IMG/VR virus record: IMGVR_UViG_3300033143_005712 | Span: 1,544-65,543 of that record | Reading direction: 5' to 3' (one strand) | Source of the DNA: a virus | DNA length: 64,000 nucleotides | Shown here: positions 1 to 64,000 of the stretch, piece by piece | Layout of the letters: every line of letters begins with the position of its first letter | Position numbering within the stretch: the first letter of the stretch is position 1 | Notes under the pieces: generated by a model | What the model saw: only the letters and a program-made list of their open reading frames with translations | Told to the model about the DNA's origin: nothing | Database searches by the model: none | Translations under genes and position numbers: made by a program

Positions 1-51
1 CTTATTCCTCATTGCTCCCCATTTTGTCTAATGAATAGTGTGATGAAGCTG

Positions 52-81
52 TGAGAATAAACGAAGTTACTTAATATGGTT
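52..81 (-). promoter_or_regulatory. Degenerate copy of the repeated early-gene upstream motif
   Basis: tgagaataaacgaagttacttaatatggtt matches 339-368 (tgagaacatacggagttacttcatgtggtt) at 25/30 positions; lies just downstream of a minus-strand terminator. Confidence 0.55.
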
Positions 82-88
82 GGGCTAA

Positions 89-116
89 GAAAAATAGTGA
101 GACTACAGCCCCACTA
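89..116 (-). terminator. Intrinsic terminator after the 103..315 gene
   Basis: Minus strand TAGTGGGGC-TGTA-GTCTCACTA hairpin (G-U pairs) followed by TTTTTCTT; overlaps the stop codon. Confidence 0.7.
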
Positions 117-315
117 TACCTAACTCTTTCTGTACCTCGAAGTTGGTTGACTTGGCTCTTTTACAAGCCTCTCTTTGCAGTGCATCACGTACTTCACAGT
201 ACTGACGATGTTGAACATACTCGTTGGCTTTCCAATGCTTGTATTGTAATGCATCAGCTTCAACAATAGCTTCATTAAGCTCTTTAACTGTCATTTGATT
301 GATATGTCGTTTCAT
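103..315 (-). CDS. Small early hypothetical protein (70 aa)
   Basis: ORF with A/T-rich leader, preceded by the repeated motif and followed by a terminator. Confidence 0.75.
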   Translation of the reverse strand: MKRHINQMTVKELNEAIVEADALQYKHWKANEYVQHRQYCEVRDALQREACKRAKSTNFEVQKELGIVGL

Positions 316-330
316 GATATCATAGTGTTA

Positions 331-368
331 ATTAATACTGAGAACATACGGAGTTACTTCATGTGGTT
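331..368 (-). promoter_or_regulatory. Repeated early-gene upstream motif (candidate phage promoter)
   Basis: 331-364 attaatactgagaacatacggagttacttcatgt matches 592-625 at 31/34 positions, with a 20-bp identical core at 345-364 and 606-625. Confidence 0.65.
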
Positions 369-383
369 ATACTAAGAGGTAAA

Positions 384-409
384 GTAAGAGGACATTACAT
401 CCTCTTACT
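384..409 (-). terminator. Hairpin, probable terminator after the 395..574 gene
   Basis: Perfect 9-bp stem gtaagagga/tcctcttac enclosing the TAA stop; only a short U-tract. Confidence 0.5.
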
Positions 410-574
410 GTGGAGTACCCATCCTTGTATACAGATGGCAACAGGAAACATACCGGCTACACTAAACACAACCATCATACCACTAAAAGGCATGAGTGTG
501 TATATTGCTATGTTACCTGATATGATGATGATAACAACAACGGTAAGGCTGATGAGGTCTTTATGATGTGTCAT
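395..574 (-). CDS. Small two-helix membrane protein (59 aa; absent from the ORF track)
   Basis: Hand translation MTHHKDLISLTVVVIIIISGNIAIYTLMPFSGMMVVFSVAGMFPVAICIQGWVLHSKRM*; sits between a motif copy and a hairpin. Confidence 0.7.
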   Translation of the reverse strand: MTHHKDLISLTVVVIIIISGNIAIYTLMPFSGMMVVFSVAGMFPVAICIQGWVLHSKRM

Positions 575-591
575 GATAGTAGAGTTTTAAG

Positions 592-625
592 ATTAATACT
601 GTAATCATACGGAGTTACTTCATGT
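592..625 (-). promoter_or_regulatory. Repeated early-gene upstream motif (candidate phage promoter)
   Basis: attaatactgtaatcatacggagttacttcatgt, 17 nt upstream of the ATG at 574. Confidence 0.65.
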
Positions 626-957
626 TGTGTTGTTAGGTGTAGTGTGGTGTGGTAGAGTAGTAGTATGTATAGCAGTAGGTATTATATGTCGGGAGAGATT
701 TACTGATGAGACTCTTTCTACAGATGGACTCGTAAAATGCCTTTCCTGCAGAGAGGAGGGGGGGGAGGTTCAAAAACTCGGAAACGGAAGGGGCCTCTTT
801 TTTAGGGACACCCACACCTTCACACTCCTCACTTTCTGTAGTACACTCACTGTGACCCAATTCACTACAAAGTAAAAATAAATATGAACATTTATGTACA
901 TTTTCATCTTTACTACACTATCTTTGTAGTTACAAGTAACGAAAAAGAAGAGCAATT
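625..957. other. Divergent strand-switch, non-coding region (candidate origin or genome-end region)
   Basis: Genes diverge here. G/T-rich left arm, G8 run at 758-765, C/A-rich right arm, 9-bp inverted repeat at 864-872 and 922-930. Confidence 0.5.
919..926 (+). promoter_or_regulatory. Bacteroidota -7 promoter element TAnnTTTG
   Basis: TATCTTTG 31 nt upstream of the first rightward gene; no clear -33 TTTG. Confidence 0.5.
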
Positions 958-1296
958 ATGACAATAACTAAAGTTTTAAAACTATCGGCTATTGAGTACT
1001 ATAACACGCACCTGCAGCTTATCAATCCTCTATTACCTGTGCATCTTACGCCCAAGGAAATTGAGATTTTGGCTAACTTTATGTCTTTTACAGGAATCTT
1101 GGCCGAGGATAGATTTGGTGCAACAGCGAGAAAGAAAGTTAAAACTACTATGAAACTTTCAAATGCAGGATTATCTAACTATATGAGGACTCTCAAAGAC
1201 AAAGGATTTATTACGACTAATAAAATACTCCCGATTCTATTTCCTGAGAATGGCTCACAGTTATATCAATTTAAACTAACTAACTACGAATTTTAA
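958..1296 (+). CDS. Putative winged helix-turn-helix DNA-binding protein
   Basis: LTPKEIEILA...ARKKVKTTMKLSNAGLSNYMRTLKDKGFI pattern resembles a MarR/wHTH fold. Confidence 0.6.
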   Translation: MTITKVLKLSAIEYYNTHLQLINPLLPVHLTPKEIEILANFMSFTGILAEDRFGATARKKVKTTMKLSNAGLSNYMRTLKDKGFITTNKILPILFPENGSQLYQFKLTNYEF

Positions 1297-1306
1297 ACTT
1301 AAAATC

Positions 1307-1492
1307 ATGGCAAATCCAGATAAGAAACCAAAAAAAACCAAAGTAGTATATAAGAAAGCAAAAAAATCTCCTCCTGCAAAGAAAGTACCGGGAAAAGCAA
1401 CGAAAGGAGTGAGGTCTGTAAAAGGAAAAACACTTGCTGAACTTAAAGCTGAACGCTTGGAAGCAAAAAGAAAACAAATGAGGAAAAAATAA
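1307..1492 (+). CDS. Lys-rich histone-H1-like basic protein (61 aa)
   Basis: 24/61 residues K+R; PAKK and KKAKK motifs. Confidence 0.7.
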   Translation: MANPDKKPKKTKVVYKKAKKSPPAKKVPGKATKGVRSVKGKTLAELKAERLEAKRKQMRKK

Positions 1493-1493
1493 T

Positions 1494-1655
1494 ATGAGTC
1501 CTAGCGAATTACATTATCTCAGCACTGAAGGAATACAAACTAGACGACCTTATCCTACTAAAGAAGAATTGGACAAAGTAAGAGATGAATATGGAGATGG
1601 ATATATAATATATGGTGGATATGGCTGCATAAATATTTATGAAATACCAACTTAA
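1494..1655 (+). CDS. Hypothetical protein (53 aa; absent from the ORF track)
   Basis: Hand translation MSPSELHYLSTEGIQTRRPYPTKEELDKVRDEYGDGYIIYGGYGCINIYEIPT*; fills the gap between neighbours. Confidence 0.6.
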   Translation: MSPSELHYLSTEGIQTRRPYPTKEELDKVRDEYGDGYIIYGGYGCINIYEIPT

Positions 1656-1656
1656 C

Positions 1657-1842
1657 ATGATAAAATTCATAACCCGTTATTCGATAGTACTAATTATATG
1701 TACAGCTTTGGGATTCTTCATTCCGGTCTTGATAAGAGATTATTACAAATCAACTGACATTGCTTATGCCGGAGCAGGTTTTATCTTAGGATTACTCATT
1801 TCATGGTATATGGAAGATGAACGATTAATTAAACACAAATGA
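1657..1842 (+). CDS. Small two-TM membrane protein
   Basis: Two hydrophobic helices. Start at 1657 preferred over 1639 because it follows the upstream stop. Confidence 0.65.
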   Translation: MIKFITRYSIVLIICTALGFFIPVLIRDYYKSTDIAYAGAGFILGLLISWYMEDERLIKHK

Positions 1843-2024
1843 ATGAAGCTAAAAGACCTCCTCTTGGTGTAATGCCAAGACAAATATGGCTACAGAAAAG
1901 ATTTGATGACTTGATTGAAGCTGTAGATAGATTCAAGAAAGCAAATACTGAAATACCGAGAGAATGGTATAAAGAAATTGGAGACCTTGCACTAAAACTA
2001 ACTGAAAATGAAACGACTCACTGA
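1839..2024 (+). CDS. Small phage hypothetical protein
   Basis: RPPLGVMPRQIW...IPREW pattern; ATGA coupling with the previous gene. Confidence 0.7.
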   Translation: MNEAKRPPLGVMPRQIWLQKRFDDLIEAVDRFKKANTEIPREWYKEIGDLALKLTENETTH

Positions 2025-2205
2025 CAAGTACAAAATTGACCTTACATTAAGAATGTACAGGTCGAACAATCTTACGTTGGAAAAAGCCACAACTGACATA
2101 CTAAAATTTTATTCCAATAGTATGAGATTCAATACTACCAATTTTATCAGGGGTATTATAATAGGAGCAGCAATAGCATCAATGGTTATAAAATATGTAT
2201 TATGA
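2008..2205 (+). CDS. Hypothetical protein with C-terminal TM helix
   Basis: Hydrophobic C-terminus GIIIGAAIASMVIKYVL; operon packing. Confidence 0.65.
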   Translation: MKRLTDKYKIDLTLRMYRSNNLTLEKATTDILKFYSNSMRFNTTNFIRGIIIGAAIASMVIKYVL

Positions 2206-2414
2206 ATCAGGACGAAGAAGCAATTCTGCAACTAGAAAAACTTATCCATCTGTCAAAGGCATTGATGGGAAATCCAAAGTTGGCAATAATAATTACAATA
2301 GGTAATGAACCTCCAATCGGTATCAGTAATAATGAGAATATGAAGATTGTTCTCAAGAGGGAGATAGTGGAGGTGGTAAATTTTATGAACAACAAGCCAA
2401 ATACTTATGAATGA
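2202..2414 (+). CDS. Hypothetical protein
   Basis: ATGA coupling to the previous gene; 8-nt overlap with the next. Confidence 0.65.
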   Translation: MNQDEEAILQLEKLIHLSKALMGNPKLAIIITIGNEPPIGISNNENMKIVLKREIVEVVNFMNNKPNTYE

Positions 2415-2760
2415 AAAGCGTAATCTGCTTATTGAAGAATACTGGAACTCTCTCGTTGATAAACCAGACCTTACATTCAAAGAGTTCGAGAGTATTTGTA
2501 AGACACCGTTCTGGCATATTCGTAAGAGATTGGCAGAAGAAGTTCTTTATGATATTCGCTTAAAAGGATTAGGAATATTTACTCCTTCTTCATCTTCACT
2601 GTTTCACATGTTGAAGCTGATGGAAAATAAGCATATAAATGGAAATATGAGTGATAAGATGTATATTGAAAGAGTCATAACGATTACAAATTACATACGT
2701 GCAAGGCCCGACAGATTCGAACACTTAAAAGAAAGACTGACAACATGGATATCTTTATGA
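2407..2760 (+). CDS. IHF/HU-like DNA-binding protein
   Basis: LTFKEFESICKTPFWHIRKRLAEEVLYDIRLKGLGIF fits the HU/IHF helix plus I.L.G.G.F pattern seen in crAss-like phages. Confidence 0.6.
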   Translation: MNEKRNLLIEEYWNSLVDKPDLTFKEFESICKTPFWHIRKRLAEEVLYDIRLKGLGIFTPSSSSLFHMLKLMENKHINGNMSDKMYIERVITITNYIRARPDRFEHLKERLTTWISL

Positions 2761-3323
2761 TACAGAATAATATAGTAGTTCCAACACCAGAGGCATTATT
2801 GATTTATCCATTCTCTTCAATATGGGAACAAAACGATAAATCTGTTGCGATGCTTAAACTCTCTTATATAGAGTTTATGTGTTCACGAAAGAGGAGTAAT
2901 CCGTTTATTGATTATCATGAAAATGACCGGCAAGAGAAGGTGCTCACATCTCTTTTTCCTAATGACGAGGAGAAGAATTATGAAATCATTACTGAGGATA
3001 ATTTGGTTAAAATTGCAATGGCAACATATAATAGAATGCAAGATGAGGCATCTCCTAGTTTGAAGTTTTATGAGGCATCATTGATTGCTGCAGAACAGAT
3101 GGTAGATTTTTTTACTACCTTTGACTTGTCTGAATTGAACATGAAGACTGGAAATCCTTTATATAAGCCGGCAGATATTACAAGAGCTTTGAAAGATGTG
3201 GATGTTGTACTCAAGACAATGAATGCACTCAAAAGCAAAGTAATCCAAGAGCTTTATGATGATAGTAAAGCAAAAGGAGGAAGAGAAATTAATTATTTTG
3301 AAAGAGCACCTAACGAAAAATAA
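2745..3323 (+). CDS. Conserved crAss-like helical protein upstream of terminase (possible small terminase)
   Basis: 192-aa helical protein in the usual pre-terminase position; function inferred from position only. Confidence 0.5.
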   Translation: MDIFMIQNNIVVPTPEALLIYPFSSIWEQNDKSVAMLKLSYIEFMCSRKRSNPFIDYHENDRQEKVLTSLFPNDEEKNYEIITEDNLVKIAMATYNRMQDEASPSLKFYEASLIAAEQMVDFFTTFDLSELNMKTGNPLYKPADITRALKDVDVVLKTMNALKSKVIQELYDDSKAKGGREINYFERAPNEK

Positions 3324-3324
3324 T

Positions 3325-3576
3325 ATGGCAACGCTAAAATCATTCAAACAAGTAATTATCGAAACAGTAGACAGAAAAATGTTGGCTGAAATATTGGATA
3401 CAATTATGATTGATACGCAAAAAACGTATGTAGTTGGCAAGACAGCAACAATATTACCATCAGACCGTATTGATAACCAAATGGCGATAGAATTTAGCGA
3501 ACCTGTAAAACAAAAACATGATGAAAAACCTGACATGCATAATCCAATGGGAAGTGCAGCTCAGGGAAAGACTTAA
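3325..3576 (+). CDS. Hypothetical protein
   Basis: ATG at 3325 immediately after the previous stop, in frame with ORF 3256..3576. Confidence 0.55.
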   Translation: MATLKSFKQVIIETVDRKMLAEILDTIMIDTQKTYVVGKTATILPSDRIDNQMAIEFSEPVKQKHDEKPDMHNPMGSAAQGKT

Positions 3577-3709
3577 CAAGGAACTCCCTGAAGGCACTTA
3601 CCCTGTAGGTACACGTTATGGACTACCTATCTACGCTGGTAAAGAAGGGAGAATTAACCTCGAAGTTGAAATGGAAAAGGAAGTTCGTAGACTAATGATG
3701 TGTAACTAA
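3518..3709 (+). CDS. Hypothetical protein
   Basis: ORF fills the gap to 3717; 59-nt overlap with the upstream ORF. Confidence 0.5.
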   Translation: MMKNLTCIIQWEVQLRERLNKELPEGTYPVGTRYGLPIYAGKEGRINLEVEMEKEVRRLMMCN

Positions 3710-3716
3710 TATTACT

Positions 3717-4064
3717 ATGGCTACTGGAAAGAAACGTAAAATACGTAAGATGAGGAAAACAGCTTACACTGAACCTAGTGGAAAGACTGCTTCTCATAAA
3801 ATGGTGTGGACTGGTGACACCAAAAAGAAACGTAAAGGTGACCACGGAGTATTTCCTTCAGTAAGACCAAAGAAAGGAAAAGAAACTTCTACTAAAGCAG
3901 AAGATTGGGAAAGTCAATCTTGGCAAGAAGCTGTAGCCGGAGGTGAATATATACCTACAAAGAGTAGAAAAAGAGCTGAAAAGCTGGCTGCTGGTGCTTG
4001 GAAGAAAGGTAAAGACAGGAAAGAAGCTATGAAAGCCTATAAAAAATCTAAGAAGAAAAAATAA
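3717..4064 (+). CDS. Highly basic Lys/Arg-rich protein (115 aa)
   Basis: 37/115 residues K+R; ends KKSKKKK. Confidence 0.75.
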   Translation: MATGKKRKIRKMRKTAYTEPSGKTASHKMVWTGDTKKKRKGDHGVFPSVRPKKGKETSTKAEDWESQSWQEAVAGGEYIPTKSRKRAEKLAAGAWKKGKDRKEAMKAYKKSKKKK

Positions 4065-4297
4065 TGGCAACACAAAAGAAACCTAAAAAGACTGCTGCGG
4101 CCAAAGCTGTAACTCAAACAGGATATGGTCATAAAAAAAAGAAAAAGAAAAAAGTAAGTGCTGACCAAGTTATAGCAGAAGGTAGACAATTCATATTGAG
4201 AAGACAACAAGCAATAAAGAAAGCAGGTATAAAGAAAAGAAAGAAATTAGCTGCACCATCTGCTTCAGTGAAAAAGGCAACTAAAAAGAAAAAATGA
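4064..4297 (+). CDS. Lys/Ala-rich histone-H1-like protein (77 aa)
   Basis: 28/77 residues K+R, K7 run, stop/start coupled on both sides. Confidence 0.75.
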   Translation: MATQKKPKKTAAAKAVTQTGYGHKKKKKKKVSADQVIAEGRQFILRRQQAIKKAGIKKRKKLAAPSASVKKATKKKK

Positions 4298-4518
4298 ATG
4301 GATTTATAAAAATATCAGTTGAATATGTACCAAAAGATATGTCAGCAGAACTTGCTAACGACCTTGATATGTATGAAGAAGGATTTTTATACATACGTCC
4401 TGAATACATTATGGCCTTTAATGAGAATTCAAAAGGTAAGATAACATTCAGAACAAATGATGGAGATGCTTGGATAGCAGACATGTCGATTGATGAATTT
4501 GTGAAACAACTACCATGA
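4294..4518 (+). CDS. Small hypothetical protein directly upstream of terminase
   Basis: ATGA coupling on both sides. Confidence 0.75.
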   Translation: MNGFIKISVEYVPKDMSAELANDLDMYEEGFLYIRPEYIMAFNENSKGKITFRTNDGDAWIADMSIDEFVKQLP

Positions 4519-6668
4519 GCCAAATACATGCAATACAGAACCCGGATGGAATGTTCGTTAATACGAATTGTTTCAAAGAAGAGGCTTTGCATTTTCTTAA
4601 ATATGGATATTACTGTGCAGACCCTTGGGGTTCACCTGCATGGAAAGAGTATTGGGATGAACAGCTAAGCAGGTGTATTGGTGGATACACTTCAGGAGGA
4701 GTATTTATTACAGGCAATCATTATGGCTACTTGAACTTCGGACAAATCAAGGTTACGCAAGAATTTGCGGAGGCCGAAGAGCAGGTAGCTATTGATTTGA
4801 ATAACCCACGTAACAGGCGAAGACAAGGTGCAGGTGCAGCTAAGATTGTTACCTTTCCTAATTTTTGGAGTATGGACTACAATTATTTTCATGCTGTAGA
4901 TATTGCACGTTGGGGAGCAGAAGGTCAAACGCAAGAAGAGAAACAAGCCTACGTTGATGGCCTTGGATTAGAAATTCGAATACTACCTGATGCCTTGGAT
5001 GGTGGTTATCACATGATTGTTGGTAAGTCAAGGCGTAAAGGTTTTTCATATAAGAATGGATGGGTTGCAGCAAATAACTACAATACCATTCCAAACAGCA
5101 TTACTATCCTTGGTGCTTTTGATAAAAAGTATTTGTACCCGGAAGGTACAATGAATATGACTAATAACTATATCAACTTCTTTAATGAACACACAGGATG
5201 GGCGAAAGGAAGAGATTTTGTAAGTAAGATTGACCACAAGAAAGCATCCTATGAAGAGAAGGATGACAATGACATTTCTGTGGAGAAAGGATATAAAAGT
5301 ACCGTAATGGCTTTGACATTCAAAGACAATCCTGAAGCAGCGATTGGTAAAGATGGTACTCTTGTTGAATTTGAAGAAGCAGGTAAGTTTCCTAACCTGA
5401 AAGAGGCTTATATGAAAACTAAGCCTGCAATGGAAGATGGGATTTATACAACAGGTCAAATGTTTATATTTGGTACAGGTGGTGATATGGAAAGTGGAAC
5501 AACAGACTTTGCTGAAATGTTCTTCAAACCAACAGCATTTAAGCTTCTACCATTCAGGAACATTTGGGATAAAAATATAAGTGATACGGCTAAGTGCGGG
5601 TTCTTTGTTCCCGATTACTGGAACAAACCGGGGTTTATTGATGAAGATGGAAACTCAGATAACCAAGCTGCCCTTGAATATGAGCAAGTGAAAAGAGAGC
5701 AAATTATTCGAGATACATCTGGAACATCAACATTAAACGAGTACATTCAACAATATCCCCAAGAACCCTCCGAAGCCTTCCTAACCGTTTCCCATAATGA
5801 ATTTCCTGTTGTAGAATTGCGTAATCACTTGAATAAGATTATTGCAGAAGACCTTTATATCAAGACAACTCAACCTGTATGGATGTTTAGAGACAATGAA
5901 ACAGGTAAAGCCAGAATGAGACCTGATATGAAAAATGAACTTAATCCTGTAGTTAACTTTCCAACCAAAGGTGGAGACAAAACAGGATGTTGGGTGATTG
6001 TAGAAGCTCCCGTTCCAAATGCTCCTAGAGGATTATATAAAGGAGGTTATGACCCTTATCGCCAAGACCAGAGTGAAGGTGAATCTTTAGGTGCATTCTA
6101 CATCTATAAATCAGCAAATGATTTTTCATACACTAGAGATAAAATAGTTGCTTGGTACGTAGGACGGCCTATAACAACTGATGTCTGTAACCGTAATGTA
6201 GAACTCGGTGCAGAGCTATATAATCTTGAGTTAATGCATGAAAATGAAGTAGTTGAAGTAAAGAGCTATTTTAATAAGCGAAAAAAATTACATCTGTTAG
6301 CAGCACAACCTGATGCTGTTATTTCAAAAAATATTAAGAATTCTCGTGTTGCGAGAGTTTATGGGATACACATGAATGATAAGTTGAAAGATGCCGGTGA
6401 AAAATACATCAAACGCTGGCTGCTGGAAGAAAGAGACGTTGATGAACATGGAGAGAAGATTCTGAATCTTGAAACTATTGATGACATTGGATTGTTAGAA
6501 GAGTTGATTTCCTACCATAGGAAAGGAAACTTTGATAGAGTTATGGCGTTTATGATGGTTATGTTTCAGATTGAAGAGGAAGCAGAAGGAAAAGTCTACG
6601 GAGATAATAAAGTAACTCAGGTAGCACAACAAATTCACGATTTAAAGTTATTTGCACGTAAAAACTAA
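4515..6668 (+). CDS. terL: Terminase large subunit
   Basis: Walker A-type GKSRRKGFSY, Walker B FEEAGKF, coupling motif FGTGG, RNase H-like nuclease GYDPYRQD and C-terminal NFDRVMA. Confidence 0.95.
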   Translation: MSQIHAIQNPDGMFVNTNCFKEEALHFLKYGYYCADPWGSPAWKEYWDEQLSRCIGGYTSGGVFITGNHYGYLNFGQIKVTQEFAEAEEQVAIDLNNPRNRRRQGAGAAKIVTFPNFWSMDYNYFHAVDIARWGAEGQTQEEKQAYVDGLGLEIRILPDALDGGYHMIVGKSRRKGFSYKNGWVAANNYNTIPNSITILGAFDKKYLYPEGTMNMTNNYINFFNEHTGWAKGRDFVSKIDHKKASYEEKDDNDISVEKGYKSTVMALTFKDNPEAAIGKDGTLVEFEEAGKFPNLKEAYMKTKPAMEDGIYTTGQMFIFGTGGDMESGTTDFAEMFFKPTAFKLLPFRNIWDKNISDTAKCGFFVPDYWNKPGFIDEDGNSDNQAALEYEQVKREQIIRDTSGTSTLNEYIQQYPQEPSEAFLTVSHNEFPVVELRNHLNKIIAEDLYIKTTQPVWMFRDNETGKARMRPDMKNELNPVVNFPTKGGDKTGCWVIVEAPVPNAPRGLYKGGYDPYRQDQSEGESLGAFYIYKSANDFSYTRDKIVAWYVGRPITTDVCNRNVELGAELYNLELMHENEVVEVKSYFNKRKKLHLLAAQPDAVISKNIKNSRVARVYGIHMNDKLKDAGEKYIKRWLLEERDVDEHGEKILNLETIDDIGLLEELISYHRKGNFDRVMAFMMVMFQIEEEAEGKVYGDNKVTQVAQQIHDLKLFARKN

Positions 6669-6673
6669 TCATC

Positions 6674-9109
6674 ATGGAAACAGTAGACCAACTGACAAAA
6701 ATGCGTAATTCATACGCAGCAAAAAATAAAAAGGATAAGGCGTGGTACAAGAGAATTATGGATTACTTGGATTATCGTACTCCTTTCAATCAAGGATTAG
6801 ATAGTGGTATCAATAGTGGTTACGGATACAACTTTTATGACTATGACCGGGTACGTTCAAAACGTATCAATTATAATTTATACAACGGAGTTATAGACAA
6901 AACTGATTTTGAATATGTCTATAAACCACTAGGAGAAGATGTAGGGGAACTGCCCGCAGACTTTACCAACAAAGATATTGTAAGTGGTAAGATTAAAGTC
7001 TTACTTGGAATGGAAATGGAGAGAACATTTCCTTGGCGTATCGTAGCTGTTAACCCAGAAGCTACTACTCGTAAAGAAGAAAAGAAATTTGGAATGATGA
7101 GGGAGTATGTTATCCAACAGATAATGCAACCAATTCAAGAGCAAATTGAAGCAAAAATGGCTGAGCAAAGTCAGGGCCAGCCTCTGACTCAAGAACAACA
7201 GCAACAAGTACAACAACAAGTAGCTCAAGAACTTGAAGCTATGACACCACCTGAAGTTGAAAATTATATGAAACGCAAGCATCAAGACCCGGCTGAAATG
7301 TTAGCTACTCAAATCTTGAGTTTCATCGTAAAAGAAGAAAATGTTGAATACAAGTTTAACAAGGGATGGAGACATGCATGTATATCTGCAGAAGAGGTTT
7401 ATTGGGTTGGCATCATAAATGACGAACCGGTAATCACGAACATCAATCCGTTATATTTCGAATATGATAAAGAAGCAGATGGAGACTTTTTTGAGGATGG
7501 AGAATGGGCAGGAGTAGAACTCTGGCTTACACCATCTCAAGTAGTTCAGTATTTTGGAGATGAACTAACAAATGATAATATTGATTCACTATATGAGGGA
7601 TACAATACCAGCCCGGAAGATATGGAGTTTCGTTTTGATGGAACATCCACTGATTATGGCAAGATACGTGTCTTGCATAGAGCTTGGAAAGCTTTACGTA
7701 AAATGGGATTTGTTCAATACATTGACCCCGAAACAGGAGCTATTGAAGAAAAGCTCGTAGGAGAAAACTATAAGATTTCTCCTGCATTGGGAGAACTTAC
7801 CGTTACTTGGGAATGGATACCTGAAGTATATGAAGGATACAAAATCAACAGTGATATTTATGTAAGATTACGTCCTATACCTTCACAACCAAAAAATCTT
7901 GAAAATCTTTATGAATGTAAACTGCCTTATTATGGTGGTGTATATGACAACATAAACTCTCAACCAACATCTCTGATGGACAGAATGAAAGTCTATCAAT
8001 ACTACTATAATATAATAATGTATAGAATTGAGATGTTGATGGCATCTGACAAAGGCAAGATTCTTTTGTTAAATATGAATATGATTCCTAATTCTCAAGA
8101 CATCGACATGGAGAAGTGGATATATTATACAGAGTCTGCCAAAATTGGATTTATGAATCCAAATGAAGAAGGTAATCAAGGTATGGATATATCTACTGCA
8201 GCTAAAGAAATTGATATGTCTTTAGTATCTGACATTCAAAAGTACATTGAATTGGCAGAATATATTGAACAAAGATGTGGTGCTACTATTGGTGTAACAA
8301 AAGAGATGGAAGGACGGATTGGACAATATCAAGCTGTACGAACTACAGAACAGGCAATCTCTCAAGGTAACTATATTGTAGAACCTTATTTTGATTTTCA
8401 CAATATTATTAAGAAGAACGCTATGACTGCACTTATGAATGTGTCAGTTATTGCTTACAGTCAAAATGGTAAAGAGAAGCTTAATTATATCATGGATGAT
8501 TTCTCAAGAGAGATTATCAACATAGATAAAAACTTACTTGCCTTATCTCATTATGGATTGTTTGTTGCTAACTCAATGGACACCATCAAAGTAAAAGAGG
8601 CAATCAATAACTTATCAATGGCTGCAATGCAAAATCAAGCACTTGACATGAGTGATGTTATTAGTGTAATTGAAAGTGACAGTATCACAGATGCTAAAGA
8701 AAAGCTTAAAGTTGGAGAAGACCGTAAACGTAAAGAACTTCAACAAGATAATGAAGCAAAAATGGCTCATGAAAAAGAGATGGCCGCTAAAGCTGATGAA
8801 GTACGTGAAGAAGAACGTAAACATGAAGGTGATATGATTGTATTGAAAGAAGAAGAACGCAGAGAAACTGAACTGCAGAAACAAGCTATCTTAGCATTAG
8901 GCTTTGCAGAAGACAAAGATGTAAACCAGAATCAGATACCTGATGTTATTGAAGTAATGCGTGAAGGAATAGATGCAAATATCAAACTTCGTAAACAAAA
9001 TCTTGATGAGAAAAAGTTTGACCATCAGAAAGGTGTAGATAAAAAGAAACTACAAATCGAAGATAAGAAGGCCAATCAAAAGGCTAATAAACCAGCTAAA
9101 GCAAGTTAA
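6674..9109 (+). CDS. Portal protein
   Basis: 811 aa directly after terL; crAss-type features (NYNLYNG, Q-rich helix, long C-terminal coiled coil). Confidence 0.9.
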   Translation: METVDQLTKMRNSYAAKNKKDKAWYKRIMDYLDYRTPFNQGLDSGINSGYGYNFYDYDRVRSKRINYNLYNGVIDKTDFEYVYKPLGEDVGELPADFTNKDIVSGKIKVLLGMEMERTFPWRIVAVNPEATTRKEEKKFGMMREYVIQQIMQPIQEQIEAKMAEQSQGQPLTQEQQQQVQQQVAQELEAMTPPEVENYMKRKHQDPAEMLATQILSFIVKEENVEYKFNKGWRHACISAEEVYWVGIINDEPVITNINPLYFEYDKEADGDFFEDGEWAGVELWLTPSQVVQYFGDELTNDNIDSLYEGYNTSPEDMEFRFDGTSTDYGKIRVLHRAWKALRKMGFVQYIDPETGAIEEKLVGENYKISPALGELTVTWEWIPEVYEGYKINSDIYVRLRPIPSQPKNLENLYECKLPYYGGVYDNINSQPTSLMDRMKVYQYYYNIIMYRIEMLMASDKGKILLLNMNMIPNSQDIDMEKWIYYTESAKIGFMNPNEEGNQGMDISTAAKEIDMSLVSDIQKYIELAEYIEQRCGATIGVTKEMEGRIGQYQAVRTTEQAISQGNYIVEPYFDFHNIIKKNAMTALMNVSVIAYSQNGKEKLNYIMDDFSREIINIDKNLLALSHYGLFVANSMDTIKVKEAINNLSMAAMQNQALDMSDVISVIESDSITDAKEKLKVGEDRKRKELQQDNEAKMAHEKEMAAKADEVREEERKHEGDMIVLKEEERRETELQKQAILALGFAEDKDVNQNQIPDVIEVMREGIDANIKLRKQNLDEKKFDHQKGVDKKKLQIEDKKANQKANKPAKAS

Positions 9110-9171
9110 TGCTATTAGCACATAATATGAAATGTTAAGATTAAAACTTAACAAATATTAATTTTTAAACT

Positions 9172-9179
9172 TAAATTTG
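9172..9179 (+). promoter_or_regulatory. Bacteroidota -7 element TAAATTTG
   Basis: In the AT-rich gap after the portal, followed by TAAG and an ATG 6 nt later; same context as 26143. Confidence 0.5.
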
Positions 9180-9185
9180 TAAGAG

Positions 9186-10424
9186 ATGAGTGAAGAAAGA
9201 GAAGTAAAAGAAGAAAGTCAGGAAGAACTGGCTACTTTTGAATGGGACACAGCCGACAACTTAGAACTGTTTGGCGAACCTATTGATGAAACAAAACTAA
9301 CTGATGAAGAAAAAGAAAAAATCGACAAAAAAGAAGAGTCTAGCAGTAAAGGCGATAACCCAGAAGACTCCTCCAACAAAGAAACTGGTAAGGAAGAAGA
9401 CAGTAAGAGCAATGTCGAAAAAGATGATAAAGTCATCGGCAGTGGTGAAGGCAGCGAAGAGGACTCTAAAAGCGACAAAGACCGTGATAAAGAAGTAGAA
9501 TTCTTCACTGGAAAAGAAGAAGAACCGGAAGAACAACCGGCTGGTGTAGGAGAAAAAGTGTTATCAATACTTGCCTCCGAACTAAAAAAACAAGGAATTT
9601 TCTCATCAGTTGAGATACCTGAAGGAGACCTGACAGAAGAAGAGTTTGTAGGTCTTCAGGAACAAGAGATTGAAAACCGCATCCAAGAAACATTCGAAGG
9701 ATTCTTCGAAGAGATGGATGAAGATGGAAAAGCCTTTTTGAAGTTTAAGAAAGAAGGTGGAAAAACATCAGAGTTCTTTGACGTAGTGAAAAATACTTCA
9801 GGTTATCCTACAGGCGATATTGAAACAGAAGTGTATCAAAGACGAATCGCCAGATTCCATGCTGAGAAAATTGAAGGACTTGATGTTGATGAAGCACAAG
9901 AGAAAGTTGATTGGCTTGAACAAAATGGAAAACTTGATAAATATGCCAGACGTTACGATGAAAAGGTAAGGAAACTTGAAGCAAGTGAGAAACAGCGTCT
10001 TGAAGATACAGCAGTAAAACTTGCTAAAGGCAGAGAAAATGAAGAAAAAGAATTTGCTAAAACGATTAAAAGTACACTGGATGAAACGGATGAGATTAAG
10101 AAGTTTACCATTTCAAAGAAAGAAAAGATTGAACTCTTGGGATACATCACAAAGCCTAGTGTAAAAGTTGGTAAAAACAGATTTCTTACAGGTCTACAAA
10201 GTGACTTGAATAAACTCTCACAGAATCCTGAAAGTCTGGTATTACTTGCAAAACTACTCAGAACAGATTTTGATACATCAAACTTGAGTACTAAGATTGA
10301 AACAGAAACAACAAAAGACTTGAAGAAGAATATTCAGAGAGCACAACAAAACATAAAACCGAGTACATCAGGAAGCACGAAAGGAAGGTCATTATCGGAC
10401 TTTTTCTCTGACGCTCCTGATTAA
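9186..10424 (+). CDS. Acidic scaffold-like capsid assembly protein
   Basis: Very acidic disordered N-terminus, helical C-terminus, located between portal and MCP. Confidence 0.7.
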   Translation: MSEEREVKEESQEELATFEWDTADNLELFGEPIDETKLTDEEKEKIDKKEESSSKGDNPEDSSNKETGKEEDSKSNVEKDDKVIGSGEGSEEDSKSDKDRDKEVEFFTGKEEEPEEQPAGVGEKVLSILASELKKQGIFSSVEIPEGDLTEEEFVGLQEQEIENRIQETFEGFFEEMDEDGKAFLKFKKEGGKTSEFFDVVKNTSGYPTGDIETEVYQRRIARFHAEKIEGLDVDEAQEKVDWLEQNGKLDKYARRYDEKVRKLEASEKQRLEDTAVKLAKGRENEEKEFAKTIKSTLDETDEIKKFTISKKEKIELLGYITKPSVKVGKNRFLTGLQSDLNKLSQNPESLVLLAKLLRTDFDTSNLSTKIETETTKDLKKNIQRAQQNIKPSTSGSTKGRSLSDFFSDAPD

Positions 10425-10448
10425 TTTTAACCTTTAATATAAACAGTT

Positions 10449-11897
10449 ATGAGTGCATTACACAATAAACTCGTTACGAAACAGATGCCTTGGCACGCAA
10501 ACATGACCGAGCTTAATCACCTCGGAGCTGCTTTGATTGCCAAGCCAGCTATTTTCGAATCGAAAATGAACCAGCTCTTTACTGCCCACCGTTATTCTGA
10601 TAATCCACTTACGACTAACCTTGTAGGACTTGGAAAGGAAGAAACTATCGGTAGCTCACAATGGGAATGGCAGTTAAAAGGAGCGACAACAAGGCCGTTA
10701 GTCTCTGTTGAGAACATTTCGGGAACATCCTATCCCGGTAAAGGTCTTACCAACTATAAAATCAAACTTGATGAAAACTGGTATCAACCCGGTGACATCA
10801 TCTTTCCCGGAACTTCTAATAAGAAGTACCAATCAAGGATTCAAGAAGAAGTTCAAAAAAGTGGTACAGGAACAATCTATCATGCCCGTCTGATGACAGA
10901 TGATAGGAATGCTTTTGTTCCGCCTACACTTCTTGCTCCCGGTCAGCAATGGGGAAAACTGTACTCACAGTATGAAGAAGCTGCCGAGCAGTCTGGCTCA
11001 ACTCAGTACAGTATGCCTTTAGACCTGACAAATAAAATGGGTCGCTACAGGAAAAAATATCAGGTGACAGGTGATGCTGCTGATGAAGTTCTTGCAGTTA
11101 AGATTCAAGACAACAAGGGTAGCTGGCATGACTCTTGGGTTAAATATGCCGAAGTTGAATACTGGCAACAGTGGTATCGTGAACTTGAAAGAGGTTTCTG
11201 GTATTCTCGTTCAACTGATTCAGTACTCGGTGCAAATGGTCGTCCTATTTATACAGGGCCGGGTCTCCAAGAACAATTGGAAGACAGCCATATCTACCGG
11301 TATTCTCACCTCACAGCTAAACTCATCGAAGAATACTTGATGGACATTTTCTACTCAAGGGTAAAACCGGGTAGCCAAAGGAAAATCAAAGGATTTACAG
11401 GTGAATATGGAATGCTGTTATTCCATCGTGCAATCCAAGATTGGTCGCAGAAAACAGGATTCATCCAAATCGTACAGGACTTAACAATGTCAAAAACATC
11501 TAGTCCTTATAACGAAAACGCTCTGCAAGCTGGTTACCAGTTTACAAAGTATATTATGGCAAATGGTGCTGAACTTGAATTGGTTCACAATCCATTATAT
11601 GATGACAGAGAAATCAACTTCGAAATTGACCCTGTATCTGGATTCCCTATTGAATCACAGAGGATTACTTTCCTTGACTTTACAGGAACAGGAAGCCAGT
11701 CCAATATCAGGATTATCAACAAGAAAAATGGTTACAAACTTGGTTACGTTGCCGGCCTGAGCAATCCTTATGGCCCGAACAACGGGAAACTGATGAGTCA
11801 CTCTGGAAACTATTATGAAATGCATGTCGAAAAACAAGTTGGCCTGCATATCGAAGATGTTACTCGCTGCGGGGAACTTATCCTCAGCCGTAACTAA
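10449..11897 (+). CDS. Major capsid protein (HK97 fold, crAss type)
   Basis: 482 aa with highly biased codon usage, position after the scaffold, followed by a strong terminator. Confidence 0.9.
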   Translation: MSALHNKLVTKQMPWHANMTELNHLGAALIAKPAIFESKMNQLFTAHRYSDNPLTTNLVGLGKEETIGSSQWEWQLKGATTRPLVSVENISGTSYPGKGLTNYKIKLDENWYQPGDIIFPGTSNKKYQSRIQEEVQKSGTGTIYHARLMTDDRNAFVPPTLLAPGQQWGKLYSQYEEAAEQSGSTQYSMPLDLTNKMGRYRKKYQVTGDAADEVLAVKIQDNKGSWHDSWVKYAEVEYWQQWYRELERGFWYSRSTDSVLGANGRPIYTGPGLQEQLEDSHIYRYSHLTAKLIEEYLMDIFYSRVKPGSQRKIKGFTGEYGMLLFHRAIQDWSQKTGFIQIVQDLTMSKTSSPYNENALQAGYQFTKYIMANGAELELVHNPLYDDREINFEIDPVSGFPIESQRITFLDFTGTGSQSNIRIINKKNGYKLGYVAGLSNPYGPNNGKLMSHSGNYYEMHVEKQVGLHIEDVTRCGELILSRN

Positions 11898-11912
11898 TGT
11901 GTTTTTCATAAG

Positions 11913-11942
11913 AAAGTTGCGGAGTTTGACCTCCGCAGCTTT
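11913..11942 (+). terminator. Intrinsic terminator after MCP
   Basis: aaagttgcggag-tttgac-ctccgcagcttt hairpin followed by ATTAT. Confidence 0.75.
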
Positions 11943-11991
11943 ATTATGAAGTTTTGAAAAAAGAGATATATTAACCTAAAAGTTCATTGAA

Positions 11992-12984
11992 ATGTTAGTA
12001 GAAGTAAGAGCGATTGAAAGAGACAAGTGGCATGGTAAAAAAGGAAGTGAAAATTTTACTCAACCCATGAAACTTGAATGCCTGTTTGATAAGTCAACAG
12101 GTAAGTATGCTACAGGTTTATCAGAAGAAGAACGGATTAAGCTTGAAGCAGATACAGGATACGATTTGTCAGATGCTTATTCAGAGACACCGCATCCTTT
12201 CTGGAGTTCAGCAACCGCAGTTATAAAACTGCCTGTAACAACAACAATATTTGACACCGAGAAGCCACTAGACCTTATAAAGGTAAAAGTCCTAAAGGCA
12301 AGTAAATATGTGGCGAACTCAATGAAGGAGTATGAAGAAGGAATGTTTCCAGAAGCTACTCATGTAATCTTTGATGAGAAAGAAGAAATGGAGATTAAAG
12401 CCTCCAAGATTCAGAAGAAACGCAAAGCAACACAATTAGCAATCATTATGACTGCTGATGAGAAAGCCAATGTAATTCAGATTCTCTCTCATAAATCCAT
12501 GCGAAATCAAAGTCAAGATTTCCTTGACGTTGAAATCGACAGGATTATCGAAGAAGATGTTACGATGTTCATTCAAACAGCAAAAGCTGATAAGAGTGAA
12601 ACTTACATCAAAGCAGCTATTCTTGAGGGCATTCACAGAAATATCCTGACAAAAGAAGGAAACATTATTCTGTATATGGGAGACCGTATCGGACATAATC
12701 TTGAAGAGGCTGTAAAATATTTTGCAGACCCTGATAATCAAATGATTAAAGCAAGTATGCTTGAGAAGATGACCTTTACAAAACCAAAAGAAAAGGTAGA
12801 AATACCTAAATTTGAACCAGAACCAGATGCTCCTTATGGTAAAGAACATATAACAGAACCTGAGTCAGAACCGATACTTGGGCCAGAAGAGTTTATTAAA
12901 ACTGAGCCGGAAGAGGTTAAAGTTGAGGAGAAACCCAAAGTTGTAAAAAAACCTCGAAGGCCAGTAAAAAAAGATAAAGAATGA
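11992..12984 (+). CDS. Conserved crAss-like post-capsid protein
   Basis: 330 aa, syntenic after MCP; low-complexity E/P/K tail. Confidence 0.7.
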   Translation: MLVEVRAIERDKWHGKKGSENFTQPMKLECLFDKSTGKYATGLSEEERIKLEADTGYDLSDAYSETPHPFWSSATAVIKLPVTTTIFDTEKPLDLIKVKVLKASKYVANSMKEYEEGMFPEATHVIFDEKEEMEIKASKIQKKRKATQLAIIMTADEKANVIQILSHKSMRNQSQDFLDVEIDRIIEEDVTMFIQTAKADKSETYIKAAILEGIHRNILTKEGNIILYMGDRIGHNLEEAVKYFADPDNQMIKASMLEKMTFTKPKEKVEIPKFEPEPDAPYGKEHITEPESEPILGPEEFIKTEPEEVKVEEKPKVVKKPRRPVKKDKE

Positions 12985-13706
12985 GTATAAAGAACATGCA
13001 TTATGATTTTAAGCAGAAGCTGGATAAGATTGACAGCAATGCTTATGTGAATCTTCAGATTCCTGAAATTGACAGGAAACTGAATGAGGGAATGCTGTTA
13101 TTTATTTTACTTATTGCAGAACCAAGATATAAGAATCAATTTGGGTTTGAAACCTCTCAAAGAACAATTGATGATTTGAGAATCCTTGTAAGGGATGACA
13201 TAGATTTAGCACTAAGAGAAGATATTGATGGAAATTTCGTTGCAACTCTTCCTGATAATTATATGTATTATTTATCTACAGGTAAATTATTGATAGGTAA
13301 AGACAATTGTGAATCACGAAGATTTACAACTAACATTATCCGTCATAATGACCAAAATGAAAGGAGGGATTTTTATAAATCTGACTTTGATTGGCGAGAA
13401 TGTAATATAAGATTTTTCTCAACAGGGATAAAAATATTTACACCTGAAGAAGCTACAGTAGAAAGTTTTTCTATTGATTATATTTTACAGCCTGATTATA
13501 TACATAATGCTGAAGACTTTGCTTCTGGTAGTTACAAACTTCCCGGTAGTACAACACCATTTACAGGATTTCGAGATTCTATATTACCAGAACACACACA
13601 TAAAGAAATCGTTGACTTAGCAGTAATGCTAACAACCGGTGACTTAGAAATGCCCTTAGCAGCTCAATTCAAACAAGGAGTGTTAAGGACGAAACAATTA
13701 CTATAA
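12981..13706 (+). CDS. Head-tail connector / ring protein
   Basis: Helix-beta-helix layout with ILPEHTHKEIVDLAV end, typical of crAss ring proteins; synteny. Confidence 0.65.
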   Translation: MSIKNMHYDFKQKLDKIDSNAYVNLQIPEIDRKLNEGMLLFILLIAEPRYKNQFGFETSQRTIDDLRILVRDDIDLALREDIDGNFVATLPDNYMYYLSTGKLLIGKDNCESRRFTTNIIRHNDQNERRDFYKSDFDWRECNIRFFSTGIKIFTPEEATVESFSIDYILQPDYIHNAEDFASGSYKLPGSTTPFTGFRDSILPEHTHKEIVDLAVMLTTGDLEMPLAAQFKQGVLRTKQLL

Positions 13707-13731
13707 TTATTAACAATTAAATTTTACAATT

Positions 13732-14934
13732 ATGAGTAGAAACAATGATGTCTCAAAAGTACTGTTCCTTCCTGATGAAGCAGCAGTAGCAGCAGATGCT
13801 GCATTATCAGCTCTTGCAAATGGTAATTGGGGACTGTATGATTATAATACAGGACTCTCAGTATCAGCACTTGATGCTGATATTGCTTCAGGACTGCCAA
13901 GAGAATTTTTCATTGCCTATGTAGGTGATGGAACACTAGGAACTGCAGGAGAAATTTATACCACTACAGGTACTCACATCCGAGCAGGACTTATTCACTA
14001 TCTAACTATAAACAATGATGCTGCTCCCGTAGCTCAGGCTATTGCAGTTCAAACCTTTACAGGTGTTCAGTCTGGTGCTGACGCAACTAACTACGATTAC
14101 GGTGTTAAATTTGATTTTCGTGGAAACACTGAAATTTATCAACGTTACGGTTATAACCAAGCTACCAAAACTTTCATGGGAACTACCAAATGTGTTGGTA
14201 ATACAGGTGCTGCTGAAGATGCTGGTGCTGAGATTTGTGCTCAATGGGCGGAAGCCGTAGGAAATGACCATGACCAATTTATTGGATTCGTTTGCGATGG
14301 AACAGGTATGACTGGTACAGGTGCTTCTTATACTCCAACAGGAGTAGCAGGAACTGCTGGTGTATGGGCAATTGATGGTACACCAACCACCGAAGCTCTT
14401 ACTCTCGCTGAAATCAGAAGTTATACCACTGGTTCCGGTGACCTTATCATAACCTTCACTTTAGGTGCAGGTGATGAAAATGGATTCTCAAACATGTACA
14501 CCTTTTGTGGTGTAAATGCTAAATATTTCAAACAACGTCAAATTGTAGCTGTACCATCACTTGTTGGTGGAGAGTGCCTCTGGGCAACTGCTGCCGAAAC
14601 CGTAGCAATGATTTACGGTGAAGGATACGGTTACGATATTAACGAACTGGAATACCAATGTGAAGGATTTACCGGAAAACCCGGCCCTTATCGTCAATCA
14701 AGATTGAATGGTCTTCCTTTCCACAATACAGAATTTATTGCTATACCAACTACAAAGTATACTGTAGAAGTTCTGGCTTATGACCAATACTCCGTTGGAG
14801 GTTGGTTAGAGTACTTCAACAACCAGAGTACTTACTTTATCCTTGTAGCCACACCAACTGATACCGATGCTTTTCCACAAAGGGCATTAGCTGCAATAGC
14901 AGCCGTAGTAGGTTGTACTGTGACTACCACATAA
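13732..14934 (+). CDS. Auxiliary capsid / major structural protein
   Basis: 400 aa, G/A/T-rich beta protein with MCP-like codon bias and its own terminator. Confidence 0.65.
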   Translation: MSRNNDVSKVLFLPDEAAVAADAALSALANGNWGLYDYNTGLSVSALDADIASGLPREFFIAYVGDGTLGTAGEIYTTTGTHIRAGLIHYLTINNDAAPVAQAIAVQTFTGVQSGADATNYDYGVKFDFRGNTEIYQRYGYNQATKTFMGTTKCVGNTGAAEDAGAEICAQWAEAVGNDHDQFIGFVCDGTGMTGTGASYTPTGVAGTAGVWAIDGTPTTEALTLAEIRSYTTGSGDLIITFTLGAGDENGFSNMYTFCGVNAKYFKQRQIVAVPSLVGGECLWATAAETVAMIYGEGYGYDINELEYQCEGFTGKPGPYRQSRLNGLPFHNTEFIAIPTTKYTVEVLAYDQYSVGGWLEYFNNQSTYFILVATPTDTDAFPQRALAAIAAVVGCTVTTT

Positions 14935-14961
14935 TACTCTTTTTTCGCTTACTTATCTTCG

Positions 14962-14996
14962 AGGGGGGTTGGGACTATTCCCTACTCCCCTTTTTT
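14962..14996 (+). terminator. Intrinsic terminator
   Basis: aggggggttggga-ctat-tccctactcccc stem followed by T6. Confidence 0.8.
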
Positions 14997-15008
14997 AAAA
15001 TTTGATGT

Positions 15009-16526
15009 ATGAAAATAGAAAAGACATACTATGACTTTTGGGGTAAAGACTACATATATTATATAGAGAGCAAAGCAAGTATTATCGCTTATTCTCTTAG
15101 TTCAGTTGTTGATGATGTGACTACATCAATTGAATACGACTTTATAAGCCCTCTGACTTTACTAACTATTACATTGCCTGCAGAAGGTCAATATGAACTT
15201 GTAATACGTTATCCTGATGGTAATGGTACAGCAACTGCTGTATACGACTTAAGATGTTATCCTGACTTAAAGGCTGACATCATTAGAACTTTCAAAGATG
15301 CTATTTGTAACTGTCCCGGTATTGGAAACAATCCTACAGTTTGTTCAACTACATCTATGAATGCAGTACAACAAGATGTAAATTTCCTTGAGATGGTTTA
15401 CAACTCTGCAAATCTCTATCGTGACTTACTTATGTCGCCAAGTTTCTTGAGAAAATATTCGTGTTGCTTTGTAACAACACTAGGAGAAAACTACTACAAG
15501 TTGGAAGCTCTCCTCAAATCACTATATGAAAGTGTAACAGTTGGTGGATATACCCCTGATTCTATGTATCTGTTAAGACTTTATACAGCATACTACTATG
15601 TAATGATTTACGTAATGGAACTAGATATGGCAAGTTGTCTTGCTGGTTCTGGTGGTACTCCGGGAGGAGGAGGTGATGGTTCAGGAGTTGATGGGCCGGA
15701 TGAAAGTGGAAGTACATGTGAAGATGAAGTTGCTGCAGTAGTAGAATTATTCAACCCTTCAGAACTAAAAGAATGCTTTATTAAGCTTGGACTGAATTTT
15801 AACGAAATATATAACAGCTTCAGACTTTGCTATCTTCAAAATCCTATTGGACTTTGTATAACTGCGGAAGAAGTAACACCTCCGCCACCTCCACCCGGAG
15901 TGGCAACAATAGATAATTTAACATATCTTGACTATGTAGAATTTGTAGAAATAGGAACAGACGTATTACCTTCTATCTTTCAATGGGAAATAACTGGTAC
16001 TCCTGAAAATCTTATTCTTACAGATAATGTTAGTCAGATTGTTGATGTCTCCGTAACAGGAACATCATATAATTGTGGTGCTGAAACATATAATCTTGCC
16101 AATAAAGGTTCTGTAAGTTGGCGTTTAAGAGGAGACAATGTAAATACAATTGACATAACTACTCAATGGATATATCCTGCTTATTGGGGTAAAAATATTA
16201 CTGGAACATTACCAAATGAAACAGAAATTAAAAATGGTACAAAAATTATCAGTGGTAATCTGAAGAATGAAGTTCTCTTTACTCCTAATACAGCAATTAC
16301 AGAATATGGTTGGGTAGCAGTACCAACACCAGAAGCAATTCAGTATATATCTTGGGAAGTTGGTGGTTCTGCTTTGAATGCAGGTGACATTGGAATGATG
16401 ATTGGAAGTACGGAATTTATATTGACAGATATAAATTGGACAGTTGTGGATGGTACTTGGTACGCAGTATATATATACAGTTATCCATCCGAAGTAAGTG
16501 AAGAAATTAGATTATCTAACCCTTAA
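15009..16526 (+). CDS. Virion structural protein (tail hub / fibre-attachment candidate)
   Basis: Cys-containing helical N-half, Gly-rich and poly-Pro linkers, beta-rich C-half. Confidence 0.55.
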   Translation: MKIEKTYYDFWGKDYIYYIESKASIIAYSLSSVVDDVTTSIEYDFISPLTLLTITLPAEGQYELVIRYPDGNGTATAVYDLRCYPDLKADIIRTFKDAICNCPGIGNNPTVCSTTSMNAVQQDVNFLEMVYNSANLYRDLLMSPSFLRKYSCCFVTTLGENYYKLEALLKSLYESVTVGGYTPDSMYLLRLYTAYYYVMIYVMELDMASCLAGSGGTPGGGGDGSGVDGPDESGSTCEDEVAAVVELFNPSELKECFIKLGLNFNEIYNSFRLCYLQNPIGLCITAEEVTPPPPPPGVATIDNLTYLDYVEFVEIGTDVLPSIFQWEITGTPENLILTDNVSQIVDVSVTGTSYNCGAETYNLANKGSVSWRLRGDNVNTIDITTQWIYPAYWGKNITGTLPNETEIKNGTKIISGNLKNEVLFTPNTAITEYGWVAVPTPEAIQYISWEVGGSALNAGDIGMMIGSTEFILTDINWTVVDGTWYAVYIYSYPSEVSEEIRLSNP

Positions 16527-16537
16527 AACTTGAAACA

Positions 16538-17002
16538 ATGTCTATTGAATTACAAGATAATATTTACACAGAAGCTCCGAAGGCTACAGACGAAAAAATG
16601 TTTTTTGGAACCGGAGTAGACCTTCTGTTCAAAGATAAAGATGATATTCCTGAACAATATAGATTTGAAGGAATGATTGCCCATGATACTGATTCACCAT
16701 ATACCATCTGGCAGTTGCAAGGTGGTATTCATGATGGTGATTGGACTGATATTACAAGTTCAGCAGCCGCAGTGCCGGATATAGTTCTAGATGGTGGTGG
16801 ACAATCAAATGCAGTTGAAGGACAAACAGTATTTACACTTCCCGGTGGACTTACTCAAACAAACTGTATGATATTTGTTAATGGTATACACATGACTGCA
16901 TATACATTAGTGGATAACGGTGGAACTTCAACACTGACATTCTTGTATGGTCTTGAACCTTGGGACGGAATAACTTATGTAAAATTCGAAAATATAGTAT
17001 AA
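16538..17002 (+). CDS. Small tail/head fibre-type protein
   Basis: AP...D...IP..YRFEGM...WQLQGG...W motif common at Bacteroidota phage fibre N-termini, plus a GQTVFTL...FVNG beta domain. Confidence 0.55.
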   Translation: MSIELQDNIYTEAPKATDEKMFFGTGVDLLFKDKDDIPEQYRFEGMIAHDTDSPYTIWQLQGGIHDGDWTDITSSAAAVPDIVLDGGGQSNAVEGQTVFTLPGGLTQTNCMIFVNGIHMTAYTLVDNGGTSTLTFLYGLEPWDGITYVKFENIV

Positions 17003-17020
17003 ACTACAAAAATTACAATT

Positions 17021-17212
17021 ATGTCTATTACAAAACCGAAAGTGAACAAACTCCAGAGTATTTCAGTAAAAACTGCTACTACTCCTATGGGAAAACTGCG
17101 TAAAGCAGGAACATTTGTCTTTGACGAAGACAATGAGAAAATGTATTTTCTAACTGCTGATACTGCAGCCAATAAATCATTGGCTACAATTTCAGCTAAA
17201 ACTGAAGTATAA
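17021..17212 (+). CDS. Stand-alone copy of the shared ~60-aa fibre N-terminal module
   Basis: ISVK...G..RKAGTFVFD..NEKMYFL aligns with the N-termini of the next three genes. Confidence 0.7.
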   Translation: MSITKPKVNKLQSISVKTATTPMGKLRKAGTFVFDEDNEKMYFLTADTAANKSLATISAKTEV

Positions 17213-18267
17213 TGAAGAAGCCAGTTAATTATGTAGACCATATTGCTGTCAGAGATGAAAATGCTGTTTTTGGTGTAGAACGAGAAGCTGGCACTATCAT
17301 TTATGACAAAGCAAATGAGAAGGCTTATACGCTTTTGAAACCTGCTAACAAGTGGGAATGTTTAGCATCATTCTCTGACAAAAGAGGATTCTTTATAAGA
17401 GTTCCTGCCGAAATGCAAATAGAAATAAAAGCAGGAGAAACAGAATTTGGAATAGAATCCAATCAACCTTTCACGGTAGATGATGTTGAATATGCTGCTG
17501 GTGAACATGTTATTAGTGGAACAGCAGAGACAGAAATAGCTATTGTTATTAAACACACAAATGCTTCCACGATAGTAAAATTAAACTATAATGAACTTAG
17601 TACTGTTGATACTGTAACAATAAGCAATTTGGGAAATATGACAATATTAGACCAGATTTGTGGTTTTATGCCATCACTTACTTCTCTTACTATCAGTGCT
17701 GATACATCAGGTATTACAAGTATGATACAAGGATTTTTTGGTTGTACAGGATTAACAACATTTCCACTAATTGATGTTTCTGCTGTTACAGAGTTCTATG
17801 CTACTTGGCAGGGTTGTACTGGAATGATAACATTTCCCGAATTAGATTATTCAGCAGCATTATCACTTGAAAGTACTTTTACTGAGTGTTCAGTTCTCAC
17901 AAGTATTTCCTTAACTAATGTAGACAATGTTGTTAATATGCTAAATACATTCAGAGATTGTGCATTATTAACAGACATTACTATGGATACTATACCACCT
18001 TTGACTTCAGCAACTGCTATATTCAGAGGTTGTTCTGTATTAACTTCTGCACCTGCTTTAGACTTTTCAGCTTGTGATACTCTATATTCTATATACAGAG
18101 ATTGTGTGCTTCTTACATGCATTGATGGAACAATAGATGCAACAGCTACAGGAGGAGACACAGGAAGTATGTTTGATGCAACTACTGTTCTTGCTATACC
18201 TGATGCAGGAGAACAAGCTACTATTCTTGCAGGTGGAACTTGGACTAATTCTGGAACTTGTCCGTAA
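17212..18267 (+). CDS. Fibre/adhesin with BspA/DUF285-like leucine-rich repeats
   Basis: Shared N-module, then ~22-aa repeats (F.GC..LT.FP.LD.S) at ~17700-18120. Confidence 0.75.
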   Translation: MKKPVNYVDHIAVRDENAVFGVEREAGTIIYDKANEKAYTLLKPANKWECLASFSDKRGFFIRVPAEMQIEIKAGETEFGIESNQPFTVDDVEYAAGEHVISGTAETEIAIVIKHTNASTIVKLNYNELSTVDTVTISNLGNMTILDQICGFMPSLTSLTISADTSGITSMIQGFFGCTGLTTFPLIDVSAVTEFYATWQGCTGMITFPELDYSAALSLESTFTECSVLTSISLTNVDNVVNMLNTFRDCALLTDITMDTIPPLTSATAIFRGCSVLTSAPALDFSACDTLYSIYRDCVLLTCIDGTIDATATGGDTGSMFDATTVLAIPDAGEQATILAGGTWTNSGTCP

Positions 18268-18278
18268 AAACTGAAACT

Positions 18279-18794
18279 ATGCAACCAAAGAAGTTAGACC
18301 ATATATCGGTAAAAGATGACCATGAAATTTTTGGTACTCCCAGAGATGCAGGAACTACTGTATATGATAAAAATGATAAAAAGACTTATTTACTATTGAG
18401 TGTAACATTAAGTTGGGAATGTTTAGCTTCTTTTGATAGCAAAAAAGAACTTGTAAAAATAACTGGTATAATAATAGAATTAACAGTAGGACAAGAGTTA
18501 GGTAGTTCATGGGGATTTAAGGATGGAGATTATGGAAGTATAGACCCAGATAATATTGAAGGTCTTGTAATTATACAGTTAGCTTCAGCCAGTGAAATAT
18601 TCAGATTAATTTTTTTTGGTAATGTAAAATATGATAATAATGACACATTAAATTTAGAATTTGAAGGATATTCTAATAATCCTGTTCTTGTAACTTGGGA
18701 AGAAGAGTATTATACAAAAAGTGATGAAGATTTAGATAATTGGCTTTCATCAAATAATGGAAATATAATAGATATAATAATATCAATACCATAA
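18279..18794 (+). CDS. Fibre/adhesin paralog 2 (shared N-module, different C-domain)
   Basis: MQPKKLDHISVKDDHEIFGTPRDAGTTVYDK...; ATG at 18279 preferred over the TTG start in the track. Confidence 0.75.
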   Translation: MQPKKLDHISVKDDHEIFGTPRDAGTTVYDKNDKKTYLLLSVTLSWECLASFDSKKELVKITGIIIELTVGQELGSSWGFKDGDYGSIDPDNIEGLVIIQLASASEIFRLIFFGNVKYDNNDTLNLEFEGYSNNPVLVTWEEEYYTKSDEDLDNWLSSNNGNIIDIIISIP

Positions 18795-18797
18795 ATT

Positions 18798-19310
18798 ATG
18801 CAACCAAAAATCCTAAATCACATATCAGTCAAAGATGAGAATGCAGTCTTCGGAATCATGCGTGAAGCAGGAACTACTATTTATGATAAGAAGAATAAAA
18901 AAACTTATCTTCTGTTGAAAACAGCATTAAGCCTTGAATCACTGACTTCTTTCGATAATAAAAAAGAATTAAGAAAACCAGTAATTGCAACTACAACAAT
19001 GGAAGTTGGTAGTGATTCTGGTAATTTTGGTTATCAGCGTGCTGGATTTGGAACGCTTAATCCTACAACTATTGATGGTATTGTTGTTGATAGAATTGAT
19101 ACATTATCAGTAGGCATTATTACAATTATAGAGTTCTCAGCAATGTCTAAAATAAATGAACTTGATATTATAACAGTAGATTTTGGTGCTATTCATACTG
19201 GAAAAGTTTTTACTTGGCAAGGAGCAAATTATGTACTTAGTGATGCAGCTTTATCTGCATTCATTGAATCTGAAGATAGAAATGATATTATATTAACATT
19301 TACAGTATAG
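18798..19310 (+). CDS. Fibre/adhesin paralog 3 (shared N-module)
   Basis: MQPKILNHISVKDENAVFGIMREAGTTIYDK...; C-domain weakly similar to paralog 2 (G..GF...G.G.I.P..I.G). Confidence 0.75.
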   Translation: MQPKILNHISVKDENAVFGIMREAGTTIYDKKNKKTYLLLKTALSLESLTSFDNKKELRKPVIATTTMEVGSDSGNFGYQRAGFGTLNPTTIDGIVVDRIDTLSVGIITIIEFSAMSKINELDIITVDFGAIHTGKVFTWQGANYVLSDAALSAFIESEDRNDIILTFTV

Positions 19311-19322
19311 AATCAACAAATT

Positions 19323-20894
19323 ATGGCCGTTTCTGTAACAGCAAATCTTACAACAGTAGCTCAGGGAGAATCCACTGATGCTGGTACTTGGAGTGGAAAC
19401 TCAGGAGGCTATGATACAGAGGTATTTTATCAGAACACAGCCTCTTATACTTGGCAAGCATCTAAAAATGCTCGTACTAATTGTACTTATACTCCAACTA
19501 CTAATATTGATATGTCAGGAACTGACAATCATTTGTATTGGTGGGCACAAAATGCTGTTGCTTCATTTATGGAGAATAAAACGACAGGAACTGTCAATAC
19601 GTCAGGTTATATGATTCGTCTGACAGATGGCACAGGTAATTATAAAGAATGGCATATAGCAGGTAAGGATACTTGGGGAGGGGAGTGGAAATGTTTTGTA
19701 TTGGATGTATCTTCATCAACAGATGTATATACAAGTAGTGGAGCATTAGACCTTTCAGACATAGATGTTATTACTTGGTATGTTGATATTTCAAATTCAG
19801 GCAATATTCGCATTATTGATAATCAATGGAATGATGTAGTAAGATTTGGAACTGGATTGACAGCAACAGGAACAGACTTTAATATCGAAGATATATGGAC
19901 TGATGATTATCTTCTTGCAAATAAGTATGGGATTCTTGAAAGAGTAGGAAATACGTTCTTTTCAAAAGGTAAGATTATTATTGGAGATGGTGCAACTACA
20001 ACTGTACTTGATTCAGAGGATGAAAAACTGGAGTTTCTTGCAAGAGAAGCTACCGGTGAAGGTCAAGTATCAGATACCCTTTATGAGTTCAAAACTACTG
20101 GTTCAGGATGTATAGCAGTTATAAATAACTTGATTATTTCAGGTGGTAGTATAAATTCTGCAGGAAGATTCTATCTTGATTTATCAGATATCAATGCTGA
20201 TACTACATTTGATGGATGTATTGTTACTTTAGCTGGATTGACAGAAGGCTGTTCTGCTACAGATAGTGATGGATGTGTATTTAACAACTGTCTGCAAATA
20301 TCACCAAAAACAGGAATTTTTACAAATCATACTATAAAGAATTATGTAGGAACAGATGGAGCAATATTGTTTCCAACTGATGATACAAACATATCAAATC
20401 TAACATTTATCAATTGTGACAATGGAGTTGAATATGATGCTACATCTGATTCAACAACTCCTACATTTTATAATTTTACCTTTGATGATGAAGCAGGAAA
20501 TTATGATGTAAATAATACCAGTGGAGCAGTAGAAACAATTACAATCTCAGGTGGTGGAAATGCAAATTCATACAATCCTGCTGGAGATATTATAACATTC
20601 AGTAATCCAAAATCATTCAAATTTACAGTTAGTCCATCAATAATAGATTATGAATGGAGAATTTACTCAGTAACAGCATTAGGAAGCTTAGATGGTTCAG
20701 TAGAACTTGATGGAGAGGAAAATGCAACTGCAGACAACCAAACATATAATTATACTTATTCTTCAGATATTCCTATTGCAGTACAAATAATTTCTCAACC
20801 TGACCACGATTATGAAGAAGAAATACAGTACTTTACATTAGTATCAACCAATCAGGATGTAGGCATTGTTTTAACACCAGATAATAATAACTAA
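19323..20894 (+). CDS. Beta-rich tail-associated protein (carbohydrate-binding-like N-domain, beta-helix-like middle)
   Basis: Trp/Thr/Asn-rich jelly-roll-like N-terminus; repeated F.NC/DGC segments. Confidence 0.55.
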   Translation: MAVSVTANLTTVAQGESTDAGTWSGNSGGYDTEVFYQNTASYTWQASKNARTNCTYTPTTNIDMSGTDNHLYWWAQNAVASFMENKTTGTVNTSGYMIRLTDGTGNYKEWHIAGKDTWGGEWKCFVLDVSSSTDVYTSSGALDLSDIDVITWYVDISNSGNIRIIDNQWNDVVRFGTGLTATGTDFNIEDIWTDDYLLANKYGILERVGNTFFSKGKIIIGDGATTTVLDSEDEKLEFLAREATGEGQVSDTLYEFKTTGSGCIAVINNLIISGGSINSAGRFYLDLSDINADTTFDGCIVTLAGLTEGCSATDSDGCVFNNCLQISPKTGIFTNHTIKNYVGTDGAILFPTDDTNISNLTFINCDNGVEYDATSDSTTPTFYNFTFDDEAGNYDVNNTSGAVETITISGGGNANSYNPAGDIITFSNPKSFKFTVSPSIIDYEWRIYSVTALGSLDGSVELDGEENATADNQTYNYTYSSDIPIAVQIISQPDHDYEEEIQYFTLVSTNQDVGIVLTPDNNN

Positions 20895-21247
20895 TGAAAA
20901 AAATAGAACTTGCAACAGCATATGCAAATCAACAATCTCCAAACGGAGATAGACAGGATTGGAAGATATTCAATACTGACAATGAAGAATTACATTCCTT
21001 TCCAAAGGAATATACAGAAAAGCAGATTATGGCTGCAGTTCATTTTGCAAGAAAATTTGAATTGATTGCGTTTAATAAAGGTATTGAATTTCAAAAGGAG
21101 AAAGCTCCAAAAGAATTAGTAGCTTTACAAAAGATAGTAAAAACTTTTCAAAACGACAGGAAAAAAATGATAGAACGTAATTTGGAACTTGCAAATGAAC
21201 TTGACAATTTGAATAATCAATTGGATGAATTAACAATTAAAAATTAA
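20894..21247 (+). CDS. Hypothetical protein with C-terminal coiled coil
   Basis: Heptad pattern LELANELDNLNNQLDEL; stop/start coupled. Confidence 0.65.
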   Translation: MKKIELATAYANQQSPNGDRQDWKIFNTDNEELHSFPKEYTEKQIMAAVHFARKFELIAFNKGIEFQKEKAPKELVALQKIVKTFQNDRKKMIERNLELANELDNLNNQLDELTIKN

Positions 21248-21252
21248 ATATT

Positions 21253-23283
21253 ATGATACCAGAACTGATAGACCTAACAAATTATTTCACCCATCTTGTT
21301 CAAAGTACTGCCAGCAGAAGTGGGTCTCCTGATGGAAACATTTTCTTTGACACAACGAATGGACGCATTGAACTGATAACTGCCGAAGAATTAGCTACTG
21401 TAGACCTATCAGGAGGTATAGGAACTGGAGCAATTCAAATTGATGTAGTGGCCACAGCAGGTACTTTCACAAGACTCTCTGGAAGCTTTTTAGATGATGG
21501 ATTTATAGCTGACAGGTCATTTATTTCAAGTGTTTTTACTGAAGGAGGTAATAATAATACTTTTATAATTGAATCAGTAACAGCTCTTGTTATTACTGTA
21601 ACTGATAATACTGGCTTAGTAGATGAAACTGGCGGTGGAGATGAAGAAATTGACAGTGTTGCTGAAGATAATCCACTTACTCAACAGCTTGGAATTAAAA
21701 AAGAGGGATTGTATGCTTTTGAAAATCAGGAACGTAGAGTAGACGAAGAATTACGTAAGTTTGACAGATACTTTAAAGGTAGTTTCAAATTTGCTGGTGC
21801 TTATGAGCTTATCAGTGGGATGAAATATGATGATGCAGATGGTACTGATAGTGGACTTGCACTTAATTCAGCAGGAGATTCTGATGACAGAGTAAAAATC
21901 AGAGCATCAGGATGGATTGAAAGAGATACTGCAGGAGCTATTGGAAGAATTTACTATGGTGTAAAATCACTTGGTAATATTGAATTACTTTCTCAACCTT
22001 ATTACCAATTAGAAGATGGAGCAGTACCTGTTGATTTTGCAAAAGATGGAGACATTGACGAAGCTATCCAAGTATACGGAGATAATGACATAGATGTAAA
22101 TGCTTATGATACAACTGTAACTACTGGTGCTGCTCAGACAATTGATGTAGATAAAGAAACAGGAACATTTACAAGGTCAGCAGGAGATTATGAATCAGAT
22201 GGATTTATAGTTGGACATCGTTTTGAAGCTGCGGGATTAACCCTTAACACTGAAACTTATACAGTTGCTTCTGTTACAACAACAGTAATTACTATTATAG
22301 CTGAAGAGTGGACACTCCTTACTGATGAAACAGGAGATGCTGATGAAGCCCTTACTGTAACAGGAATTGATGTAAGAACATATCTTTCAAATAAGATTCG
22401 CACATTTGCTTACAACTATGATGAAAAAGTTCTTGCAGATTCAGGAGTATCACAAATGGATGGATACTATTCAGGATTTGCTCTTGGTGAATCTTCTCAT
22501 CTTACAACAGGAAATTATACTCTTGCTGATGTTTATGGTGGTGCTCAAGTATCACCTTGGACAGGAATGGGACTTGAAGAACTCGATGTTGCACAAGAAG
22601 AAGGAGGATTTACAACTGCTAATGGATTTTTTACATGGGTAGTTAACAATACTGTTCCCGGTAATCTTGACCAAGTTGTTGCATTCCTTGATGCTCTTGC
22701 TCAGACAGATGATGATATCAATGACCATCTTAGTAATGTTACAAATGGAAAAAGAGTTGGTACTTGGTACACATATTCTGCCGAAGGTAAAATTCAACCG
22801 AGAGTTGGTACAGGAGCAGCAGGAGAAGGACTGTTTATTGAACAACTTGTAGGTACAGATAAAAACAGGGTTATCTTTACAGATGATGCTGGAAATACTA
22901 AAATATATCCTTCATATTCCAATGTTAGTGTAGCTGTCGGAGCTGATGCTGTAGGTGATACATTATCTTGGTTTCATGCTTTCTTCCTTGATGGCCCTGC
23001 AGGAGCTGATTATAATACATCATTAGCACTTACTGTTGAAGATGCAAGTTCAGTGGAAATAAAAGGTAATGTGAATGGTTCAGGATTCAGAACAGGAAAT
23101 AACATTCTCTTTGAATTTGACTGGTATCTTGACATTATAGGAGGCCCAATTGAAACAGATAAAGATTGTGTGTTTTTATGTGAAGGAGATGGTGGAGTTA
23201 CTCAAGCTAAAACAATTTTCACATTAACGAATGCTGCATCAATTACAGCATCTTGTACACCATTAGTTGAAAACAATGTATAA
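21253..23283 (+). CDS. Virion structural protein with two internal ~75-aa repeats
   Basis: Repeats GTFTR.G.F..DGF...VT..VIT....L.DETG..DE at ~21427-21660 and ~22127-22365. Confidence 0.65.
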   Translation: MIPELIDLTNYFTHLVQSTASRSGSPDGNIFFDTTNGRIELITAEELATVDLSGGIGTGAIQIDVVATAGTFTRLSGSFLDDGFIADRSFISSVFTEGGNNNTFIIESVTALVITVTDNTGLVDETGGGDEEIDSVAEDNPLTQQLGIKKEGLYAFENQERRVDEELRKFDRYFKGSFKFAGAYELISGMKYDDADGTDSGLALNSAGDSDDRVKIRASGWIERDTAGAIGRIYYGVKSLGNIELLSQPYYQLEDGAVPVDFAKDGDIDEAIQVYGDNDIDVNAYDTTVTTGAAQTIDVDKETGTFTRSAGDYESDGFIVGHRFEAAGLTLNTETYTVASVTTTVITIIAEEWTLLTDETGDADEALTVTGIDVRTYLSNKIRTFAYNYDEKVLADSGVSQMDGYYSGFALGESSHLTTGNYTLADVYGGAQVSPWTGMGLEELDVAQEEGGFTTANGFFTWVVNNTVPGNLDQVVAFLDALAQTDDDINDHLSNVTNGKRVGTWYTYSAEGKIQPRVGTGAAGEGLFIEQLVGTDKNRVIFTDDAGNTKIYPSYSNVSVAVGADAVGDTLSWFHAFFLDGPAGADYNTSLALTVEDASSVEIKGNVNGSGFRTGNNILFEFDWYLDIIGGPIETDKDCVFLCEGDGGVTQAKTIFTLTNAASITASCTPLVENNV

Positions 23284-23285
23284 GA

Positions 23286-23828
23286 ATGGCTATAATCGGT
23301 TATATAGATGGCCTAAACAGGAGAATATATCTTGATGTAAGTACCATTAATACAGAAATTGACCCGATGGATATTTACAAAGAGATGAGAACTCTGCGTA
23401 GAACTGACGAATCATTAAGAAATTTTGACCTCTTTCTCAGTGCTTCAGGTTACGAATCTAAAGGTGGGGGTAAGTTTACTGCAAAACTTGTAAAGTGTTT
23501 GCTTGGAACAAGAATAGTACCCTATGATTATGCAACGTATCATGAAATTACGATTACAGGTGAAATTATCACTGATGATGGTCAATCTGGAATTGCTTGT
23601 TTTGATAGGACACCATTGACTCCGGGCAACACTGTTGACATAAATTATGTACCACCTCAAGTTGAAGTAATAGAAGTGGATGTACCAACAGCTACTGAAC
23701 CATTAACAGAAGAACAAATAAGAAGTGCTGTTTGGAATGCAGAAACTAGTAAATATAATGTATTTGGTACTTTTGGAAAGAAAATAGCAACCATAGCTAG
23801 ATATATAGCAGTAAGAAAAGTAAAATGA
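23286..23828 (+). CDS. Structural protein partnering the upstream gene
   Basis: IDGLNRRIYL...DIYKEMR pattern; tightly linked. Confidence 0.6.
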   Translation: MAIIGYIDGLNRRIYLDVSTINTEIDPMDIYKEMRTLRRTDESLRNFDLFLSASGYESKGGGKFTAKLVKCLLGTRIVPYDYATYHEITITGEIITDDGQSGIACFDRTPLTPGNTVDINYVPPQVEVIEVDVPTATEPLTEEQIRSAVWNAETSKYNVFGTFGKKIATIARYIAVRKVK

Positions 23829-24145
23829 TGAATATAAAAAAAACGGGAAGCTGGTTTAAAGACAACCTTGTTGGTATTATTATAGGATGTCTACTTGCCT
23901 TTATTGCATGGAGTCAAAAATCTTACATTGAAGGCCAGCAAAAACTAAATATTATACAACAAGAATTGAATCTTGAATTCATAAGTTCTACTGTTTTTAA
24001 CAAAGGAAAATGTGAAATACTTGATGGTAAAGTAGCCTTAAATTCTGATGTTAATCTATCGCAGGGAGTAACATTATTGTTCTATGGTCAAGAACTTGTT
24101 AAACATGATGTAGAAATTAAACATTTACAAGAAGATAAAAAATAG
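23825..24145 (+). CDS. Single-TM plus coiled-coil protein at the start of the lysis cassette
   Basis: TM segment LVGIIIGCLLAFIAW followed by heptads. Confidence 0.55.
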   Translation: MMNIKKTGSWFKDNLVGIIIGCLLAFIAWSQKSYIEGQQKLNIIQQELNLEFISSTVFNKGKCEILDGKVALNSDVNLSQGVTLLFYGQELVKHDVEIKHLQEDKK

Positions 24146-24155
24146 GAGGTTAAAA

Positions 24156-24401
24156 ATGAAAGAAGGAATAACAGGATTTTTGTATGAAACTCCAACAAAA
24201 AAATCAAGTAAAAGACTGATAGCATTGCTTTTCGCAATTTACTCAATGATAATGAGTGCAGTAGTATATTGGATATCAGGAGAATATGTTGCATTTATTG
24301 CAGTATGGGGTGCAACAACAGCAACTGTACTTATTCTTATAGGTGTCGGTAAAGCACAAGAGAATGAAAGAAAGCAAATTGAAAATGGAAATAAAGAATA
24401 A
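24156..24401 (+). CDS. Putative holin (2 TM)
   Basis: 81 aa, two hydrophobic helices, charged C-tail, directly upstream of the endolysin. Confidence 0.7.
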   Translation: MKEGITGFLYETPTKKSSKRLIALLFAIYSMIMSAVVYWISGEYVAFIAVWGATTATVLILIGVGKAQENERKQIENGNKE

Positions 24402-24838
24402 TGGAACTACATGGAACATCATTTGTAATTGAAGAATTTGTACCTCCTATAACTTATGGAAAATGGGGTAACCGGTCAACATGGTTTATAAACATGAAGG
24501 TTGTCCTTTTCTCCCAATGGTTAAAAGACAGATGTGGAGATGCTTCAGTTACAATCAATGATTGGAAATGGGGTGGCCCATATCAATATTCAGGCTATAG
24601 ACCACCTGACTGTGACATAGGAGCAAAAGAATCTTCTCACAAAAGAGGTCTTGCTATTGATGTCAAAGTTAAAGGTTGGCATCCTGATAGAATTCGCAAG
24701 CTTATAAAGGATAACTTCAAGTTTCTTAATGAAAAGTTTGAAGTTTCTGGTTATGAGCTTGATACACCTACTTGGACTCATATTGATTTCAGGTGGACTA
24801 ACAGTACTGTAATTTACGAAATACGAATACCAAAATGA
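24401..24838 (+). CDS. Endolysin, peptidase M15 family Zn peptidase
   Basis: SGYRPP...SSHKRGLAID...WTHID: H-x6-D plus distal H zinc ligands. Confidence 0.85.
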   Translation: MELHGTSFVIEEFVPPITYGKWGNRSTWFINMKVVLFSQWLKDRCGDASVTINDWKWGGPYQYSGYRPPDCDIGAKESSHKRGLAIDVKVKGWHPDRIRKLIKDNFKFLNEKFEVSGYELDTPTWTHIDFRWTNSTVIYEIRIPK

Positions 24839-25530
24839 AAACAAAAATATCTTATATAGTAATAGCAATACTTGCTATAGTTATCATATTAATGATATTC
24901 TTTCGTGGTAATATAATGGACAAAATTGGAGAATCTCAAGTAGTTGTAACTACCCTAGAGATTCAGGATGAAGCTCTTCTGAAAGAAGTTATTGAGTATC
25001 GAAAATCTGTACCAATAATACTAGCAAAGGTTGATAGTCTTGAAGAGGTAATTGAGGATGGAAAGAAGGAAATCATTGAAATCCATACTATCTATAAACA
25101 GCAGATTCAAATTATAAAAGAGAATGATGTTTGTGAAGATATGGAGTTCTTTAATGAATATCTTGGTATTCGTGATACTCTACCTAAACTGGCAAAAATA
25201 GAGGGAAAGAAGGTAGTAATTATTAGTAAAGAACAACTCAAGAAGAGCAACTTAACATTTGTAAGTCACGATGCTTATACTCAAGAAAGAGTAGTATTAC
25301 TTGAGAATGCTGAAAACTATGAACTTGCTATTGATGAACTACAAGCAGCAAATGATACCTTAAGTGTGGTAGTAATAAAACAAGATGTAAGAATTGAATT
25401 GAATAAAGATATCATTGTGGAAAAAGATAAGCAAATAGGTTTCTTCAAGAAAAGAGGCACAAAAAGAACAATAGGTGCTATCTTTGTTGGTATAGTGATT
25501 GGTGGAACTGCAGTATTAATTTTAAAATAA
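24835..25530 (+). CDS. Spanin-like membrane-anchored coiled-coil protein
   Basis: N-terminal TM, long coiled coils, C-terminal TM; follows the endolysin. Confidence 0.6.
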   Translation: MKTKISYIVIAILAIVIILMIFFRGNIMDKIGESQVVVTTLEIQDEALLKEVIEYRKSVPIILAKVDSLEEVIEDGKKEIIEIHTIYKQQIQIIKENDVCEDMEFFNEYLGIRDTLPKLAKIEGKKVVIISKEQLKKSNLTFVSHDAYTQERVVLLENAENYELAIDELQAANDTLSVVVIKQDVRIELNKDIIVEKDKQIGFFKKRGTKRTIGAIFVGIVIGGTAVLILK

Positions 25531-25537
25531 TAAAGTT

Positions 25538-26098
25538 ATGTCAATTTTTTCAGAAAGAATAAAAAGACTCGGTAACAGATTTGGTGTAAGAAATGTTAGT
25601 GACCTGAAGGATATTACAGGCAAGGAAACTTACTATGATTATGCAGTCTTGTTAGGTAGTTGGGCTGCAAATGATGGTGATGCTAGAGAATACTATTATG
25701 ATGTAGATTCTCATGCAACAAGTGATGATGATTATGTCGTAAGACCTAACAGTATTGATAATGATACACTACCCGGAAGATGGTTGAAAGTAAGAAAAAG
25801 AGGTACTATCATGTATAATGATGAACATTATATTGCTAGTGTAGCTGATACTCAATTTGTAGTTACTCATGATTTAGATACTAGAGAAGTAGGAGTTCAG
25901 GTTTGGATACTAAATCAAACCAATGGTGATTTTACAAGTGCTGATATACTATTAACACCGGGAGTTGCCAATTATGTTGGTAATTTAAACATAGGAATCG
26001 AGAGTGCTTCAACAGTTAGGATTGTTATTGAGACTCCTATTGTTGCTAGTTACAGAACTGTAATATTTGCTTCTAGTGCTCTTATGACTCCTCCGTAA
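25538..26098 (+). CDS. Tailspike-N-domain-like structural protein
   Basis: YYYDVDSHATSDDDYVVRP...GRWLK resembles the F.WD...T..DDG..V.P....GRW motif of tailspike N-domains. Confidence 0.5.
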   Translation: MSIFSERIKRLGNRFGVRNVSDLKDITGKETYYDYAVLLGSWAANDGDAREYYYDVDSHATSDDDYVVRPNSIDNDTLPGRWLKVRKRGTIMYNDEHYIASVADTQFVVTHDLDTREVGVQVWILNQTNGDFTSADILLTPGVANYVGNLNIGIESASTVRIVIETPIVASYRTVIFASSALMTPP

Positions 26099-26142
26099 AA
26101 AAGAAAATTAATAATTATTAAGGATTTTCTTTGCTTTGTGAG

Positions 26143-26150
26143 TATATTTG
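26143..26150 (+). promoter_or_regulatory. Bacteroidota -7 element TATATTTG
   Basis: TATATTTGTAAG immediately before the ATG at 26155; TTTG tetramers upstream but at short spacing. Confidence 0.55.
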
Positions 26151-26154
26151 TAAG

Positions 26155-26919
26155 ATGATGACATCTAAAGAAATAAAAAATAAATACACTGACCTAAAAT
26201 TTGATGAACCTACGCATGAATATACTGTAAATGGAAAACGACTAATCGCAGCATCAAATGTAGTTCACGGATTCGTGGATGAATTTGATACTCAAGGAAT
26301 TGCACAAGCAGTGGCAAACAGAGATGGAAAGACAAAAGAAGAAGTAATTCAAGGATGGGATGACATCAACAAGAAGGCAATCAACTTAGGGAACGAGACA
26401 CACCTCTTCGCTGAGAAATATGCTTATGCAAGATTCGTAGAAGGTTCAGATTTATCTGAACATATTGCAGATACTCCACAAAAAATAGCTGTAATTAAAT
26501 ATTGGAATGATATGCCAAATCATATCACACCCGCAGGCTTTGAACTTCAAATGTATTCAAAAAACTATGGGTTCGCAGGAACTTGTGACATACTGTTGTA
26601 TAACTCTATTACTCAGAAGTATATACTTGCAGATTATAAAACAAATAAGAACATTTTCAAGAATTATAAAGAAAAGATGATGTTACCACCTTTCCATTAT
26701 ATGCTTGATATGTACTACAACCATTATCAAATACAACTATCACTATATCATATGTTGCTGGAAGAGGCTGGATTTGAAGTTGAATCGAGGCAAATTGTAT
26801 GGTTACAGTCTGATAGTAGCTATGTTATTTATGGAACAAAAGATTTCGGAAAAATGCTAAAAACTTATTTTAATGAAGATTGGAGACGTAATACAGCGTG
26901 TATCGAGTTTGTACTCTAA
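26155..26919 (+). CDS. PD-(D/E)XK nuclease (RecB/Cas4-like exonuclease)
   Basis: FDEPTHEY...GNETH...ELQM...AGTCD...ILADYKTNK...YQIQLSLY motifs. Confidence 0.85.
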   Translation: MMTSKEIKNKYTDLKFDEPTHEYTVNGKRLIAASNVVHGFVDEFDTQGIAQAVANRDGKTKEEVIQGWDDINKKAINLGNETHLFAEKYAYARFVEGSDLSEHIADTPQKIAVIKYWNDMPNHITPAGFELQMYSKNYGFAGTCDILLYNSITQKYILADYKTNKNIFKNYKEKMMLPPFHYMLDMYYNHYQIQLSLYHMLLEEAGFEVESRQIVWLQSDSSYVIYGTKDFGKMLKTYFNEDWRRNTACIEFVL

Positions 26920-27553
26920 AGGTGCAGACACAGATGAGACAAGACTCAGCCGAAGGCATATTTATAATAAATTGCTTACGGTCAGAGCTACACATACAAT
27001 ACAGAGATTGAATCAAGGAAGACCTTTCAGTGAATGGGATTTACAACCTTTACATTGTATTTCTATGATTGAGCAGAAAGCTATTCCTTGTGGAGCAAGT
27101 TACAAATGTCCATTTATGAAGAGTGCAAGTCCTATTCCTTCAGCCCTCACTAATAACGATACTGAAAATGTAGCAGTTATGAGCTTTGATGGACTAGTTA
27201 CTTTCAGCAGAACAAGTTTTGAGACTTACAAGTATCTGACGGGAAACAAGTATGGATATAAAAAACCATTCTATTTTATTCACGACAACTATCTTTATCT
27301 TATAAATAGTAGAATGGGAAAGGCTCACATGCACGCAATTTGGCGTGACCCAATTGAAGTTTGGAGAATGCATTTGGCTAATCAAGAAAAGAGTACTTGT
27401 TTTGATAATAATGATGTAGAGTTTTTTACACCGGAAGAAATGATTGAAGGTATTGTAAGAGTAGCTCATGATGAGCTTGTGAAAGACTTTATTCAAATGA
27501 CAGAAGATATTACAAATGATAGTAAAGATAGCCTATTACAAGGAACACGATAA
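26873..27553 (+). CDS. Tail ring / connector structural protein
   Basis: crAss-type MKIGDVIQRV...LSRRHIY N-terminus and YFIHDNYLYL beta region. Confidence 0.65.
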   Translation: MKIGDVIQRVSSLYSKGADTDETRLSRRHIYNKLLTVRATHTIQRLNQGRPFSEWDLQPLHCISMIEQKAIPCGASYKCPFMKSASPIPSALTNNDTENVAVMSFDGLVTFSRTSFETYKYLTGNKYGYKKPFYFIHDNYLYLINSRMGKAHMHAIWRDPIEVWRMHLANQEKSTCFDNNDVEFFTPEEMIEGIVRVAHDELVKDFIQMTEDITNDSKDSLLQGTR

Positions 27554-28032
27554 TGCCGGGATACTACAAAAGAAGAAAAGAACTGCTATCGTTGATAACG
27601 AGTTACGAGGATTGCCTCATAGACGTTACAAAAAAGGAATATCTCGCCATAACGGAAGGTTTTATGAATTTCATAGGCCAAAAGCTATTAAACGGAGAGG
27701 AGATAATATTACCTGTCGCAATGGGTAGGCTCGAAGTACAAGGACGTAAACAGAATATAAGAGTTGAAGGTAATAAGATTAAAGGATTAGCACCAGATTG
27801 GAAGAGTACAATAGAATTGTGGAACAGAAATCCTGAAGCGAAGAAAGAAAAGAAAATAATTTACTTTTTTAACGAACATTCTAAAGGAGTACGATACAAA
27901 ATCAAATGGACAAAAACCAAGATTCCATTGATATTCAAGAGTGTTCTGACATTCAAAGCTATAAGACCTGTTAAAAGAGGTGTTTCAAAGAATGTCAATG
28001 AAGGAAAAGAATACATAATACTAAACGATTAA
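27553..28032 (+). CDS. IHF-like protein of crAss-like phages
   Basis: YLAITEGFMNFIGQKLLNGEEIILPVAMGRLEV...PDWKST...YFFNEH pattern. Confidence 0.7.
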   Translation: MPGYYKRRKELLSLITSYEDCLIDVTKKEYLAITEGFMNFIGQKLLNGEEIILPVAMGRLEVQGRKQNIRVEGNKIKGLAPDWKSTIELWNRNPEAKKEKKIIYFFNEHSKGVRYKIKWTKTKIPLIFKSVLTFKAIRPVKRGVSKNVNEGKEYIILND

Positions 28033-28035
28033 ATT

Positions 28036-28242
28036 ATGGACAAGATAGAAACAGTATCCGGCAATATAAGAAAATCTGTTACCGTAAGGAAGATTGAAAA
28101 TGGATATCTTATTACTAGGTATAAGTCTTGGGAAGACAAAGACGGAGATTATCATAGTGAAGATAAAGAATTTTTTTCAAAAACCAATCCTCTCGAAGAT
28201 GTAGAAATACCTTTGGCTGAGAGTTTTGATATGGAGGACTAA
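28036..28242 (+). CDS. Small acidic hypothetical protein
   Basis: VTVRKIENGYLI motif; tight packing. Confidence 0.7.
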   Translation: MDKIETVSGNIRKSVTVRKIENGYLITRYKSWEDKDGDYHSEDKEFFSKTNPLEDVEIPLAESFDMED

Positions 28243-28244
28243 CT

Positions 28245-29243
28245 ATGCAATTTACAACTATGGATAGAATCTTTACTAAGGTTCTAAGGGATTTGCCCGG
28301 TAGTGAAGTTGATGAAGTTGATATTATTGAGTGGACAGGTGAAGCACTTGAATTTATCAATGCTATCAGGGCCAAAGAGGAAGCTGTTGCTTTTCTCAAA
28401 GTAAAGAATTATCAGACAGAGATTCCAACAAACCTCCACAATATAATTCAAATTGCTTTGAATACAATGGTAGAAGACCCTGAAACAGAAGCAGTTGTTG
28501 ATGAAGAAGAAGACGAAGTTCTTGAACCAGAAATAGATTATCCTGTTTGTATTGATTCTTGCGGAATGCCATATGATGATTATGATGTAGCATACTACAG
28601 ACCTTACTTTGACCTACAGTATGAATATTATGGTTGGAGAGGTACAACAGCATATCAAAGATGTTACATACCGGTCAGGTTAAGTAATCATGTTTTTTTC
28701 AATTCGCTGGTTTGTTCTCAGGATGGTACTGATTGTGGGGCTACTGATATAAGTGGAGATGTAACTGGTATATATCATACAAAGACACCTGAATATACTG
28801 TAATTGCAGGTAAGGTACTAAGGTTTAATTTTGAAAAAGGACTTATAGCTCTTGCTTATAACAGAAATATGCAGGATGAGAATGGTCTTCCAATGATACC
28901 TGATAACATTTCTTTTACTACTGCAATTGTATCTTATATCATAATGCGTCAGATGAAAAGAGAATTATATACAGGACGAGATGGTGCAAGAGGTAAACTC
29001 AATGAGGCAAACAAAGATTGGAATTGGTATGTAAAACAAGCTAGTAACAAATCTCTTATTCCTCAAGGAGTTGATGAGTTGGAAAATATCAAGAATCAGA
29101 GAAATTATATTATACCACGCAGGAATGTTTATCAGAATTACTTTGGCAATCTGAATAACAAAGAAATTAAGAATATCTTGCATACTGAACGCAGAAACAA
29201 CGCTTATTATGGCTCAAGACAACATACATCAGACACCACATAA
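28245..29243 (+). CDS. Tail tubular / ring protein (P22 gp4-like position)
   Basis: DIIEWTGEALEFI N-terminus and DENGLPMIPDN motif; precedes the muzzle gene. Confidence 0.7.
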   Translation: MQFTTMDRIFTKVLRDLPGSEVDEVDIIEWTGEALEFINAIRAKEEAVAFLKVKNYQTEIPTNLHNIIQIALNTMVEDPETEAVVDEEEDEVLEPEIDYPVCIDSCGMPYDDYDVAYYRPYFDLQYEYYGWRGTTAYQRCYIPVRLSNHVFFNSLVCSQDGTDCGATDISGDVTGIYHTKTPEYTVIAGKVLRFNFEKGLIALAYNRNMQDENGLPMIPDNISFTTAIVSYIIMRQMKRELYTGRDGARGKLNEANKDWNWYVKQASNKSLIPQGVDELENIKNQRNYIIPRRNVYQNYFGNLNNKEIKNILHTERRNNAYYGSRQHTSDTT

Positions 29244-32200
29244 GTTATATAAAGGATTGTTCTTGGATGTAAGTCCACTTGAGCAACCTGAAGGAACTTA
29301 CCGTTTTGCTCTGAATGCAATGAATCAGACAAGGGAAGGAAACAAGTATCAGCTTAGCACTGAAGAGTCTACTCAGATATTTGCAGAACTTACTTCATAT
29401 ACTGGAAGTAATGTTGTTCAAGTAGGTTCAATCTATATTGGTGATAATGAGCATATAATATTTGTATATGTAGAAGACCAAACTTCTGGTGTAAGAACAA
29501 GTGCCCTCTATTTCCTTAATGGTTATGGTGAACTTCAACAACTTTTAGTTGATGTTCTTAATACCCGGTTAAACTTCAATGCCGATTATTCTATCACAGG
29601 AGAATACCGAGTACGTAACGGTTGTGAGAAAACTATCTATTGGGTAGACGGACTTAATAGTGTGAAGACTTACAACTTTGCTGAAGGATTACAAGGAGAA
29701 TATACACTAGGGCCGGGAGACCATAATCTTACTGATGCAGGACTGACAAAGTTAAAACTCATAAAAACAGTTGAAGAATATCCCATATTTGTATCAGCAG
29801 AAGTTAAAACAGGTGGTACACTTGCTTCAGGTACTTACAACTTTGCCATACAGTATATGGATGAGAATCTGAATGAGACTGCTTGGCTTACAACATCAAT
29901 GGTTATTCCTATTTATGTAGGATTAACAAGTGGAAACTATGATACAGTATTTGGTTCAAGTAATGGTATTAATGACCCTACTACTGTTACAGATGCAGCT
30001 TTTGGTAGTTCACCTTCAAATAAAAAAATTGAAATTGTATTTGGCAATCTATCAACAGCTTATGATTTCTATCGTATTGCAGTAATAGAAGCTACATCAG
30101 GTACAGGATTGCCTATAAGAGCATTGGTATCAGAAAGAATGCCTACAAATCAAACGCTATTTATTGCTGACGGTAATGAATCCAAATTCTTTGAAGTACC
30201 AGTAGAAACAATTTTGTTGACATCTCCTGAAATTGGAACTGCAGACCATCTTGAACAATCAGAAGAAAGATTACTGTTAGCTAATACTCAAGGTATACAA
30301 AGAGATTATTGTTCTTATCAAAAATTTGCATCATTAATTACAACAGAATATATTACTAATACTGTTGCTAAATATGACTATAAATCTCTTGGTGATTCAA
30401 AGAATCCAGCAAGTTACTTTGAAAGAATAGGTTATATGGGTGGTGAAGTCTATGCTTTTGGTATAATCTATATTTTTGAAGATGGAACAGAATCGCCAGT
30501 TTATCATATTCCCGGCAGGCCAGCAGGAACTACTGGTGAAACACTAAATGGAAGAGCAGAAGATGACACAGAAGTATTTACAAACTATATTGATGACTTA
30601 AAACCATTTGTACAAAATGTTTATACTGTTGGTGACCCATTAACTGTCCCTGATACTGATATTCAATATTGGAGAGTATATGATACTTCTACTACACAAA
30701 GTTTTCCTATCATTAGTACTGTTGTAGGATGGATGGCATTTTGGGAAATGCAAGCAGGAAACTATCTATATAGAAGCAATTGTGCAGCAGGAGGAGAAGA
30801 CTATTGGGGAGTTGATGGATATAGTTGGTCAGGAGAACCATTCATTGATATTGTAACAAAAGTAGGTGTACCTATCAGACATCATAAGTTTCCTAACAGA
30901 AATACTATACCTCATGCATATGATGATATATCATCGTATCCCGGAAGTCCAACATATACAAGTACTATTACTTTAACTGTAAGTAGAAATGGTATTGCTC
31001 CTCCTTGTGCTGGCTCACCACCTGACCCTTATGACCAACTTGTTACATACCAAATAATATATGATATAGAACTTGATGATAGTCTTGTTATCCCTTTATA
31101 TGGTACTACTGGAACTCCTATTACAGGACAATTTCTTTGTGGTGAGTCAGGAACATTAGGATATTCAATTACACTGAATGGAAGAGTAGATTTATCAAGC
31201 GTAAAACTTTTAAACGATTTAAGTGCAATAGATATTATAAGTACTGTTTCTGCTGCTGAAGATGGTGCATCTATTACTATAAAATATAATGGTATAAGAC
31301 AAAATAATCTTCCTGTGGACAATGGTTGGGAAACTCCGGCAGGTTACTTGGATACCACTTTAAATTCTTTCATTCAGACAGCATATCCGTTTGCAACTAA
31401 CGTAGAATACAACTATCTAACACAACTTGGAATAAATTTTAAGAATATTACATTTCCAGATGGAGTTAAAGATTTCAGAATTGTAAGAGCCGAAAGAGAT
31501 GATTTTAACAGAACAGTACTTGCAAAGGCATTCAGTGGCAATACAAGAATGAATGAGCATTATTTAACATTTCATAGTTTTGGCGACTTCAGTACACTAC
31601 CATCAGCAGGTACTGGTACATCTACTGTAGTAAATAACATAAATAACAAGTTTATTCTTGCACCTGAAAACTTGTTTCTTAATAAAAATGTAAATCCTCA
31701 ATATTTAAAATGGGAGAATCGTTTTGAACCTGATTTTACACCTACACCTTTTGGTACAGGCGTAATACAAAATGTAAATGATGATGATAGTGGTATTTTT
31801 GACAAAGATGGTTATGATTGGGAAGGCTTTTCAAGATGGGTAAGATATAGTTCTACACTAAATCCTCTTGAAATAGAACAAAATCATAAGGTAGAAGATA
31901 TGAACTACCTTATTATGGCAGACCATAAAGCATTAATAAATATTTCTCCTAATGAAGATGCTGCTAGTGTGAGAACACTATGGAATGCATCTCAGGATAA
32001 TCCTGTAGGAGTAGCAAAAATTTCTAAATCTCAAAGAGCAGGAGGAATTCAGTTTCCTGATGACCTCTTAGGAGGAAGTAGAGGAACTGGAGCAAGATTA
32101 AGTCTTCATTATGTAGCAATGATGATAGAAGTAGATATACATCCTATTCTTGATAATATCACTTATTATCAATGTCATAACAATACAGGATTACGTTCAG

Positions 32201-34290
32201 CTACTGAATATAGTCCGGATATTTATCTTCATGTAAACTTTGGTGGAGATACATTTATTTCTCACTTTTATCTTACAAATACTTTACATCAAGGGTCATT
32301 TACAAAAGTAAGAATATGGGAATTTATTGTTAAAGCTCTACTTCTTGTGATTGTTATAGCCGTAGCAGTAATTGTATCTATTCTTAGTTGGGGTACTGCA
32401 ACTCCGTTAATGGCACTTGCTGTAACTCTTGCTATGGGTGCTTTAGCTTTAGGAGCTACAACAGGAATTATTATAGCGGCAATAAATACATTTTCTAATG
32501 AAATGGCTAATCCTGAATTTTTAAATATCATTTATGATACAGCAACATCTACAGCAGTTTACAGAGATGATACTTTTCTCAATATGATGTATCATGGACA
32601 TGGCATGTGGATTGAAAGTGATATTAATGTAGGATTAAGAGAACCTGCTACCTTTGGATATAAAGGATTATTGGAAGTTCATACTCAAAGTGCTATTACT
32701 TCTTATTGTATAAATAAAGTTCTCAAATATGTAGAAAGTGAAGGAAGATATCTTTATTCATTTGCTATCAGACCTGAAATATATAAAATAAACAAAGATT
32801 TTATGAGAATGAATAAGGAAAAAGTATTCTTTACATTACTATCAACTTATGATTGTTGTTCAAATTGTTTAGAATCTTTTCCTAACAAAACATTTTATTC
32901 AGAGAGAAGCTTTCTTGAAGAGAAATTTGACAGTTATGGAAAAATTCTTCCATTGAATTATATTACCATACCGGGAGATACAGGTGAGATTACCAATATA
33001 TTCACTATCTCTAATGCTCTTTATGTTCATACTAAAGATGGACTGTGGTATATACCTCAGAATGTGCAGGAACGTCTCACAGGTGATGTTATATCATTGA
33101 TTGGAACAGGTGGTTTTTTCGATTCTACACCTCGTAGGATACATGATACTGAAATGGGAGCTGCCGGATGTACTCAGAAGCTTGCTACAATGAAGACTAA
33201 ACACGGAGTCTTCTTTATAGATTCAGAAGAAGGTGAACCGTATCTTATGAACTTTTCTTCTCAGACAGGAACTCAGATAAAAAGTCTTACTGTAGATAAT
33301 GGTATGCAAAAGTGGTTCAGAGAAAATGGAAGATTCTTTCTCTATGACCAAATGTACAGACTGAAAGGAATAAAAATTCCTACTGCCAATCCTACAAATC
33401 CAACTAACGGTATAGGGTTTATTGCAGCTTACGATTATCAGAACAACCGGTTCTTACTTACAAAGCGTGATTACAGGTTAATTGATGAAAGTGCTACACA
33501 ACAAAAAGCTTTCGATATACTTGACCATGATTTTACCGACCCTGAAGTATTTGAGAATAAATCATATACAATCAGTTACTCACTTGATACAGGTGCTTGG
33601 ACTAGTTTCCACAGCTATTTACCATTAATGTATATCTATGACAGAAAGAACTTAATCAGTGTTGACCAGAAAGTAGCAAACAATCATTATTACTGGCAAC
33701 ATAATACAAAATATAAGTTCCTAAACTTTTACGGTGAATACAAACCTCATATTATTGACTATGTATCCAAATATTCTCCTTTAAGTACTACTATAACAGA
33801 TAATATTCTCATTCAGACAGAGGCTTTGAAAGCTATAGAAGCTGATGGAAATGACCCTGAATATGTAGAACAGCGTTATATAACATTCAATAAAGCAGTT
33901 ATCTACAATACTCGTCAGTCAACAGGTGAGATTCTCCTGAATCCTACAAACCTTAATCCCGATGTGGATTACATGATGCGTAGTGTGAGAAATGTTACTG
34001 GAGAAATAACTATTCGTAAGTTTGAGAAAAATTGGAGAATCAATGGTTTTAGGGATATGAGAACAGATTATGATAGGCCATTGTTTCATACTACTTGGAG
34101 TGAAATCAAAGATGAGTACTTTATTGATAAGATACCTAATGGTATAGGTATCGACCAGAATAAGGAATGGGAACAGAGAGAGAAGTTCATGGATAAATAC
34201 GTTCAGATAAGACTTATCTTTGAAAATCAAAATAATATTAAGTTACTTACAAACTATACCATCGAGACTGAGAAAGACACCGATGTATAA
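29209..34290 (+). CDS. Tail stabilization / muzzle protein (1693 aa)
   Basis: GL..D.SP..QPEGTYRFALNA start, beta-propeller-like repeats, YMGGEVYAFGIIY, W.SFHSYLP; standard position before the cargo genes. Confidence 0.8.
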   Translation: MAQDNIHQTPHKLYKGLFLDVSPLEQPEGTYRFALNAMNQTREGNKYQLSTEESTQIFAELTSYTGSNVVQVGSIYIGDNEHIIFVYVEDQTSGVRTSALYFLNGYGELQQLLVDVLNTRLNFNADYSITGEYRVRNGCEKTIYWVDGLNSVKTYNFAEGLQGEYTLGPGDHNLTDAGLTKLKLIKTVEEYPIFVSAEVKTGGTLASGTYNFAIQYMDENLNETAWLTTSMVIPIYVGLTSGNYDTVFGSSNGINDPTTVTDAAFGSSPSNKKIEIVFGNLSTAYDFYRIAVIEATSGTGLPIRALVSERMPTNQTLFIADGNESKFFEVPVETILLTSPEIGTADHLEQSEERLLLANTQGIQRDYCSYQKFASLITTEYITNTVAKYDYKSLGDSKNPASYFERIGYMGGEVYAFGIIYIFEDGTESPVYHIPGRPAGTTGETLNGRAEDDTEVFTNYIDDLKPFVQNVYTVGDPLTVPDTDIQYWRVYDTSTTQSFPIISTVVGWMAFWEMQAGNYLYRSNCAAGGEDYWGVDGYSWSGEPFIDIVTKVGVPIRHHKFPNRNTIPHAYDDISSYPGSPTYTSTITLTVSRNGIAPPCAGSPPDPYDQLVTYQIIYDIELDDSLVIPLYGTTGTPITGQFLCGESGTLGYSITLNGRVDLSSVKLLNDLSAIDIISTVSAAEDGASITIKYNGIRQNNLPVDNGWETPAGYLDTTLNSFIQTAYPFATNVEYNYLTQLGINFKNITFPDGVKDFRIVRAERDDFNRTVLAKAFSGNTRMNEHYLTFHSFGDFSTLPSAGTGTSTVVNNINNKFILAPENLFLNKNVNPQYLKWENRFEPDFTPTPFGTGVIQNVNDDDSGIFDKDGYDWEGFSRWVRYSSTLNPLEIEQNHKVEDMNYLIMADHKALINISPNEDAASVRTLWNASQDNPVGVAKISKSQRAGGIQFPDDLLGGSRGTGARLSLHYVAMMIEVDIHPILDNITYYQCHNNTGLRSATEYSPDIYLHVNFGGDTFISHFYLTNTLHQGSFTKVRIWEFIVKALLLVIVIAVAVIVSILSWGTATPLMALAVTLAMGALALGATTGIIIAAINTFSNEMANPEFLNIIYDTATSTAVYRDDTFLNMMYHGHGMWIESDINVGLREPATFGYKGLLEVHTQSAITSYCINKVLKYVESEGRYLYSFAIRPEIYKINKDFMRMNKEKVFFTLLSTYDCCSNCLESFPNKTFYSERSFLEEKFDSYGKILPLNYITIPGDTGEITNIFTISNALYVHTKDGLWYIPQNVQERLTGDVISLIGTGGFFDSTPRRIHDTEMGAAGCTQKLATMKTKHGVFFIDSEEGEPYLMNFSSQTGTQIKSLTVDNGMQKWFRENGRFFLYDQMYRLKGIKIPTANPTNPTNGIGFIAAYDYQNNRFLLTKRDYRLIDESATQQKAFDILDHDFTDPEVFENKSYTISYSLDTGAWTSFHSYLPLMYIYDRKNLISVDQKVANNHYYWQHNTKYKFLNFYGEYKPHIIDYVSKYSPLSTTITDNILIQTEALKAIEADGNDPEYVEQRYITFNKAVIYNTRQSTGEILLNPTNLNPDVDYMMRSVRNVTGEITIRKFEKNWRINGFRDMRTDYDRPLFHTTWSEIKDEYFIDKIPNGIGIDQNKEWEQREKFMDKYVQIRLIFENQNNIKLLTNYTIETEKDTDV

Positions 34291-34301
34291 TATACACAGT
34301 T

Positions 34302-35231
34302 ATGGCACGCAAAGACAGAATTAATAAAGGTGATAAATCTCTTGGTACATACTTAGATTCAATGTCTGCTGAAGAAAAGCGACAGATGTATATGGATATG
34401 TACGGTTCTTGGGAGAATGTTCCTGAAAGCAAAAGAACTGAAGTGGAACGGATGGAAGGAAGAGAAGACGACATAGAAACTTATGGAGCTTTGAAAATGG
34501 AATCCAAACCGGCAGGTAAAATAGTACCCACAAAAGGTACTATTCCTGAAAAAGGGATTAAAGAAATATATGATACTGGAGATACTCTTGAAGATACAGG
34601 TGAATTTGGTCAAACGACAGGTTCAATGATATCATCTATAGGACAATCTGCAGCTACTACCATAGATTTTATCTCCAATGTAGTTGATGGCCCTGATAAG
34701 GAAACAAACTATTTTGCAGATTATGCAAATAGGACTCTTGCAAAAATTAATGAAATAAAAACATTTGCAGGAGTTACTCGAAAAATGAAACTTGCAGATA
34801 CTACAATGGCTGAACGAGGAGCAAGAGCTGCAAATCGTGGAACTGCAAGAGGTATTGGAAGTTTAAGAGCACTCGACCTTGGTGTTCATATTGCAGGAAT
34901 GAAAGAACGTAGAGCTATTGAAGGTGAATTTGCAACAGATGTTACAAAGACTCTTGGAATGGAAGCTGATACTCTATTGAATCAAGATTCTGTAAGAATG
35001 GGTGCAGAAACGGACAGAGCTGAAAAAGAACAAATGAACAGAGATACTTGGAAAACTAACTTTAGTCAAAGTCTTATGAACATTGGTTCTACAGCACAAA
35101 ACATTGGACGTAATATGAATACTGAAAAATCAGAAGAAATAGGATGGGGTATCGCAAAATCTTCAAGCAAATTTGCTAGTGAAGAAGAAATCGAAGAATT
35201 CTATAAATGGAAATACAGCAAACCACAATAA
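34302..35231 (+). CDS. Ejected cargo protein 1 (helical, Ala/Gly-rich)
   Basis: Composition and position between muzzle and RNAP. Confidence 0.6.
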   Translation: MARKDRINKGDKSLGTYLDSMSAEEKRQMYMDMYGSWENVPESKRTEVERMEGREDDIETYGALKMESKPAGKIVPTKGTIPEKGIKEIYDTGDTLEDTGEFGQTTGSMISSIGQSAATTIDFISNVVDGPDKETNYFADYANRTLAKINEIKTFAGVTRKMKLADTTMAERGARAANRGTARGIGSLRALDLGVHIAGMKERRAIEGEFATDVTKTLGMEADTLLNQDSVRMGAETDRAEKEQMNRDTWKTNFSQSLMNIGSTAQNIGRNMNTEKSEEIGWGIAKSSSKFASEEEIEEFYKWKYSKPQ

Positions 35232-35243
35232 ATACATACTACA

Positions 35244-37337
35244 ATGTCAGGAAGATTTTATAAAACAGCAAGAGCACAACACATGGATTATGCTATGAAG
35301 TATCCATCAGAGTTGTTATTTAAGGCTATTGCCAAAAAAGATGCTGAAATTGACCAAGAAATTCAGAGCACTGAGCAAATCAGGCAAGGTTTGATGGCAC
35401 AGGAAGCTAAAGCTAAGGGTTCTTTGGGAAGAGGTATGTATCCTCAGCAAGATGAAGAAGACTATAAAGCTGAAGTTGGCGGTTTTGAAGCTGAGATTGG
35501 AGAAATTACTCAATCTATCTATGATGATGCATACGGAAAAAGTAGGATGAGAGAAATTTCTGATGTCAGAAGTAGAGTTGCAGCCAGTATGACAACTGGA
35601 AATCTTGCAATGTTTAATAAGAATTTTAATGCTGGTAGAGATTTTCTTGAAACCAATAAAGATATCGACCCGGCAATAGTAGCTGCAGCTTATAAAGAAG
35701 GCATTGATAATTGGGGTAAGACAATTGATGACAAAACAGGTGAATACAGGACTCTCAAATTCAGAGATAATCTTCAAGATGCAGACATTCCGAATGAGGC
35801 ATATGATTGGGCAAGAGGAACGAGTAATACTTTGGGTACAGCAAATAGAACTGCTTTAACAGAAGCCAATCTGAAAAATGACAGAGACGTTATGAGAACA
35901 TTGTGGCAGAATGCAGAACTTGGTCTATTACCTATTACAGAAGGTACAGGAAAAGATATGAAAGTAATAGCTCCACAAGATGCATCTGAAGAACAGATGA
36001 GAATTGCTATTGACAAAGAAATTAAAAGACAAGCAGACCTTGCTGTTGCAACTACAATGAAGTATGAAAAAGTAAGTGGTAAAAAACCTAAAGAAGATAA
36101 AACTGTATATGCTCCTGACAGGGCTTATATCTCACCGGAGGGAACAGGTCTTACAAGACAAAGTGTTGCAGGACGGGCAATTGAACTAGGAAGAGCTAAC
36201 GGAGCAACTTCAAATGAAGAAGCAATACAACTTTACAAACAAGAAGTTGACAAACTGCTTGCTTCAGGAAATGTTACAAGTGGAGCACAGTATTTTGAAC
36301 TAATGATGAAAAGTGCTGTATTGGAAGAATACATTACAATAGGAAAAACACTATTATCAGCAGACAATATTCCAACAGACAATCCCAATATAATAAAGAT
36401 AAGTAAAAGAGAACAATATTTCGATGCACTTACTGCTAATAATACAATTCCTGTTGTTGGTGGGTGGGGCGACAGATTTGAGAAAGAGATTTATACTCAA
36501 GCTGTTAAATCTGTAAATAATTTTATCAAAGATAAATCAAGATTTAATAATACACCTTTGGAAGATAATATGGGAAGATTCAATGGAAAAAGTCCTAATG
36601 ATATGATTGACTCAGGTGTAATAAGACCTTTGATTGAAAACCCAAAGTATATTAAAGCTATAAAAGAAAAACTTTTTGATGACTATGCTGTAAATGTAGA
36701 TAATATGAAGCTTTCAAAAAAGAATGGTAAACACATACTTATATTGTATGCTGATAAAGGTTATATCGACAGCGATGAAAAACTGGAAAATAAACTTAAT
36801 TCTTCAGGATATGACGTAGAGGAAATGAGTTCTCCTTCTGATGTACCATCTTATAGAATTGAAGTACCATTGCCAGAATTGGTAGTATCTGCAACAGAAT
36901 ATGAAAATTTTGAAATCTTGGATGCAGAACCTATTCCTACACTTACAGTTAATTCTAAAGGTGGAAACTATTTTCGCAAACCTGCAGTACTTGATGGTGA
37001 AATTATTGACTTGTATATAGATGCAGAAGCTGTTGGAGACAATGATTATCTTGAAGCTGAAAATGCTGAAAAAATGGATAATTATCTTTCTACATTACAT
37101 TCTGAAATGCGTGCTGAACAGAAAGCAAAAGGATTACCAGAAAATTTCAGATTTACTTTGATTGAAAATGAGAACTCTATTACAGGTATAACAGTTACTT
37201 CACAAGGTTTTGTAGTATCCGAAGTAACAATAGATGAAACTACCGGAAAATCCACAGAGAAAGTAATGTCATTGGAAGATTCAAAAAGAATTTTAATGGG
37301 ATTTATGTATTTGTTACCACAAAGCTATGAAGAATAA
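35244..37337 (+). CDS. Ejected cargo protein 2
   Basis: 697 aa with helical N-terminus; directly upstream of the virion RNAP. Confidence 0.6.
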   Translation: MSGRFYKTARAQHMDYAMKYPSELLFKAIAKKDAEIDQEIQSTEQIRQGLMAQEAKAKGSLGRGMYPQQDEEDYKAEVGGFEAEIGEITQSIYDDAYGKSRMREISDVRSRVAASMTTGNLAMFNKNFNAGRDFLETNKDIDPAIVAAAYKEGIDNWGKTIDDKTGEYRTLKFRDNLQDADIPNEAYDWARGTSNTLGTANRTALTEANLKNDRDVMRTLWQNAELGLLPITEGTGKDMKVIAPQDASEEQMRIAIDKEIKRQADLAVATTMKYEKVSGKKPKEDKTVYAPDRAYISPEGTGLTRQSVAGRAIELGRANGATSNEEAIQLYKQEVDKLLASGNVTSGAQYFELMMKSAVLEEYITIGKTLLSADNIPTDNPNIIKISKREQYFDALTANNTIPVVGGWGDRFEKEIYTQAVKSVNNFIKDKSRFNNTPLEDNMGRFNGKSPNDMIDSGVIRPLIENPKYIKAIKEKLFDDYAVNVDNMKLSKKNGKHILILYADKGYIDSDEKLENKLNSSGYDVEEMSSPSDVPSYRIEVPLPELVVSATEYENFEILDAEPIPTLTVNSKGGNYFRKPAVLDGEIIDLYIDAEAVGDNDYLEAENAEKMDNYLSTLHSEMRAEQKAKGLPENFRFTLIENENSITGITVTSQGFVVSEVTIDETTGKSTEKVMSLEDSKRILMGFMYLLPQSYEE

Positions 37338-40300
37338 GGACAAAGACCCAACACTTAAAAATACAGATGGAGCAATTCCTATGAACGAACAGGAAGTAAA
37401 TGCTTTTATTGCTTCTAAAAAGCCTATGATTATGCGAGGTAAAAGAAGTGAAGAAATACCTCCTGCAGAAGTTTCTATGAAGCCTATGATTGACTCTCGT
37501 ATAATGACTAATGATTATATGAGTATTCCTATGGATAAAAGAGTACCTAAGTTTGACCCAAAGGTTCTTGAACAATTGAAAGGAAGTTTTGATGAATCAA
37601 AAAGTGCTTATAACGAACTTTTATGGAATAAGGCTGAAGCAGAAGCTAAAGCTAAAACTAACGACTCAGGAAACTGGTATGATGCTTATTCTAAGGTAAT
37701 CAAAGAAGGAGATGCCTTTGACTGGTTATCTGTTCCTCAATGGGCAATAGCTCATATAGAAACATTGGATGTTATCGGTTCTAGAACTGCTGCAAAAGTG
37801 TTTGGTGGAGAGGAAGAAGACTATGGTATTCCTGAAAAAGTATTCAATGTAGCAAAAAAGTTTGCTAGTGCAGAAGCTAACATAAAAGCAATTATAACTG
37901 GTGACATTGCTCGTATACTGGATGTTGCTGATTGGAGAGTTACAAATATTATTCCTACAAAACAGAGTGCTTATGCTTTTTACAGAGATGTAATAGGAAC
38001 ATTGAAAAGACATGGTGAGAATCTTGAAGCAACAGAATTCATGCAAAATCTCAATGAATCTCTTTATGAGTATCTTGATGAAACACCTCAGAAAGTAATT
38101 CCTTGGTCAGATAAAAAATGGGAACAATATAATGCTGAAACACAAAGAATAAGAGAAAAAGGAGAAGCTACAGACTTCTATGGATATTTGAAGAAAATGG
38201 ATAAAGCTTTTGAATGGCTTGATGACTGGATTGGAGATGAGGAAACAAGCAATTGGTTTACTGATTTAACAGATGCTAGTCAAAGTTCAAGGACTACGAG
38301 AACTGACTTAGTAACAGAATTTGCATTAGATAATGATGTTCCTTATTGGAGTATGGATGGTGCTAATTGGACTATAAACAATGGTGTAAATACACAAACT
38401 TCATTGACTGCTTTTGCTATTGAAGGTATGATACCCGGAGGACTTTTTGCAAAAATGAAAACGATTCCTATGCTTGTTAGAGGTGCAAAAACAGCAAAGG
38501 AAGCTCAGAATATGATTAGAGTAGGAAATGTTATTTTAAACAACAAATTTACTAGAGGTTTATCTTCTTTTTCTAAAAATACTTTAGTACCAACCATGAA
38601 AACTGGAATATCAGGTGCTGTACCTGCAGGAAGTGAAGTAGGACAAATTGGAAGAGATGTTGAGAGACAAGCTAAACTTATCTACGCTGAAAAATATGGT
38701 GGAGAACTTTGGAAACAACATTGGGAAAGGCAACAACAGATTTACTTTCGTCAAGCTCAAAGAGAAGGAAATGAAAAAGAAGTAATGTCTAGGATGCAAC
38801 AATATGAAGTTGAAGAAGTTGAAAGATTTTTTGTTGAAGTTCTGAAAGATAAAGAAACCTATAATAAAATTGTAAAACAATCAGCTCATGCAGCAAGAAT
38901 TGCGATAAAAGGGAATTCTCCAATGTATTTTATGAATTTTCCATTTGGTATGGCCCTTAATAATATGAGTGCATTTGCTAAACGTATGAGAGTAGGTTAT
39001 AAGAACCTTGCAGGTGGAAGTATAAGTACAAGAGCTGCATCAGTAAAAAACCTTTCTGTCGGGAAAACTATGAAAGTATTAGGACTTGAAATGGCTTCTG
39101 AGTCATTGATTGAAGAAGGATGGATAAATCCTTGGGGTGAATGGAGAGGAATAGCTTATGCTAAAGGAGAAACTCTTACAGGAGATAAATTCTCTGACAG
39201 ACTTTGGGAAGGTGAACTCTTAGAGTCTATGCTTTGGGGTGCAGCCGGAGCTTTAATGATGGGTGCTCCTCAAGCAGTATCATATAGGTCTAACAAAAAG
39301 GCATACAAACATTACATGGAGAAGTATAATGAGTATGTAGAATCTCTTCCTGAAGATGCAAAAAAAGCATTATTCAACATTATTACTTCAAATTCTTCAA
39401 CTTTCAAACAAGCACAACTTGAACAAGAAATCAAAGAAGGTAATGCAGCAGGACAAGATACAAGAGCATTAAATGCATTAATACTTCGTTCTCAAGCTCT
39501 TACAGCTTTCAAAACAGGTATGACAGAACAACTGTTAGATATATATCAACAAATAGCTAATACTTCAGAAAATGTTGACGAAAAACAAGCTGCACAAGAT
39601 ATTATTGCTGAGATTCTTGAACTTGAAAAAGTATACATTGATACTCAAAAATGGGAAGATAATTTAGCTGTCTTTGATATAGTAGCTGATATAAAAGCTA
39701 ATAGTAAAGTAGCTCTTCAGAATGACATGATAATTGAAGCAGAATTGAAAGCTGCTGCAGTAGAACAACTTGAAGCTGGAAAAAAAGCTTTCGAAAATGC
39801 TGACTATTATTTTGAAGAAGATGGTACTTTAAAATTTACTGGTAAGGATGCTGATGCCTTCCGTGACAGAATGCTAGTAAAACCAAAAGTTAAGCATGTA
39901 TCAAATTATAATAAAGCAATACTTAGCAATGCTGATATAACTCAAGAATTAATTGATTCTGAAAACCAACTTAAAGATGTAACATCTGACCAGTATCAGC
40001 GTGATGTACGTGTTGCTAAAAAAGTAGAACAGAAAGTTGCCAAAAATTTTCCTGATTTATTCTCTTCTGAAACCGGTAACGAATTCCGTCAGAAGATGAG
40101 TGCAATATTCAAAGGAGAAAAACTCAGTAAGAAGCGTGAAGCTATATTATACAAGAAATATAAGAATATGTATAATGGCTTTAAAAAGTCAAGACAACAA
40201 AATAGCATGGCCCCTAAAGGTTATGTTCCTATTGTAAGCAAAAACAAGTTGATTCATCGTCAGACACAAAACATTGCCAAAAAATTTACCAGAAATAGAA

Positions 40301-43300
40301 AAGCTGACAAAAATGTTGATGAAGACGCTGCTCCTATCAAAGTTACACCAGACGATGAAAATTATGCCAAAGCAGAGGTAAATAAGTGGATTAATAATCG
40401 CAAATCTGCAGGAGATACTAATCTAACCTTTGATAGGATGATTAGGGATTATCTTGGCTTAGATGAAAAACAACTTACTGAAAATGAACTTGATTCAAGA
40501 AAAGAAGATACTGAAGCAATGTTTGACATGCTGGAATATGGCTGGAGTAAAGGTGGTCATGGAGAAACTAATGGAAAAGAAGTATATCAAGAACATTTTG
40601 TAGAGGAATTTTCTACAGAGAACTCTCTACAGCGTTTCAGAAACAGGATTAAAGGAAGGACTGTAAAAGCAGAACCTAAAGAAACTACTCCTGTAAAACA
40701 AGAGAAAGAAGATGAAATTACAGAAGAAGAGTCTGATATCATTGATGAAGAAACAAAACAGGAAACAAAAGAAGCTATAGAAGCAGGTGAAATTGTTAAT
40801 GAAGAAAAAGAAGAAGCTGAAGAAACAGTGAATAGTTTAGGTAGATATATTACACTGAAATTCAAAGCTTATAAATCCGCACCTATTTCACTAATGACTG
40901 GAATACGAAAAATAAAAATCTTTCGTGTCAAAGATTCTAACATTGATGGTGTAAGACTTTTTAATGTTAAGAAATTCAAAAAAGGTGTAAGACTGGCTTT
41001 AAAAATTACTACTGAATCGGATTATAACATTCCAATTGTTTATAGAATAAATGGAGAAGAACAGAAATTTGAAAAGACATCTAAGAGTGATTACGGAGGT
41101 TTTTTTGAAAATAAATACGGAAGAATAACTCATTTCAGATACAAAAATATAACAGTCGAAATTGAAGGAGAAGGATTTAAGTTCAGTCAAGTTCCAACTG
41201 AAGTTGGCCCTGATGGTAGATTGCAAGATGCAGTAGAATATAAGTCTTATGACCATAGAGAACCGGGAACTGTACTTAATGATGAAAAAAATCCAAATAC
41301 AAGACATCATCAGCATAAAGTCACTGATGACTTTTTTGTTGTGAATGATGGAGATTTCAGTGCTCTCAATAATCCTAATGTACATGAAGTCAGAGTAAAA
41401 CGCATTATAAACAATCCTTCTAAAGAAGGAGGAAAGTCTTATATTGAACTTACTATTGTTGATAAAGATGGAAAAGAAGGAAAATTACGAAAAGTTGAAG
41501 TTGAAAATGACAGAGAACAGAATGTACCTATGGGTGCTGCAGATGAATCTGACGGAGCTATGGTTGCTTGGATTGATACTTATCAGACTCTATTGCTTGA
41601 TGATACGCATGATGAAGCAGCCATCAGAGCTGCACAGAAGAACACTATTGCTTTTCGTAAAGATGTAGTTAATGGTAAGAAAAAAACAGCAGCTATTCAT
41701 GCCAATGCTCCTATCGGTAATCCTCGCTTTGATGAGATGACAGAAAGTACCAGTATTGCTGAACAAGACCCCACAGCTATTCTCGGTCAAAGAATTAGGG
41801 GTGTTATAAGGATAGGCACTGAAGTTTTTGAGAATAAGAAAAGGAAAATTGTAAATAAAGATGAAATTCTTAATGAGAATGTAGATGCAAAAAGTCTTCC
41901 TATTGATATCAGATTTATAGGTATTAATGAAAATGGTGTGGAACTGTATGCTGCATTTTTTGCACATGGACTAGAGAAAGGAGCTAAGCAAGATTCTGTT
42001 GGTAGTGGTAATATATTGTGGGTACTGCGTGCTTATATTACAAAGTTTGATACTGAAGGTAAACTCAACCATATTATTTCACCTAAGACACGTAAAGCTA
42101 TTACTGAAAAACTGCATACTATTACTAGTGGATATCCTATTTCCGATTTCAGGGGAGTAAAAGAATATCTGAATAACTTCACAATTATGGATGTTCCTTC
42201 TGATGTGAAGTTGGATAAGAAGATGAATAAGACAAAATTCATGACTTATGTAAACTCTTCGAAAATTGCACCCGGTCAACCTGTTCTGATGATGAATGGG
42301 CCAGTAATATTTTATGCTATAAAAGGAGAAGGAATTCCTACAGGTGGTGTAAACGAAGATGGTAGTCCTAAGACTACTAAGATGATAAGTATTTATCTGA
42401 GTGAAAGTAATTTTAATGCTAAAGAACTTGAAACATTATTGACAAGTATTGAGACTAAAGCTTCTTCGTTTAAGAAGAGTTTCAATTCAGAATATTCTCG
42501 TAAAGAAGGAAAGATTGCTACATTCGAAAAGAACGGTATAATAAATGAAATGGATTATACTGAACATCAGAGAAATAATCTTACAACAAATATAAAAGCT
42601 TTTGAGGAAACATCAGGAGGAGAGACCTTTTATGTAACAGCAACAAATACATCAGTTTCTATTGATACCAATCAAGAAGGAACTGCTCAAGCTGTAGCTC
42701 AGACACCTAGTAAAAAAGAAGAAATTATAGGTTTACAGATGGAAACCTTATCTGAGGAACTACCTGAAAGTAAGACCACTGAAGAAGCTATCGAGGACAA
42801 TAAAACTCCTGATGAAATAAAACTTCTCATCGAAATACGTAGAGCATTAGGACTTTTAGGTTCAAAGAAGATTAATAAGTTATTTGCAACGATTGACTTA
42901 AGTGAAGACTTCTCTTTAATCAAAGAGGCTTTGAATACACCTGCCTTTTTTCATACTGTACCGGGTGTAAATCCTTTACAGAAAGAACAAATTGTACTTA
43001 CCGTAGTAAATGCCATTATCAATAGTGGGAAAAGTCTTACAAAAGAGAATATTCAAGAAATGATTAACAACGGTTTTGTTAATCAAATAGTTGAAGGTAA
43101 AAGTAAATTTCAGAGTTTGATTGACAAACTTGATGCTCTTATTGAAAGTGGCTCTGAAATTGAGAGTCTTGTAGAAATTTCTCAGGAACTAAAAGACAGT
43201 ATGAAAATATTTGATACTGTAGAAAAGAACTGGAAGAAGTTTGAAGATGACATCAGAGTACAATTATACAAATATGCAGGACTTGATGAAAATCAAGCTA

Positions 43301-46300
43301 TTAGTGAACTTGAAAATCATCATGAAGGCCAAGACAGGATTTTTGACAAAGAAAGTACTGAACTTGTAAGTAAAAATACTCTTCCTGAAGAAATGAAGAA
43401 GTTCTTTGCTGGTATTGAAAACTGTTACACTGATGGTACTGTTATACAAGGATTTTTAGGTGTACCAACTTATGTACCTTTCGATGTAGCAATCAATATT
43501 GTTACACGCATCATTGGAAGCAATCCTAAAGCAGGAATGACCTTTGAAGATGTAATTAAAATTCTTGGAAGAGAGAAAGAAGCTGTTCCATTTTTAGGAA
43601 ATGTTATTTCTAAGCTCAGTGACCCAAAAATTATGACTGAGCAGATAAAGAACAGATTTATGACTCACATGGTTAAGCATAATATGACCATGCAATATGT
43701 TCAATATAAGTATGATAGAAAGAGTAAGCGTTATGAACTCAGAGTATTTGATACCAACTCTTCACAGGTAGAAAAAGTAATATTCAGAGAATGGATGAAT
43801 GGTGTAAAAGCTTCTAAACTTGTAAGAGTTGATGAAGATTCACGGGACTCTATGATTAATAAAGATGAAGCACAAACACTTCATACTGAATTTCGTGAAA
43901 TGGTTGAAAGTATTAACAAAGACAATAAAACAAATCAATTTGTAAAATGGCTTACTAAAAATCTAGCTGGTAAGGATTATACAAAACAAGAAATACTTAA
44001 AATTCTTACACAAACTAAGAAAAGTGCTTTTACAGAACAAGTAAGTGAAGCTATTGACAGAAATCTTGATGAAAACAAAACCTTCTCCAAAACAGAACTT
44101 ATTGAATGGTTACCTACATCCGAGTTCTCAAATGAAAGACTTATTAACTGGTTAGCAAAATTCAATATTGTACTTTCAAACAGAACTATAGAAAGCCTAA
44201 AAGTCAACGGATATGTTGACCATAAGGGTCAAGAAGTAAACTTCACTTCAATGTTTGAGGAATCATCCAAATCAAGTGGTGTATTTGGTGGAATAGCTTA
44301 CAAACTTTCAGAGTATATCAATACCAGTGAAGGCAGGAAAATTAATATCACAGAAGACCCTCAAATGCATCCTTTCAGAAGCATTGAAACTTCATTAAAG
44401 TCATTAGCTAAAGAAGAGGGCCGTTTTAGTAGCAGGGCAGTTACTATCTCATTCAGAGATGCAGGAAAGAGTTATTCTGGATTTGTACCACCCAAATTTG
44501 CTACAGACCGGATTGACGAACTTAAAGAAGATACTGATACAAGAAAAAATCTTCAAAAAGACCCATATTCTTCAAATAGTATGCTACTGAAATTACTGAC
44601 AGGAGATTATGGTACTGAAATTCAAGAATTACTTAGAGTAGTTCATATAGGTGGTTCTGCAATGCGTAAAGCAGGAGAAAGCAATCCTACTGGAAATAAA
44701 AATGCTATTATTAATCTTGCTGATGGTGACCAAGAAATTACAAGACAAGGCTTTTTTCAGGATACAAGGCAAGGTAAAATTTCAGTCAGCAATACATATA
44801 ATGGTTTGAAATTACGTATTGCAAATATGTTCTTTCCTACAATGAGTGATAAGAAGCAGATATTAACAATGACAATGCCTGTTCTCGACCTTACCTCAAA
44901 AGAAATAGGATATAAGAATAATGAAGTACAAGCTAATGATGCAGTAAAAGAAGCCTTATTCCAACAGCTTGTAGTTCCTGAACTTAAAAGAATTATAGCA
45001 TTTCATAGAGGAGGTGGACAGGAAAATAATATTGAAGGAGTTGATTTAGCTTCTCAAGTATTTTTAATGATACCTCAACTTAATGAGTTAAAAATCGGTA
45101 ACCGAAGACTTATAGAAGTTCTTGTTAGTTTGCAGGATAAAGAGATAGCAAAGACAATGAAAGATGATGTTATTACAGATGACATTAAAGATGAGGCTAT
45201 TAAAATTATTATGAAAGTTGTTACCAAAGAGGTAAATAACAAGATTCAGAACTGGAAAGACTCAGGAATTATTACCGAAAAAGGTAATCCAGAAATGCTT
45301 AATGATGAGTATTTCAATCCTGATGATGGTGAAAGAAGGTTTGTTGATAATAAATCAGAGCTTGCTGCAACAGACTTTGTAATCAATAGTCTTATATCAT
45401 ATTCCAACATGTTTCAGACTGTTGGAGGCGATATTGCATATTACTCTCAAGATAAAGCCTTTGATAAATTTCCAGTGGATGTAGAAACTATTAAGAGATT
45501 TAAAGAAATTGATGAAATTGAATACGGAGCTGTAATAGAGCAGATTGAAACTCTTTATAATACCGGAATTATAAATAAAATAGCTTATAAACATCTGAAA
45601 GAGACTGTTAAGCCGCTTCCTTATATGGGAGATAACAAACAAGCTTACATAGACTTGACTAAAAATATCGGTACAAATCTAGGAAAACGTCTCGCATTAA
45701 TGCTTGCACCCGGTTTGAAACCTTATGGTTTGGATACCAATTACAGGCAACTGTTTTTAAAAGACTCTGTAGATATTGCTGACAATATGGAGTATATCGT
45801 TGAACTACATTATGGTGAAGATGGAGTAAAAAGGTTCAATGAGATAATGGCTATGGATACTACCGAAGAAAATAAAGAGGGATTTATAAAAGAGGAATTT
45901 CCAACTATTAGTGCATTCTTTGCTGTAGATTCTACTGATGCTCAAGAATATACAACAGCAAAAGAGCATCTTGATATTTTATTTGCATTGGGAAGAATAT
46001 CAGAACAAGAGCATAAAGACTTTACAGCTAAAGCTGAAGACCAGTATCGCAATGGTGTTACGAAAAGAAATAAACTTGAAGATAAAGAGCTTAGAGTTAT
46101 TTTTCAACCAATGAAACCTGTATATACAGGTTCTCATTTTGATGGACAAAAAATGAGAATGATGTATATTAAAACATCAGCTTATCCATTACTTCCTCAA
46201 GTAACTGCCGGTACAGCATTGGAAGACCTCAGAAAAGTTATGGATGAGGTACAGTATGGTAAAGAACTAGGTGGCATGAATGTAAGAGCTACTTATAAAA

Positions 46301-48948
46301 CAGGTGCAAAAGTAGGAGCTACAGTAACAGAAATTGACCCATTTGCTGTTGATAACAAAGGCAACTTAACTGTAGGAAAACTTACTGTAGATGAACTTGA
46401 GAAATCATCAGTAACTCTTGATAGAAGGAATTTCAGAATTCAGCAGGATGTACCTTTTCATGCTCTTGGAAGTGAAGAGAAAACAAGTGTGGTATCAATT
46501 GGTACTCAGTTGATGAAACTGCTCTTTGGTGACGGAGTAACAGATATTCAAGGTTTTCAATATGGAAAAGGGAAACCTAAGTCTGGAAAGGAACTTCTTA
46601 AAACATATAATGAAACTTTTGGAGAACTTACTGACCACCTCAAACAGGAACTTTATGATGAACTTGGATTAAACTCAAATGGACAACCTTTGAATCCTGA
46701 GTACTTTATGTCACAACTTTCTCTTATGTTACAAAGGGAAGCCAAGAAGAGGAATTATCCTCAACAAGATATTGATGCTCTTGAGATTATAGATGTAGGT
46801 GATAGAAAAGGTGGAATTTCAGGATTTATATTCAGGAATCCTCTTTGGATGTCTTCCAATGCAATGCGTTATGAGTCTTTACTCAATTCATTGATTACCA
46901 ATAAGTTAATAAAACTTAAGATGCCCGGTTATGCTTATGTTGCCGGGTCACAGAAAGGATTTGAGACTGCACATAAGGTAAAAGATGAAGAGACTGCTTC
47001 AAGAATAATTTATACGAAGCATTACAATTCTAAAACAGGACTTATTGCAGCTCGTAAAGGAAAGAAAGCTCAAATACTCATTCCTTCAAGGTTTAGAAAC
47101 AGCAGAGGTGAGCTGATTGACTTATTTGAAGGAACTATAGATGCTAATAATAATGAAAGAAATCAAGGTAAGTACGTCAGAAAAGTAAATGGTGTATGGC
47201 AACTTAAAGAAAAAATGATTGATGGTGAACTTCTGGATGTTACATCATTCAGAATTCCAACTTCTTCTCATGTATCTGCATCTCAAGTAGAAATTGCAGG
47301 ATTCCTTCCACCTGAAGCGGGTGACCTTATGATTGTACCTAAAGAATTTGCTGTACAAAAAGGACTTGATTATGACATTGATAAGGAATTTTCTTACAAT
47401 TTATGGCACGCAACTGATGAAAATGGAAGAATTGTTGCACTAAATGAACACATTGACATTGATAAAATAAGTTTTAAGCTTGATGAAGCCAGAGAAGAAC
47501 TCAGACAAATTAGAATTGGTGATGCAAATTTCTACGAAAAATTAAAAGAAATTGAAAATCTTCCTGAAGATGAAGTAAATAACAAACTTGAAAAAGCTCT
47601 TGCTGCTATACTTAACAGTACAAAATATAAAACTACTACAGTAGAAGATGTAGTAATTCGAATAAAAGCATTACAAAAAATAAGGAAAAAATATCTTGAG
47701 AATGAGATTGTAAGAATACACTCTGCAGTAATGGGTAGTGATAATCCTGAAGTACAACGTAGGATTAACAAGGTGCTTTCAATGGATTATGCTTCACAAC
47801 AGGCTGAAAAGCTTCAAGATGAAGATGCTGAATTCAATACACTTTTATCTGATGAATATCAGACAAAGAAGATGAACTTAGGTGCTGTTGGTCAGATGGC
47901 TATTGGGGTCTATTCTAACTTTGTAGTATTCAATTCACTTCTCCAACAGTCTTCATCTAACATTTCAATCAATGTTGGTGATGCCGGACTTACAATAGGA
48001 AATTATAAGTCTGATGGTAAACTAGGAAGATATACCAATATCTTGTCTTCAAATACTAGCAAAATAATTGTAGATATTATCAATTCCAAAAAAGGTCTGC
48101 AAGAAACCAAAACTGCTCAAATTGAAAAACTCAAAGAAGGTTCTCTTACTTATTATGAAATTAGTGAAATAGTAAAAGACACTAAGATATTCATAGATGA
48201 GGAGGGAAATCGTACAAGTGAAAAAGAAGGTGGTATTGAAATAAATATTATGGATGACATAAGAACTACCTCTGAAGCATTTGCAGAACGTCAGAATACA
48301 GCTACTGACAATGAGAAAGAACAAATCTTGGGCCGGGTAGGTGTGAACTCTGGAACTATCAATGTAGATAGCATTCTTACTTTACTTGGATTTGATAAGG
48401 GTGAATATGTAAAAGATGCTAATGGAGAGTTAGTTTTAGATAAAGCTCGCAAACCTATAAGGATGTCCATATCATATCTGTTAATTTCTCAACCTATTGT
48501 AAAAGAGTATATTAAGCGTAAACAGAATAGAACTGCGAAAATCAATAAAATTTTTCCGACAAATGAAGAAATGCTTGCTGAACTTATTGATGAATTTGGC
48601 GGAATGGATTCTTTGAAGACAGATGATATATTGACTACTCAAAATATGTATGATGCTGCTAAAAACGGTGTTGATAATGGTATTCAACTTAATGCTTTAT
48701 TTATGTTCTTAAGAATTCAGGAATATAGTATGAGTTTAAGTGCTACGCAACAACTAGTAGGTATTATGAAGAATGGTCTTGATAAATCTCTGTTTAATAC
48801 AACATATTTGTATGAACTATTAAGTAATATAGCCTTCGATGAGAATTTTGAGAACATTACAGATATTATTGGAGATTTTAAATTTGGTGACCAAAGTAGG
48901 AGATGTATTTATAAGACCTACAACTATGATGGGCCATCTTATTGTTAA
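37327..48948 (+). CDS. Giant virion-packaged RNA polymerase, two-barrel type (3873 aa)
   Basis: FRIPTS...KGLDYDIDK catalytic loop (DYDID at 47368-47382, matching crAss-like DFDID), upstream MKPVY...IKTS.YPL motif, size and position. Confidence 0.9.
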   Translation: MKNKDKDPTLKNTDGAIPMNEQEVNAFIASKKPMIMRGKRSEEIPPAEVSMKPMIDSRIMTNDYMSIPMDKRVPKFDPKVLEQLKGSFDESKSAYNELLWNKAEAEAKAKTNDSGNWYDAYSKVIKEGDAFDWLSVPQWAIAHIETLDVIGSRTAAKVFGGEEEDYGIPEKVFNVAKKFASAEANIKAIITGDIARILDVADWRVTNIIPTKQSAYAFYRDVIGTLKRHGENLEATEFMQNLNESLYEYLDETPQKVIPWSDKKWEQYNAETQRIREKGEATDFYGYLKKMDKAFEWLDDWIGDEETSNWFTDLTDASQSSRTTRTDLVTEFALDNDVPYWSMDGANWTINNGVNTQTSLTAFAIEGMIPGGLFAKMKTIPMLVRGAKTAKEAQNMIRVGNVILNNKFTRGLSSFSKNTLVPTMKTGISGAVPAGSEVGQIGRDVERQAKLIYAEKYGGELWKQHWERQQQIYFRQAQREGNEKEVMSRMQQYEVEEVERFFVEVLKDKETYNKIVKQSAHAARIAIKGNSPMYFMNFPFGMALNNMSAFAKRMRVGYKNLAGGSISTRAASVKNLSVGKTMKVLGLEMASESLIEEGWINPWGEWRGIAYAKGETLTGDKFSDRLWEGELLESMLWGAAGALMMGAPQAVSYRSNKKAYKHYMEKYNEYVESLPEDAKKALFNIITSNSSTFKQAQLEQEIKEGNAAGQDTRALNALILRSQALTAFKTGMTEQLLDIYQQIANTSENVDEKQAAQDIIAEILELEKVYIDTQKWEDNLAVFDIVADIKANSKVALQNDMIIEAELKAAAVEQLEAGKKAFENADYYFEEDGTLKFTGKDADAFRDRMLVKPKVKHVSNYNKAILSNADITQELIDSENQLKDVTSDQYQRDVRVAKKVEQKVAKNFPDLFSSETGNEFRQKMSAIFKGEKLSKKREAILYKKYKNMYNGFKKSRQQNSMAPKGYVPIVSKNKLIHRQTQNIAKKFTRNRKADKNVDEDAAPIKVTPDDENYAKAEVNKWINNRKSAGDTNLTFDRMIRDYLGLDEKQLTENELDSRKEDTEAMFDMLEYGWSKGGHGETNGKEVYQEHFVEEFSTENSLQRFRNRIKGRTVKAEPKETTPVKQEKEDEITEEESDIIDEETKQETKEAIEAGEIVNEEKEEAEETVNSLGRYITLKFKAYKSAPISLMTGIRKIKIFRVKDSNIDGVRLFNVKKFKKGVRLALKITTESDYNIPIVYRINGEEQKFEKTSKSDYGGFFENKYGRITHFRYKNITVEIEGEGFKFSQVPTEVGPDGRLQDAVEYKSYDHREPGTVLNDEKNPNTRHHQHKVTDDFFVVNDGDFSALNNPNVHEVRVKRIINNPSKEGGKSYIELTIVDKDGKEGKLRKVEVENDREQNVPMGAADESDGAMVAWIDTYQTLLLDDTHDEAAIRAAQKNTIAFRKDVVNGKKKTAAIHANAPIGNPRFDEMTESTSIAEQDPTAILGQRIRGVIRIGTEVFENKKRKIVNKDEILNENVDAKSLPIDIRFIGINENGVELYAAFFAHGLEKGAKQDSVGSGNILWVLRAYITKFDTEGKLNHIISPKTRKAITEKLHTITSGYPISDFRGVKEYLNNFTIMDVPSDVKLDKKMNKTKFMTYVNSSKIAPGQPVLMMNGPVIFYAIKGEGIPTGGVNEDGSPKTTKMISIYLSESNFNAKELETLLTSIETKASSFKKSFNSEYSRKEGKIATFEKNGIINEMDYTEHQRNNLTTNIKAFEETSGGETFYVTATNTSVSIDTNQEGTAQAVAQTPSKKEEIIGLQMETLSEELPESKTTEEAIEDNKTPDEIKLLIEIRRALGLLGSKKINKLFATIDLSEDFSLIKEALNTPAFFHTVPGVNPLQKEQIVLTVVNAIINSGKSLTKENIQEMINNGFVNQIVEGKSKFQSLIDKLDALIESGSEIESLVEISQELKDSMKIFDTVEKNWKKFEDDIRVQLYKYAGLDENQAISELENHHEGQDRIFDKESTELVSKNTLPEEMKKFFAGIENCYTDGTVIQGFLGVPTYVPFDVAINIVTRIIGSNPKAGMTFEDVIKILGREKEAVPFLGNVISKLSDPKIMTEQIKNRFMTHMVKHNMTMQYVQYKYDRKSKRYELRVFDTNSSQVEKVIFREWMNGVKASKLVRVDEDSRDSMINKDEAQTLHTEFREMVESINKDNKTNQFVKWLTKNLAGKDYTKQEILKILTQTKKSAFTEQVSEAIDRNLDENKTFSKTELIEWLPTSEFSNERLINWLAKFNIVLSNRTIESLKVNGYVDHKGQEVNFTSMFEESSKSSGVFGGIAYKLSEYINTSEGRKINITEDPQMHPFRSIETSLKSLAKEEGRFSSRAVTISFRDAGKSYSGFVPPKFATDRIDELKEDTDTRKNLQKDPYSSNSMLLKLLTGDYGTEIQELLRVVHIGGSAMRKAGESNPTGNKNAIINLADGDQEITRQGFFQDTRQGKISVSNTYNGLKLRIANMFFPTMSDKKQILTMTMPVLDLTSKEIGYKNNEVQANDAVKEALFQQLVVPELKRIIAFHRGGGQENNIEGVDLASQVFLMIPQLNELKIGNRRLIEVLVSLQDKEIAKTMKDDVITDDIKDEAIKIIMKVVTKEVNNKIQNWKDSGIITEKGNPEMLNDEYFNPDDGERRFVDNKSELAATDFVINSLISYSNMFQTVGGDIAYYSQDKAFDKFPVDVETIKRFKEIDEIEYGAVIEQIETLYNTGIINKIAYKHLKETVKPLPYMGDNKQAYIDLTKNIGTNLGKRLALMLAPGLKPYGLDTNYRQLFLKDSVDIADNMEYIVELHYGEDGVKRFNEIMAMDTTEENKEGFIKEEFPTISAFFAVDSTDAQEYTTAKEHLDILFALGRISEQEHKDFTAKAEDQYRNGVTKRNKLEDKELRVIFQPMKPVYTGSHFDGQKMRMMYIKTSAYPLLPQVTAGTALEDLRKVMDEVQYGKELGGMNVRATYKTGAKVGATVTEIDPFAVDNKGNLTVGKLTVDELEKSSVTLDRRNFRIQQDVPFHALGSEEKTSVVSIGTQLMKLLFGDGVTDIQGFQYGKGKPKSGKELLKTYNETFGELTDHLKQELYDELGLNSNGQPLNPEYFMSQLSLMLQREAKKRNYPQQDIDALEIIDVGDRKGGISGFIFRNPLWMSSNAMRYESLLNSLITNKLIKLKMPGYAYVAGSQKGFETAHKVKDEETASRIIYTKHYNSKTGLIAARKGKKAQILIPSRFRNSRGELIDLFEGTIDANNNERNQGKYVRKVNGVWQLKEKMIDGELLDVTSFRIPTSSHVSASQVEIAGFLPPEAGDLMIVPKEFAVQKGLDYDIDKEFSYNLWHATDENGRIVALNEHIDIDKISFKLDEAREELRQIRIGDANFYEKLKEIENLPEDEVNNKLEKALAAILNSTKYKTTTVEDVVIRIKALQKIRKKYLENEIVRIHSAVMGSDNPEVQRRINKVLSMDYASQQAEKLQDEDAEFNTLLSDEYQTKKMNLGAVGQMAIGVYSNFVVFNSLLQQSSSNISINVGDAGLTIGNYKSDGKLGRYTNILSSNTSKIIVDIINSKKGLQETKTAQIEKLKEGSLTYYEISEIVKDTKIFIDEEGNRTSEKEGGIEINIMDDIRTTSEAFAERQNTATDNEKEQILGRVGVNSGTINVDSILTLLGFDKGEYVKDANGELVLDKARKPIRMSISYLLISQPIVKEYIKRKQNRTAKINKIFPTNEEMLAELIDEFGGMDSLKTDDILTTQNMYDAAKNGVDNGIQLNALFMFLRIQEYSMSLSATQQLVGIMKNGLDKSLFNTTYLYELLSNIAFDENFENITDIIGDFKFGDQSRRCIYKTYNYDGPSYC

Positions 48949-51900
48949 AGGTATTACAACAGGACATGCTCTTTCTCTTGAAACAAACAATATAGGACAA
49001 CCATTATTTCCTTATACTAATGATAGTGTAGAGCATGTAATGAATGAAATAATGAGAATGACCAAAGCAACTCAATATGGTAAGAATGAAGCTGTTGAGT
49101 TCAAAAATACTATGATGAAAGGTATTCGCAAGTTTATCAATAGTGGTCAGGAAAGTACTATTATAAATGGAAATACTGAAGGACAACGTAAAAGACTGTT
49201 TTTGGAACATGATGATGCTCCTTCACTAGCATCTTACCTGTTGGGTCTGAAGACAGCAAAAAACAATGTGATAACAACTAATTATTTATTGAATGATATG
49301 CTTCAATATATACCATCAAATAATGATGGTATATCAACCATATTCTTTGATAACAGTGCTGATAATGCTTTTAACGAAAAGAATGTTTATGTAGCATTCG
49401 AAAATTTGATAGCAGACCCTCAAGCTCTTCCTGATAATAAAGCAATATCGGATGAATCTATTCTTCCTAATGAACAGGGTGACTTGTATATGGAACAACA
49501 ATTTGCTTTAACTTCTCATGAGATTCAATCAATGGAAAGCTTTGACAAACAAGTTATTGTCACAGCTAATAACATGGGGATGAATAAAGGTGAAACAAAG
49601 CTTTTCAAGACAAAAGATAATAATTCAAGAGGTGACCGGTATAAAGTTACTTATTTGGGCAAGATGACCAAGAATAACTATGAAGGAAACTTTGTATTGG
49701 ATAGTGGACAACCAAGAACCAAATGGACTCAACAGACTGAAGAGTTTGATGCAGGACAAGAAAAATCTATATTCAGAATTGAACCTATTTATACAACTGT
49801 AGATTTAGCTGAAGACCTCACATCTTATTCATTTCTTTCAGGAGGTGTACAAGGGCCAATTGAATTTGGAAAATATATTCCTTTAAGAATGCTTGAAGAG
49901 ATGGGATACACAGATAATATGAAGAATATTGACATTACAGATGGAGTAGTAATGGCAAAACTATTAGGAATGACTGCAGGTATAAGTAATTTTGCTATTC
50001 AGTTTTTTCAACATAATCCTGATACTCTTCCTTCTTTTACAAGAAAAAAGCTTAATCTTGAACAATATAAAGTAGGCAAACTCAACAATATACCTGAAGA
50101 ATTAGTACCTAAGATTGAAAATGCAGATGGAACTAAGACTCCTCATGCTATGTTTACTATAAAGAATACAGTAGAAAACAATTTTAATGTATATATTTAT
50201 GGTGAGTATTCAGATAACAAAAATGTTATCAGAAAAGGTTATATCAGATTACCACAAGTAGGTGTTCACGGAATGAGTGAGTATGACATTAAGAAAGTTA
50301 ATGTAAACAGTATCTTGAACAGTAAAGTAAAGCCAGCTCAAGTAACTTCTATTCAGCCAGAATCAACTGAATCTACAGATGCTTATGGTATATTATCAAA
50401 TAGTCCCAAAACTACACTTCAGTCTATTGCTACCAGAGATGATTCATTAGGTGAACTTGCTAAAGTTCTGATTCCTATTAATGATAAAGGATTGACAATA
50501 GGTGTTGATAAACTTATAGGTGAAGATGGTAAATACAATCCTACACAACATCATGCTACAATCTCTACAAATGTTGTACTCGGAGAAGATAGAAACAGAC
50601 AAGCAGAAGTATTTTTGCATGAGTATATTCATGGTCTTACATCAAAGGAGTTTAACGAATATTTTGACCATGAAGGAAACTTCAAATCGGGTATAACCAT
50701 TAATGATGTTCCTCAGCATATCAAAGATGTTTACAATATGTTTTTAGATGCCAAAGATGTCTTTGGAATTACTGATGAGAAACTAGCTCAGGTGAGAACA
50801 AAGAAGGCAGAAGAAGGAGTTTTGAATCCAGAAGAAATCTTTATTTATGGTTTCTCAAATGTTAAAGAATTTGTTACAGCTACTATGACTGAACCAACTT
50901 TCAGAGAAAGGCTGCAACAGCAGAAATATAAAGACTCAAACTTCTTTGATAAGTTTACCAAGATAATCAAAGATATGCTTAAAGCTCTCAATCCTAATGC
51001 TGAGAATACAATGTTAGATGCTGTAAGCGGAGTTATCCTGAATATGGTTATAGCAGATGTTGTTCAGGTTGAGCCAAAACAGGAAGAAACATCAGTAAAC
51101 ACAATGCTTAATAATATTTTTGATTATGTGGATGAGGATACTGGAGAGGTATATAGTGTAGAAGGAGAACAAGCAACTATCAGGATGCAACCTGATAATG
51201 TTACTAAGATAAAGGCTGGCACAAAGACCACTACTATAAGGAGTAAAAAAGAAGCTGATAAAATTGGTATTCCAGTAGGAGAAACTAAAGTTGTTGTATT
51301 CGAAGATGTACCATTTACTGTAACCAATAGAGGAGAACTCACAATTGAAGAAGCAGGAGGTGTTGAAGCAATGATTGCATCTGAAGATGTAGGCTCTGTT
51401 GAGAATTTCAAATTTGCTCAAACTAAAAATTGGATAAATGGAAAAGGAAAACTCTTTGTATATGATATCAGTCCTATAGCGGAAACTGAAAGTGAAAAAG
51501 AAGTTGTACGATATGTTAATACTGATACGGGGGAAATCACCTCAACTCCACCAACTAAGCCAGAACCAACTCCTGTGCCCAAAATAGTAGAACCGCCTAC
51601 AGGTAAAAAAGAATTTACTTACAAAGGAGATACTATTGAAACAGAATTTCCATTGGGAAAAGAGCAAAAAGATGCTTTGATAACATTACTTTCTTTTGTA
51701 GAAGGTAATGCTACAGATAATAAAGTTGTTAAACAAGCTCTTGCTCAAAATGTAATTACTCTCCAAGGTAGTGCCGGTACAGGAAAAACTACTATTATTG
51801 GATATTTGCAGAAAATGTTGGAAAAAAGAGGCACATCTCATCTTATACCAACTTATGTTGCACCTACTCACTTTGCTACAGTACAACTTGGAATGGCAAC

Positions 51901-53437
51901 TTTAAAACTTGGAAATAAACACCTTCCTTCTACAGTTAAAAGTACAGTATTTGCAATTGATAAAAGAGACGCTCAAGGAAGAAGAATTGGTGATGAAAAA
52001 GAATGGTTGTTTAGTGCTAAAATAAATAAGAGAATAGGAAAATATGGAGCACCTTTAATGATTGTTGATGAAGCCTCAATGTTAAGCAAAGAGGAAATTG
52101 ATGGATTACAAGCAGCAGTTGAAAATAGAGGTGGAAAACTAATTCTTATGGGTGATATTGCACAAATTCCTGTTGTAGATACAAGAAAAGGTATTACGGA
52201 AAAAAATGTTTCTCCTGCTTTTGAGTTATCTAAATTTGTTCTTGATAAAGTATATCGTCAATCAGAAGGGCCACTTTTAGATTTACTTACAAAAATCAGA
52301 ACCAACATTGATTATAAAAGTTACAAGACACCAAAACATGAATCTATTCGAATAGTTCCAACAAAAGAATTTGTATCATCCTTAATGAAAGACCTAAAAG
52401 AAAATGCTGAAGAAACAGTTATTATTGACTACACTAACAAAGGTGTAAAAGCATCTAATGCTTCAGCAAGACAATTGCTTGGATTTTCAGGCGAACCGAA
52501 AGTTGGAGAACAAGTAATTGGTTATGGTGGAAACAATACTAAACAAATTGAAGATGGTGACATTGCAAACAGCGTTAAATATGAAATAACAGAAATAAAA
52601 AAAGATGACAGTGGAATAATTCATATTAAGGGAAAATCTAGTGTTCTTGGTAAAATGGCTGAAAAATATGAAGGTGTATCTGAAGAGGCTGAAGGAAAAT
52701 ATATGCAACTGTCTTTAGATGATTCACTTGGATTTGACCTGACTGAAAAACAAATGGAAAACAATAACAGACTTCTTTCTGATATTTTTAAAGATATTGT
52801 AAATACTGTAAATGAAATTAGTGTAGCAACAGCAGCAAGAGATTGGGGACTAAAAAAACAATTAACAAATGTACTTGAAGGACATGAAAGAAGTCTTGGT
52901 TCATATGACGTTGGTGACAATTATATGTATGACATACAGAATGACAGAGTTGTAAAAAAAGATAAGAATATAATAGCACGTACACCAAAGAACTTACATG
53001 GAAAAGTGGTATTGAATAAAGGAATTGATTATGGATATGCTATTACAATTCATAAAAGTCAAGGGTTGACTGTAGAAAATGTATATTTTAATATGGAAAG
53101 TTTGAATAGAGTACCAGATTTGAAAATAATGCTTGATGGTAAACAAATAAATTCAGAGAAGAATACACTATATTATGTTGCAATGTCAAGAGCTTCAAAA
53201 AAAGTTGTAATTAATGAAAATGAAGCTTCATTTACAGATACATTTATCAGTGAAAAGAAGCCTGCATCATTTACCCCAATGCACCCTTCAGAAGGTGATT
53301 TAACAGGAACTAATCCGCCTGATTTATCTCCTGCTAAAAGACAAGAAATACTCAACAACGAATATCAGTATCTTGTTGATGATATTAATGATACCTTTGG
53401 TAATACAAATATTAACAATCTTAAATGTAGAAAATGA
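48839..53437 (+). CDS. RNAP C-terminal continuation: zincin protease + ASCH domain + Dda/RecD-like SF1 helicase
   Basis: HEYIH at 50618-50632; IKAGTKTTTIRS ASCH motif at ~51210; GSAGTGKT (51767-51790), IVDEASML, LMGDIAQIP, VYRQ, YAITIHKSQG, YVAMSRA. True start uncertain (frameshift, or ATG at 48926). Confidence 0.85.
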   Translation: MRILRTLQILLEILNLVTKVGDVFIRPTTMMGHLIVKGITTGHALSLETNNIGQPLFPYTNDSVEHVMNEIMRMTKATQYGKNEAVEFKNTMMKGIRKFINSGQESTIINGNTEGQRKRLFLEHDDAPSLASYLLGLKTAKNNVITTNYLLNDMLQYIPSNNDGISTIFFDNSADNAFNEKNVYVAFENLIADPQALPDNKAISDESILPNEQGDLYMEQQFALTSHEIQSMESFDKQVIVTANNMGMNKGETKLFKTKDNNSRGDRYKVTYLGKMTKNNYEGNFVLDSGQPRTKWTQQTEEFDAGQEKSIFRIEPIYTTVDLAEDLTSYSFLSGGVQGPIEFGKYIPLRMLEEMGYTDNMKNIDITDGVVMAKLLGMTAGISNFAIQFFQHNPDTLPSFTRKKLNLEQYKVGKLNNIPEELVPKIENADGTKTPHAMFTIKNTVENNFNVYIYGEYSDNKNVIRKGYIRLPQVGVHGMSEYDIKKVNVNSILNSKVKPAQVTSIQPESTESTDAYGILSNSPKTTLQSIATRDDSLGELAKVLIPINDKGLTIGVDKLIGEDGKYNPTQHHATISTNVVLGEDRNRQAEVFLHEYIHGLTSKEFNEYFDHEGNFKSGITINDVPQHIKDVYNMFLDAKDVFGITDEKLAQVRTKKAEEGVLNPEEIFIYGFSNVKEFVTATMTEPTFRERLQQQKYKDSNFFDKFTKIIKDMLKALNPNAENTMLDAVSGVILNMVIADVVQVEPKQEETSVNTMLNNIFDYVDEDTGEVYSVEGEQATIRMQPDNVTKIKAGTKTTTIRSKKEADKIGIPVGETKVVVFEDVPFTVTNRGELTIEEAGGVEAMIASEDVGSVENFKFAQTKNWINGKGKLFVYDISPIAETESEKEVVRYVNTDTGEITSTPPTKPEPTPVPKIVEPPTGKKEFTYKGDTIETEFPLGKEQKDALITLLSFVEGNATDNKVVKQALAQNVITLQGSAGTGKTTIIGYLQKMLEKRGTSHLIPTYVAPTHFATVQLGMATLKLGNKHLPSTVKSTVFAIDKRDAQGRRIGDEKEWLFSAKINKRIGKYGAPLMIVDEASMLSKEEIDGLQAAVENRGGKLILMGDIAQIPVVDTRKGITEKNVSPAFELSKFVLDKVYRQSEGPLLDLLTKIRTNIDYKSYKTPKHESIRIVPTKEFVSSLMKDLKENAEETVIIDYTNKGVKASNASARQLLGFSGEPKVGEQVIGYGGNNTKQIEDGDIANSVKYEITEIKKDDSGIIHIKGKSSVLGKMAEKYEGVSEEAEGKYMQLSLDDSLGFDLTEKQMENNNRLLSDIFKDIVNTVNEISVATAARDWGLKKQLTNVLEGHERSLGSYDVGDNYMYDIQNDRVVKKDKNIIARTPKNLHGKVVLNKGIDYGYAITIHKSQGLTVENVYFNMESLNRVPDLKIMLDGKQINSEKNTLYYVAMSRASKKVVINENEASFTDTFISEKKPASFTPMHPSEGDLTGTNPPDLSPAKRQEILNNEYQYLVDDINDTFGNTNINNLKCRK

Positions 53438-56400
53438 GTTGTTTTAAGAATAAAATAGCGAAAGAGAACTTCAAGAAGTTAACAGAAGTATTTGGAAGTA
53501 AGGACACTGCTTTAACTTTGATAAGTGCAAATAATGGATACTCATTGGAATTTGATAAAGATGGAAATCCAAGTGTTCTATTCAAGCAAATACTGGACAT
53601 TGTAGGAAATAAGGAACAGGCGTTTATACTTAAATCTACAATTTATAAAAGAGCATTTTTAGATGAACCTTTTTTAAGCGACATATCAGAGTCATTTGCA
53701 GAAGACGATGCTCCTAGAAAAAAAATAACTATGGGTGTTATGAAATCTATTGTATATGAAGAAGCTATTTCAATAGGTACTACAGTCAAACCTAAAGGAG
53801 GTCATAATGATAATGTAAAAAAAGCCGGCACGAATACTCTTTATAGTGACAATCCAGCAAGAACTGCTGGTATTATTAACTCAAGATATGAACAAGATAT
53901 TGCATCTGTTCAAAATGGACATGTACTTATTAATCCTAGTGATTCGTATATTGACCATATGATAAAAGTTGAAAACCAAAAACGAGCTGATGCTGAAAAC
54001 TTGAGAATGATAAATGAGTTTATTCAAAATGAAGAAGAAGCTAATTATCACATACTCAAACCTTTTGATGATTATGGTAATCCACTTTTTGAAACTCAGG
54101 AAGAGATGGAAGATTCTGCTTTACCTAGAGAACTTACCCGAAGTGATAAACAAGGTGATTTCATGAAGTATAAAGAATATGTTGCTAATGATATTAGCAA
54201 ACTTCAACAAAGGCTTAATGCACTTATAGGCAAGAACAAAACAACTTATGATAGAGCTGAATCTCATGCTTTAACTGAAAAAATAGCAAGAATACAACTT
54301 AGAATCAAAGAACTCAAGGAACGTAAAAAAGAATTAACTTCTACAGCAGCTGTACTTGAAAATATTGAAGGTATGGCTGCTACTGATTTGACAAGAGTAC
54401 AAAATTTACTTAGTTCTAAATCAACCAGTAGAGACCTTATTGAAGCTCGTGACATTATTACATGGTATATGTCTTTGGGAGAATTTGTTGTAAAAGCAAA
54501 CCATCCTTTCTTCAAGGATAGTCTGGAATATGATAATGAAAAAATGAAAAAGGCTTTTATGAAAATTTATGACAATTTCAAAGAAATGCAAGGAAAGCTT
54601 GATGATATGAATATGAAACATATCGAGGCTGCATTTATTGCTCATAGAAATATAAAAGAAGTAAAGGATGAAAAAGGAAAAATAGAAGCTTATACATTCG
54701 GAGATACCAAAATTGAAAAAGGAAATGTAATGGATTATCTTTTCGGAGATGTTCATGATATTGATAAATTATCTGCATTATTCTTAGACCCCACTCTTAC
54801 TTATGATTTTAAAAGAGGAGAAGGCTTTTCAGAAAGTGTTATTCCTCAAATTATGAGTAGTTTGTTTGTTGACAGGATTTCAGAAAAAATGGCTTATGGT
54901 CAGGAAAAGATGGCTATTATAGATACCTTATTTCATAAACTCAGAGGTATAATCAAAGGTGACTACTCTATATTTTATCAGAAGGATTCCAGAGAATTTC
55001 AAACAGAATTTCTTATAAATCCTTTCAAATCGGAATGGTTCAGTTTGAAAACCTCAATTGAATTGGATGAAGAAAAAAGATTTGAAAGAATAAGAAAAGA
55101 TGGTGAATTTATTGATATACGCAGACTTCCTGAAGTTAAAGAAGCATTCAAAAATGCAGGATTTGGTTTTAGATTTACTAGTGATGTTGATGCAAAAAGG
55201 TATTCTGAAAGACTGAAAGCAAAAATAGGTGCAGGTACTGGTAAAGAGAATTATGAATACAAAAGGATTGTTGACTCTCAAATAAAACTTATTGACCAGT
55301 TTACATTTGAAAGAGCAGCATTTGTTAAAGAAAGATTTCCAGAAAAAACTGTTGATGATTTATCTCCAAAAGAAAGAGAAATTCTTGAACAATATGATTT
55401 GGAAAATAGTCCTTTTCATGTATTTAATGTACCAGAAACAAATCAACATTCTCATATAGTTGATGGAGAAGTTGTACAAATAACTCCAAATGCAAAATTC
55501 AACGAATTTATTCCTAATAATGAAAACATAGAAAAATATAAAGACCCAAGATTTGAGACAATTAGCGATAATTCTGAAATGTACAGATTATGGAATGAAG
55601 TAAGTGAAGTATTATTATATGTAAACAATGTTTTAGCCAGTGTAGGTCAAGACAGAGTTACATTCAACTCTTTACTTGCTATGGAGAAACAATTTCGGAA
55701 ACAAATAGGTAGAACTGATTTACCTCTAGGTTCTATGGTTAAAAATGCTCATAGTAAAATAGTTGGAAAAATTATAAAAGGATTAGGTGTAAAAGAATAC
55801 GAGTTTACCGGAAAAGAAAATGATGAAGAATCTATCAATTATGGTAATATGAAAAGTACTAAAGTACTTGTTGATAGAAAAAACGGTAATTATCAGAGTA
55901 TGCTCAAGACTTTTGAAATGACTATTACAGATGGTATAAAAATAAAGACTTTAACATCGAAAAAAGATATTCCTAACAATGCAAAGGTGACCATAACAGA
56001 TGAACTTGTTGATTTTCTGAAAAAAGTTATGATAGAAGAAGACTTCAATGAGTTTATAAAACTTAAAAATAACAGTTATGATTTCTTAAAAAAAGCAATT
56101 CGTACTGGTGCAAGACGAGAAATTATTGACCAGCATCGTATGGATTTACCCAAGGTATTACGTCATTTTATTTCTCATGCTATAAGAGTTGATGCCGCTA
56201 ATGAAGTTGCACCTACTATCTTACTTATGCAGAACTATTATAATCAATTAACAACACCAAATATTAAAGACAAAAGAGGCAAAGTTGTAAAAGAAGGAGG
56301 AGAACAAAGAATTCGTGGAGAAAAAAGAGTCGACCAATGGATTGAAACTGCCGTAAAAGGTAATTTTGCTGAAAAAGGAGCACCAATAGGAAAGAAAATG

Positions 56401-58527
56401 CTGACTCCTGAAGAAAAAAAAGAAAGAAAATTCCTCAAAGAACTTGCACAAAGACTCAAAGATGAAAGAGAAGCTAAACACAGAGGAGAAACACTATCAA
56501 TACCTTCAACTTACGAAGAATCTATTCAAGAAAGAATGGAAAATTTGGGAAGAAAATTCGATATGATGTTACCATTCAAAGTAGCTCATCCTATTATTAT
56601 GTTCATGGGTATGGCTTTTAACTTTGTGTCAGGTAGTCGTAATGTAGCTTATGGTATAATTTCCAATGTATTCCACGATGCTGTTGGTGATTTATGGACA
56701 AGAGGTAACTCATTAAGAGTTGTAAACTTTGTAATGGGTAAAGGTAGAAAACAATTCTATTTACGACAACCTCTTAGAGGAAAAGCAGATATTATGCATC
56801 ACAAACGTCATGGAAAAAATCTTGTACTTGCTGAAATGTTTATAGATAGGTCTAAGATTATTCAGGACATGCGTAATGAAAAGCAAAGAGCTAGTAACCG
56901 TTTAGGTAAAACTACAGGTAAGCAAAAGTTTAATCCTTATTACCTCTCTATTACAGCTCCTGAATGGCGTAATCAAACTATTACAATATTATCAACTTTA
57001 ATGGATGAAGAAATCATTGATTCTCATGGAAATAAATCCAAAATATTTAATGGTAATGAATTTCTGATTTATAATGAAGTTGACGAAGAAGGAAGAATAA
57101 AAGGTACTTCTTATACTAAGATTGTAGATGGAAAAAAAGTTAAGAAAAAAAGTAAAGGTGGAATATTACAACTTAAACCTGAATTCAGATATCAAGCTGA
57201 TGGTATTACAGAGAATACAGAAAACATCAACAATTGGGAAAAAATGTCAGGTGGTGATTACAGAGCTTTCAGAGAGAATGCTGTAAGTAATGTAAAGATA
57301 GTACATGGTGACTATTCCAATGTAGCAGGTATCCCGATAAAGAATACCCAATTTGGAACATATTGGATGATATTTTTAGGATGGTTGCCTGCTATGATAT
57401 GGTCTTATTGGGGACATGGCCCTAATCTTGCTGCAGGCAAAATAAGACATAGAAGTGTTATGAGGAGTGCCAAACCAATAACAGCAACTTTATTTACAGC
57501 TTCTCTTACAATGGGGGCTTTTGGTTTAACAACTTTTGGTTGGCCTCTAGCAATAGGTGCAGGAGCAGCATTGGTTGCAGGAATAGTAGCAGAAGCAACA
57601 CGAAAAGAAAAATCTCAAGTTCCTATATTAAGAGAACTTTGGGTTACATTGGCAGAACTCTCATTAACTACACTCAATATACCTATTGCACTTGCTACAA
57701 GAAGAACAATCAAAGGTATGGATGTAGAAAAAAAATTAGGACTTACACGAGAAGAAGCAGGTGCTATGAGAGGATTGCTTGTAAATATTGGTATGAGAAT
57801 AAATCTTATTCTTATGAGCAATTTACTTTACAAATTTGCTGACTGTGAAGAAGATACTTGGAGATGTAAGAAGCAAATTATGGCAAGAAATTTTGTTATT
57901 AATAATGCTGGAATGTTACTGGATGATTTAGGAGTAATTGCTAATCCTATGTCGCTTCTTCAAACAATGAGTACCGATGGAACTTTTCTTAGATTCGTAC
58001 TCAAACTTGGTGATTGGATTGGTGCTGCAGAAAAACTAGACAGATTTGAAGATATTATAACTACCGGAGAATTTCAAGGTGGTTCTAAAACACAAGGTAA
58101 ACTTGGAAAAACTTTTATGCCTTCTATTTTCAAATACATTGGAGTTAATGTAAATGCTGATTGGGGCGATATGGGTCAAGGAGAAATGCCTCTTCCATTA
58201 ACTACTCCGGTCTCTATGGATAGAATATTCGATAAGAGATTCTTGTTTATTGAACGCTCTACTGATTATAACAAGTATGACAGATATGAAACAATTCGTG
58301 AAGTTAAAAGAGATGAAGAAGAAGCTAGACTTAACAAGCTAAACAAAAAAAGACCTGCTAATGCTAAGTGGAGTGATAATGAGATAGATGCAAAGGCAGG
58401 AAAAGCATTTCCAACACTTACATCACGTAAAAACAGACTAAATACTGAATACGGTAAAGGAACATCATTAGCTGAAAGTAGATATGAACAAGAAGTTGAT
58501 GAATTCTTAGAAGAGCACGATAACTAA
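53434..58527 (+). CDS. Large ejected cargo protein with multiple TM-like segments (1697 aa)
   Basis: Coiled-coil N-half and several hydrophobic helices (e.g. ASLTMGAFGLTTFGWPLAIGAGAALVAGIV); last late gene. Confidence 0.75.
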   Translation: MSCFKNKIAKENFKKLTEVFGSKDTALTLISANNGYSLEFDKDGNPSVLFKQILDIVGNKEQAFILKSTIYKRAFLDEPFLSDISESFAEDDAPRKKITMGVMKSIVYEEAISIGTTVKPKGGHNDNVKKAGTNTLYSDNPARTAGIINSRYEQDIASVQNGHVLINPSDSYIDHMIKVENQKRADAENLRMINEFIQNEEEANYHILKPFDDYGNPLFETQEEMEDSALPRELTRSDKQGDFMKYKEYVANDISKLQQRLNALIGKNKTTYDRAESHALTEKIARIQLRIKELKERKKELTSTAAVLENIEGMAATDLTRVQNLLSSKSTSRDLIEARDIITWYMSLGEFVVKANHPFFKDSLEYDNEKMKKAFMKIYDNFKEMQGKLDDMNMKHIEAAFIAHRNIKEVKDEKGKIEAYTFGDTKIEKGNVMDYLFGDVHDIDKLSALFLDPTLTYDFKRGEGFSESVIPQIMSSLFVDRISEKMAYGQEKMAIIDTLFHKLRGIIKGDYSIFYQKDSREFQTEFLINPFKSEWFSLKTSIELDEEKRFERIRKDGEFIDIRRLPEVKEAFKNAGFGFRFTSDVDAKRYSERLKAKIGAGTGKENYEYKRIVDSQIKLIDQFTFERAAFVKERFPEKTVDDLSPKEREILEQYDLENSPFHVFNVPETNQHSHIVDGEVVQITPNAKFNEFIPNNENIEKYKDPRFETISDNSEMYRLWNEVSEVLLYVNNVLASVGQDRVTFNSLLAMEKQFRKQIGRTDLPLGSMVKNAHSKIVGKIIKGLGVKEYEFTGKENDEESINYGNMKSTKVLVDRKNGNYQSMLKTFEMTITDGIKIKTLTSKKDIPNNAKVTITDELVDFLKKVMIEEDFNEFIKLKNNSYDFLKKAIRTGARREIIDQHRMDLPKVLRHFISHAIRVDAANEVAPTILLMQNYYNQLTTPNIKDKRGKVVKEGGEQRIRGEKRVDQWIETAVKGNFAEKGAPIGKKMLTPEEKKERKFLKELAQRLKDEREAKHRGETLSIPSTYEESIQERMENLGRKFDMMLPFKVAHPIIMFMGMAFNFVSGSRNVAYGIISNVFHDAVGDLWTRGNSLRVVNFVMGKGRKQFYLRQPLRGKADIMHHKRHGKNLVLAEMFIDRSKIIQDMRNEKQRASNRLGKTTGKQKFNPYYLSITAPEWRNQTITILSTLMDEEIIDSHGNKSKIFNGNEFLIYNEVDEEGRIKGTSYTKIVDGKKVKKKSKGGILQLKPEFRYQADGITENTENINNWEKMSGGDYRAFRENAVSNVKIVHGDYSNVAGIPIKNTQFGTYWMIFLGWLPAMIWSYWGHGPNLAAGKIRHRSVMRSAKPITATLFTASLTMGAFGLTTFGWPLAIGAGAALVAGIVAEATRKEKSQVPILRELWVTLAELSLTTLNIPIALATRRTIKGMDVEKKLGLTREEAGAMRGLLVNIGMRINLILMSNLLYKFADCEEDTWRCKKQIMARNFVINNAGMLLDDLGVIANPMSLLQTMSTDGTFLRFVLKLGDWIGAAEKLDRFEDIITTGEFQGGSKTQGKLGKTFMPSIFKYIGVNVNADWGDMGQGEMPLPLTTPVSMDRIFDKRFLFIERSTDYNKYDRYETIREVKRDEEEARLNKLNKKRPANAKWSDNEIDAKAGKAFPTLTSRKNRLNTEYGKGTSLAESRYEQEVDEFLEEHDN

Positions 58528-58561
58528 AAAAAAAAGGAGAACATTATTGCTCTCCTTTTTT
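58526..58561. terminator. Bidirectional intrinsic terminator at the convergence of late and replication blocks
   Basis: A10-GGAGA-acattattgc-TCTCC-T6, overlapping the stop codons of both converging genes. Confidence 0.85.
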
Positions 58562-58735
58562 ATCACTTTTATCCATCGCTATAAGTAGTTCAATTTTTCT
58601 TGTATTGACGCATTTACGACAATAGGGATACGATGGTATGTCAGGGTCAAATACAGGAAAGAATACTACAGCAGATTTACCACAGTCAGAACATTTCTCA
58701 TCTTTTGCTTGTCTGAGTTTCTTCGTAAGTTTCAT
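58544..58735 (-). CDS. Small Zn-finger protein
   Basis: CSDC...CRKC. Confidence 0.7.
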   Translation of the reverse strand: MKLTKKLRQAKDEKCSDCGKSAVVFFPVFDPDIPSYPYCRKCVNTRKIELLIAMDKSDKKGEQ

Positions 58736-58917
58736 GGAAGATATTCTAATACCTTAATTACCTTGATAAAATGGTCAATATCCATCATTTCAGTATCTAC
58801 TGTGTATATGCCATCCTCAACTTTTTTAATGATAAGTTCACCAAATCCGATACTATTGTCACTCCAAGCAATTACCATTATATCTTGTTCTTTTTGATGT
58901 CCAATTTTAGCTATCAT
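58732..58917 (-). CDS. Hypothetical protein
   Basis: ATGA-coupled to the downstream gene. Confidence 0.65.
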   Translation of the reverse strand: MIAKIGHQKEQDIMVIAWSDNSIGFGELIIKKVEDGIYTVDTEMMDIDHFIKVIKVLEYLP

Positions 58918-58919
58918 AA

Positions 58920-59339
58920 TTATTCTCCTCTTAATTTATCTAGTATTCTATCACACAAATTGTAGGCATAAGCTTCATCTTTTGTAGGTTCTATATCTAC
59001 TTGTTGAATAAATGTATCTCTAAGCCATATAATATCAGTAATCATATCTTCTGTATGAGAATCTTCAATTGTTTCGCATTCATCAAACCAACTAGGTTGT
59101 GGAAATGCATCAGTGAATATTATCTCTTCTTCTAATGTATACTCAATCTTAAAAGCATCATTCCAATACATCAATAAATTTTCATCTGCAGGTAAATATG
59201 CAACCATAATAGCTTTATCAATTTTGTCAGAACCTTCTCCACTAAGGCCAACACATGCCCAAGGGAATCTTGGATTGAATATTAATGGTCTGGAGTCTTT
59301 AGTCAAGTGTGTGTAGAAGCTGTATCTTTTCCAAATCAT
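58920..59339 (-). CDS. Phage hypothetical protein
   Basis: D.RP...P.W.C.G...MVAY...YW...F...FPQPSW aromatic pattern; operon packing. Confidence 0.7.
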   Translation of the reverse strand: MIWKRYSFYTHLTKDSRPLIFNPRFPWACVGLSGEGSDKIDKAIMVAYLPADENLLMYWNDAFKIEYTLEEEIIFTDAFPQPSWFDECETIEDSHTEDMITDIIWLRDTFIQQVDIEPTKDEAYAYNLCDRILDKLRGE

Positions 59340-59688
59340 TGTTCTTATCTTTAATCGTTTGTAAATAGTGACCTACTTGACGTACACTAAGATATACATT
59401 TCTGTATTTGATTACTTTATCATTTTTTCCTATAGCACGATAGTATTCAGCCATCAAATCAGTATACTCGCCTATTGTAATATTCAAATGGCGAATATCC
59501 ATAATATTTTTTCTGGCTTTGATGTCAGTTTTCCATTTATGTATAACTTCTTTGAAGACATTCGGATTATCCAAACTAAGTTGTACCAATACTTCAAATT
59601 CATGCATACATTTTGGACAGGCTGAAAAATCCCCTACTATTAAATAAGGGATTTTTTCAATTTCTGTATCACATCGACAGCATTCCAT
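59299..59688 (-). CDS. Protein with N-terminal Zn ribbon
   Basis: CCRC...CPKC. Confidence 0.65.
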   Translation of the reverse strand: MECCRCDTEIEKIPYLIVGDFSACPKCMHEFEVLVQLSLDNPNVFKEVIHKWKTDIKARKNIMDIRHLNITIGEYTDLMAEYYRAIGKNDKVIKYRNVYLSVRQVGHYLQTIKDKNNDLEKIQLLHTLD

Positions 59689-60062
59689 TATGCATCAGCA
59701 ATTGGTGGAACAAAAAGTCTGTCTTGTTCATTCTTTTCTTCAACTTTTTTTGTAATTTCACTACTTATTTTTTTAGCAGTTTCAGCAACATCAGCATTGA
59801 ACTGATATTCCATACAAGCCTGCTTTGTAGAAAGAAAAAAGTTTGGTATACTGTCGAAAGCTTGTTTCATCATCTCATTAAGTACGACAGGATGACCTCC
59901 GCCTGTAATGAGTGATTGCTTACCATCATTTAACAATATAACAGCAGCCGGAATATAGTCGCTGTCTTCTACGAGCTTTTTCAAATCTTCAATTGTCTTT
60001 AACAACTGTTCCTTCTGCTCTTTCGCAACTTTCTTTTGTGCGTCTTCTGTTTTTTTGTTCAT
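59688..60062 (-). CDS. Hypothetical protein
   Basis: Stop/start coupled ORF with phage-like codon usage. Confidence 0.7.
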   Translation of the reverse strand: MNKKTEDAQKKVAKEQKEQLLKTIEDLKKLVEDSDYIPAAVILLNDGKQSLITGGGHPVVLNEMMKQAFDSIPNFFLSTKQACMEYQFNADVAETAKKISSEITKKVEEKNEQDRLFVPPIADA

Positions 60063-60672
60063 CAGAATTTTGTATTAAATTGTAGTTAAATATTTCTTCT
60101 TTCATCATTATGGGAAAATCCGCTTCATTATCAAGTTCTTCCCACAATTTATACGAATAGTTAGAATCGAATTCCTCATTCATTACATCAACAAAGTTTA
60201 TTATTGCGATTTCATTCTTCAATAAGACATTTCTTTTTTCATCACCTTTCTTGAAAAATATATTCAATTCAAGTTCTGAATACATCTTACTGAATTCTGA
60301 ATTTAAAAAATGTTCATAAGCATTTATGTAGTTTTTAGGTGTTTCTATCACAATCATGTGCTTATTACCGTCAATAATATCATCGTAACTATAGTCAAAT
60401 ATAAAAAAGTCCTGTTCTCTGAACCATTCCATAACGTTCAAAAAACGAGTTCTCCTCATATTTATATCAATTAACATAAAAAGAGGATTATTCAATTCTA
60501 CATTATCAGGTAATACTGCATCACCTATACCTACTCCCAATTTGAATACAGAAGCAACACGTTTAATAATGCTTATTCCATAATCAGATATTATCGGAAG
60601 TAGATATTGATTCGTCTTATTTATATAAAATTGTCCATCCTGTATTTCCATAACTAGGAGACTTTGTTCCAT
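59989..60672 (-). CDS. Hypothetical replication-module protein
   Basis: 227-aa ORF between the exonuclease and the small genes. Confidence 0.7.
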   Translation of the reverse strand: MEQSLLVMEIQDGQFYINKTNQYLLPIISDYGISIIKRVASVFKLGVGIGDAVLPDNVELNNPLFMLIDINMRRTRFLNVMEWFREQDFFIFDYSYDDIIDGNKHMIVIETPKNYINAYEHFLNSEFSKMYSELELNIFFKKGDEKRNVLLKNEIAIINFVDVMNEEFDSNYSYKLWEELDNEADFPIMMKEEIFNYNLIQNSDEQKNRRRTKESCERAEGTVVKDN

Positions 60673-61841
60673 TCAAGATATAAATATCCACTATGTTCTT
60701 TTACAAGTTTATCTTGTTCAAATCCATTTTCAAGATACCACTTATAAAGTTTAATGCCTTCCATGAAACCATGAATAGGTTTATGATATATTTCTTGAAA
60801 ATATTCATCAGTATCTTTATCATCATAAAGTCTACTGTATCCTTCAGCTCTTCCATATCTTCCTATACTTATAAAATCACCAGAAGTTTCAAACAATAAT
60901 GGATTTCCTTGTTGGATAGTACTTTCTACTACAAAGATAAAAGGATTAATTGTATATCCTTCAAAATGTACTGTTAAAGCTTCAGTATAAAATGCAGCCT
61001 GAATATCATATCTCATTCTGCGTGCCTGAATATCAAAGTTTATAGTGTAATCTCCCATAGTTTTTAAGTCGTAGGGAATGACTATTTTTTCCGTATGATT
61101 GACAATAACAATGTCTAACAATGCCTTACATAATATTTCTCCAATGAAGAAATATACTGGAAATTGATAAAGAATATCAATATCTTTATTTATAGACTCT
61201 TTGAACAAAAACTTTGTTCTTATATTTGTGGAAAGTGATTCCACTATTTCGTTTATTGTATGCATTTCATCGGGTGATACCAATTGTTTACCATAATTCA
61301 TACAAAGTGAGTCAAAATAATCTTGACCATTTTTAATTACATTAGCTATCATTGTTTTACTAACCCATGCAGATTGGAATCCTTCGGCAGCAGCACTGTC
61401 AAGGATAATCTGGCTTTCAACACTCATTCCGAGTGTAGAGTGTCTGATTTGCTCAGTATCTTTCTCTATAATATACGTATCGAAAATACGATGAATTACA
61501 GACATGAGCTTTGGGCCGGGTTTGTCAACGGTAAGTACCGCAAATTGTTCATCAAATTCTTTTCTTGTTTGAGTCAATAAAATATCAACTCCGTTTCCTA
61601 TAATAAAATGTCCTTTTTCTTCATAATATAAATCCTTTTCATCCTTTTCTTTATTGAAGACATCCATCCCTTTCAGGATAAGCTTGATTTTACTCTGTGA
61701 CAAATGTTGTGTGTCTTCGAAATAATCATCTATCAAAGCTTGTGGTGTTCTCTTAATCATAGGATTAGTGTTTTTAAATATAGAAATTCTGTTCAGGTAA
61801 TTCTGAAAGAACATGACAGCCAATACTAAATCGCTCTTCAT
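60654..61841 (-). CDS. PD-(D/E)XK exonuclease (RecE/ExoVIII-like)
   Basis: HLSQSKIK, IGNGVD, CKALLD...YDLKT, YDIQAAFY motifs. Start may be at 61760. Confidence 0.8.
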   Translation of the reverse strand: MKSDLVLAVMFFQNYLNRISIFKNTNPMIKRTPQALIDDYFEDTQHLSQSKIKLILKGMDVFNKEKDEKDLYYEEKGHFIIGNGVDILLTQTRKEFDEQFAVLTVDKPGPKLMSVIHRIFDTYIIEKDTEQIRHSTLGMSVESQIILDSAAAEGFQSAWVSKTMIANVIKNGQDYFDSLCMNYGKQLVSPDEMHTINEIVESLSTNIRTKFLFKESINKDIDILYQFPVYFFIGEILCKALLDIVIVNHTEKIVIPYDLKTMGDYTINFDIQARRMRYDIQAAFYTEALTVHFEGYTINPFIFVVESTIQQGNPLLFETSGDFISIGRYGRAEGYSRLYDDKDTDEYFQEIYHKPIHGFMEGIKLYKWYLENGFEQDKLVKEHSGYLYLEWNKVS

Positions 61842-61983
61842 TCAATTCCTCCAGTGTACGATAGTTGCTAATAATAATCATTGTAGAATAAAATCCACAT
61901 TCAAGGCAATCTACAGTACCATCTGTTGATTCTTGGCAAGATTGTCCACAATTGGGACAAGTGCCAGTTGTAATTCTACTCAT
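61774..61983 (-). CDS. Small Zn-ribbon protein
   Basis: CPNC...CLEC. Confidence 0.65.
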   Translation of the reverse strand: MSRITTGTCPNCGQSCQESTDGTVDCLECGFYSTMIIISNYRTLEELNEERFSIGCHVLSELPEQNFYI

Positions 61984-62416
61984 CTTTCTTTATTAAACGT
62001 TTAAAGTCTTCCCAAGGTATGATAACTACTTCATCATACTTGGTGCGTTTTATACCATGCCCTGTGGCTTTCTTTAAGATAACCATGTTAGGCTTAGAGT
62101 GTACTTCATTTTCTTCAGGAAATAGTTCAATAATTCTATTATTCATTTCCTTCAAAACGAGTATTGGATTTAATCCTCTTTGTTTTCCTGCTTTCACTTG
62201 GACATTAAAAGGAATAAATACAAGGTCGATTCCTGCATCATCATGCAAACGAGATGCTTGTCTTGAGGTCTTACAAAAACTATAACCTAGGTCACGAAAT
62301 TCAGATGCATAATAGCGTTCTGTTGAGTGACCTAGATTACGGTTGGTTTTACCATAAGACTTTTTCTGTTTATTCGTTGTCTGGTCTGGCATAAGGTAAA
62401 ATTTGTGATTCGTCAT
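61976..62416 (-). CDS. Holliday junction resolvase-like PD-(D/E)XK nuclease
   Basis: GHSTERYYA...GIDL...VQVKAG pattern. Confidence 0.75.
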   Translation of the reverse strand: MTNHKFYLMPDQTTNKQKKSYGKTNRNLGHSTERYYASEFRDLGYSFCKTSRQASRLHDDAGIDLVFIPFNVQVKAGKQRGLNPILVLKEMNNRIIELFPEENEVHSKPNMVILKKATGHGIKRTKYDEVVIIPWEDFKRLIKKDE

Positions 62417-63179
62417 CTACGAAACCATAAGTGGCTGCGTTTTCTTCTACTGATACAAAAGTACTATCAGCTTCATGAGCTTCCGCATCAGCTTCATTAG
62501 ATACTATTATAGGAATAGGTCTGTCTTGTCCTATTTGTTCTTCAACTCCTTGATGTGCATGTATTCCAGCACTATCTACTCTCATATTAAAGCTTCTCTC
62601 ATTATTACTCCAAAAACCGTCACCTGTTCTTGCTCTTGCTTCATACTCACTTACAGTAGGAACATCAGGTCTTAATCCTTGTTCTTCTACAATTCTGCGA
62701 GCATATTCTTCATCATTTTCTACATGAGCAATAGGTTCAAGATTATTAGGTACTTCAAGGTTATCAATAGTGAATGGTGTAGAAGATGATGGTATATCTT
62801 CACTAACAGTTTCTCCTTGAGGAACAGTATCATCAACAACATTAATATTAACACCTCTTCTTCTACTTGAATGTACTGCACCTTCTCTTCTTGCTAACTC
62901 AGTACGTACTTGTCTAACAAGAAAATCTCTTCTATTTGCATAAGTAGTACGAAGTTCTTGAAGTCGATTTTGTTGAAATGCAGTTAAACTATTCTCAATA
63001 GGTAAATATTGAGCAATAGCACGTTCTAAAGCCATCAATTCTGTATCTTCAGCAAACGGCTGTGATGATGTTGATACCTGTCCAAAAGGAAGTTCTTCCA
63101 TTATCTCCTGTGGAACTTCAGCTTCTACAACTTCTTCTATAAGGGTATTATCTGTAATATACTTAACAATTTTCTTCAT
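62370..63179 (-). CDS. Hypothetical protein (helical N-half, acidic disordered C-half)
   Basis: 269-aa ORF in the operon. Confidence 0.65.
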   Translation of the reverse strand: MKKIVKYITDNTLIEEVVEAEVPQEIMEELPFGQVSTSSQPFAEDTELMALERAIAQYLPIENSLTAFQQNRLQELRTTYANRRDFLVRQVRTELARREGAVHSSRRRGVNINVVDDTVPQGETVSEDIPSSSTPFTIDNLEVPNNLEPIAHVENDEEYARRIVEEQGLRPDVPTVSEYEARARTGDGFWSNNERSFNMRVDSAGIHAHQGVEEQIGQDRPIPIIVSNEADAEAHEADSTFVSVEENAATYGFVDDESQILPYARPDNE

Positions 63180-63706
63180 AAACTGCTTATTCTCCCTAAT
63201 AGAATCACACGTTGTATTTCGACAGTTTCACCATTATTGGCACAAGCGGATAAAATATACTTATTGATATAATAGTGAAGTCTGGTATAATTAGGGCCAC
63301 TAGGATGATATACTTGTGAATTAATCACCATCTTTTGAGCACCAGCAGTTACATTGTCTGAAGAATTTATTCTCATAACAACTAATCTCATTATAAGAAT
63401 AATCATTTGACCACCGTTCATTGTGTATACAAGACCCTTGGACACATATATACTAAAATTTTCAAAACTAAATTTTTTCAATTCTCCACCAATATCAAAT
63501 GTTTCCATTAAAGAATTTGAATTTCTTTCTACAAGTATACTTGTAGGTGGAAGACTGACAAGATAGTATATACCTCTTCTTATTTGTCTGAGATAACTCA
63601 TCACAGCAAATAATGGTACATATGCTCCTTGCACTGCAAAGCAGAGCCTATAAGGTTCACCTTGCAATGCGGGAGCGTAATTATGTCTATAATTAAAATT
63701 CATCAT
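63176..63706 (-). CDS. Hypothetical protein
   Basis: Coupled to neighbours; directly downstream of the ThiF-like gene. Confidence 0.65.
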   Translation of the reverse strand: MMNFNYRHNYAPALQGEPYRLCFAVQGAYVPLFAVMSYLRQIRRGIYYLVSLPPTSILVERNSNSLMETFDIGGELKKFSFENFSIYVSKGLVYTMNGGQMIILIMRLVVMRINSSDNVTAGAQKMVINSQVYHPSGPNYTRLHYYINKYILSACANNGETVEIQRVILLGRISSL

Positions 63707-64000
63707 TTCTTAAGTTTAAAGGTATGAAATATACGTATTGGAAAGGAACATCTCTTAATACCGATTTCTGTACAATATTAGTAATATGATTAGTGAAAAA
63801 ACCTGTCATGTGACCTGCAATCATTGCTGCACTATGAGAAGTTTGTTTCATAGTACAAGCAGCATCTGCTACTTCTTCATCACTAAATAGATGTTTCTCT
63901 CTATACACTTTTGTATGAGAAGGAGTTACACAAAATATTTGTAACTGCTCCATTGTTAGTCTACCATCAATAAATAAAGCATTTACATGTTCATGTTTTC
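63693..64000 (-). CDS. C-terminal part of a ThiF/E1-like adenylyltransferase (5' truncated by the window edge)
   Basis: Frame is open to the window edge: KHEHVNALFIDGRLTMEQLQIF...LFSDEEVADAACTMKQTSHSAAMIAG. FIDGR and C.xKQT...A.MIA resemble ThiF-family C-termini known from crAss-like phages. Confidence 0.55.
   Translation of the reverse strand, partial: KHEHVNALFIDGRLTMEQLQIFCVTPSHTKVYREKHLFSDEEVADAACTMKQTSHSAAMIAGHMTGFFTNHITNIVQKSVLRDVPFQYVYFIPLNLRNDEF

Follow-up and report, generated by a model that had tools for sequence, protein, structure and literature searches.

A close known counterpart of the locus analysed here is the polymerase block of Cellulophaga phage phi14:2, in which gp67, gp66 (the RNA polymerase, PDB 6VR4) and gp65 are encoded by three separate genes. 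The block closes the structural gene module, coming behind the terminase, portal and head genes, and the polymerase is followed by a zincin HExxH domain (HEIMH at aa 245 of gp65). The present locus shares this placement and the zincin domain, and its family profile is collinear with residues 139-1790 of gp66 (E about 1e-39). It differs in that the whole block forms, when intact, one 5388-aa ORF consisting of an upstream gp67-like part, the polymerase, a downstream zincin protease and an added SF1 helicase. Fused and split layouts of the polymerase block both occur among crAss-like phages (bioRxiv 10.1101/2020.03.07.982082). Another counterpart is gp32 of Flavobacterium phage FpV4, which, with its homologues in 29 F. 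psychrophilum phages (genus Fipvunavirus), is annotated as a 'virion structural protein' and belongs to phrog_16227. FpV4 gp32 shows ~30% identity over >2200 aa to the protein described here, and its single 4287-aa ORF spans the point at which the present gene is broken, with the same linker between ..IGDY and IGNYY..; unlike the present gene, it has neither a helicase tail nor a frame break. No paper linking FpV4 with crAss-like phages was found in the literature.

The window (the whole stretch of 64,000 nucleotides that was analysed; all features discussed are on its plus strand) belongs to a 67.9-kb metagenomic contig, and its phage is a relative of the Flavobacterium phages of the FpV4 group. 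The polymerase polyprotein gene, the largest of the contig, is divided between two frames. ORF1 (37327-48948, 3873 aa) ends in ...IIGDFKFGDQSRRCIYKTYNYDGPSYC*, and ORF2 (48839-53437, 1532 aa) begins 110 nt before that end, in a +1 frame that is open from 48833 and has an ATG at 48839. An earlier note on this DNA had described such a split, with a +1 frame open for ~1500 codons, and the 1532 codons of ORF2 agree with it. Together, ORF1 and ORF2 match relatives that are single proteins of 4000-5800 aa, and the point at which the homology changes frame is confined to 16 nt: ORF1 aligns with distant relatives up to ...IIGDF (ending at 48879) and with a near-identical sibling up to Q3856 (48892-48894), while the alignment of ORF2 begins at V20 (48896). 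Neither the 19-21 codons open upstream of the switch nor the 17 that follow it exceed what chance gives in DNA of 34% GC; among the off-frame open runs within ORF1, 19% are at least 21 codons long.

The product is identified from sequence profiles and a structural model as a crAss-like virion RNA polymerase polyprotein. It may be packaged in the virion, its homologues in FpV4 and phi14:2 being annotated as virion proteins by MS/MS. A profile built from the window protein and eight relatives matches PDB 6VR4 in four collinear stretches (E = 8.8e-40), and a local hmmsearch against gp66 gives E = 4.4e-39. This structure was reached by the family profile only, a single-sequence phmmer search of ORF1 against the PDB having returned no match. 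The catalytic metal-binding motif of a two-barrel RNA polymerase, DYDID (47368-47382, ORF1 aa 3348-3352), aligns with 1361-DFDID-1365 of gp66, and its D.D.D pattern is invariant in the family. For the other side of the break, an AlphaFold model of ORF2 aa 20-350 (pLDDT 75) was compared with 48,161 chains by VIA-align; the best match was 6vr4_B (Z 9.0, rmsd 3.6 A, 159 aligned residues), the next best reaching Z 5.5. Foldseek found nothing at E <= 0.001 for the ORF2 N-terminal model. The label of RNA polymerase polyprotein given in the earlier note thus stands. Further along ORF2 lie a zincin protease motif, HEYIH (50618-50632, aa 594-598), across which a profile matches 9sfn_G, an 'internal virion protein' (E = 3e-5), and a Dda/RecD-like SF1 helicase (51617-53236, aa 927-1466), recognised by Pfam AAA_30 (E = 2.9e-18) and UvrD_C_2, by the Dda-like helicases of phrog_325 (E = 2e-55), and by PDB entries 8jx6 and 3upu. 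On this map the gp66|gp65 boundary falls near ORF2 aa 350. The break maps to about residue 1790 of the 2180 in gp66, so that ~390 residues of the gp66-equivalent lie beyond it, and no natural gene boundary falls there.

The nature of the break emerges from a sibling contig of 72,182 bp, on which the gene encodes one uninterrupted 5388-aa protein (P0162, a member of the 90% cluster of ORF1). P0162 consists of ORF1 residues 1-3856 with three mismatches (99.92% identity over 37327-48894, a stretch that also matches phrog_16227 at E = 1e-224), 19 further residues (VTDASSATIQEWMRAGYVS), and ORF2 residues 20-1532 with none. The last part, P0162 3876-5388, is 100% identical to the C-terminal 1513 codons in the window (48896-53437), which carry the last polymerase domains, the zincin and the helicase. 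Nothing in the window corresponds to residues 3857-3875 of P0162: a single A at 48895 occupies the site of 57 nt in the sibling, a net loss of 56 nt that leaves the downstream frame at +1. Dropping one base, as had been suggested earlier for a simple single-base break, does join the two frames into 5369 aa, but the intact gene encodes 5388 aa and differs by 57 nt replaced by one. The end points of the deletion, and any microhomology at them, are placed by protein comparison only; from the protein, TCA is predicted as the final codon lost.

The break is therefore very probably a one-off lesion of a non-programmed kind, a net 56-nt deletion splitting the giant polymerase gene. Replacement of 57 linker nucleotides by one base throws the reading frame to +1. 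The product as read comprises 3856 matching residues and a 17-residue junk tail, with the 1513-codon remainder detached. This tail (48895-48948, SRRCIYKTYNYDGPSYC followed by TAA) has no homology in any relative and overlaps the +1 frame's conserved VGDVFIRPTTMMGH block. Likewise, the 19 codons leading into ORF2 (48839-48895, from ATG 48839) are open and non-homologous, the relatives matching only from residues 17-20. The gene caller placed the start of ORF2 at GTG 48887, and the recorded ORF2 proteins (P0160 and P0161, 1516 aa) start with MTKVGDVF and VTKVGDVF. In a repeat scan that gave chance-level 9-mers only, TGACCAAAG was seen at the scar and a second time 171 nt downstream.

What was lost is a linker between domains. 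In 51 relatives the stretch bounded by '..l[iv]G[de][fy]' and by '[iv]gd..kpTT' spans 10-70 aa, with a conserved GY motif at its end; in the window, only five codons and one nucleotide remain between these flanks, with no GY in any frame. Both flanks are conserved and untouched by the loss. A simple 1-nt homopolymer error was considered and rejected, as it would leave a linker of normal length with GY in one frame, and the window has no such linker. Across the linker, none of the 51 relatives needs a frameshift at the break point. Relatives were aligned across the junction, as the earlier note had proposed, and continuity was seen in the sibling (99.9% identity), the 51 linker relatives and about 150 representatives. 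The first 760 aa of ORF2 correspond to positions 3400-4400 of single giant proteins (FpV4 gp32, phrog_16227 and those representatives), and in 29 of 29 cultured Flavobacterium phage genomes the region lies inside one 'structural protein' ORF. No long relative has the same split with an independent start. The lone exception is P0148, a 288-aa protein on the 8,210-nt ENA contig of a distant relative, which starts MKSVYIKPTT at the equivalent point; this start counts against reading the break as a one-off lesion.

A programmed +1 (or -2) ribosomal frameshift within 48880-48896, for example at CAA-A, would yield a short and a full-length polyprotein, and had been offered earlier as one of three explanations. 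It is very unlikely. In its favour, a one-base skip joins the frames (..GDQ-VGDVF..) and AGG, the less-used Arg codon (12%), stands two codons downstream. Neither the near-identical sibling nor any relative shows the break, and the site itself was made when a conserved linker was lost. Its codons (TTT AAA TTT GGT GAC CAA AGT) are all common in the genome and include no stop; nowhere does a shift-prone P-site codon precede a stop or a truly rare codon, AGT accounting for 29% of Ser codons. The only AGGAG (48898-48902) lies downstream of the shift point rather than upstream, and no RNA structure was found, folding of 48870-48990 giving z = +0.49 with 135 of 200 shuffles folding at least as well. 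The likeness to prfB-type sites (CUU-UGA-C with an upstream Shine-Dalgarno) is one of formal geometry only, the downstream frame being +1; unlike them, the window has no conservation of the site, A-site stop or starved codon, upstream stimulator or structure. Since a sibling of 99.9% identity carries the gene whole, the break is better read as an ordinary lesion or an assembly fault than as a programmed event.

Whether the deletion was present in the phage or was made during assembly is more finely balanced. An artefact of assembly or sequencing, with the full linker present in the sampled genome, is a possibility of some weight and comes second to a real deletion. It could arise, for example, if a wrong bubble path were taken between strains of different linker lengths, a kind of variation that can confuse assemblers. 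Every relative has the gene as one ORF, the sibling has it intact at 99.9% identity, and a broken essential gene is unexpected in a population consensus; a lethal lesion in a universally conserved gene would be odd in such a contig, which speaks for an artefact or else for a tolerated split. However, a 56-nt deletion is atypical of short-read assembly errors. A repeat scan at the scar found chance-level 9-mers only, none long enough to collapse, and the rest of the contig has no other break. The earlier observation that no other large gene is broken is confirmed by nine other large proteins, which are letter-identical to recorded proteins and mostly found on the sibling contig; the next giant gene (53434-58527, 1697 aa), which overlaps the ORF2 stop by ATGA, is 99.94% identical to P0164 there. 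Moreover, a random artefact would fall wholly within the 19-aa linker of a 5388-aa gene with a chance of only ~0.4%. The assembly indel of the earlier note accordingly names the best class of fault, an indel, but what was lost is a net 56 nt from 19 linker codons rather than one base gained, and the mutation may be real. Because the loss takes almost exactly the stretch that is freely variable in length and spares both conserved flanks, a real deletion in the phage population is slightly favoured over an assembly fault.

The ORF1 tail and an anchored DNA pattern were searched against viral contigs and the ORF2 head against metagenome contigs; no near-identical DNA across the junction was found in either set. 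The lost peptide was back-translated and searched in viral contigs, in metagenome contigs and in the window, again with no match, so that no trace of it was seen elsewhere in the window. These negative results have little weight, as the nearest records may be absent from the sets searched.

If the deletion is real, the genome may be defective for its own polymerase and dependent on co-infecting intact genomes, or ORF2 may be translated alone, from GTG 48887 or ATG 48839. A tolerated deletion of this second kind, giving two polypeptides that work in trans, with ORF2 starting at either of these codons or by termination-reinitiation at ATG 48926, seems unlikely, though well ahead of a programmed shift. 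Its appeal is that only a flexible, length-variable linker is cut and the conserved flanks are left whole, with in-frame start codons lying upstream of the first conserved residue. Fused and split layouts are both known in crAss-like phages, as the separate gp67, gp66 and gp65 genes of phi14:2 illustrate, and P0148 begins at the same point. On the other hand, the cut lies inside the gp66-equivalent, away from the known natural boundary, and an overlap of 62-110 nt is atypical of phage gene pairs. The 99.9% identity to an intact sibling leaves no time for adaptation, and a start at ATG 48926 would lose ten conserved residues. The promoter and terminator scan stayed at background level and picked out no promoter or start signal for ORF2. 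Re-initiation at ATGATG 48926, as raised in the earlier note, could be a consequence of a real deletion but is not an evolved arrangement, being absent from the sibling, and that start is downstream of the conserved VGDVFIRPTT.

For practical purposes, the proper annotation of 37327-48948 together with 48839-53437 is a single disrupted gene for a 5388-aa virion RNA-polymerase polyprotein. The ORF1/ORF2 pair is unfit for citation as a case of frameshifting, and the main value of the finding lies in annotation and quality control. The lesion also points to a linker of variable length, with a GY motif, that lies ~390 residues short of the C-terminus of the gp66-like polymerase. Should the deletion be real and the phage viable, this linker would offer a natural site for dividing the enzyme in expression or structural studies. 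In such a phage, a rather doubtful prospect, the injected polymerase would consist of two polypeptides, divided within the gp66-equivalent at a flexible linker; an internal start would give the C-terminal domains, zincin and helicase, which would then be packaged in trans. Were this true, the linker would be a point at which the giant polyprotein tolerates being split, and the window would have caught, at a recent step, the fuse-and-split evolution seen among crAss-like phages.

The polymerase gene is interrupted in the window by a frame break that is real in the record; the 110-nt overlap of its two reading frames and the sequences quoted by the earlier note both match the window. ORF1 (37327-48948, + strand, 3873 aa) is overlapped by ORF2 (ATG 48839 to 53437, + strand, 1532 aa), which is read in the +1 frame with respect to ORF1; ORF3 (53434-58527, + strand) comes next. 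At 34% GC, chance accounts for the length of both open runs, that of the +1 frame ahead of the switch and the 17 codons for which the 0 frame stays open beyond it. The source record comprises 67,859 bp and is classed in IMG/VR as linear and ~72% complete. Homology indicates that ORF1 and ORF2 are pieces of one gene. The PHROG profile phrog_16227 ('virion structural protein', 4401 positions) matches ORF1 (E = 1e-224), and its far end also matches ORF2 residues 311-728. Alignment across the junction, as the earlier note had advised, finds the relatives continuous: gp32 of Flavobacterium phage FpV4, a single ORF of 4287 aa, matches ORF1 as far as IIGDF and then ORF2 from VGDVF, and the region lies inside one 'structural protein' ORF in 29/29 cultured Flavobacterium psychrophilum phage genomes having it. 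With the first 760 residues of ORF2 as query, 1.84 billion representative proteins yielded 204 matches, the great majority in proteins of 3900-5800 aa, where the ORF2 region occupies about positions 3400-4400; alignments to the closest begin at ORF2 residues 17-20, the exact frame-switch point.

The gene encodes a fused crAss-like virion RNA-polymerase polyprotein, a type already known, and the label 'RNAP polyprotein' proposed earlier holds. A profile of ORF1 and eight relatives matches gp66, the virion RNA polymerase of Cellulophaga phage phi14:2 (PDB 6VR4), in four collinear stretches (E = 8.8e-40), and in a local search gp66 residues 139-1790 map to profile positions 1677-3434. The break falls between profile positions 3432 and 3445, at about residue 1790 of the 2180 in gp66. 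The same structure is the best match, among 48,161 chains, of a model of ORF2 residues 20-350 (pLDDT 75; Z 9.0, rmsd 3.6 Å, 159 aligned residues), with the runner-up at Z 5.5; Foldseek alone found no match with this model. From the gp66 mapping and the model match, the natural boundary between gp66 and gp65, a separate downstream gene in phi14:2, corresponds to about ORF2 residue 350, and the break lies elsewhere. Further downstream, ORF2 carries a zincin motif, HEYIH, at aa 594, and phi14:2 gp65 has HEIMH at residue 245; a Dda/RecD-like SF1 helicase comes after the motif. Across HEYIH, the profile also matches 9sfn_G, an 'internal virion protein' (E = 3e-5). The terminase, portal and head genes upstream are consistent with a phage structural module. 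ORF2 aa 214-319 (49478-49795) form a small beta-barrel in the AlphaFold model, with weak PUA/ASCH-like matches (3iuw, 2z0t, YqfB; Z 4.3-5.0; Foldseek E ~0.1). The sole cysteine of ORF2 lies three residues from the C-terminus (NNLKCRK, 53420-53434), and a Cys occurs among the last six residues in 83/89 long relatives.

The nature of the break emerges from a sibling protein, P0162, found by exact look-up of ORF1 as a fellow member of its 90%-identity cluster. This protein (5388 aa), encoded on another contig (72,182 bp), consists of ORF1 residues 1-3856 (3 mismatches), 19 further residues, VTDASSATIQEWMRAGYVS, and ORF2 residues 20-1532 (0 mismatches). Since ORF3 and its equivalent on that contig share 99.94% identity and several other window proteins are letter-identical there, the two contigs represent, by protein identity, the same phage. 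The last base of the window's Q3856 codon (CAA) is 48894 and the first base of the GTA codon for ORF2 V20 is 48896, so that A48895 alone replaces 57 nt of the sibling. With a net 56 nt gone (3n+2), everything downstream in the gene is read in the +1 frame. The single +1 break of the earlier note thus stands as one base between the frames, but the change relative to P0162 is from 57 nt to 1 nt. The end points are read from the protein alone, and the last lost codon of the sibling would be TCA. The lost piece was not found elsewhere in the window.

What disappeared is almost exactly a linker, both conserved flanks being intact. In 51 relatives matching both flanks, the linker between '..l[iv]G[de][fy]' and '[iv]gd..kpTT' spans 10-70 residues, usually 14-22, and shows little conservation apart from a GY (or GF) motif, nearly always 3-4 residues before its end. 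The sibling has this motif (RAGYVS); at the window's junction, with only five codons and one base, GY is absent from all frames. A simple one-base homopolymer error would keep a normal-length linker readable in one frame; none is present, and such an error is ruled out because the linker itself is gone while the flanks are whole.

Of the two near-identical contigs, one has lost 56 nt, and the break is the scar of that deletion. The programmed ribosomal frameshift offered by the earlier note is highly improbable, as the break is not conserved in the sibling and relatives. The 0-frame codons of the 16-nt stretch (TTT AAA TTT GGT GAC CAA AGT) include no stop and are all common in this genome; AGG, which makes up 12% of Arg codons and is the closest of the less-used ones, lies beyond the switch. 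RNA folding of 48870-48990 is no better than that of shuffled sequence (z = +0.49), and AGGAG (48898-48902) lies downstream of the switch, whereas a prfB-like stimulator would lie upstream of it. Whether the deletion is carried by the phage or arose in assembly is a closer matter, and we lean slightly towards a real deletion. An assembly artefact, somewhat less probable, is favoured by the continuity of the gene in all relatives compared, and a broken essential gene is unexpected in a consensus genome. However, a loss of 56 nt is unusual as an assembly error, a repeat scan found no collapsible repeat flanking the site, and the contig shows no further break, in line with the earlier remark that no other large gene is broken. 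Moreover, a random fault would fall wholly inside the length-tolerant stretch with a likelihood of ~0.4%, and the actual loss does. An exact 9-mer, TGACCAAAG, occurs at the scar (48888-48896) and again 171 nt downstream (49059-49067) in the same reading frame (VTK and MTK); 9-mer repeats of this kind are no more frequent than expected by chance.

Should the deletion be real, the genome may rely on co-infecting intact genomes, a dependence that is conceivable for one cycle, since the polymerase is predicted to arrive already packaged as protein. ORF2 may instead be translated alone from GTG 48887, the gene caller's start, or from ATG 48839; a start at ATGATG 48926 would cost ten conserved residues. 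Among ~135 matches, only P0148, a distant relative of 288 aa from an 8,210-nt ENA contig, starts at the break-equivalent position (MKSVYIKPTT, exactly equivalent to 48896), which could reflect either a gene split independently at this linker or a fragmentary protein. For the polymerase gene itself, the frame break is no translational device; it is a lesion in a gene of known kind.

Follow-up and report, generated by a model that had tools for sequence, protein, structure and literature searches.

The window analysed here, a stretch of 64,000 nucleotides of viral DNA, contains an open reading frame (ORF) of 1532 aa (48839-53437, plus strand) in which a zincin, an ASCH domain and a Dda-like helicase follow one another without interruption of the reading frame, as seen in the ORF map and the translation. 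We propose, with about even confidence, that this ORF encodes the distal portion of a virion RNA polymerase (RNAP) polyprotein of the crAss/Fpv type, a polyvalent cargo that gained its ASCH domain and helicase after the zincin, and that the helicase feeds single-stranded DNA to the RNAP. The features are presented in Table 1. The three domains in series, and the P/E/T-rich linkers separating them, had been proposed in a sequence-only reading of the window; all three were located in the one ORF, and the linkers correspond to aa 745-780 and aa 880-930. Composition is uniform, and the stop codon of the ORF overlaps the start of the following gene (ATGA). No family match was found for the C-terminal tail in the profile search.

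Table 1. Positions (in the window) and supporting evidence for the features of the RNAP block.
Feature	Position	Strand	Evidence
Upstream giant ORF, 3873 aa, crAss-type RNAP core	37327..48948	+	PHROG 16227 E 1e-224; tblastn; phmmer
+1 frame break between both ORFs	48883..48895	+	Homology to Fpv1 gp33 changes frame
N-terminal part, aa 1-539, polyprotein segment from RNAP core to zincin	48839..50455	+	Fpv1 gp33 alignment; PHROG 16227 E 1.6e-23
Zincin (gluzincin / polyvalent-protein MPTase), aa 540-745	50456..51073	+	HEYIH 50618-50632; Glu677 50867-50869; profiles
Peptide YVDEDTGEVY, aa 762-771	51122..51151	+	Copy 1 of short motif bracketing the ASCH domain
ASCH domain, YqfB-like, aa 781-880	51179..51478	+	AF2 fold; K796, T799, R801, E849, Y875
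Peptide YVNTDTGEIT, aa 891-900	51509..51538	+	Copy 2 of the bracketing motif; within P/T/E-rich linker
Dda-like SF1B helicase, aa 930-1466	51626..53236	+	Walker A GTGKT 51776-51790; Pfam, PHROG and PDB matches
Tail after the helicase with stop codon, C-terminal aa 1467-1532	53237..53437	+	ORF map
Following gene in the block (1697 aa), Fpv1 gp34 ortholog	53434..58527	+	BLASTP E 2e-29

The helicase was identified by several profiles. Pfam matches were obtained for AAA_30 (66.7 bits, cut-off 27), AAA_19 (54, cut-off 25.1) and UvrD_C_2 (28.2, cut-off 27.4), and PHROG 325, "Dda-like helicase", was matched with an E-value of 2e-55. The full set of SF1 motifs I-VI expected from the sequence-only reading was found, namely the Walker A motif (K983), DE at 1077-1078, GDxxQ (Q1109), R1140, HKSQG at 1405 and SR1451, and the catalytic residues are invariant in all 77 aligned copies (non-identical and not stand-alone). 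The domain shares this motif set, the pair of Pfam domains AAA_30 and UvrD_C_2 and PHROG 325 with T4 Dda, RecD2 and Pif1 (PDB 3UPU, 8JX6 and 5FTB), with direct sequence matches that include T4 Dda at E 6e-4. In contrast to these proteins, it sits inside a 1532-aa chain, and its motifs IV and V are separated by about 200 inserted aa. With all catalytic motifs intact, the Dda-like SF1B helicase is apparently active.

The zincin motif HEYIH (aa 594-598) is followed by Glu677 in the sequence KEFVTA, and H594, E595, H598 and E677 are each at least 90% conserved in an alignment of 42 homologues; HExxH is lost in a few relatives (IMG/VR loci L007-L009). The segment 540-745 matches PHROG 16227 (E 3e-12) and also PHROG 2206, the N4-type "virion RNA polymerase" (E 6e-10). 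The latter match, at profile positions 2097-2240, falls where the metallopeptidase (MPTase) region of the N4-type vRNAP has been placed (aa 2130-2448; PMC5512222), and by this profile the zincin is homologous to the N4-type vRNAP metallopeptidase. Additionally, its EF..P.FR motif aligns pairwise to phi14:2 gp65. The Pfam SprT-like match (18.7 bits) lies below the cut-off of 25.6. The AF2 model (pLDDT 75) gave no significant Foldseek match, and the fold search (VIA-wide) gave weak matches, led by a PhiM1 ejectosome protein (Z 7.2) and anthrax lethal factor (Z 6.1), with PPEP, ArdC, minigluzincins and SPRTN at Z 3.8-4.5 (ArdC and minigluzincins 4.4). The proposed zincin agrees with the conserved ligand set and with the N4-type profile match; the fold match is weak.

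The assignment of the ASCH domain rests on its fold and its motif. The Pfam ASCH profile (PF04266) scored 14.2 bits, below its cut-off of 21.2, and matched only 11 of 71 homologues, weakly (best E 0.03); no PDB sequence match and no sequence-profile match were found. The AF2 model (pLDDT 90) nevertheless supports the proposed GxKTxTxR ASCH domain: the top 16 structural matches (VIA-align) are all ASCH proteins, including YqfB (Z 9.2) and PH0355 (Z 8.1), and Foldseek gave a probability of 1.0 to ASCH entries and ac4C amidohydrolases. The best match is E. coli YqfB (PDB 9KYF/9KYH), with 93 of 103 residues aligned. In this N4-acetylcytidine amidohydrolase the catalytic Lys21, Thr24 and Glu74 and the oxyanion residue Arg26 are essential (PMC6972931). 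The phage sequence GTKTTTIR (51218-51241) shares the GxKTxTxR motif, K796, T799 and R801 are spaced as in YqfB, and E849 lies 53 residues past the Lys, the K21-E74 distance; the equivalence of the Glu and Tyr to those of YqfB is set by spacing and not by superposed coordinates. K796, T799, R801 and E849 are conserved in 70, 63, 66 and 67 of 71 ASCH homologues, respectively. The two proteins differ in that identity is only about 20%, YqfB His70 has no counterpart in the phage domain, and YqfB is a free 103-aa enzyme whereas the phage domain is part of a giant protein. By its model the domain is closest to E. coli YqfB, and it is a candidate YqfB-type amidohydrolase.

The sequence-only reading had also placed an RNAP-like N-terminal part in the same ORF, and this has to be corrected. 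No RNAP catalytic motif was found in ORF 48839-53437; the catalytic DYDID is located at 47368-47382 (aa 3348 of the preceding 3873-aa ORF), behind the frame break. The upstream ORF holds the core of a two-barrel DxDxD RNAP homologous to phi14:2 gp66: it is collinear with gp66 (phmmer, E 1.7e-17), matches phi14:2 g066, "Catalytic RNA polymerase subunit", with E 2e-8 over 287 aa (tblastn), and also matches the RNAPs of crAss002 and IAS virus (tblastn). The first 300 or so aa of the downstream ORF show a weak collinear match to the C-terminal tail of phi14:2 gp66 (1747-1828). The two ORFs overlap at 48839-48948, where the match to Fpv1 gp33 follows frame 1 as far as IIGDF and continues in frame 2 from VGDVFIRP; relatives are uninterrupted at the equivalent position. 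Owing to this +1 break, the RNAP core and the helicase may never form one chain in this phage.

The proposed crAss-like virion-RNAP setting was borne out by the late position of the block and by its collinearity with Fpv1 gp33 and phi14:2 gp66/gp65. TerL, portal and MCP lie upstream on the same strand, followed by virion proteins, the RNAP, ORF 48839-53437 and the gp34-like gene, and then by recombination genes on the minus strand. The RNAP block lies at the end of the late/structural operon, and the 1697-aa gene, whose product has hydrophobic helices near its C-terminus, is the last before the strand switch. Homologs of this gene also come after the helicase ORF in loci L007-L009.

The nearest isolate is Flavobacterium phage Fpv1, whose 4401-aa gp33 (PHROG 16227), annotated as "virion structural protein", is collinear with the upstream ORF and aa 1-720 at 30% identity, DYDID and HExxH included; aa 20-198 align to gp33 3716-3895 and aa 312-719 to gp33 3896-4312. 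Fpv1 gp34 corresponds to the gene directly after ORF 48839-53437. Unlike the phage proteins described here, gp33 is one uninterrupted ORF that ends about 90 aa past the zincin and has neither an ASCH domain nor a Dda-like helicase. Since gp33 stops just after the zincin, the ASCH domain and helicase are probably additions. Fpv1 gp44, "DNA helicase", was considered as an ortholog of the fused helicase and rejected, as it shares generic SF1 motifs only (42% over 55 residues). Cellulophaga phage phi14:2 has a similar block, gp67-gp66-gp65 (gp66, PDB 6VR4), which likewise closes the structural operon ahead of the strand switch and in which a partner protein carrying a zincin comes after a two-barrel RNAP with DxDxD; it differs in that the three genes are separate and lack helicase and ASCH domains, and sequence identity is very low. 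In some phages the proteins of the crAss-type RNAP block are fused into one polyprotein (Drobysheva et al., bioRxiv 10.1101/2020.03.07.982082). According to the record notes, phi14:2 gp66 and gp65 were detected in virions by MS/MS, and virion presence is known only for homologues without the helicase (Fpv1, phi14:2).

The ORF also resembles the polyvalent proteins described by Iyer et al. 2017 (PMC5512222), such as the N4 gp50 vRNAP, in being a multi-enzyme chain among virion genes with a zincin MPTase; the N4 enzyme is T7-like, whereas the RNAP of this phage is of the two-barrel crAss type. That survey lists SNF2-type SF2 and UvrD-type SF1 helicases in polyvalent proteins, and its text does not mention Dda, RecD, ASCH or PUA. 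A precedent for packaging a helicase is P1 DarB (MTase and SF2 helicase), a packaged anti-restriction protein (PMC5512222).

The distribution of the helicase clade was surveyed in its best 77 IMG/VR loci, many of which are near-copies from one sample. One ORF encodes both the helicase and the RNAP core in 46/77, whereas the helicase is in an adjacent ORF in 12/77 and stand-alone in 11/77; it occurs on either side of the core. Fusion to RNAP is the majority state of this clade in IMG/VR and is not unique to this phage. Similarly, the RNAP core is present in 49 of 53 large proteins bearing this ASCH subfamily. Two Suoliviridae proteins in GenBank, cr50_1 QOR58058.1 (4774 aa; DFDID at aa 3154, helicase at 4232-4716) and cr118_1 QOR58373.1 (4946 aa; CDS length and helicase position confirmed), have at their C-terminus a Dda-like helicase from the same clade, which is only about 25-28% identical to that of this phage; no ASCH domain was detected in QOR58058.1. 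Their GenBank labels say no more than "DNA helicase" or "exonuclease V", and the searched papers do not treat them as fusions. The fusion, of which the sequence-only reading knew no example, is not rare; that the architecture was already common and described had been named there as counting against the claim, and it proved common in sequence data, whereas no paper in the literature searched describes a crAss-type RNAP fused to a helicase or to an ASCH domain.

In the reading we favour, the protein would be produced late and enter the particle together with the RNAP, its own zincin would cut it at the P/E/T-rich linkers, and it would be ejected along with the DNA. The helicase could then load on the entering genome and provide a single-stranded template for the RNAP, while the ASCH domain might bind or de-acylate a cytosine-type base in nucleic acid, which is the weakest step. 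Co-ejection, opening of promoters, self-processing and erasure of ac4C, put forward in the sequence-only reading, are inferences. The helicase is suggested to supply single-stranded DNA because the phi14:2 homologue of the RNAP prefers it: gp66 is efficient on ssDNA or denatured DNA but a poor transcriber of native dsDNA, and QDE-1, its eukaryotic relative, needs the helicase QDE-3 (bioRxiv 10.1101/2020.03.07.982082). In support of the cargo reading, many independent contigs again link the RNAP to the helicase or to the ASCH domain, and the recurrent helicase-RNAP linkage is probably under selection. Against it, the closest isolates, Fpv1 and phi14:2, lack both helicase and ASCH domain, and phi14:2 and similar phages manage without a fused helicase. 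Moreover, a 5' ssDNA tail is required by SF1B helicases, and the entering genome would have to offer one. The frame break ahead of the helicase ORF, an ASCH assignment made by fold and motif, the weak zincin fold match and the near-copies among the 77 loci also count against it.

A possible but less probable explanation is a counter-defence cargo, in which the injected helicase and ASCH domain shield the DNA as it enters or disable the host, with no role in transcription: restriction, CRISPR or nucleoid proteins could, for example, be removed from the DNA by the helicase, the ASCH domain could act as a reader or eraser of a modified base in host tRNA or DNA, and the link to RNAP would reflect only a common route of packaging and ejection. 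Homologous helicases are indeed combined in giant phage proteins with ART-PolyVal, AlkB-like 2OG oxygenase, NADAR, DprA-like and PD-(D/E)XK domains, a set typical of polyvalent effectors; the packaged MTase and helicase of P1 DarB serve anti-restriction (PMC5512222), and PUA-like/ASCH domains are discussed as modified-base readers of restriction systems. However, the linkage is mostly to the RNAP core itself, for the helicase as for the ASCH domain, and no defence target is identifiable. Such a function is also compatible with a transcription-helper role and does not exclude it.

We regard as rather unlikely that a replication or recombination helicase is merely co-translated here, being released with or without the ASCH domain by the zincin before packaging, or made from an internal start, and acting late in the cytoplasm of the producing cell, or in replication, without being ejected. 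The nearest named relatives are indeed SF1 helicases that stand alone in the crAss replication module (p-crAssphage gp14, Rudgehvirus), beside UDG and PolB, P1 DdrB-type proteins are cleaved prior to packaging (PMC5512222), and a second Dda-like helicase was not found within the 67.9-kb contig. However, with the contig only about 72% complete, the absent part could hold a replication copy. The gene is in the late structural operon, outside the replication module, and repeated RNAP fusion on both sides of the core is hard to square with mere co-translation. Moreover, fused and stand-alone copies occur together in some related contigs (L027, L030), suggesting that the replication helicase and the fused copy are not simply one and the same. 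Joining of three separate genes by mis-assembly or a lost stop codon is very improbable. The +1 frame break in the neighbouring overlap indicates that the contig may hold at least one indel, but 1532 codons are open through all three domains, composition is uniform, and zincin-helicase and RNAP-helicase joins recur in dozens of independently assembled contigs and two GenBank genomes. If the reading as a co-ejected transcription helper is true, the fused helicase may explain how this RNAP obtains its single-stranded template.

The 64-kb window is part of a linear viral IMG/VR contig of 67.9 kb (estimated completeness 72%), and it contains a late operon with three very large ORFs, listed in the table below. 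Beyond these ORFs the coding strand changes, with exonuclease VIII and a RusA-like resolvase among the genes found there. The 3873-aa ORF matched the 4401-position profile of PHROG 16227 'virion structural protein' (E 1e-224). A tblastn search with its aa 2500-3500 retrieved Flavobacterium psychrophilum phages belonging to the Fpv1/FpV4 group, at 37% identity, along with many Crassvirales. Lower-scoring matches were phi14:2 g066, annotated 'Catalytic RNA polymerase subunit', the crAss002 'putative RNAP catalytic subunit' and the RNA polymerase of IAS virus. A phmmer comparison with gp66, an RNAP-block protein of Cellulophaga phage phi14:2, gave E 1.7e-17, with collinear blocks spanning, among others, the DxDxD segment. 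From this match and the DYDID motif it follows that the RNAP core lies upstream, outside the 1532-aa ORF. The sequence-only reading had described the latter as an RNAP-fused ORF; its virion-RNAP block setting is correct, but the RNAP core itself belongs to the preceding ORF. Neither the RNAP region nor the N-terminal part of the 1532-aa ORF gave a match in PDB sequence searches.

Positions of the late-operon genes, of the three very large ORFs and of the domains and motifs discussed in the text. Fpv1 gp33 is a protein of Flavobacterium phage Fpv1.
Feature	Window (nt)	Strand	Protein (aa)	Remark
Large terminase	4515-6668	+		late operon
Portal	6674-9109	+		late operon
Major head protein	10449-11897	+		late operon, then several virion proteins
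Very large ORF with RNAP core	37327-48948	+	3873 aa; segment 1744-3867	segment aligned to Fpv1 gp33 1755-3719
RNAP motif DYDID	47368-47382	+	3348	in the 3873-aa ORF
ORF overlap	48839-48948			
+1 frame break	about 48883-48895			within the ORF overlap
Very large ORF with zincin, ASCH and helicase	48839-53437	+	1532 aa; segment 20-198	segment aligned to Fpv1 gp33 3716-3895
Same ORF, second segment			312-719	aligned to Fpv1 gp33 3896-4312
Zincin segment modelled	50456-51073	+	540-745	HEYIH at aa 594-598; Glu677 within ...KEFVTA...
Peptide YV[DN]xDTGE[VI]x, first copy	51122-51151	+		10 residues
ASCH segment modelled	51179-51478	+		
Peptide YV[DN]xDTGE[VI]x, second copy	51509-51538	+		10 residues
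Very large ORF, P0003	53434-58527	+	1697 aa	Fpv1 gp34 ortholog; hydrophobic helices near aa 1340-1400

The 3873-aa and 1532-aa ORFs are jointly collinear with Fpv1 gp33, which is a single ORF. By gp66 coordinates, the frame break that separates them lies within the RNAP-equivalent region, some 300-400 aa short of its end, and the site is uninterrupted in all the relatives examined, Fpv1 included. The break may be an assembly indel, a recent mutation or recoding; a convincing slippery site for a +1 programmed frameshift was not found in tttaaatttggtgaccaaagtagg. As gp33, the protein of the nearest isolate, stops about 90 residues past the zincin, the ASCH and helicase domains are additions relative to Fpv1. 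Fpv1 gp44 was considered as a helicase ortholog and rejected, generic SF1 motifs alone being held in common. The start of P0003 lies on the stop of the helicase ORF in an ATGA overlap, and its product is a candidate membrane-inserting ejection protein. The idea that P0003 corresponds to the C-terminal part of phi14:2 gp65 was unsupported, a small HMM of the gp65 C-terminus having given no P0003 match.

The sequence-only reading had placed a zincin, an ASCH domain and a helicase in series in the 1532-aa ORF, and these calls are borne out by conserved residues, profiles and a model of the ASCH domain. For the zincin, an iterated homology search retrieved 53 ORFs, and in the alignment of 42 of them the H, E and H of HEYIH and Glu677 are the sole nearly invariant polar residues, a sequence pattern that is the signature of a predicted gluzincin. 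The segment matched PHROG 16227 (E 3e-12) and the N4-type 'virion RNA polymerase' PHROG 2206 (profile positions 2097-2240, E 6e-10); the latter match falls in the region of the HExxH metallopeptidase reported at aa 2130-2448 of N4 gp50 (Iyer et al. 2017, PMC5512222). The motif following Glu677 can be aligned to phi14:2 gp65, the Zincin-bearing RNAP partner (bioRxiv 10.1101/2020.03.07.982082). The AF2 model of the domain was mediocre (pLDDT 75), with weak fold matches to anthrax lethal factor (Z 6.1) and to ArdC, PPEP, minigluzincins and SPRTN (Z about 4), and Foldseek searches with it returned nothing significant. Its top match among 48,161 PDB representatives was the podophage PhiM1 ejectosome protein (8VB2_A residues 356-501, Z 7.2), and this model-based likeness hints at a similar domain in ejection proteins of unrelated podophages. 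In three relatives (L007-L009, contigs of about 97 kb in IMG/VR 3300045988), which also carry a stand-alone helicase paralogue, HExxH has been lost from each of two zincin-like domains, one ending the RNAP ORF and the other opening the helicase ORF that follows (e.g. L008:9294-9869 and L008:10658-11224).

The Pfam match of the ASCH segment was below threshold, and sequence and profile searches against the PDB gave chance matches only. An exhaustive HMMER search yielded 132 representative clusters of homologues, and the model built from an alignment of 71 sequences reached a pLDDT of 90. Its best solved-structure matches are all ASCH proteins, headed by E. coli YqfB (Z 9.2, 93/103 residues), an N4-acetylcytidine amidohydrolase (PMC6972931). 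The Foldseek probability was 1.0, and the AlphaFold Swiss-Prot matches were ac4C amidohydrolases nearly throughout; ORFd of retron Ec67 (P21318) was also matched among them, with a probability of 0.98. In YqfB, alanine mutants of Lys21, Thr24 and Arg26 are inactive, and mutation of Glu74 causes a 1000-fold loss (PMC6972931). K796, T799 and R801 are spaced as the YqfB Lys/Thr/Arg, and E849 follows the Lys by 53 residues, the YqfB distance; the four are conserved in 70/71, 63/71, 66/71 and 67/71 homologues, respectively. A counterpart of YqfB His70 is absent from the window domain. A 10-residue peptide, YV[DN]xDTGE[VI]x, occurs twice and exactly flanks the ASCH domain, the DNA of the two copies being loosely similar by eye. 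The pair could be a trace of ASCH insertion or a local cleavage site; the peptide was rejected as a general cleavage motif, as it was not found at the domain borders of relatives.

The helicase, at aa 930-1466, scored above threshold with Pfam AAA_30, AAA_19 and UvrD_C_2, matched PHROG 325 'Dda-like helicase' (E 2e-55), and had T4 Dda, a Dda-like 'deep-sea helicase' and the Bacteroides Pif1-family chain 5FTB among its PDB sequence matches. The full set of catalytic motifs is present, and every catalytic residue is kept in all 77 aligned copies, which are non-identical and not stand-alone. In a maximum-likelihood tree the window copy and the L011 helicase, which belongs to a 5243-aa ORF whose C-terminus is gp65-like, are sisters, and stand-alone copies are scattered among the others, requiring about 5-6 state changes. 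In L027 and L030, a block-embedded helicase and a stand-alone paralogue can be observed on one contig.

An IMG/VR scan with the single protein (aa 730-1480) detected no relative. A word-index search among long proteins identified the same helicase (38-41% identity) as part of 1000-2650-aa phage proteins, in which an AlkB-like oxygenase, ART-PolyVal, NADAR, PD-(D/E)XK or an intein is present as well. An alignment-based IMG/VR scan provided 284 loci confirmed by tblastn, and the survey continued with the best 77. With simple phmmer queries, these best 77 of 284 were divided into loci with helicase and RNAP homology in the same stop-to-stop ORF (23), with the helicase in an adjacent co-directional ORF (12), in an ORF of 2000 aa or more lacking an RNAP phmmer match (25) or in a mid-size ORF with another RNAP-block marker (5), stand-alone copies (11) and one unclear case. 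An iterated RNAP-core HMM then detected the core in 23 of the 25 giant ORFs lacking a phmmer match (E 1e-78 to 1e-151), so that by both methods together helicase and RNAP core share one ORF in 46 of these 77 loci. The survey counts do not represent independent events, many loci being near-copies from one sample (3300045988). The helicase is located downstream of the core in L011 and L014 and upstream of it in L071-L085, and the RNAP - zincin - helicase order of the window was seen again in L020, L075 and L086. Among 53 proteins that bear the ASCH subfamily and reach 2000 aa or more, 49 contain the RNAP core, usually with the ASCH domain at the extreme C-terminus; the survey indicates a subfamily living almost solely inside RNAP polyproteins. 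At least five further protein families combine ASCH and helicase, with ASCH first in the survey proteins P0019, P0020, P0062 and P0104 and helicase first in the loci L053-L059 and L087 and in P0021. The exact zincin - ASCH - helicase series in one ORF was found nowhere else in the sample surveyed, and tblastn with the ASCH domain gave no match among 50,697 deposited phage genomes.

In GenBank, the helicase fusion is present in two ICTV-classified Suoliviridae genomes, cr50_1 (L088, MT774375, 3649-17973; QOR58058.1, 4774 aa, DFDID at 3154 and helicase at 4232-4716) and cr118_1 (L090, MT774379; QOR58373.1, 4946 aa, helicase at the C-terminus). In GenBank/RefSeq both giant proteins take their only label, 'DNA helicase' or 'exonuclease V', from a single C-terminal domain, which hides the RNAP; the practical point is that Crassvirales giants named 'DNA helicase' in GenBank are RNAP polyproteins. 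Upstream of its helicase, the 1810-aa ORF L009:10394-15823 has a DprA-like domain of PHROG 768 and another of PHROG 2072. In cr113_1, cr109_1 and cr130_1, the GenBank features located under the RNAP tblastn matches bear the annotation 'DprA-like'.

The setting is of a known kind, a crAss-type virion RNAP polyprotein or polyvalent cargo protein, and the helicase and ASCH modules form a variant of it that is widespread in public sequence data, the window copy being one member with its own arrangement. The sequence-only reading had raised the helicase-ASCH fusion on a virion RNAP as possibly undescribed: no paper on it was found among those searched, but linkage of each module to the RNAP core is recurrent in sequence data (helicase in the 46/77 loci, ASCH in the 49/53 proteins). 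A helicase or ASCH domain in the crAss RNAP block is not discussed in the polyvalent-protein survey (PMC5512222), Yutin et al. 2021, the 2023 Crassvirales review, the phi14:2 preprint or the results of further keyword searches; the figures or supplement of Yutin et al. 2018 might show a helicase box. The polyvalent survey covers SNF2-type and UvrD-type helicases, with Dda, RecD, ASCH and PUA absent from its text (PMC5512222), Yutin et al. 2021 name helicases in the replication block alone, and the 2023 review contains zero occurrences of 'helicase'.

The domain identities, the intact catalytic residues and the late-operon position of the window protein are accompanied by a strong genetic linkage, seen repeatedly, between the RNAP core and the helicase and ASCH modules. 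It is very unlikely that the fusion is an assembly artefact, since it recurs in independent assemblies. The flanking parts are homologous to proteins annotated as virion components, and the phi14:2 record cites MS/MS proteomics; MPTase-bearing polyvalent proteins are packaged and delivered along with DNA (PMC5512222). A rival account is that a replication helicase is merely co-translated with the chain and freed before packaging; among named stand-alone relatives, the nearest are SF1 helicases from the replication modules of p-crAssphage (gp14) and Rudgehvirus (beside UDG and PolB). A counter-defence role with no tie to transcription would also fit, as these helicases keep company with ART, AlkB, NADAR and DprA-like domains, and such a role is compatible with an involvement in template opening.

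For phi14:2, gp66 was reported to be ejected and to be the source of early rifampicin-resistant transcripts, for which a common upstream motif was not detected; its in vitro transcription is efficient on ssDNA and denatured DNA and poor on native dsDNA, and its eukaryotic relative QDE-1 depends on RPA and the helicase QDE-3 (bioRxiv 10.1101/2020.03.07.982082). Under the template-opening reading, taken here as the most likely one, the chain would be packaged as cargo, the zincin would cut the P/E/T-rich linkers at aa 745-780 and 880-930, and the ejected helicase would open the entering DNA and so provide a single-stranded template for the RNAP. The ASCH domain, with its YqfB-like catalytic set, might remove N4-acyl groups from tRNA or DNA cytosine, or simply bind nucleic acid, a step proposed with little confidence. 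We propose only tentatively, as a possible but rather doubtful generalization, that in much of the crAss-like phages the virion RNAP is delivered in physical coupling with its own Dda-type helicase, the missing factor that would make an ssDNA template from entering dsDNA as a counterpart of the QDE-1/QDE-3 pair, and that ASCH is a second co-injected enzyme acting on N4-acylated cytosine of host or phage nucleic acid.

The polyvalent-protein repertoire gains two modules that are absent from the text of the 2017 survey (PMC5512222), a Dda-like SF1B helicase and a YqfB-like ASCH domain. For the start of transcription by a crAss-type virion RNAP on double-stranded DNA, the fusion provides a hypothesis that can be tested in vitro, made concrete by the fact that a catalytically intact helicase is kept in the RNAP chain or operon across many lineages, on either side of the core. 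The interest of the fusion lies in this testable link between its putative function and the unsolved problem of how the crAss RNAP opens its template.
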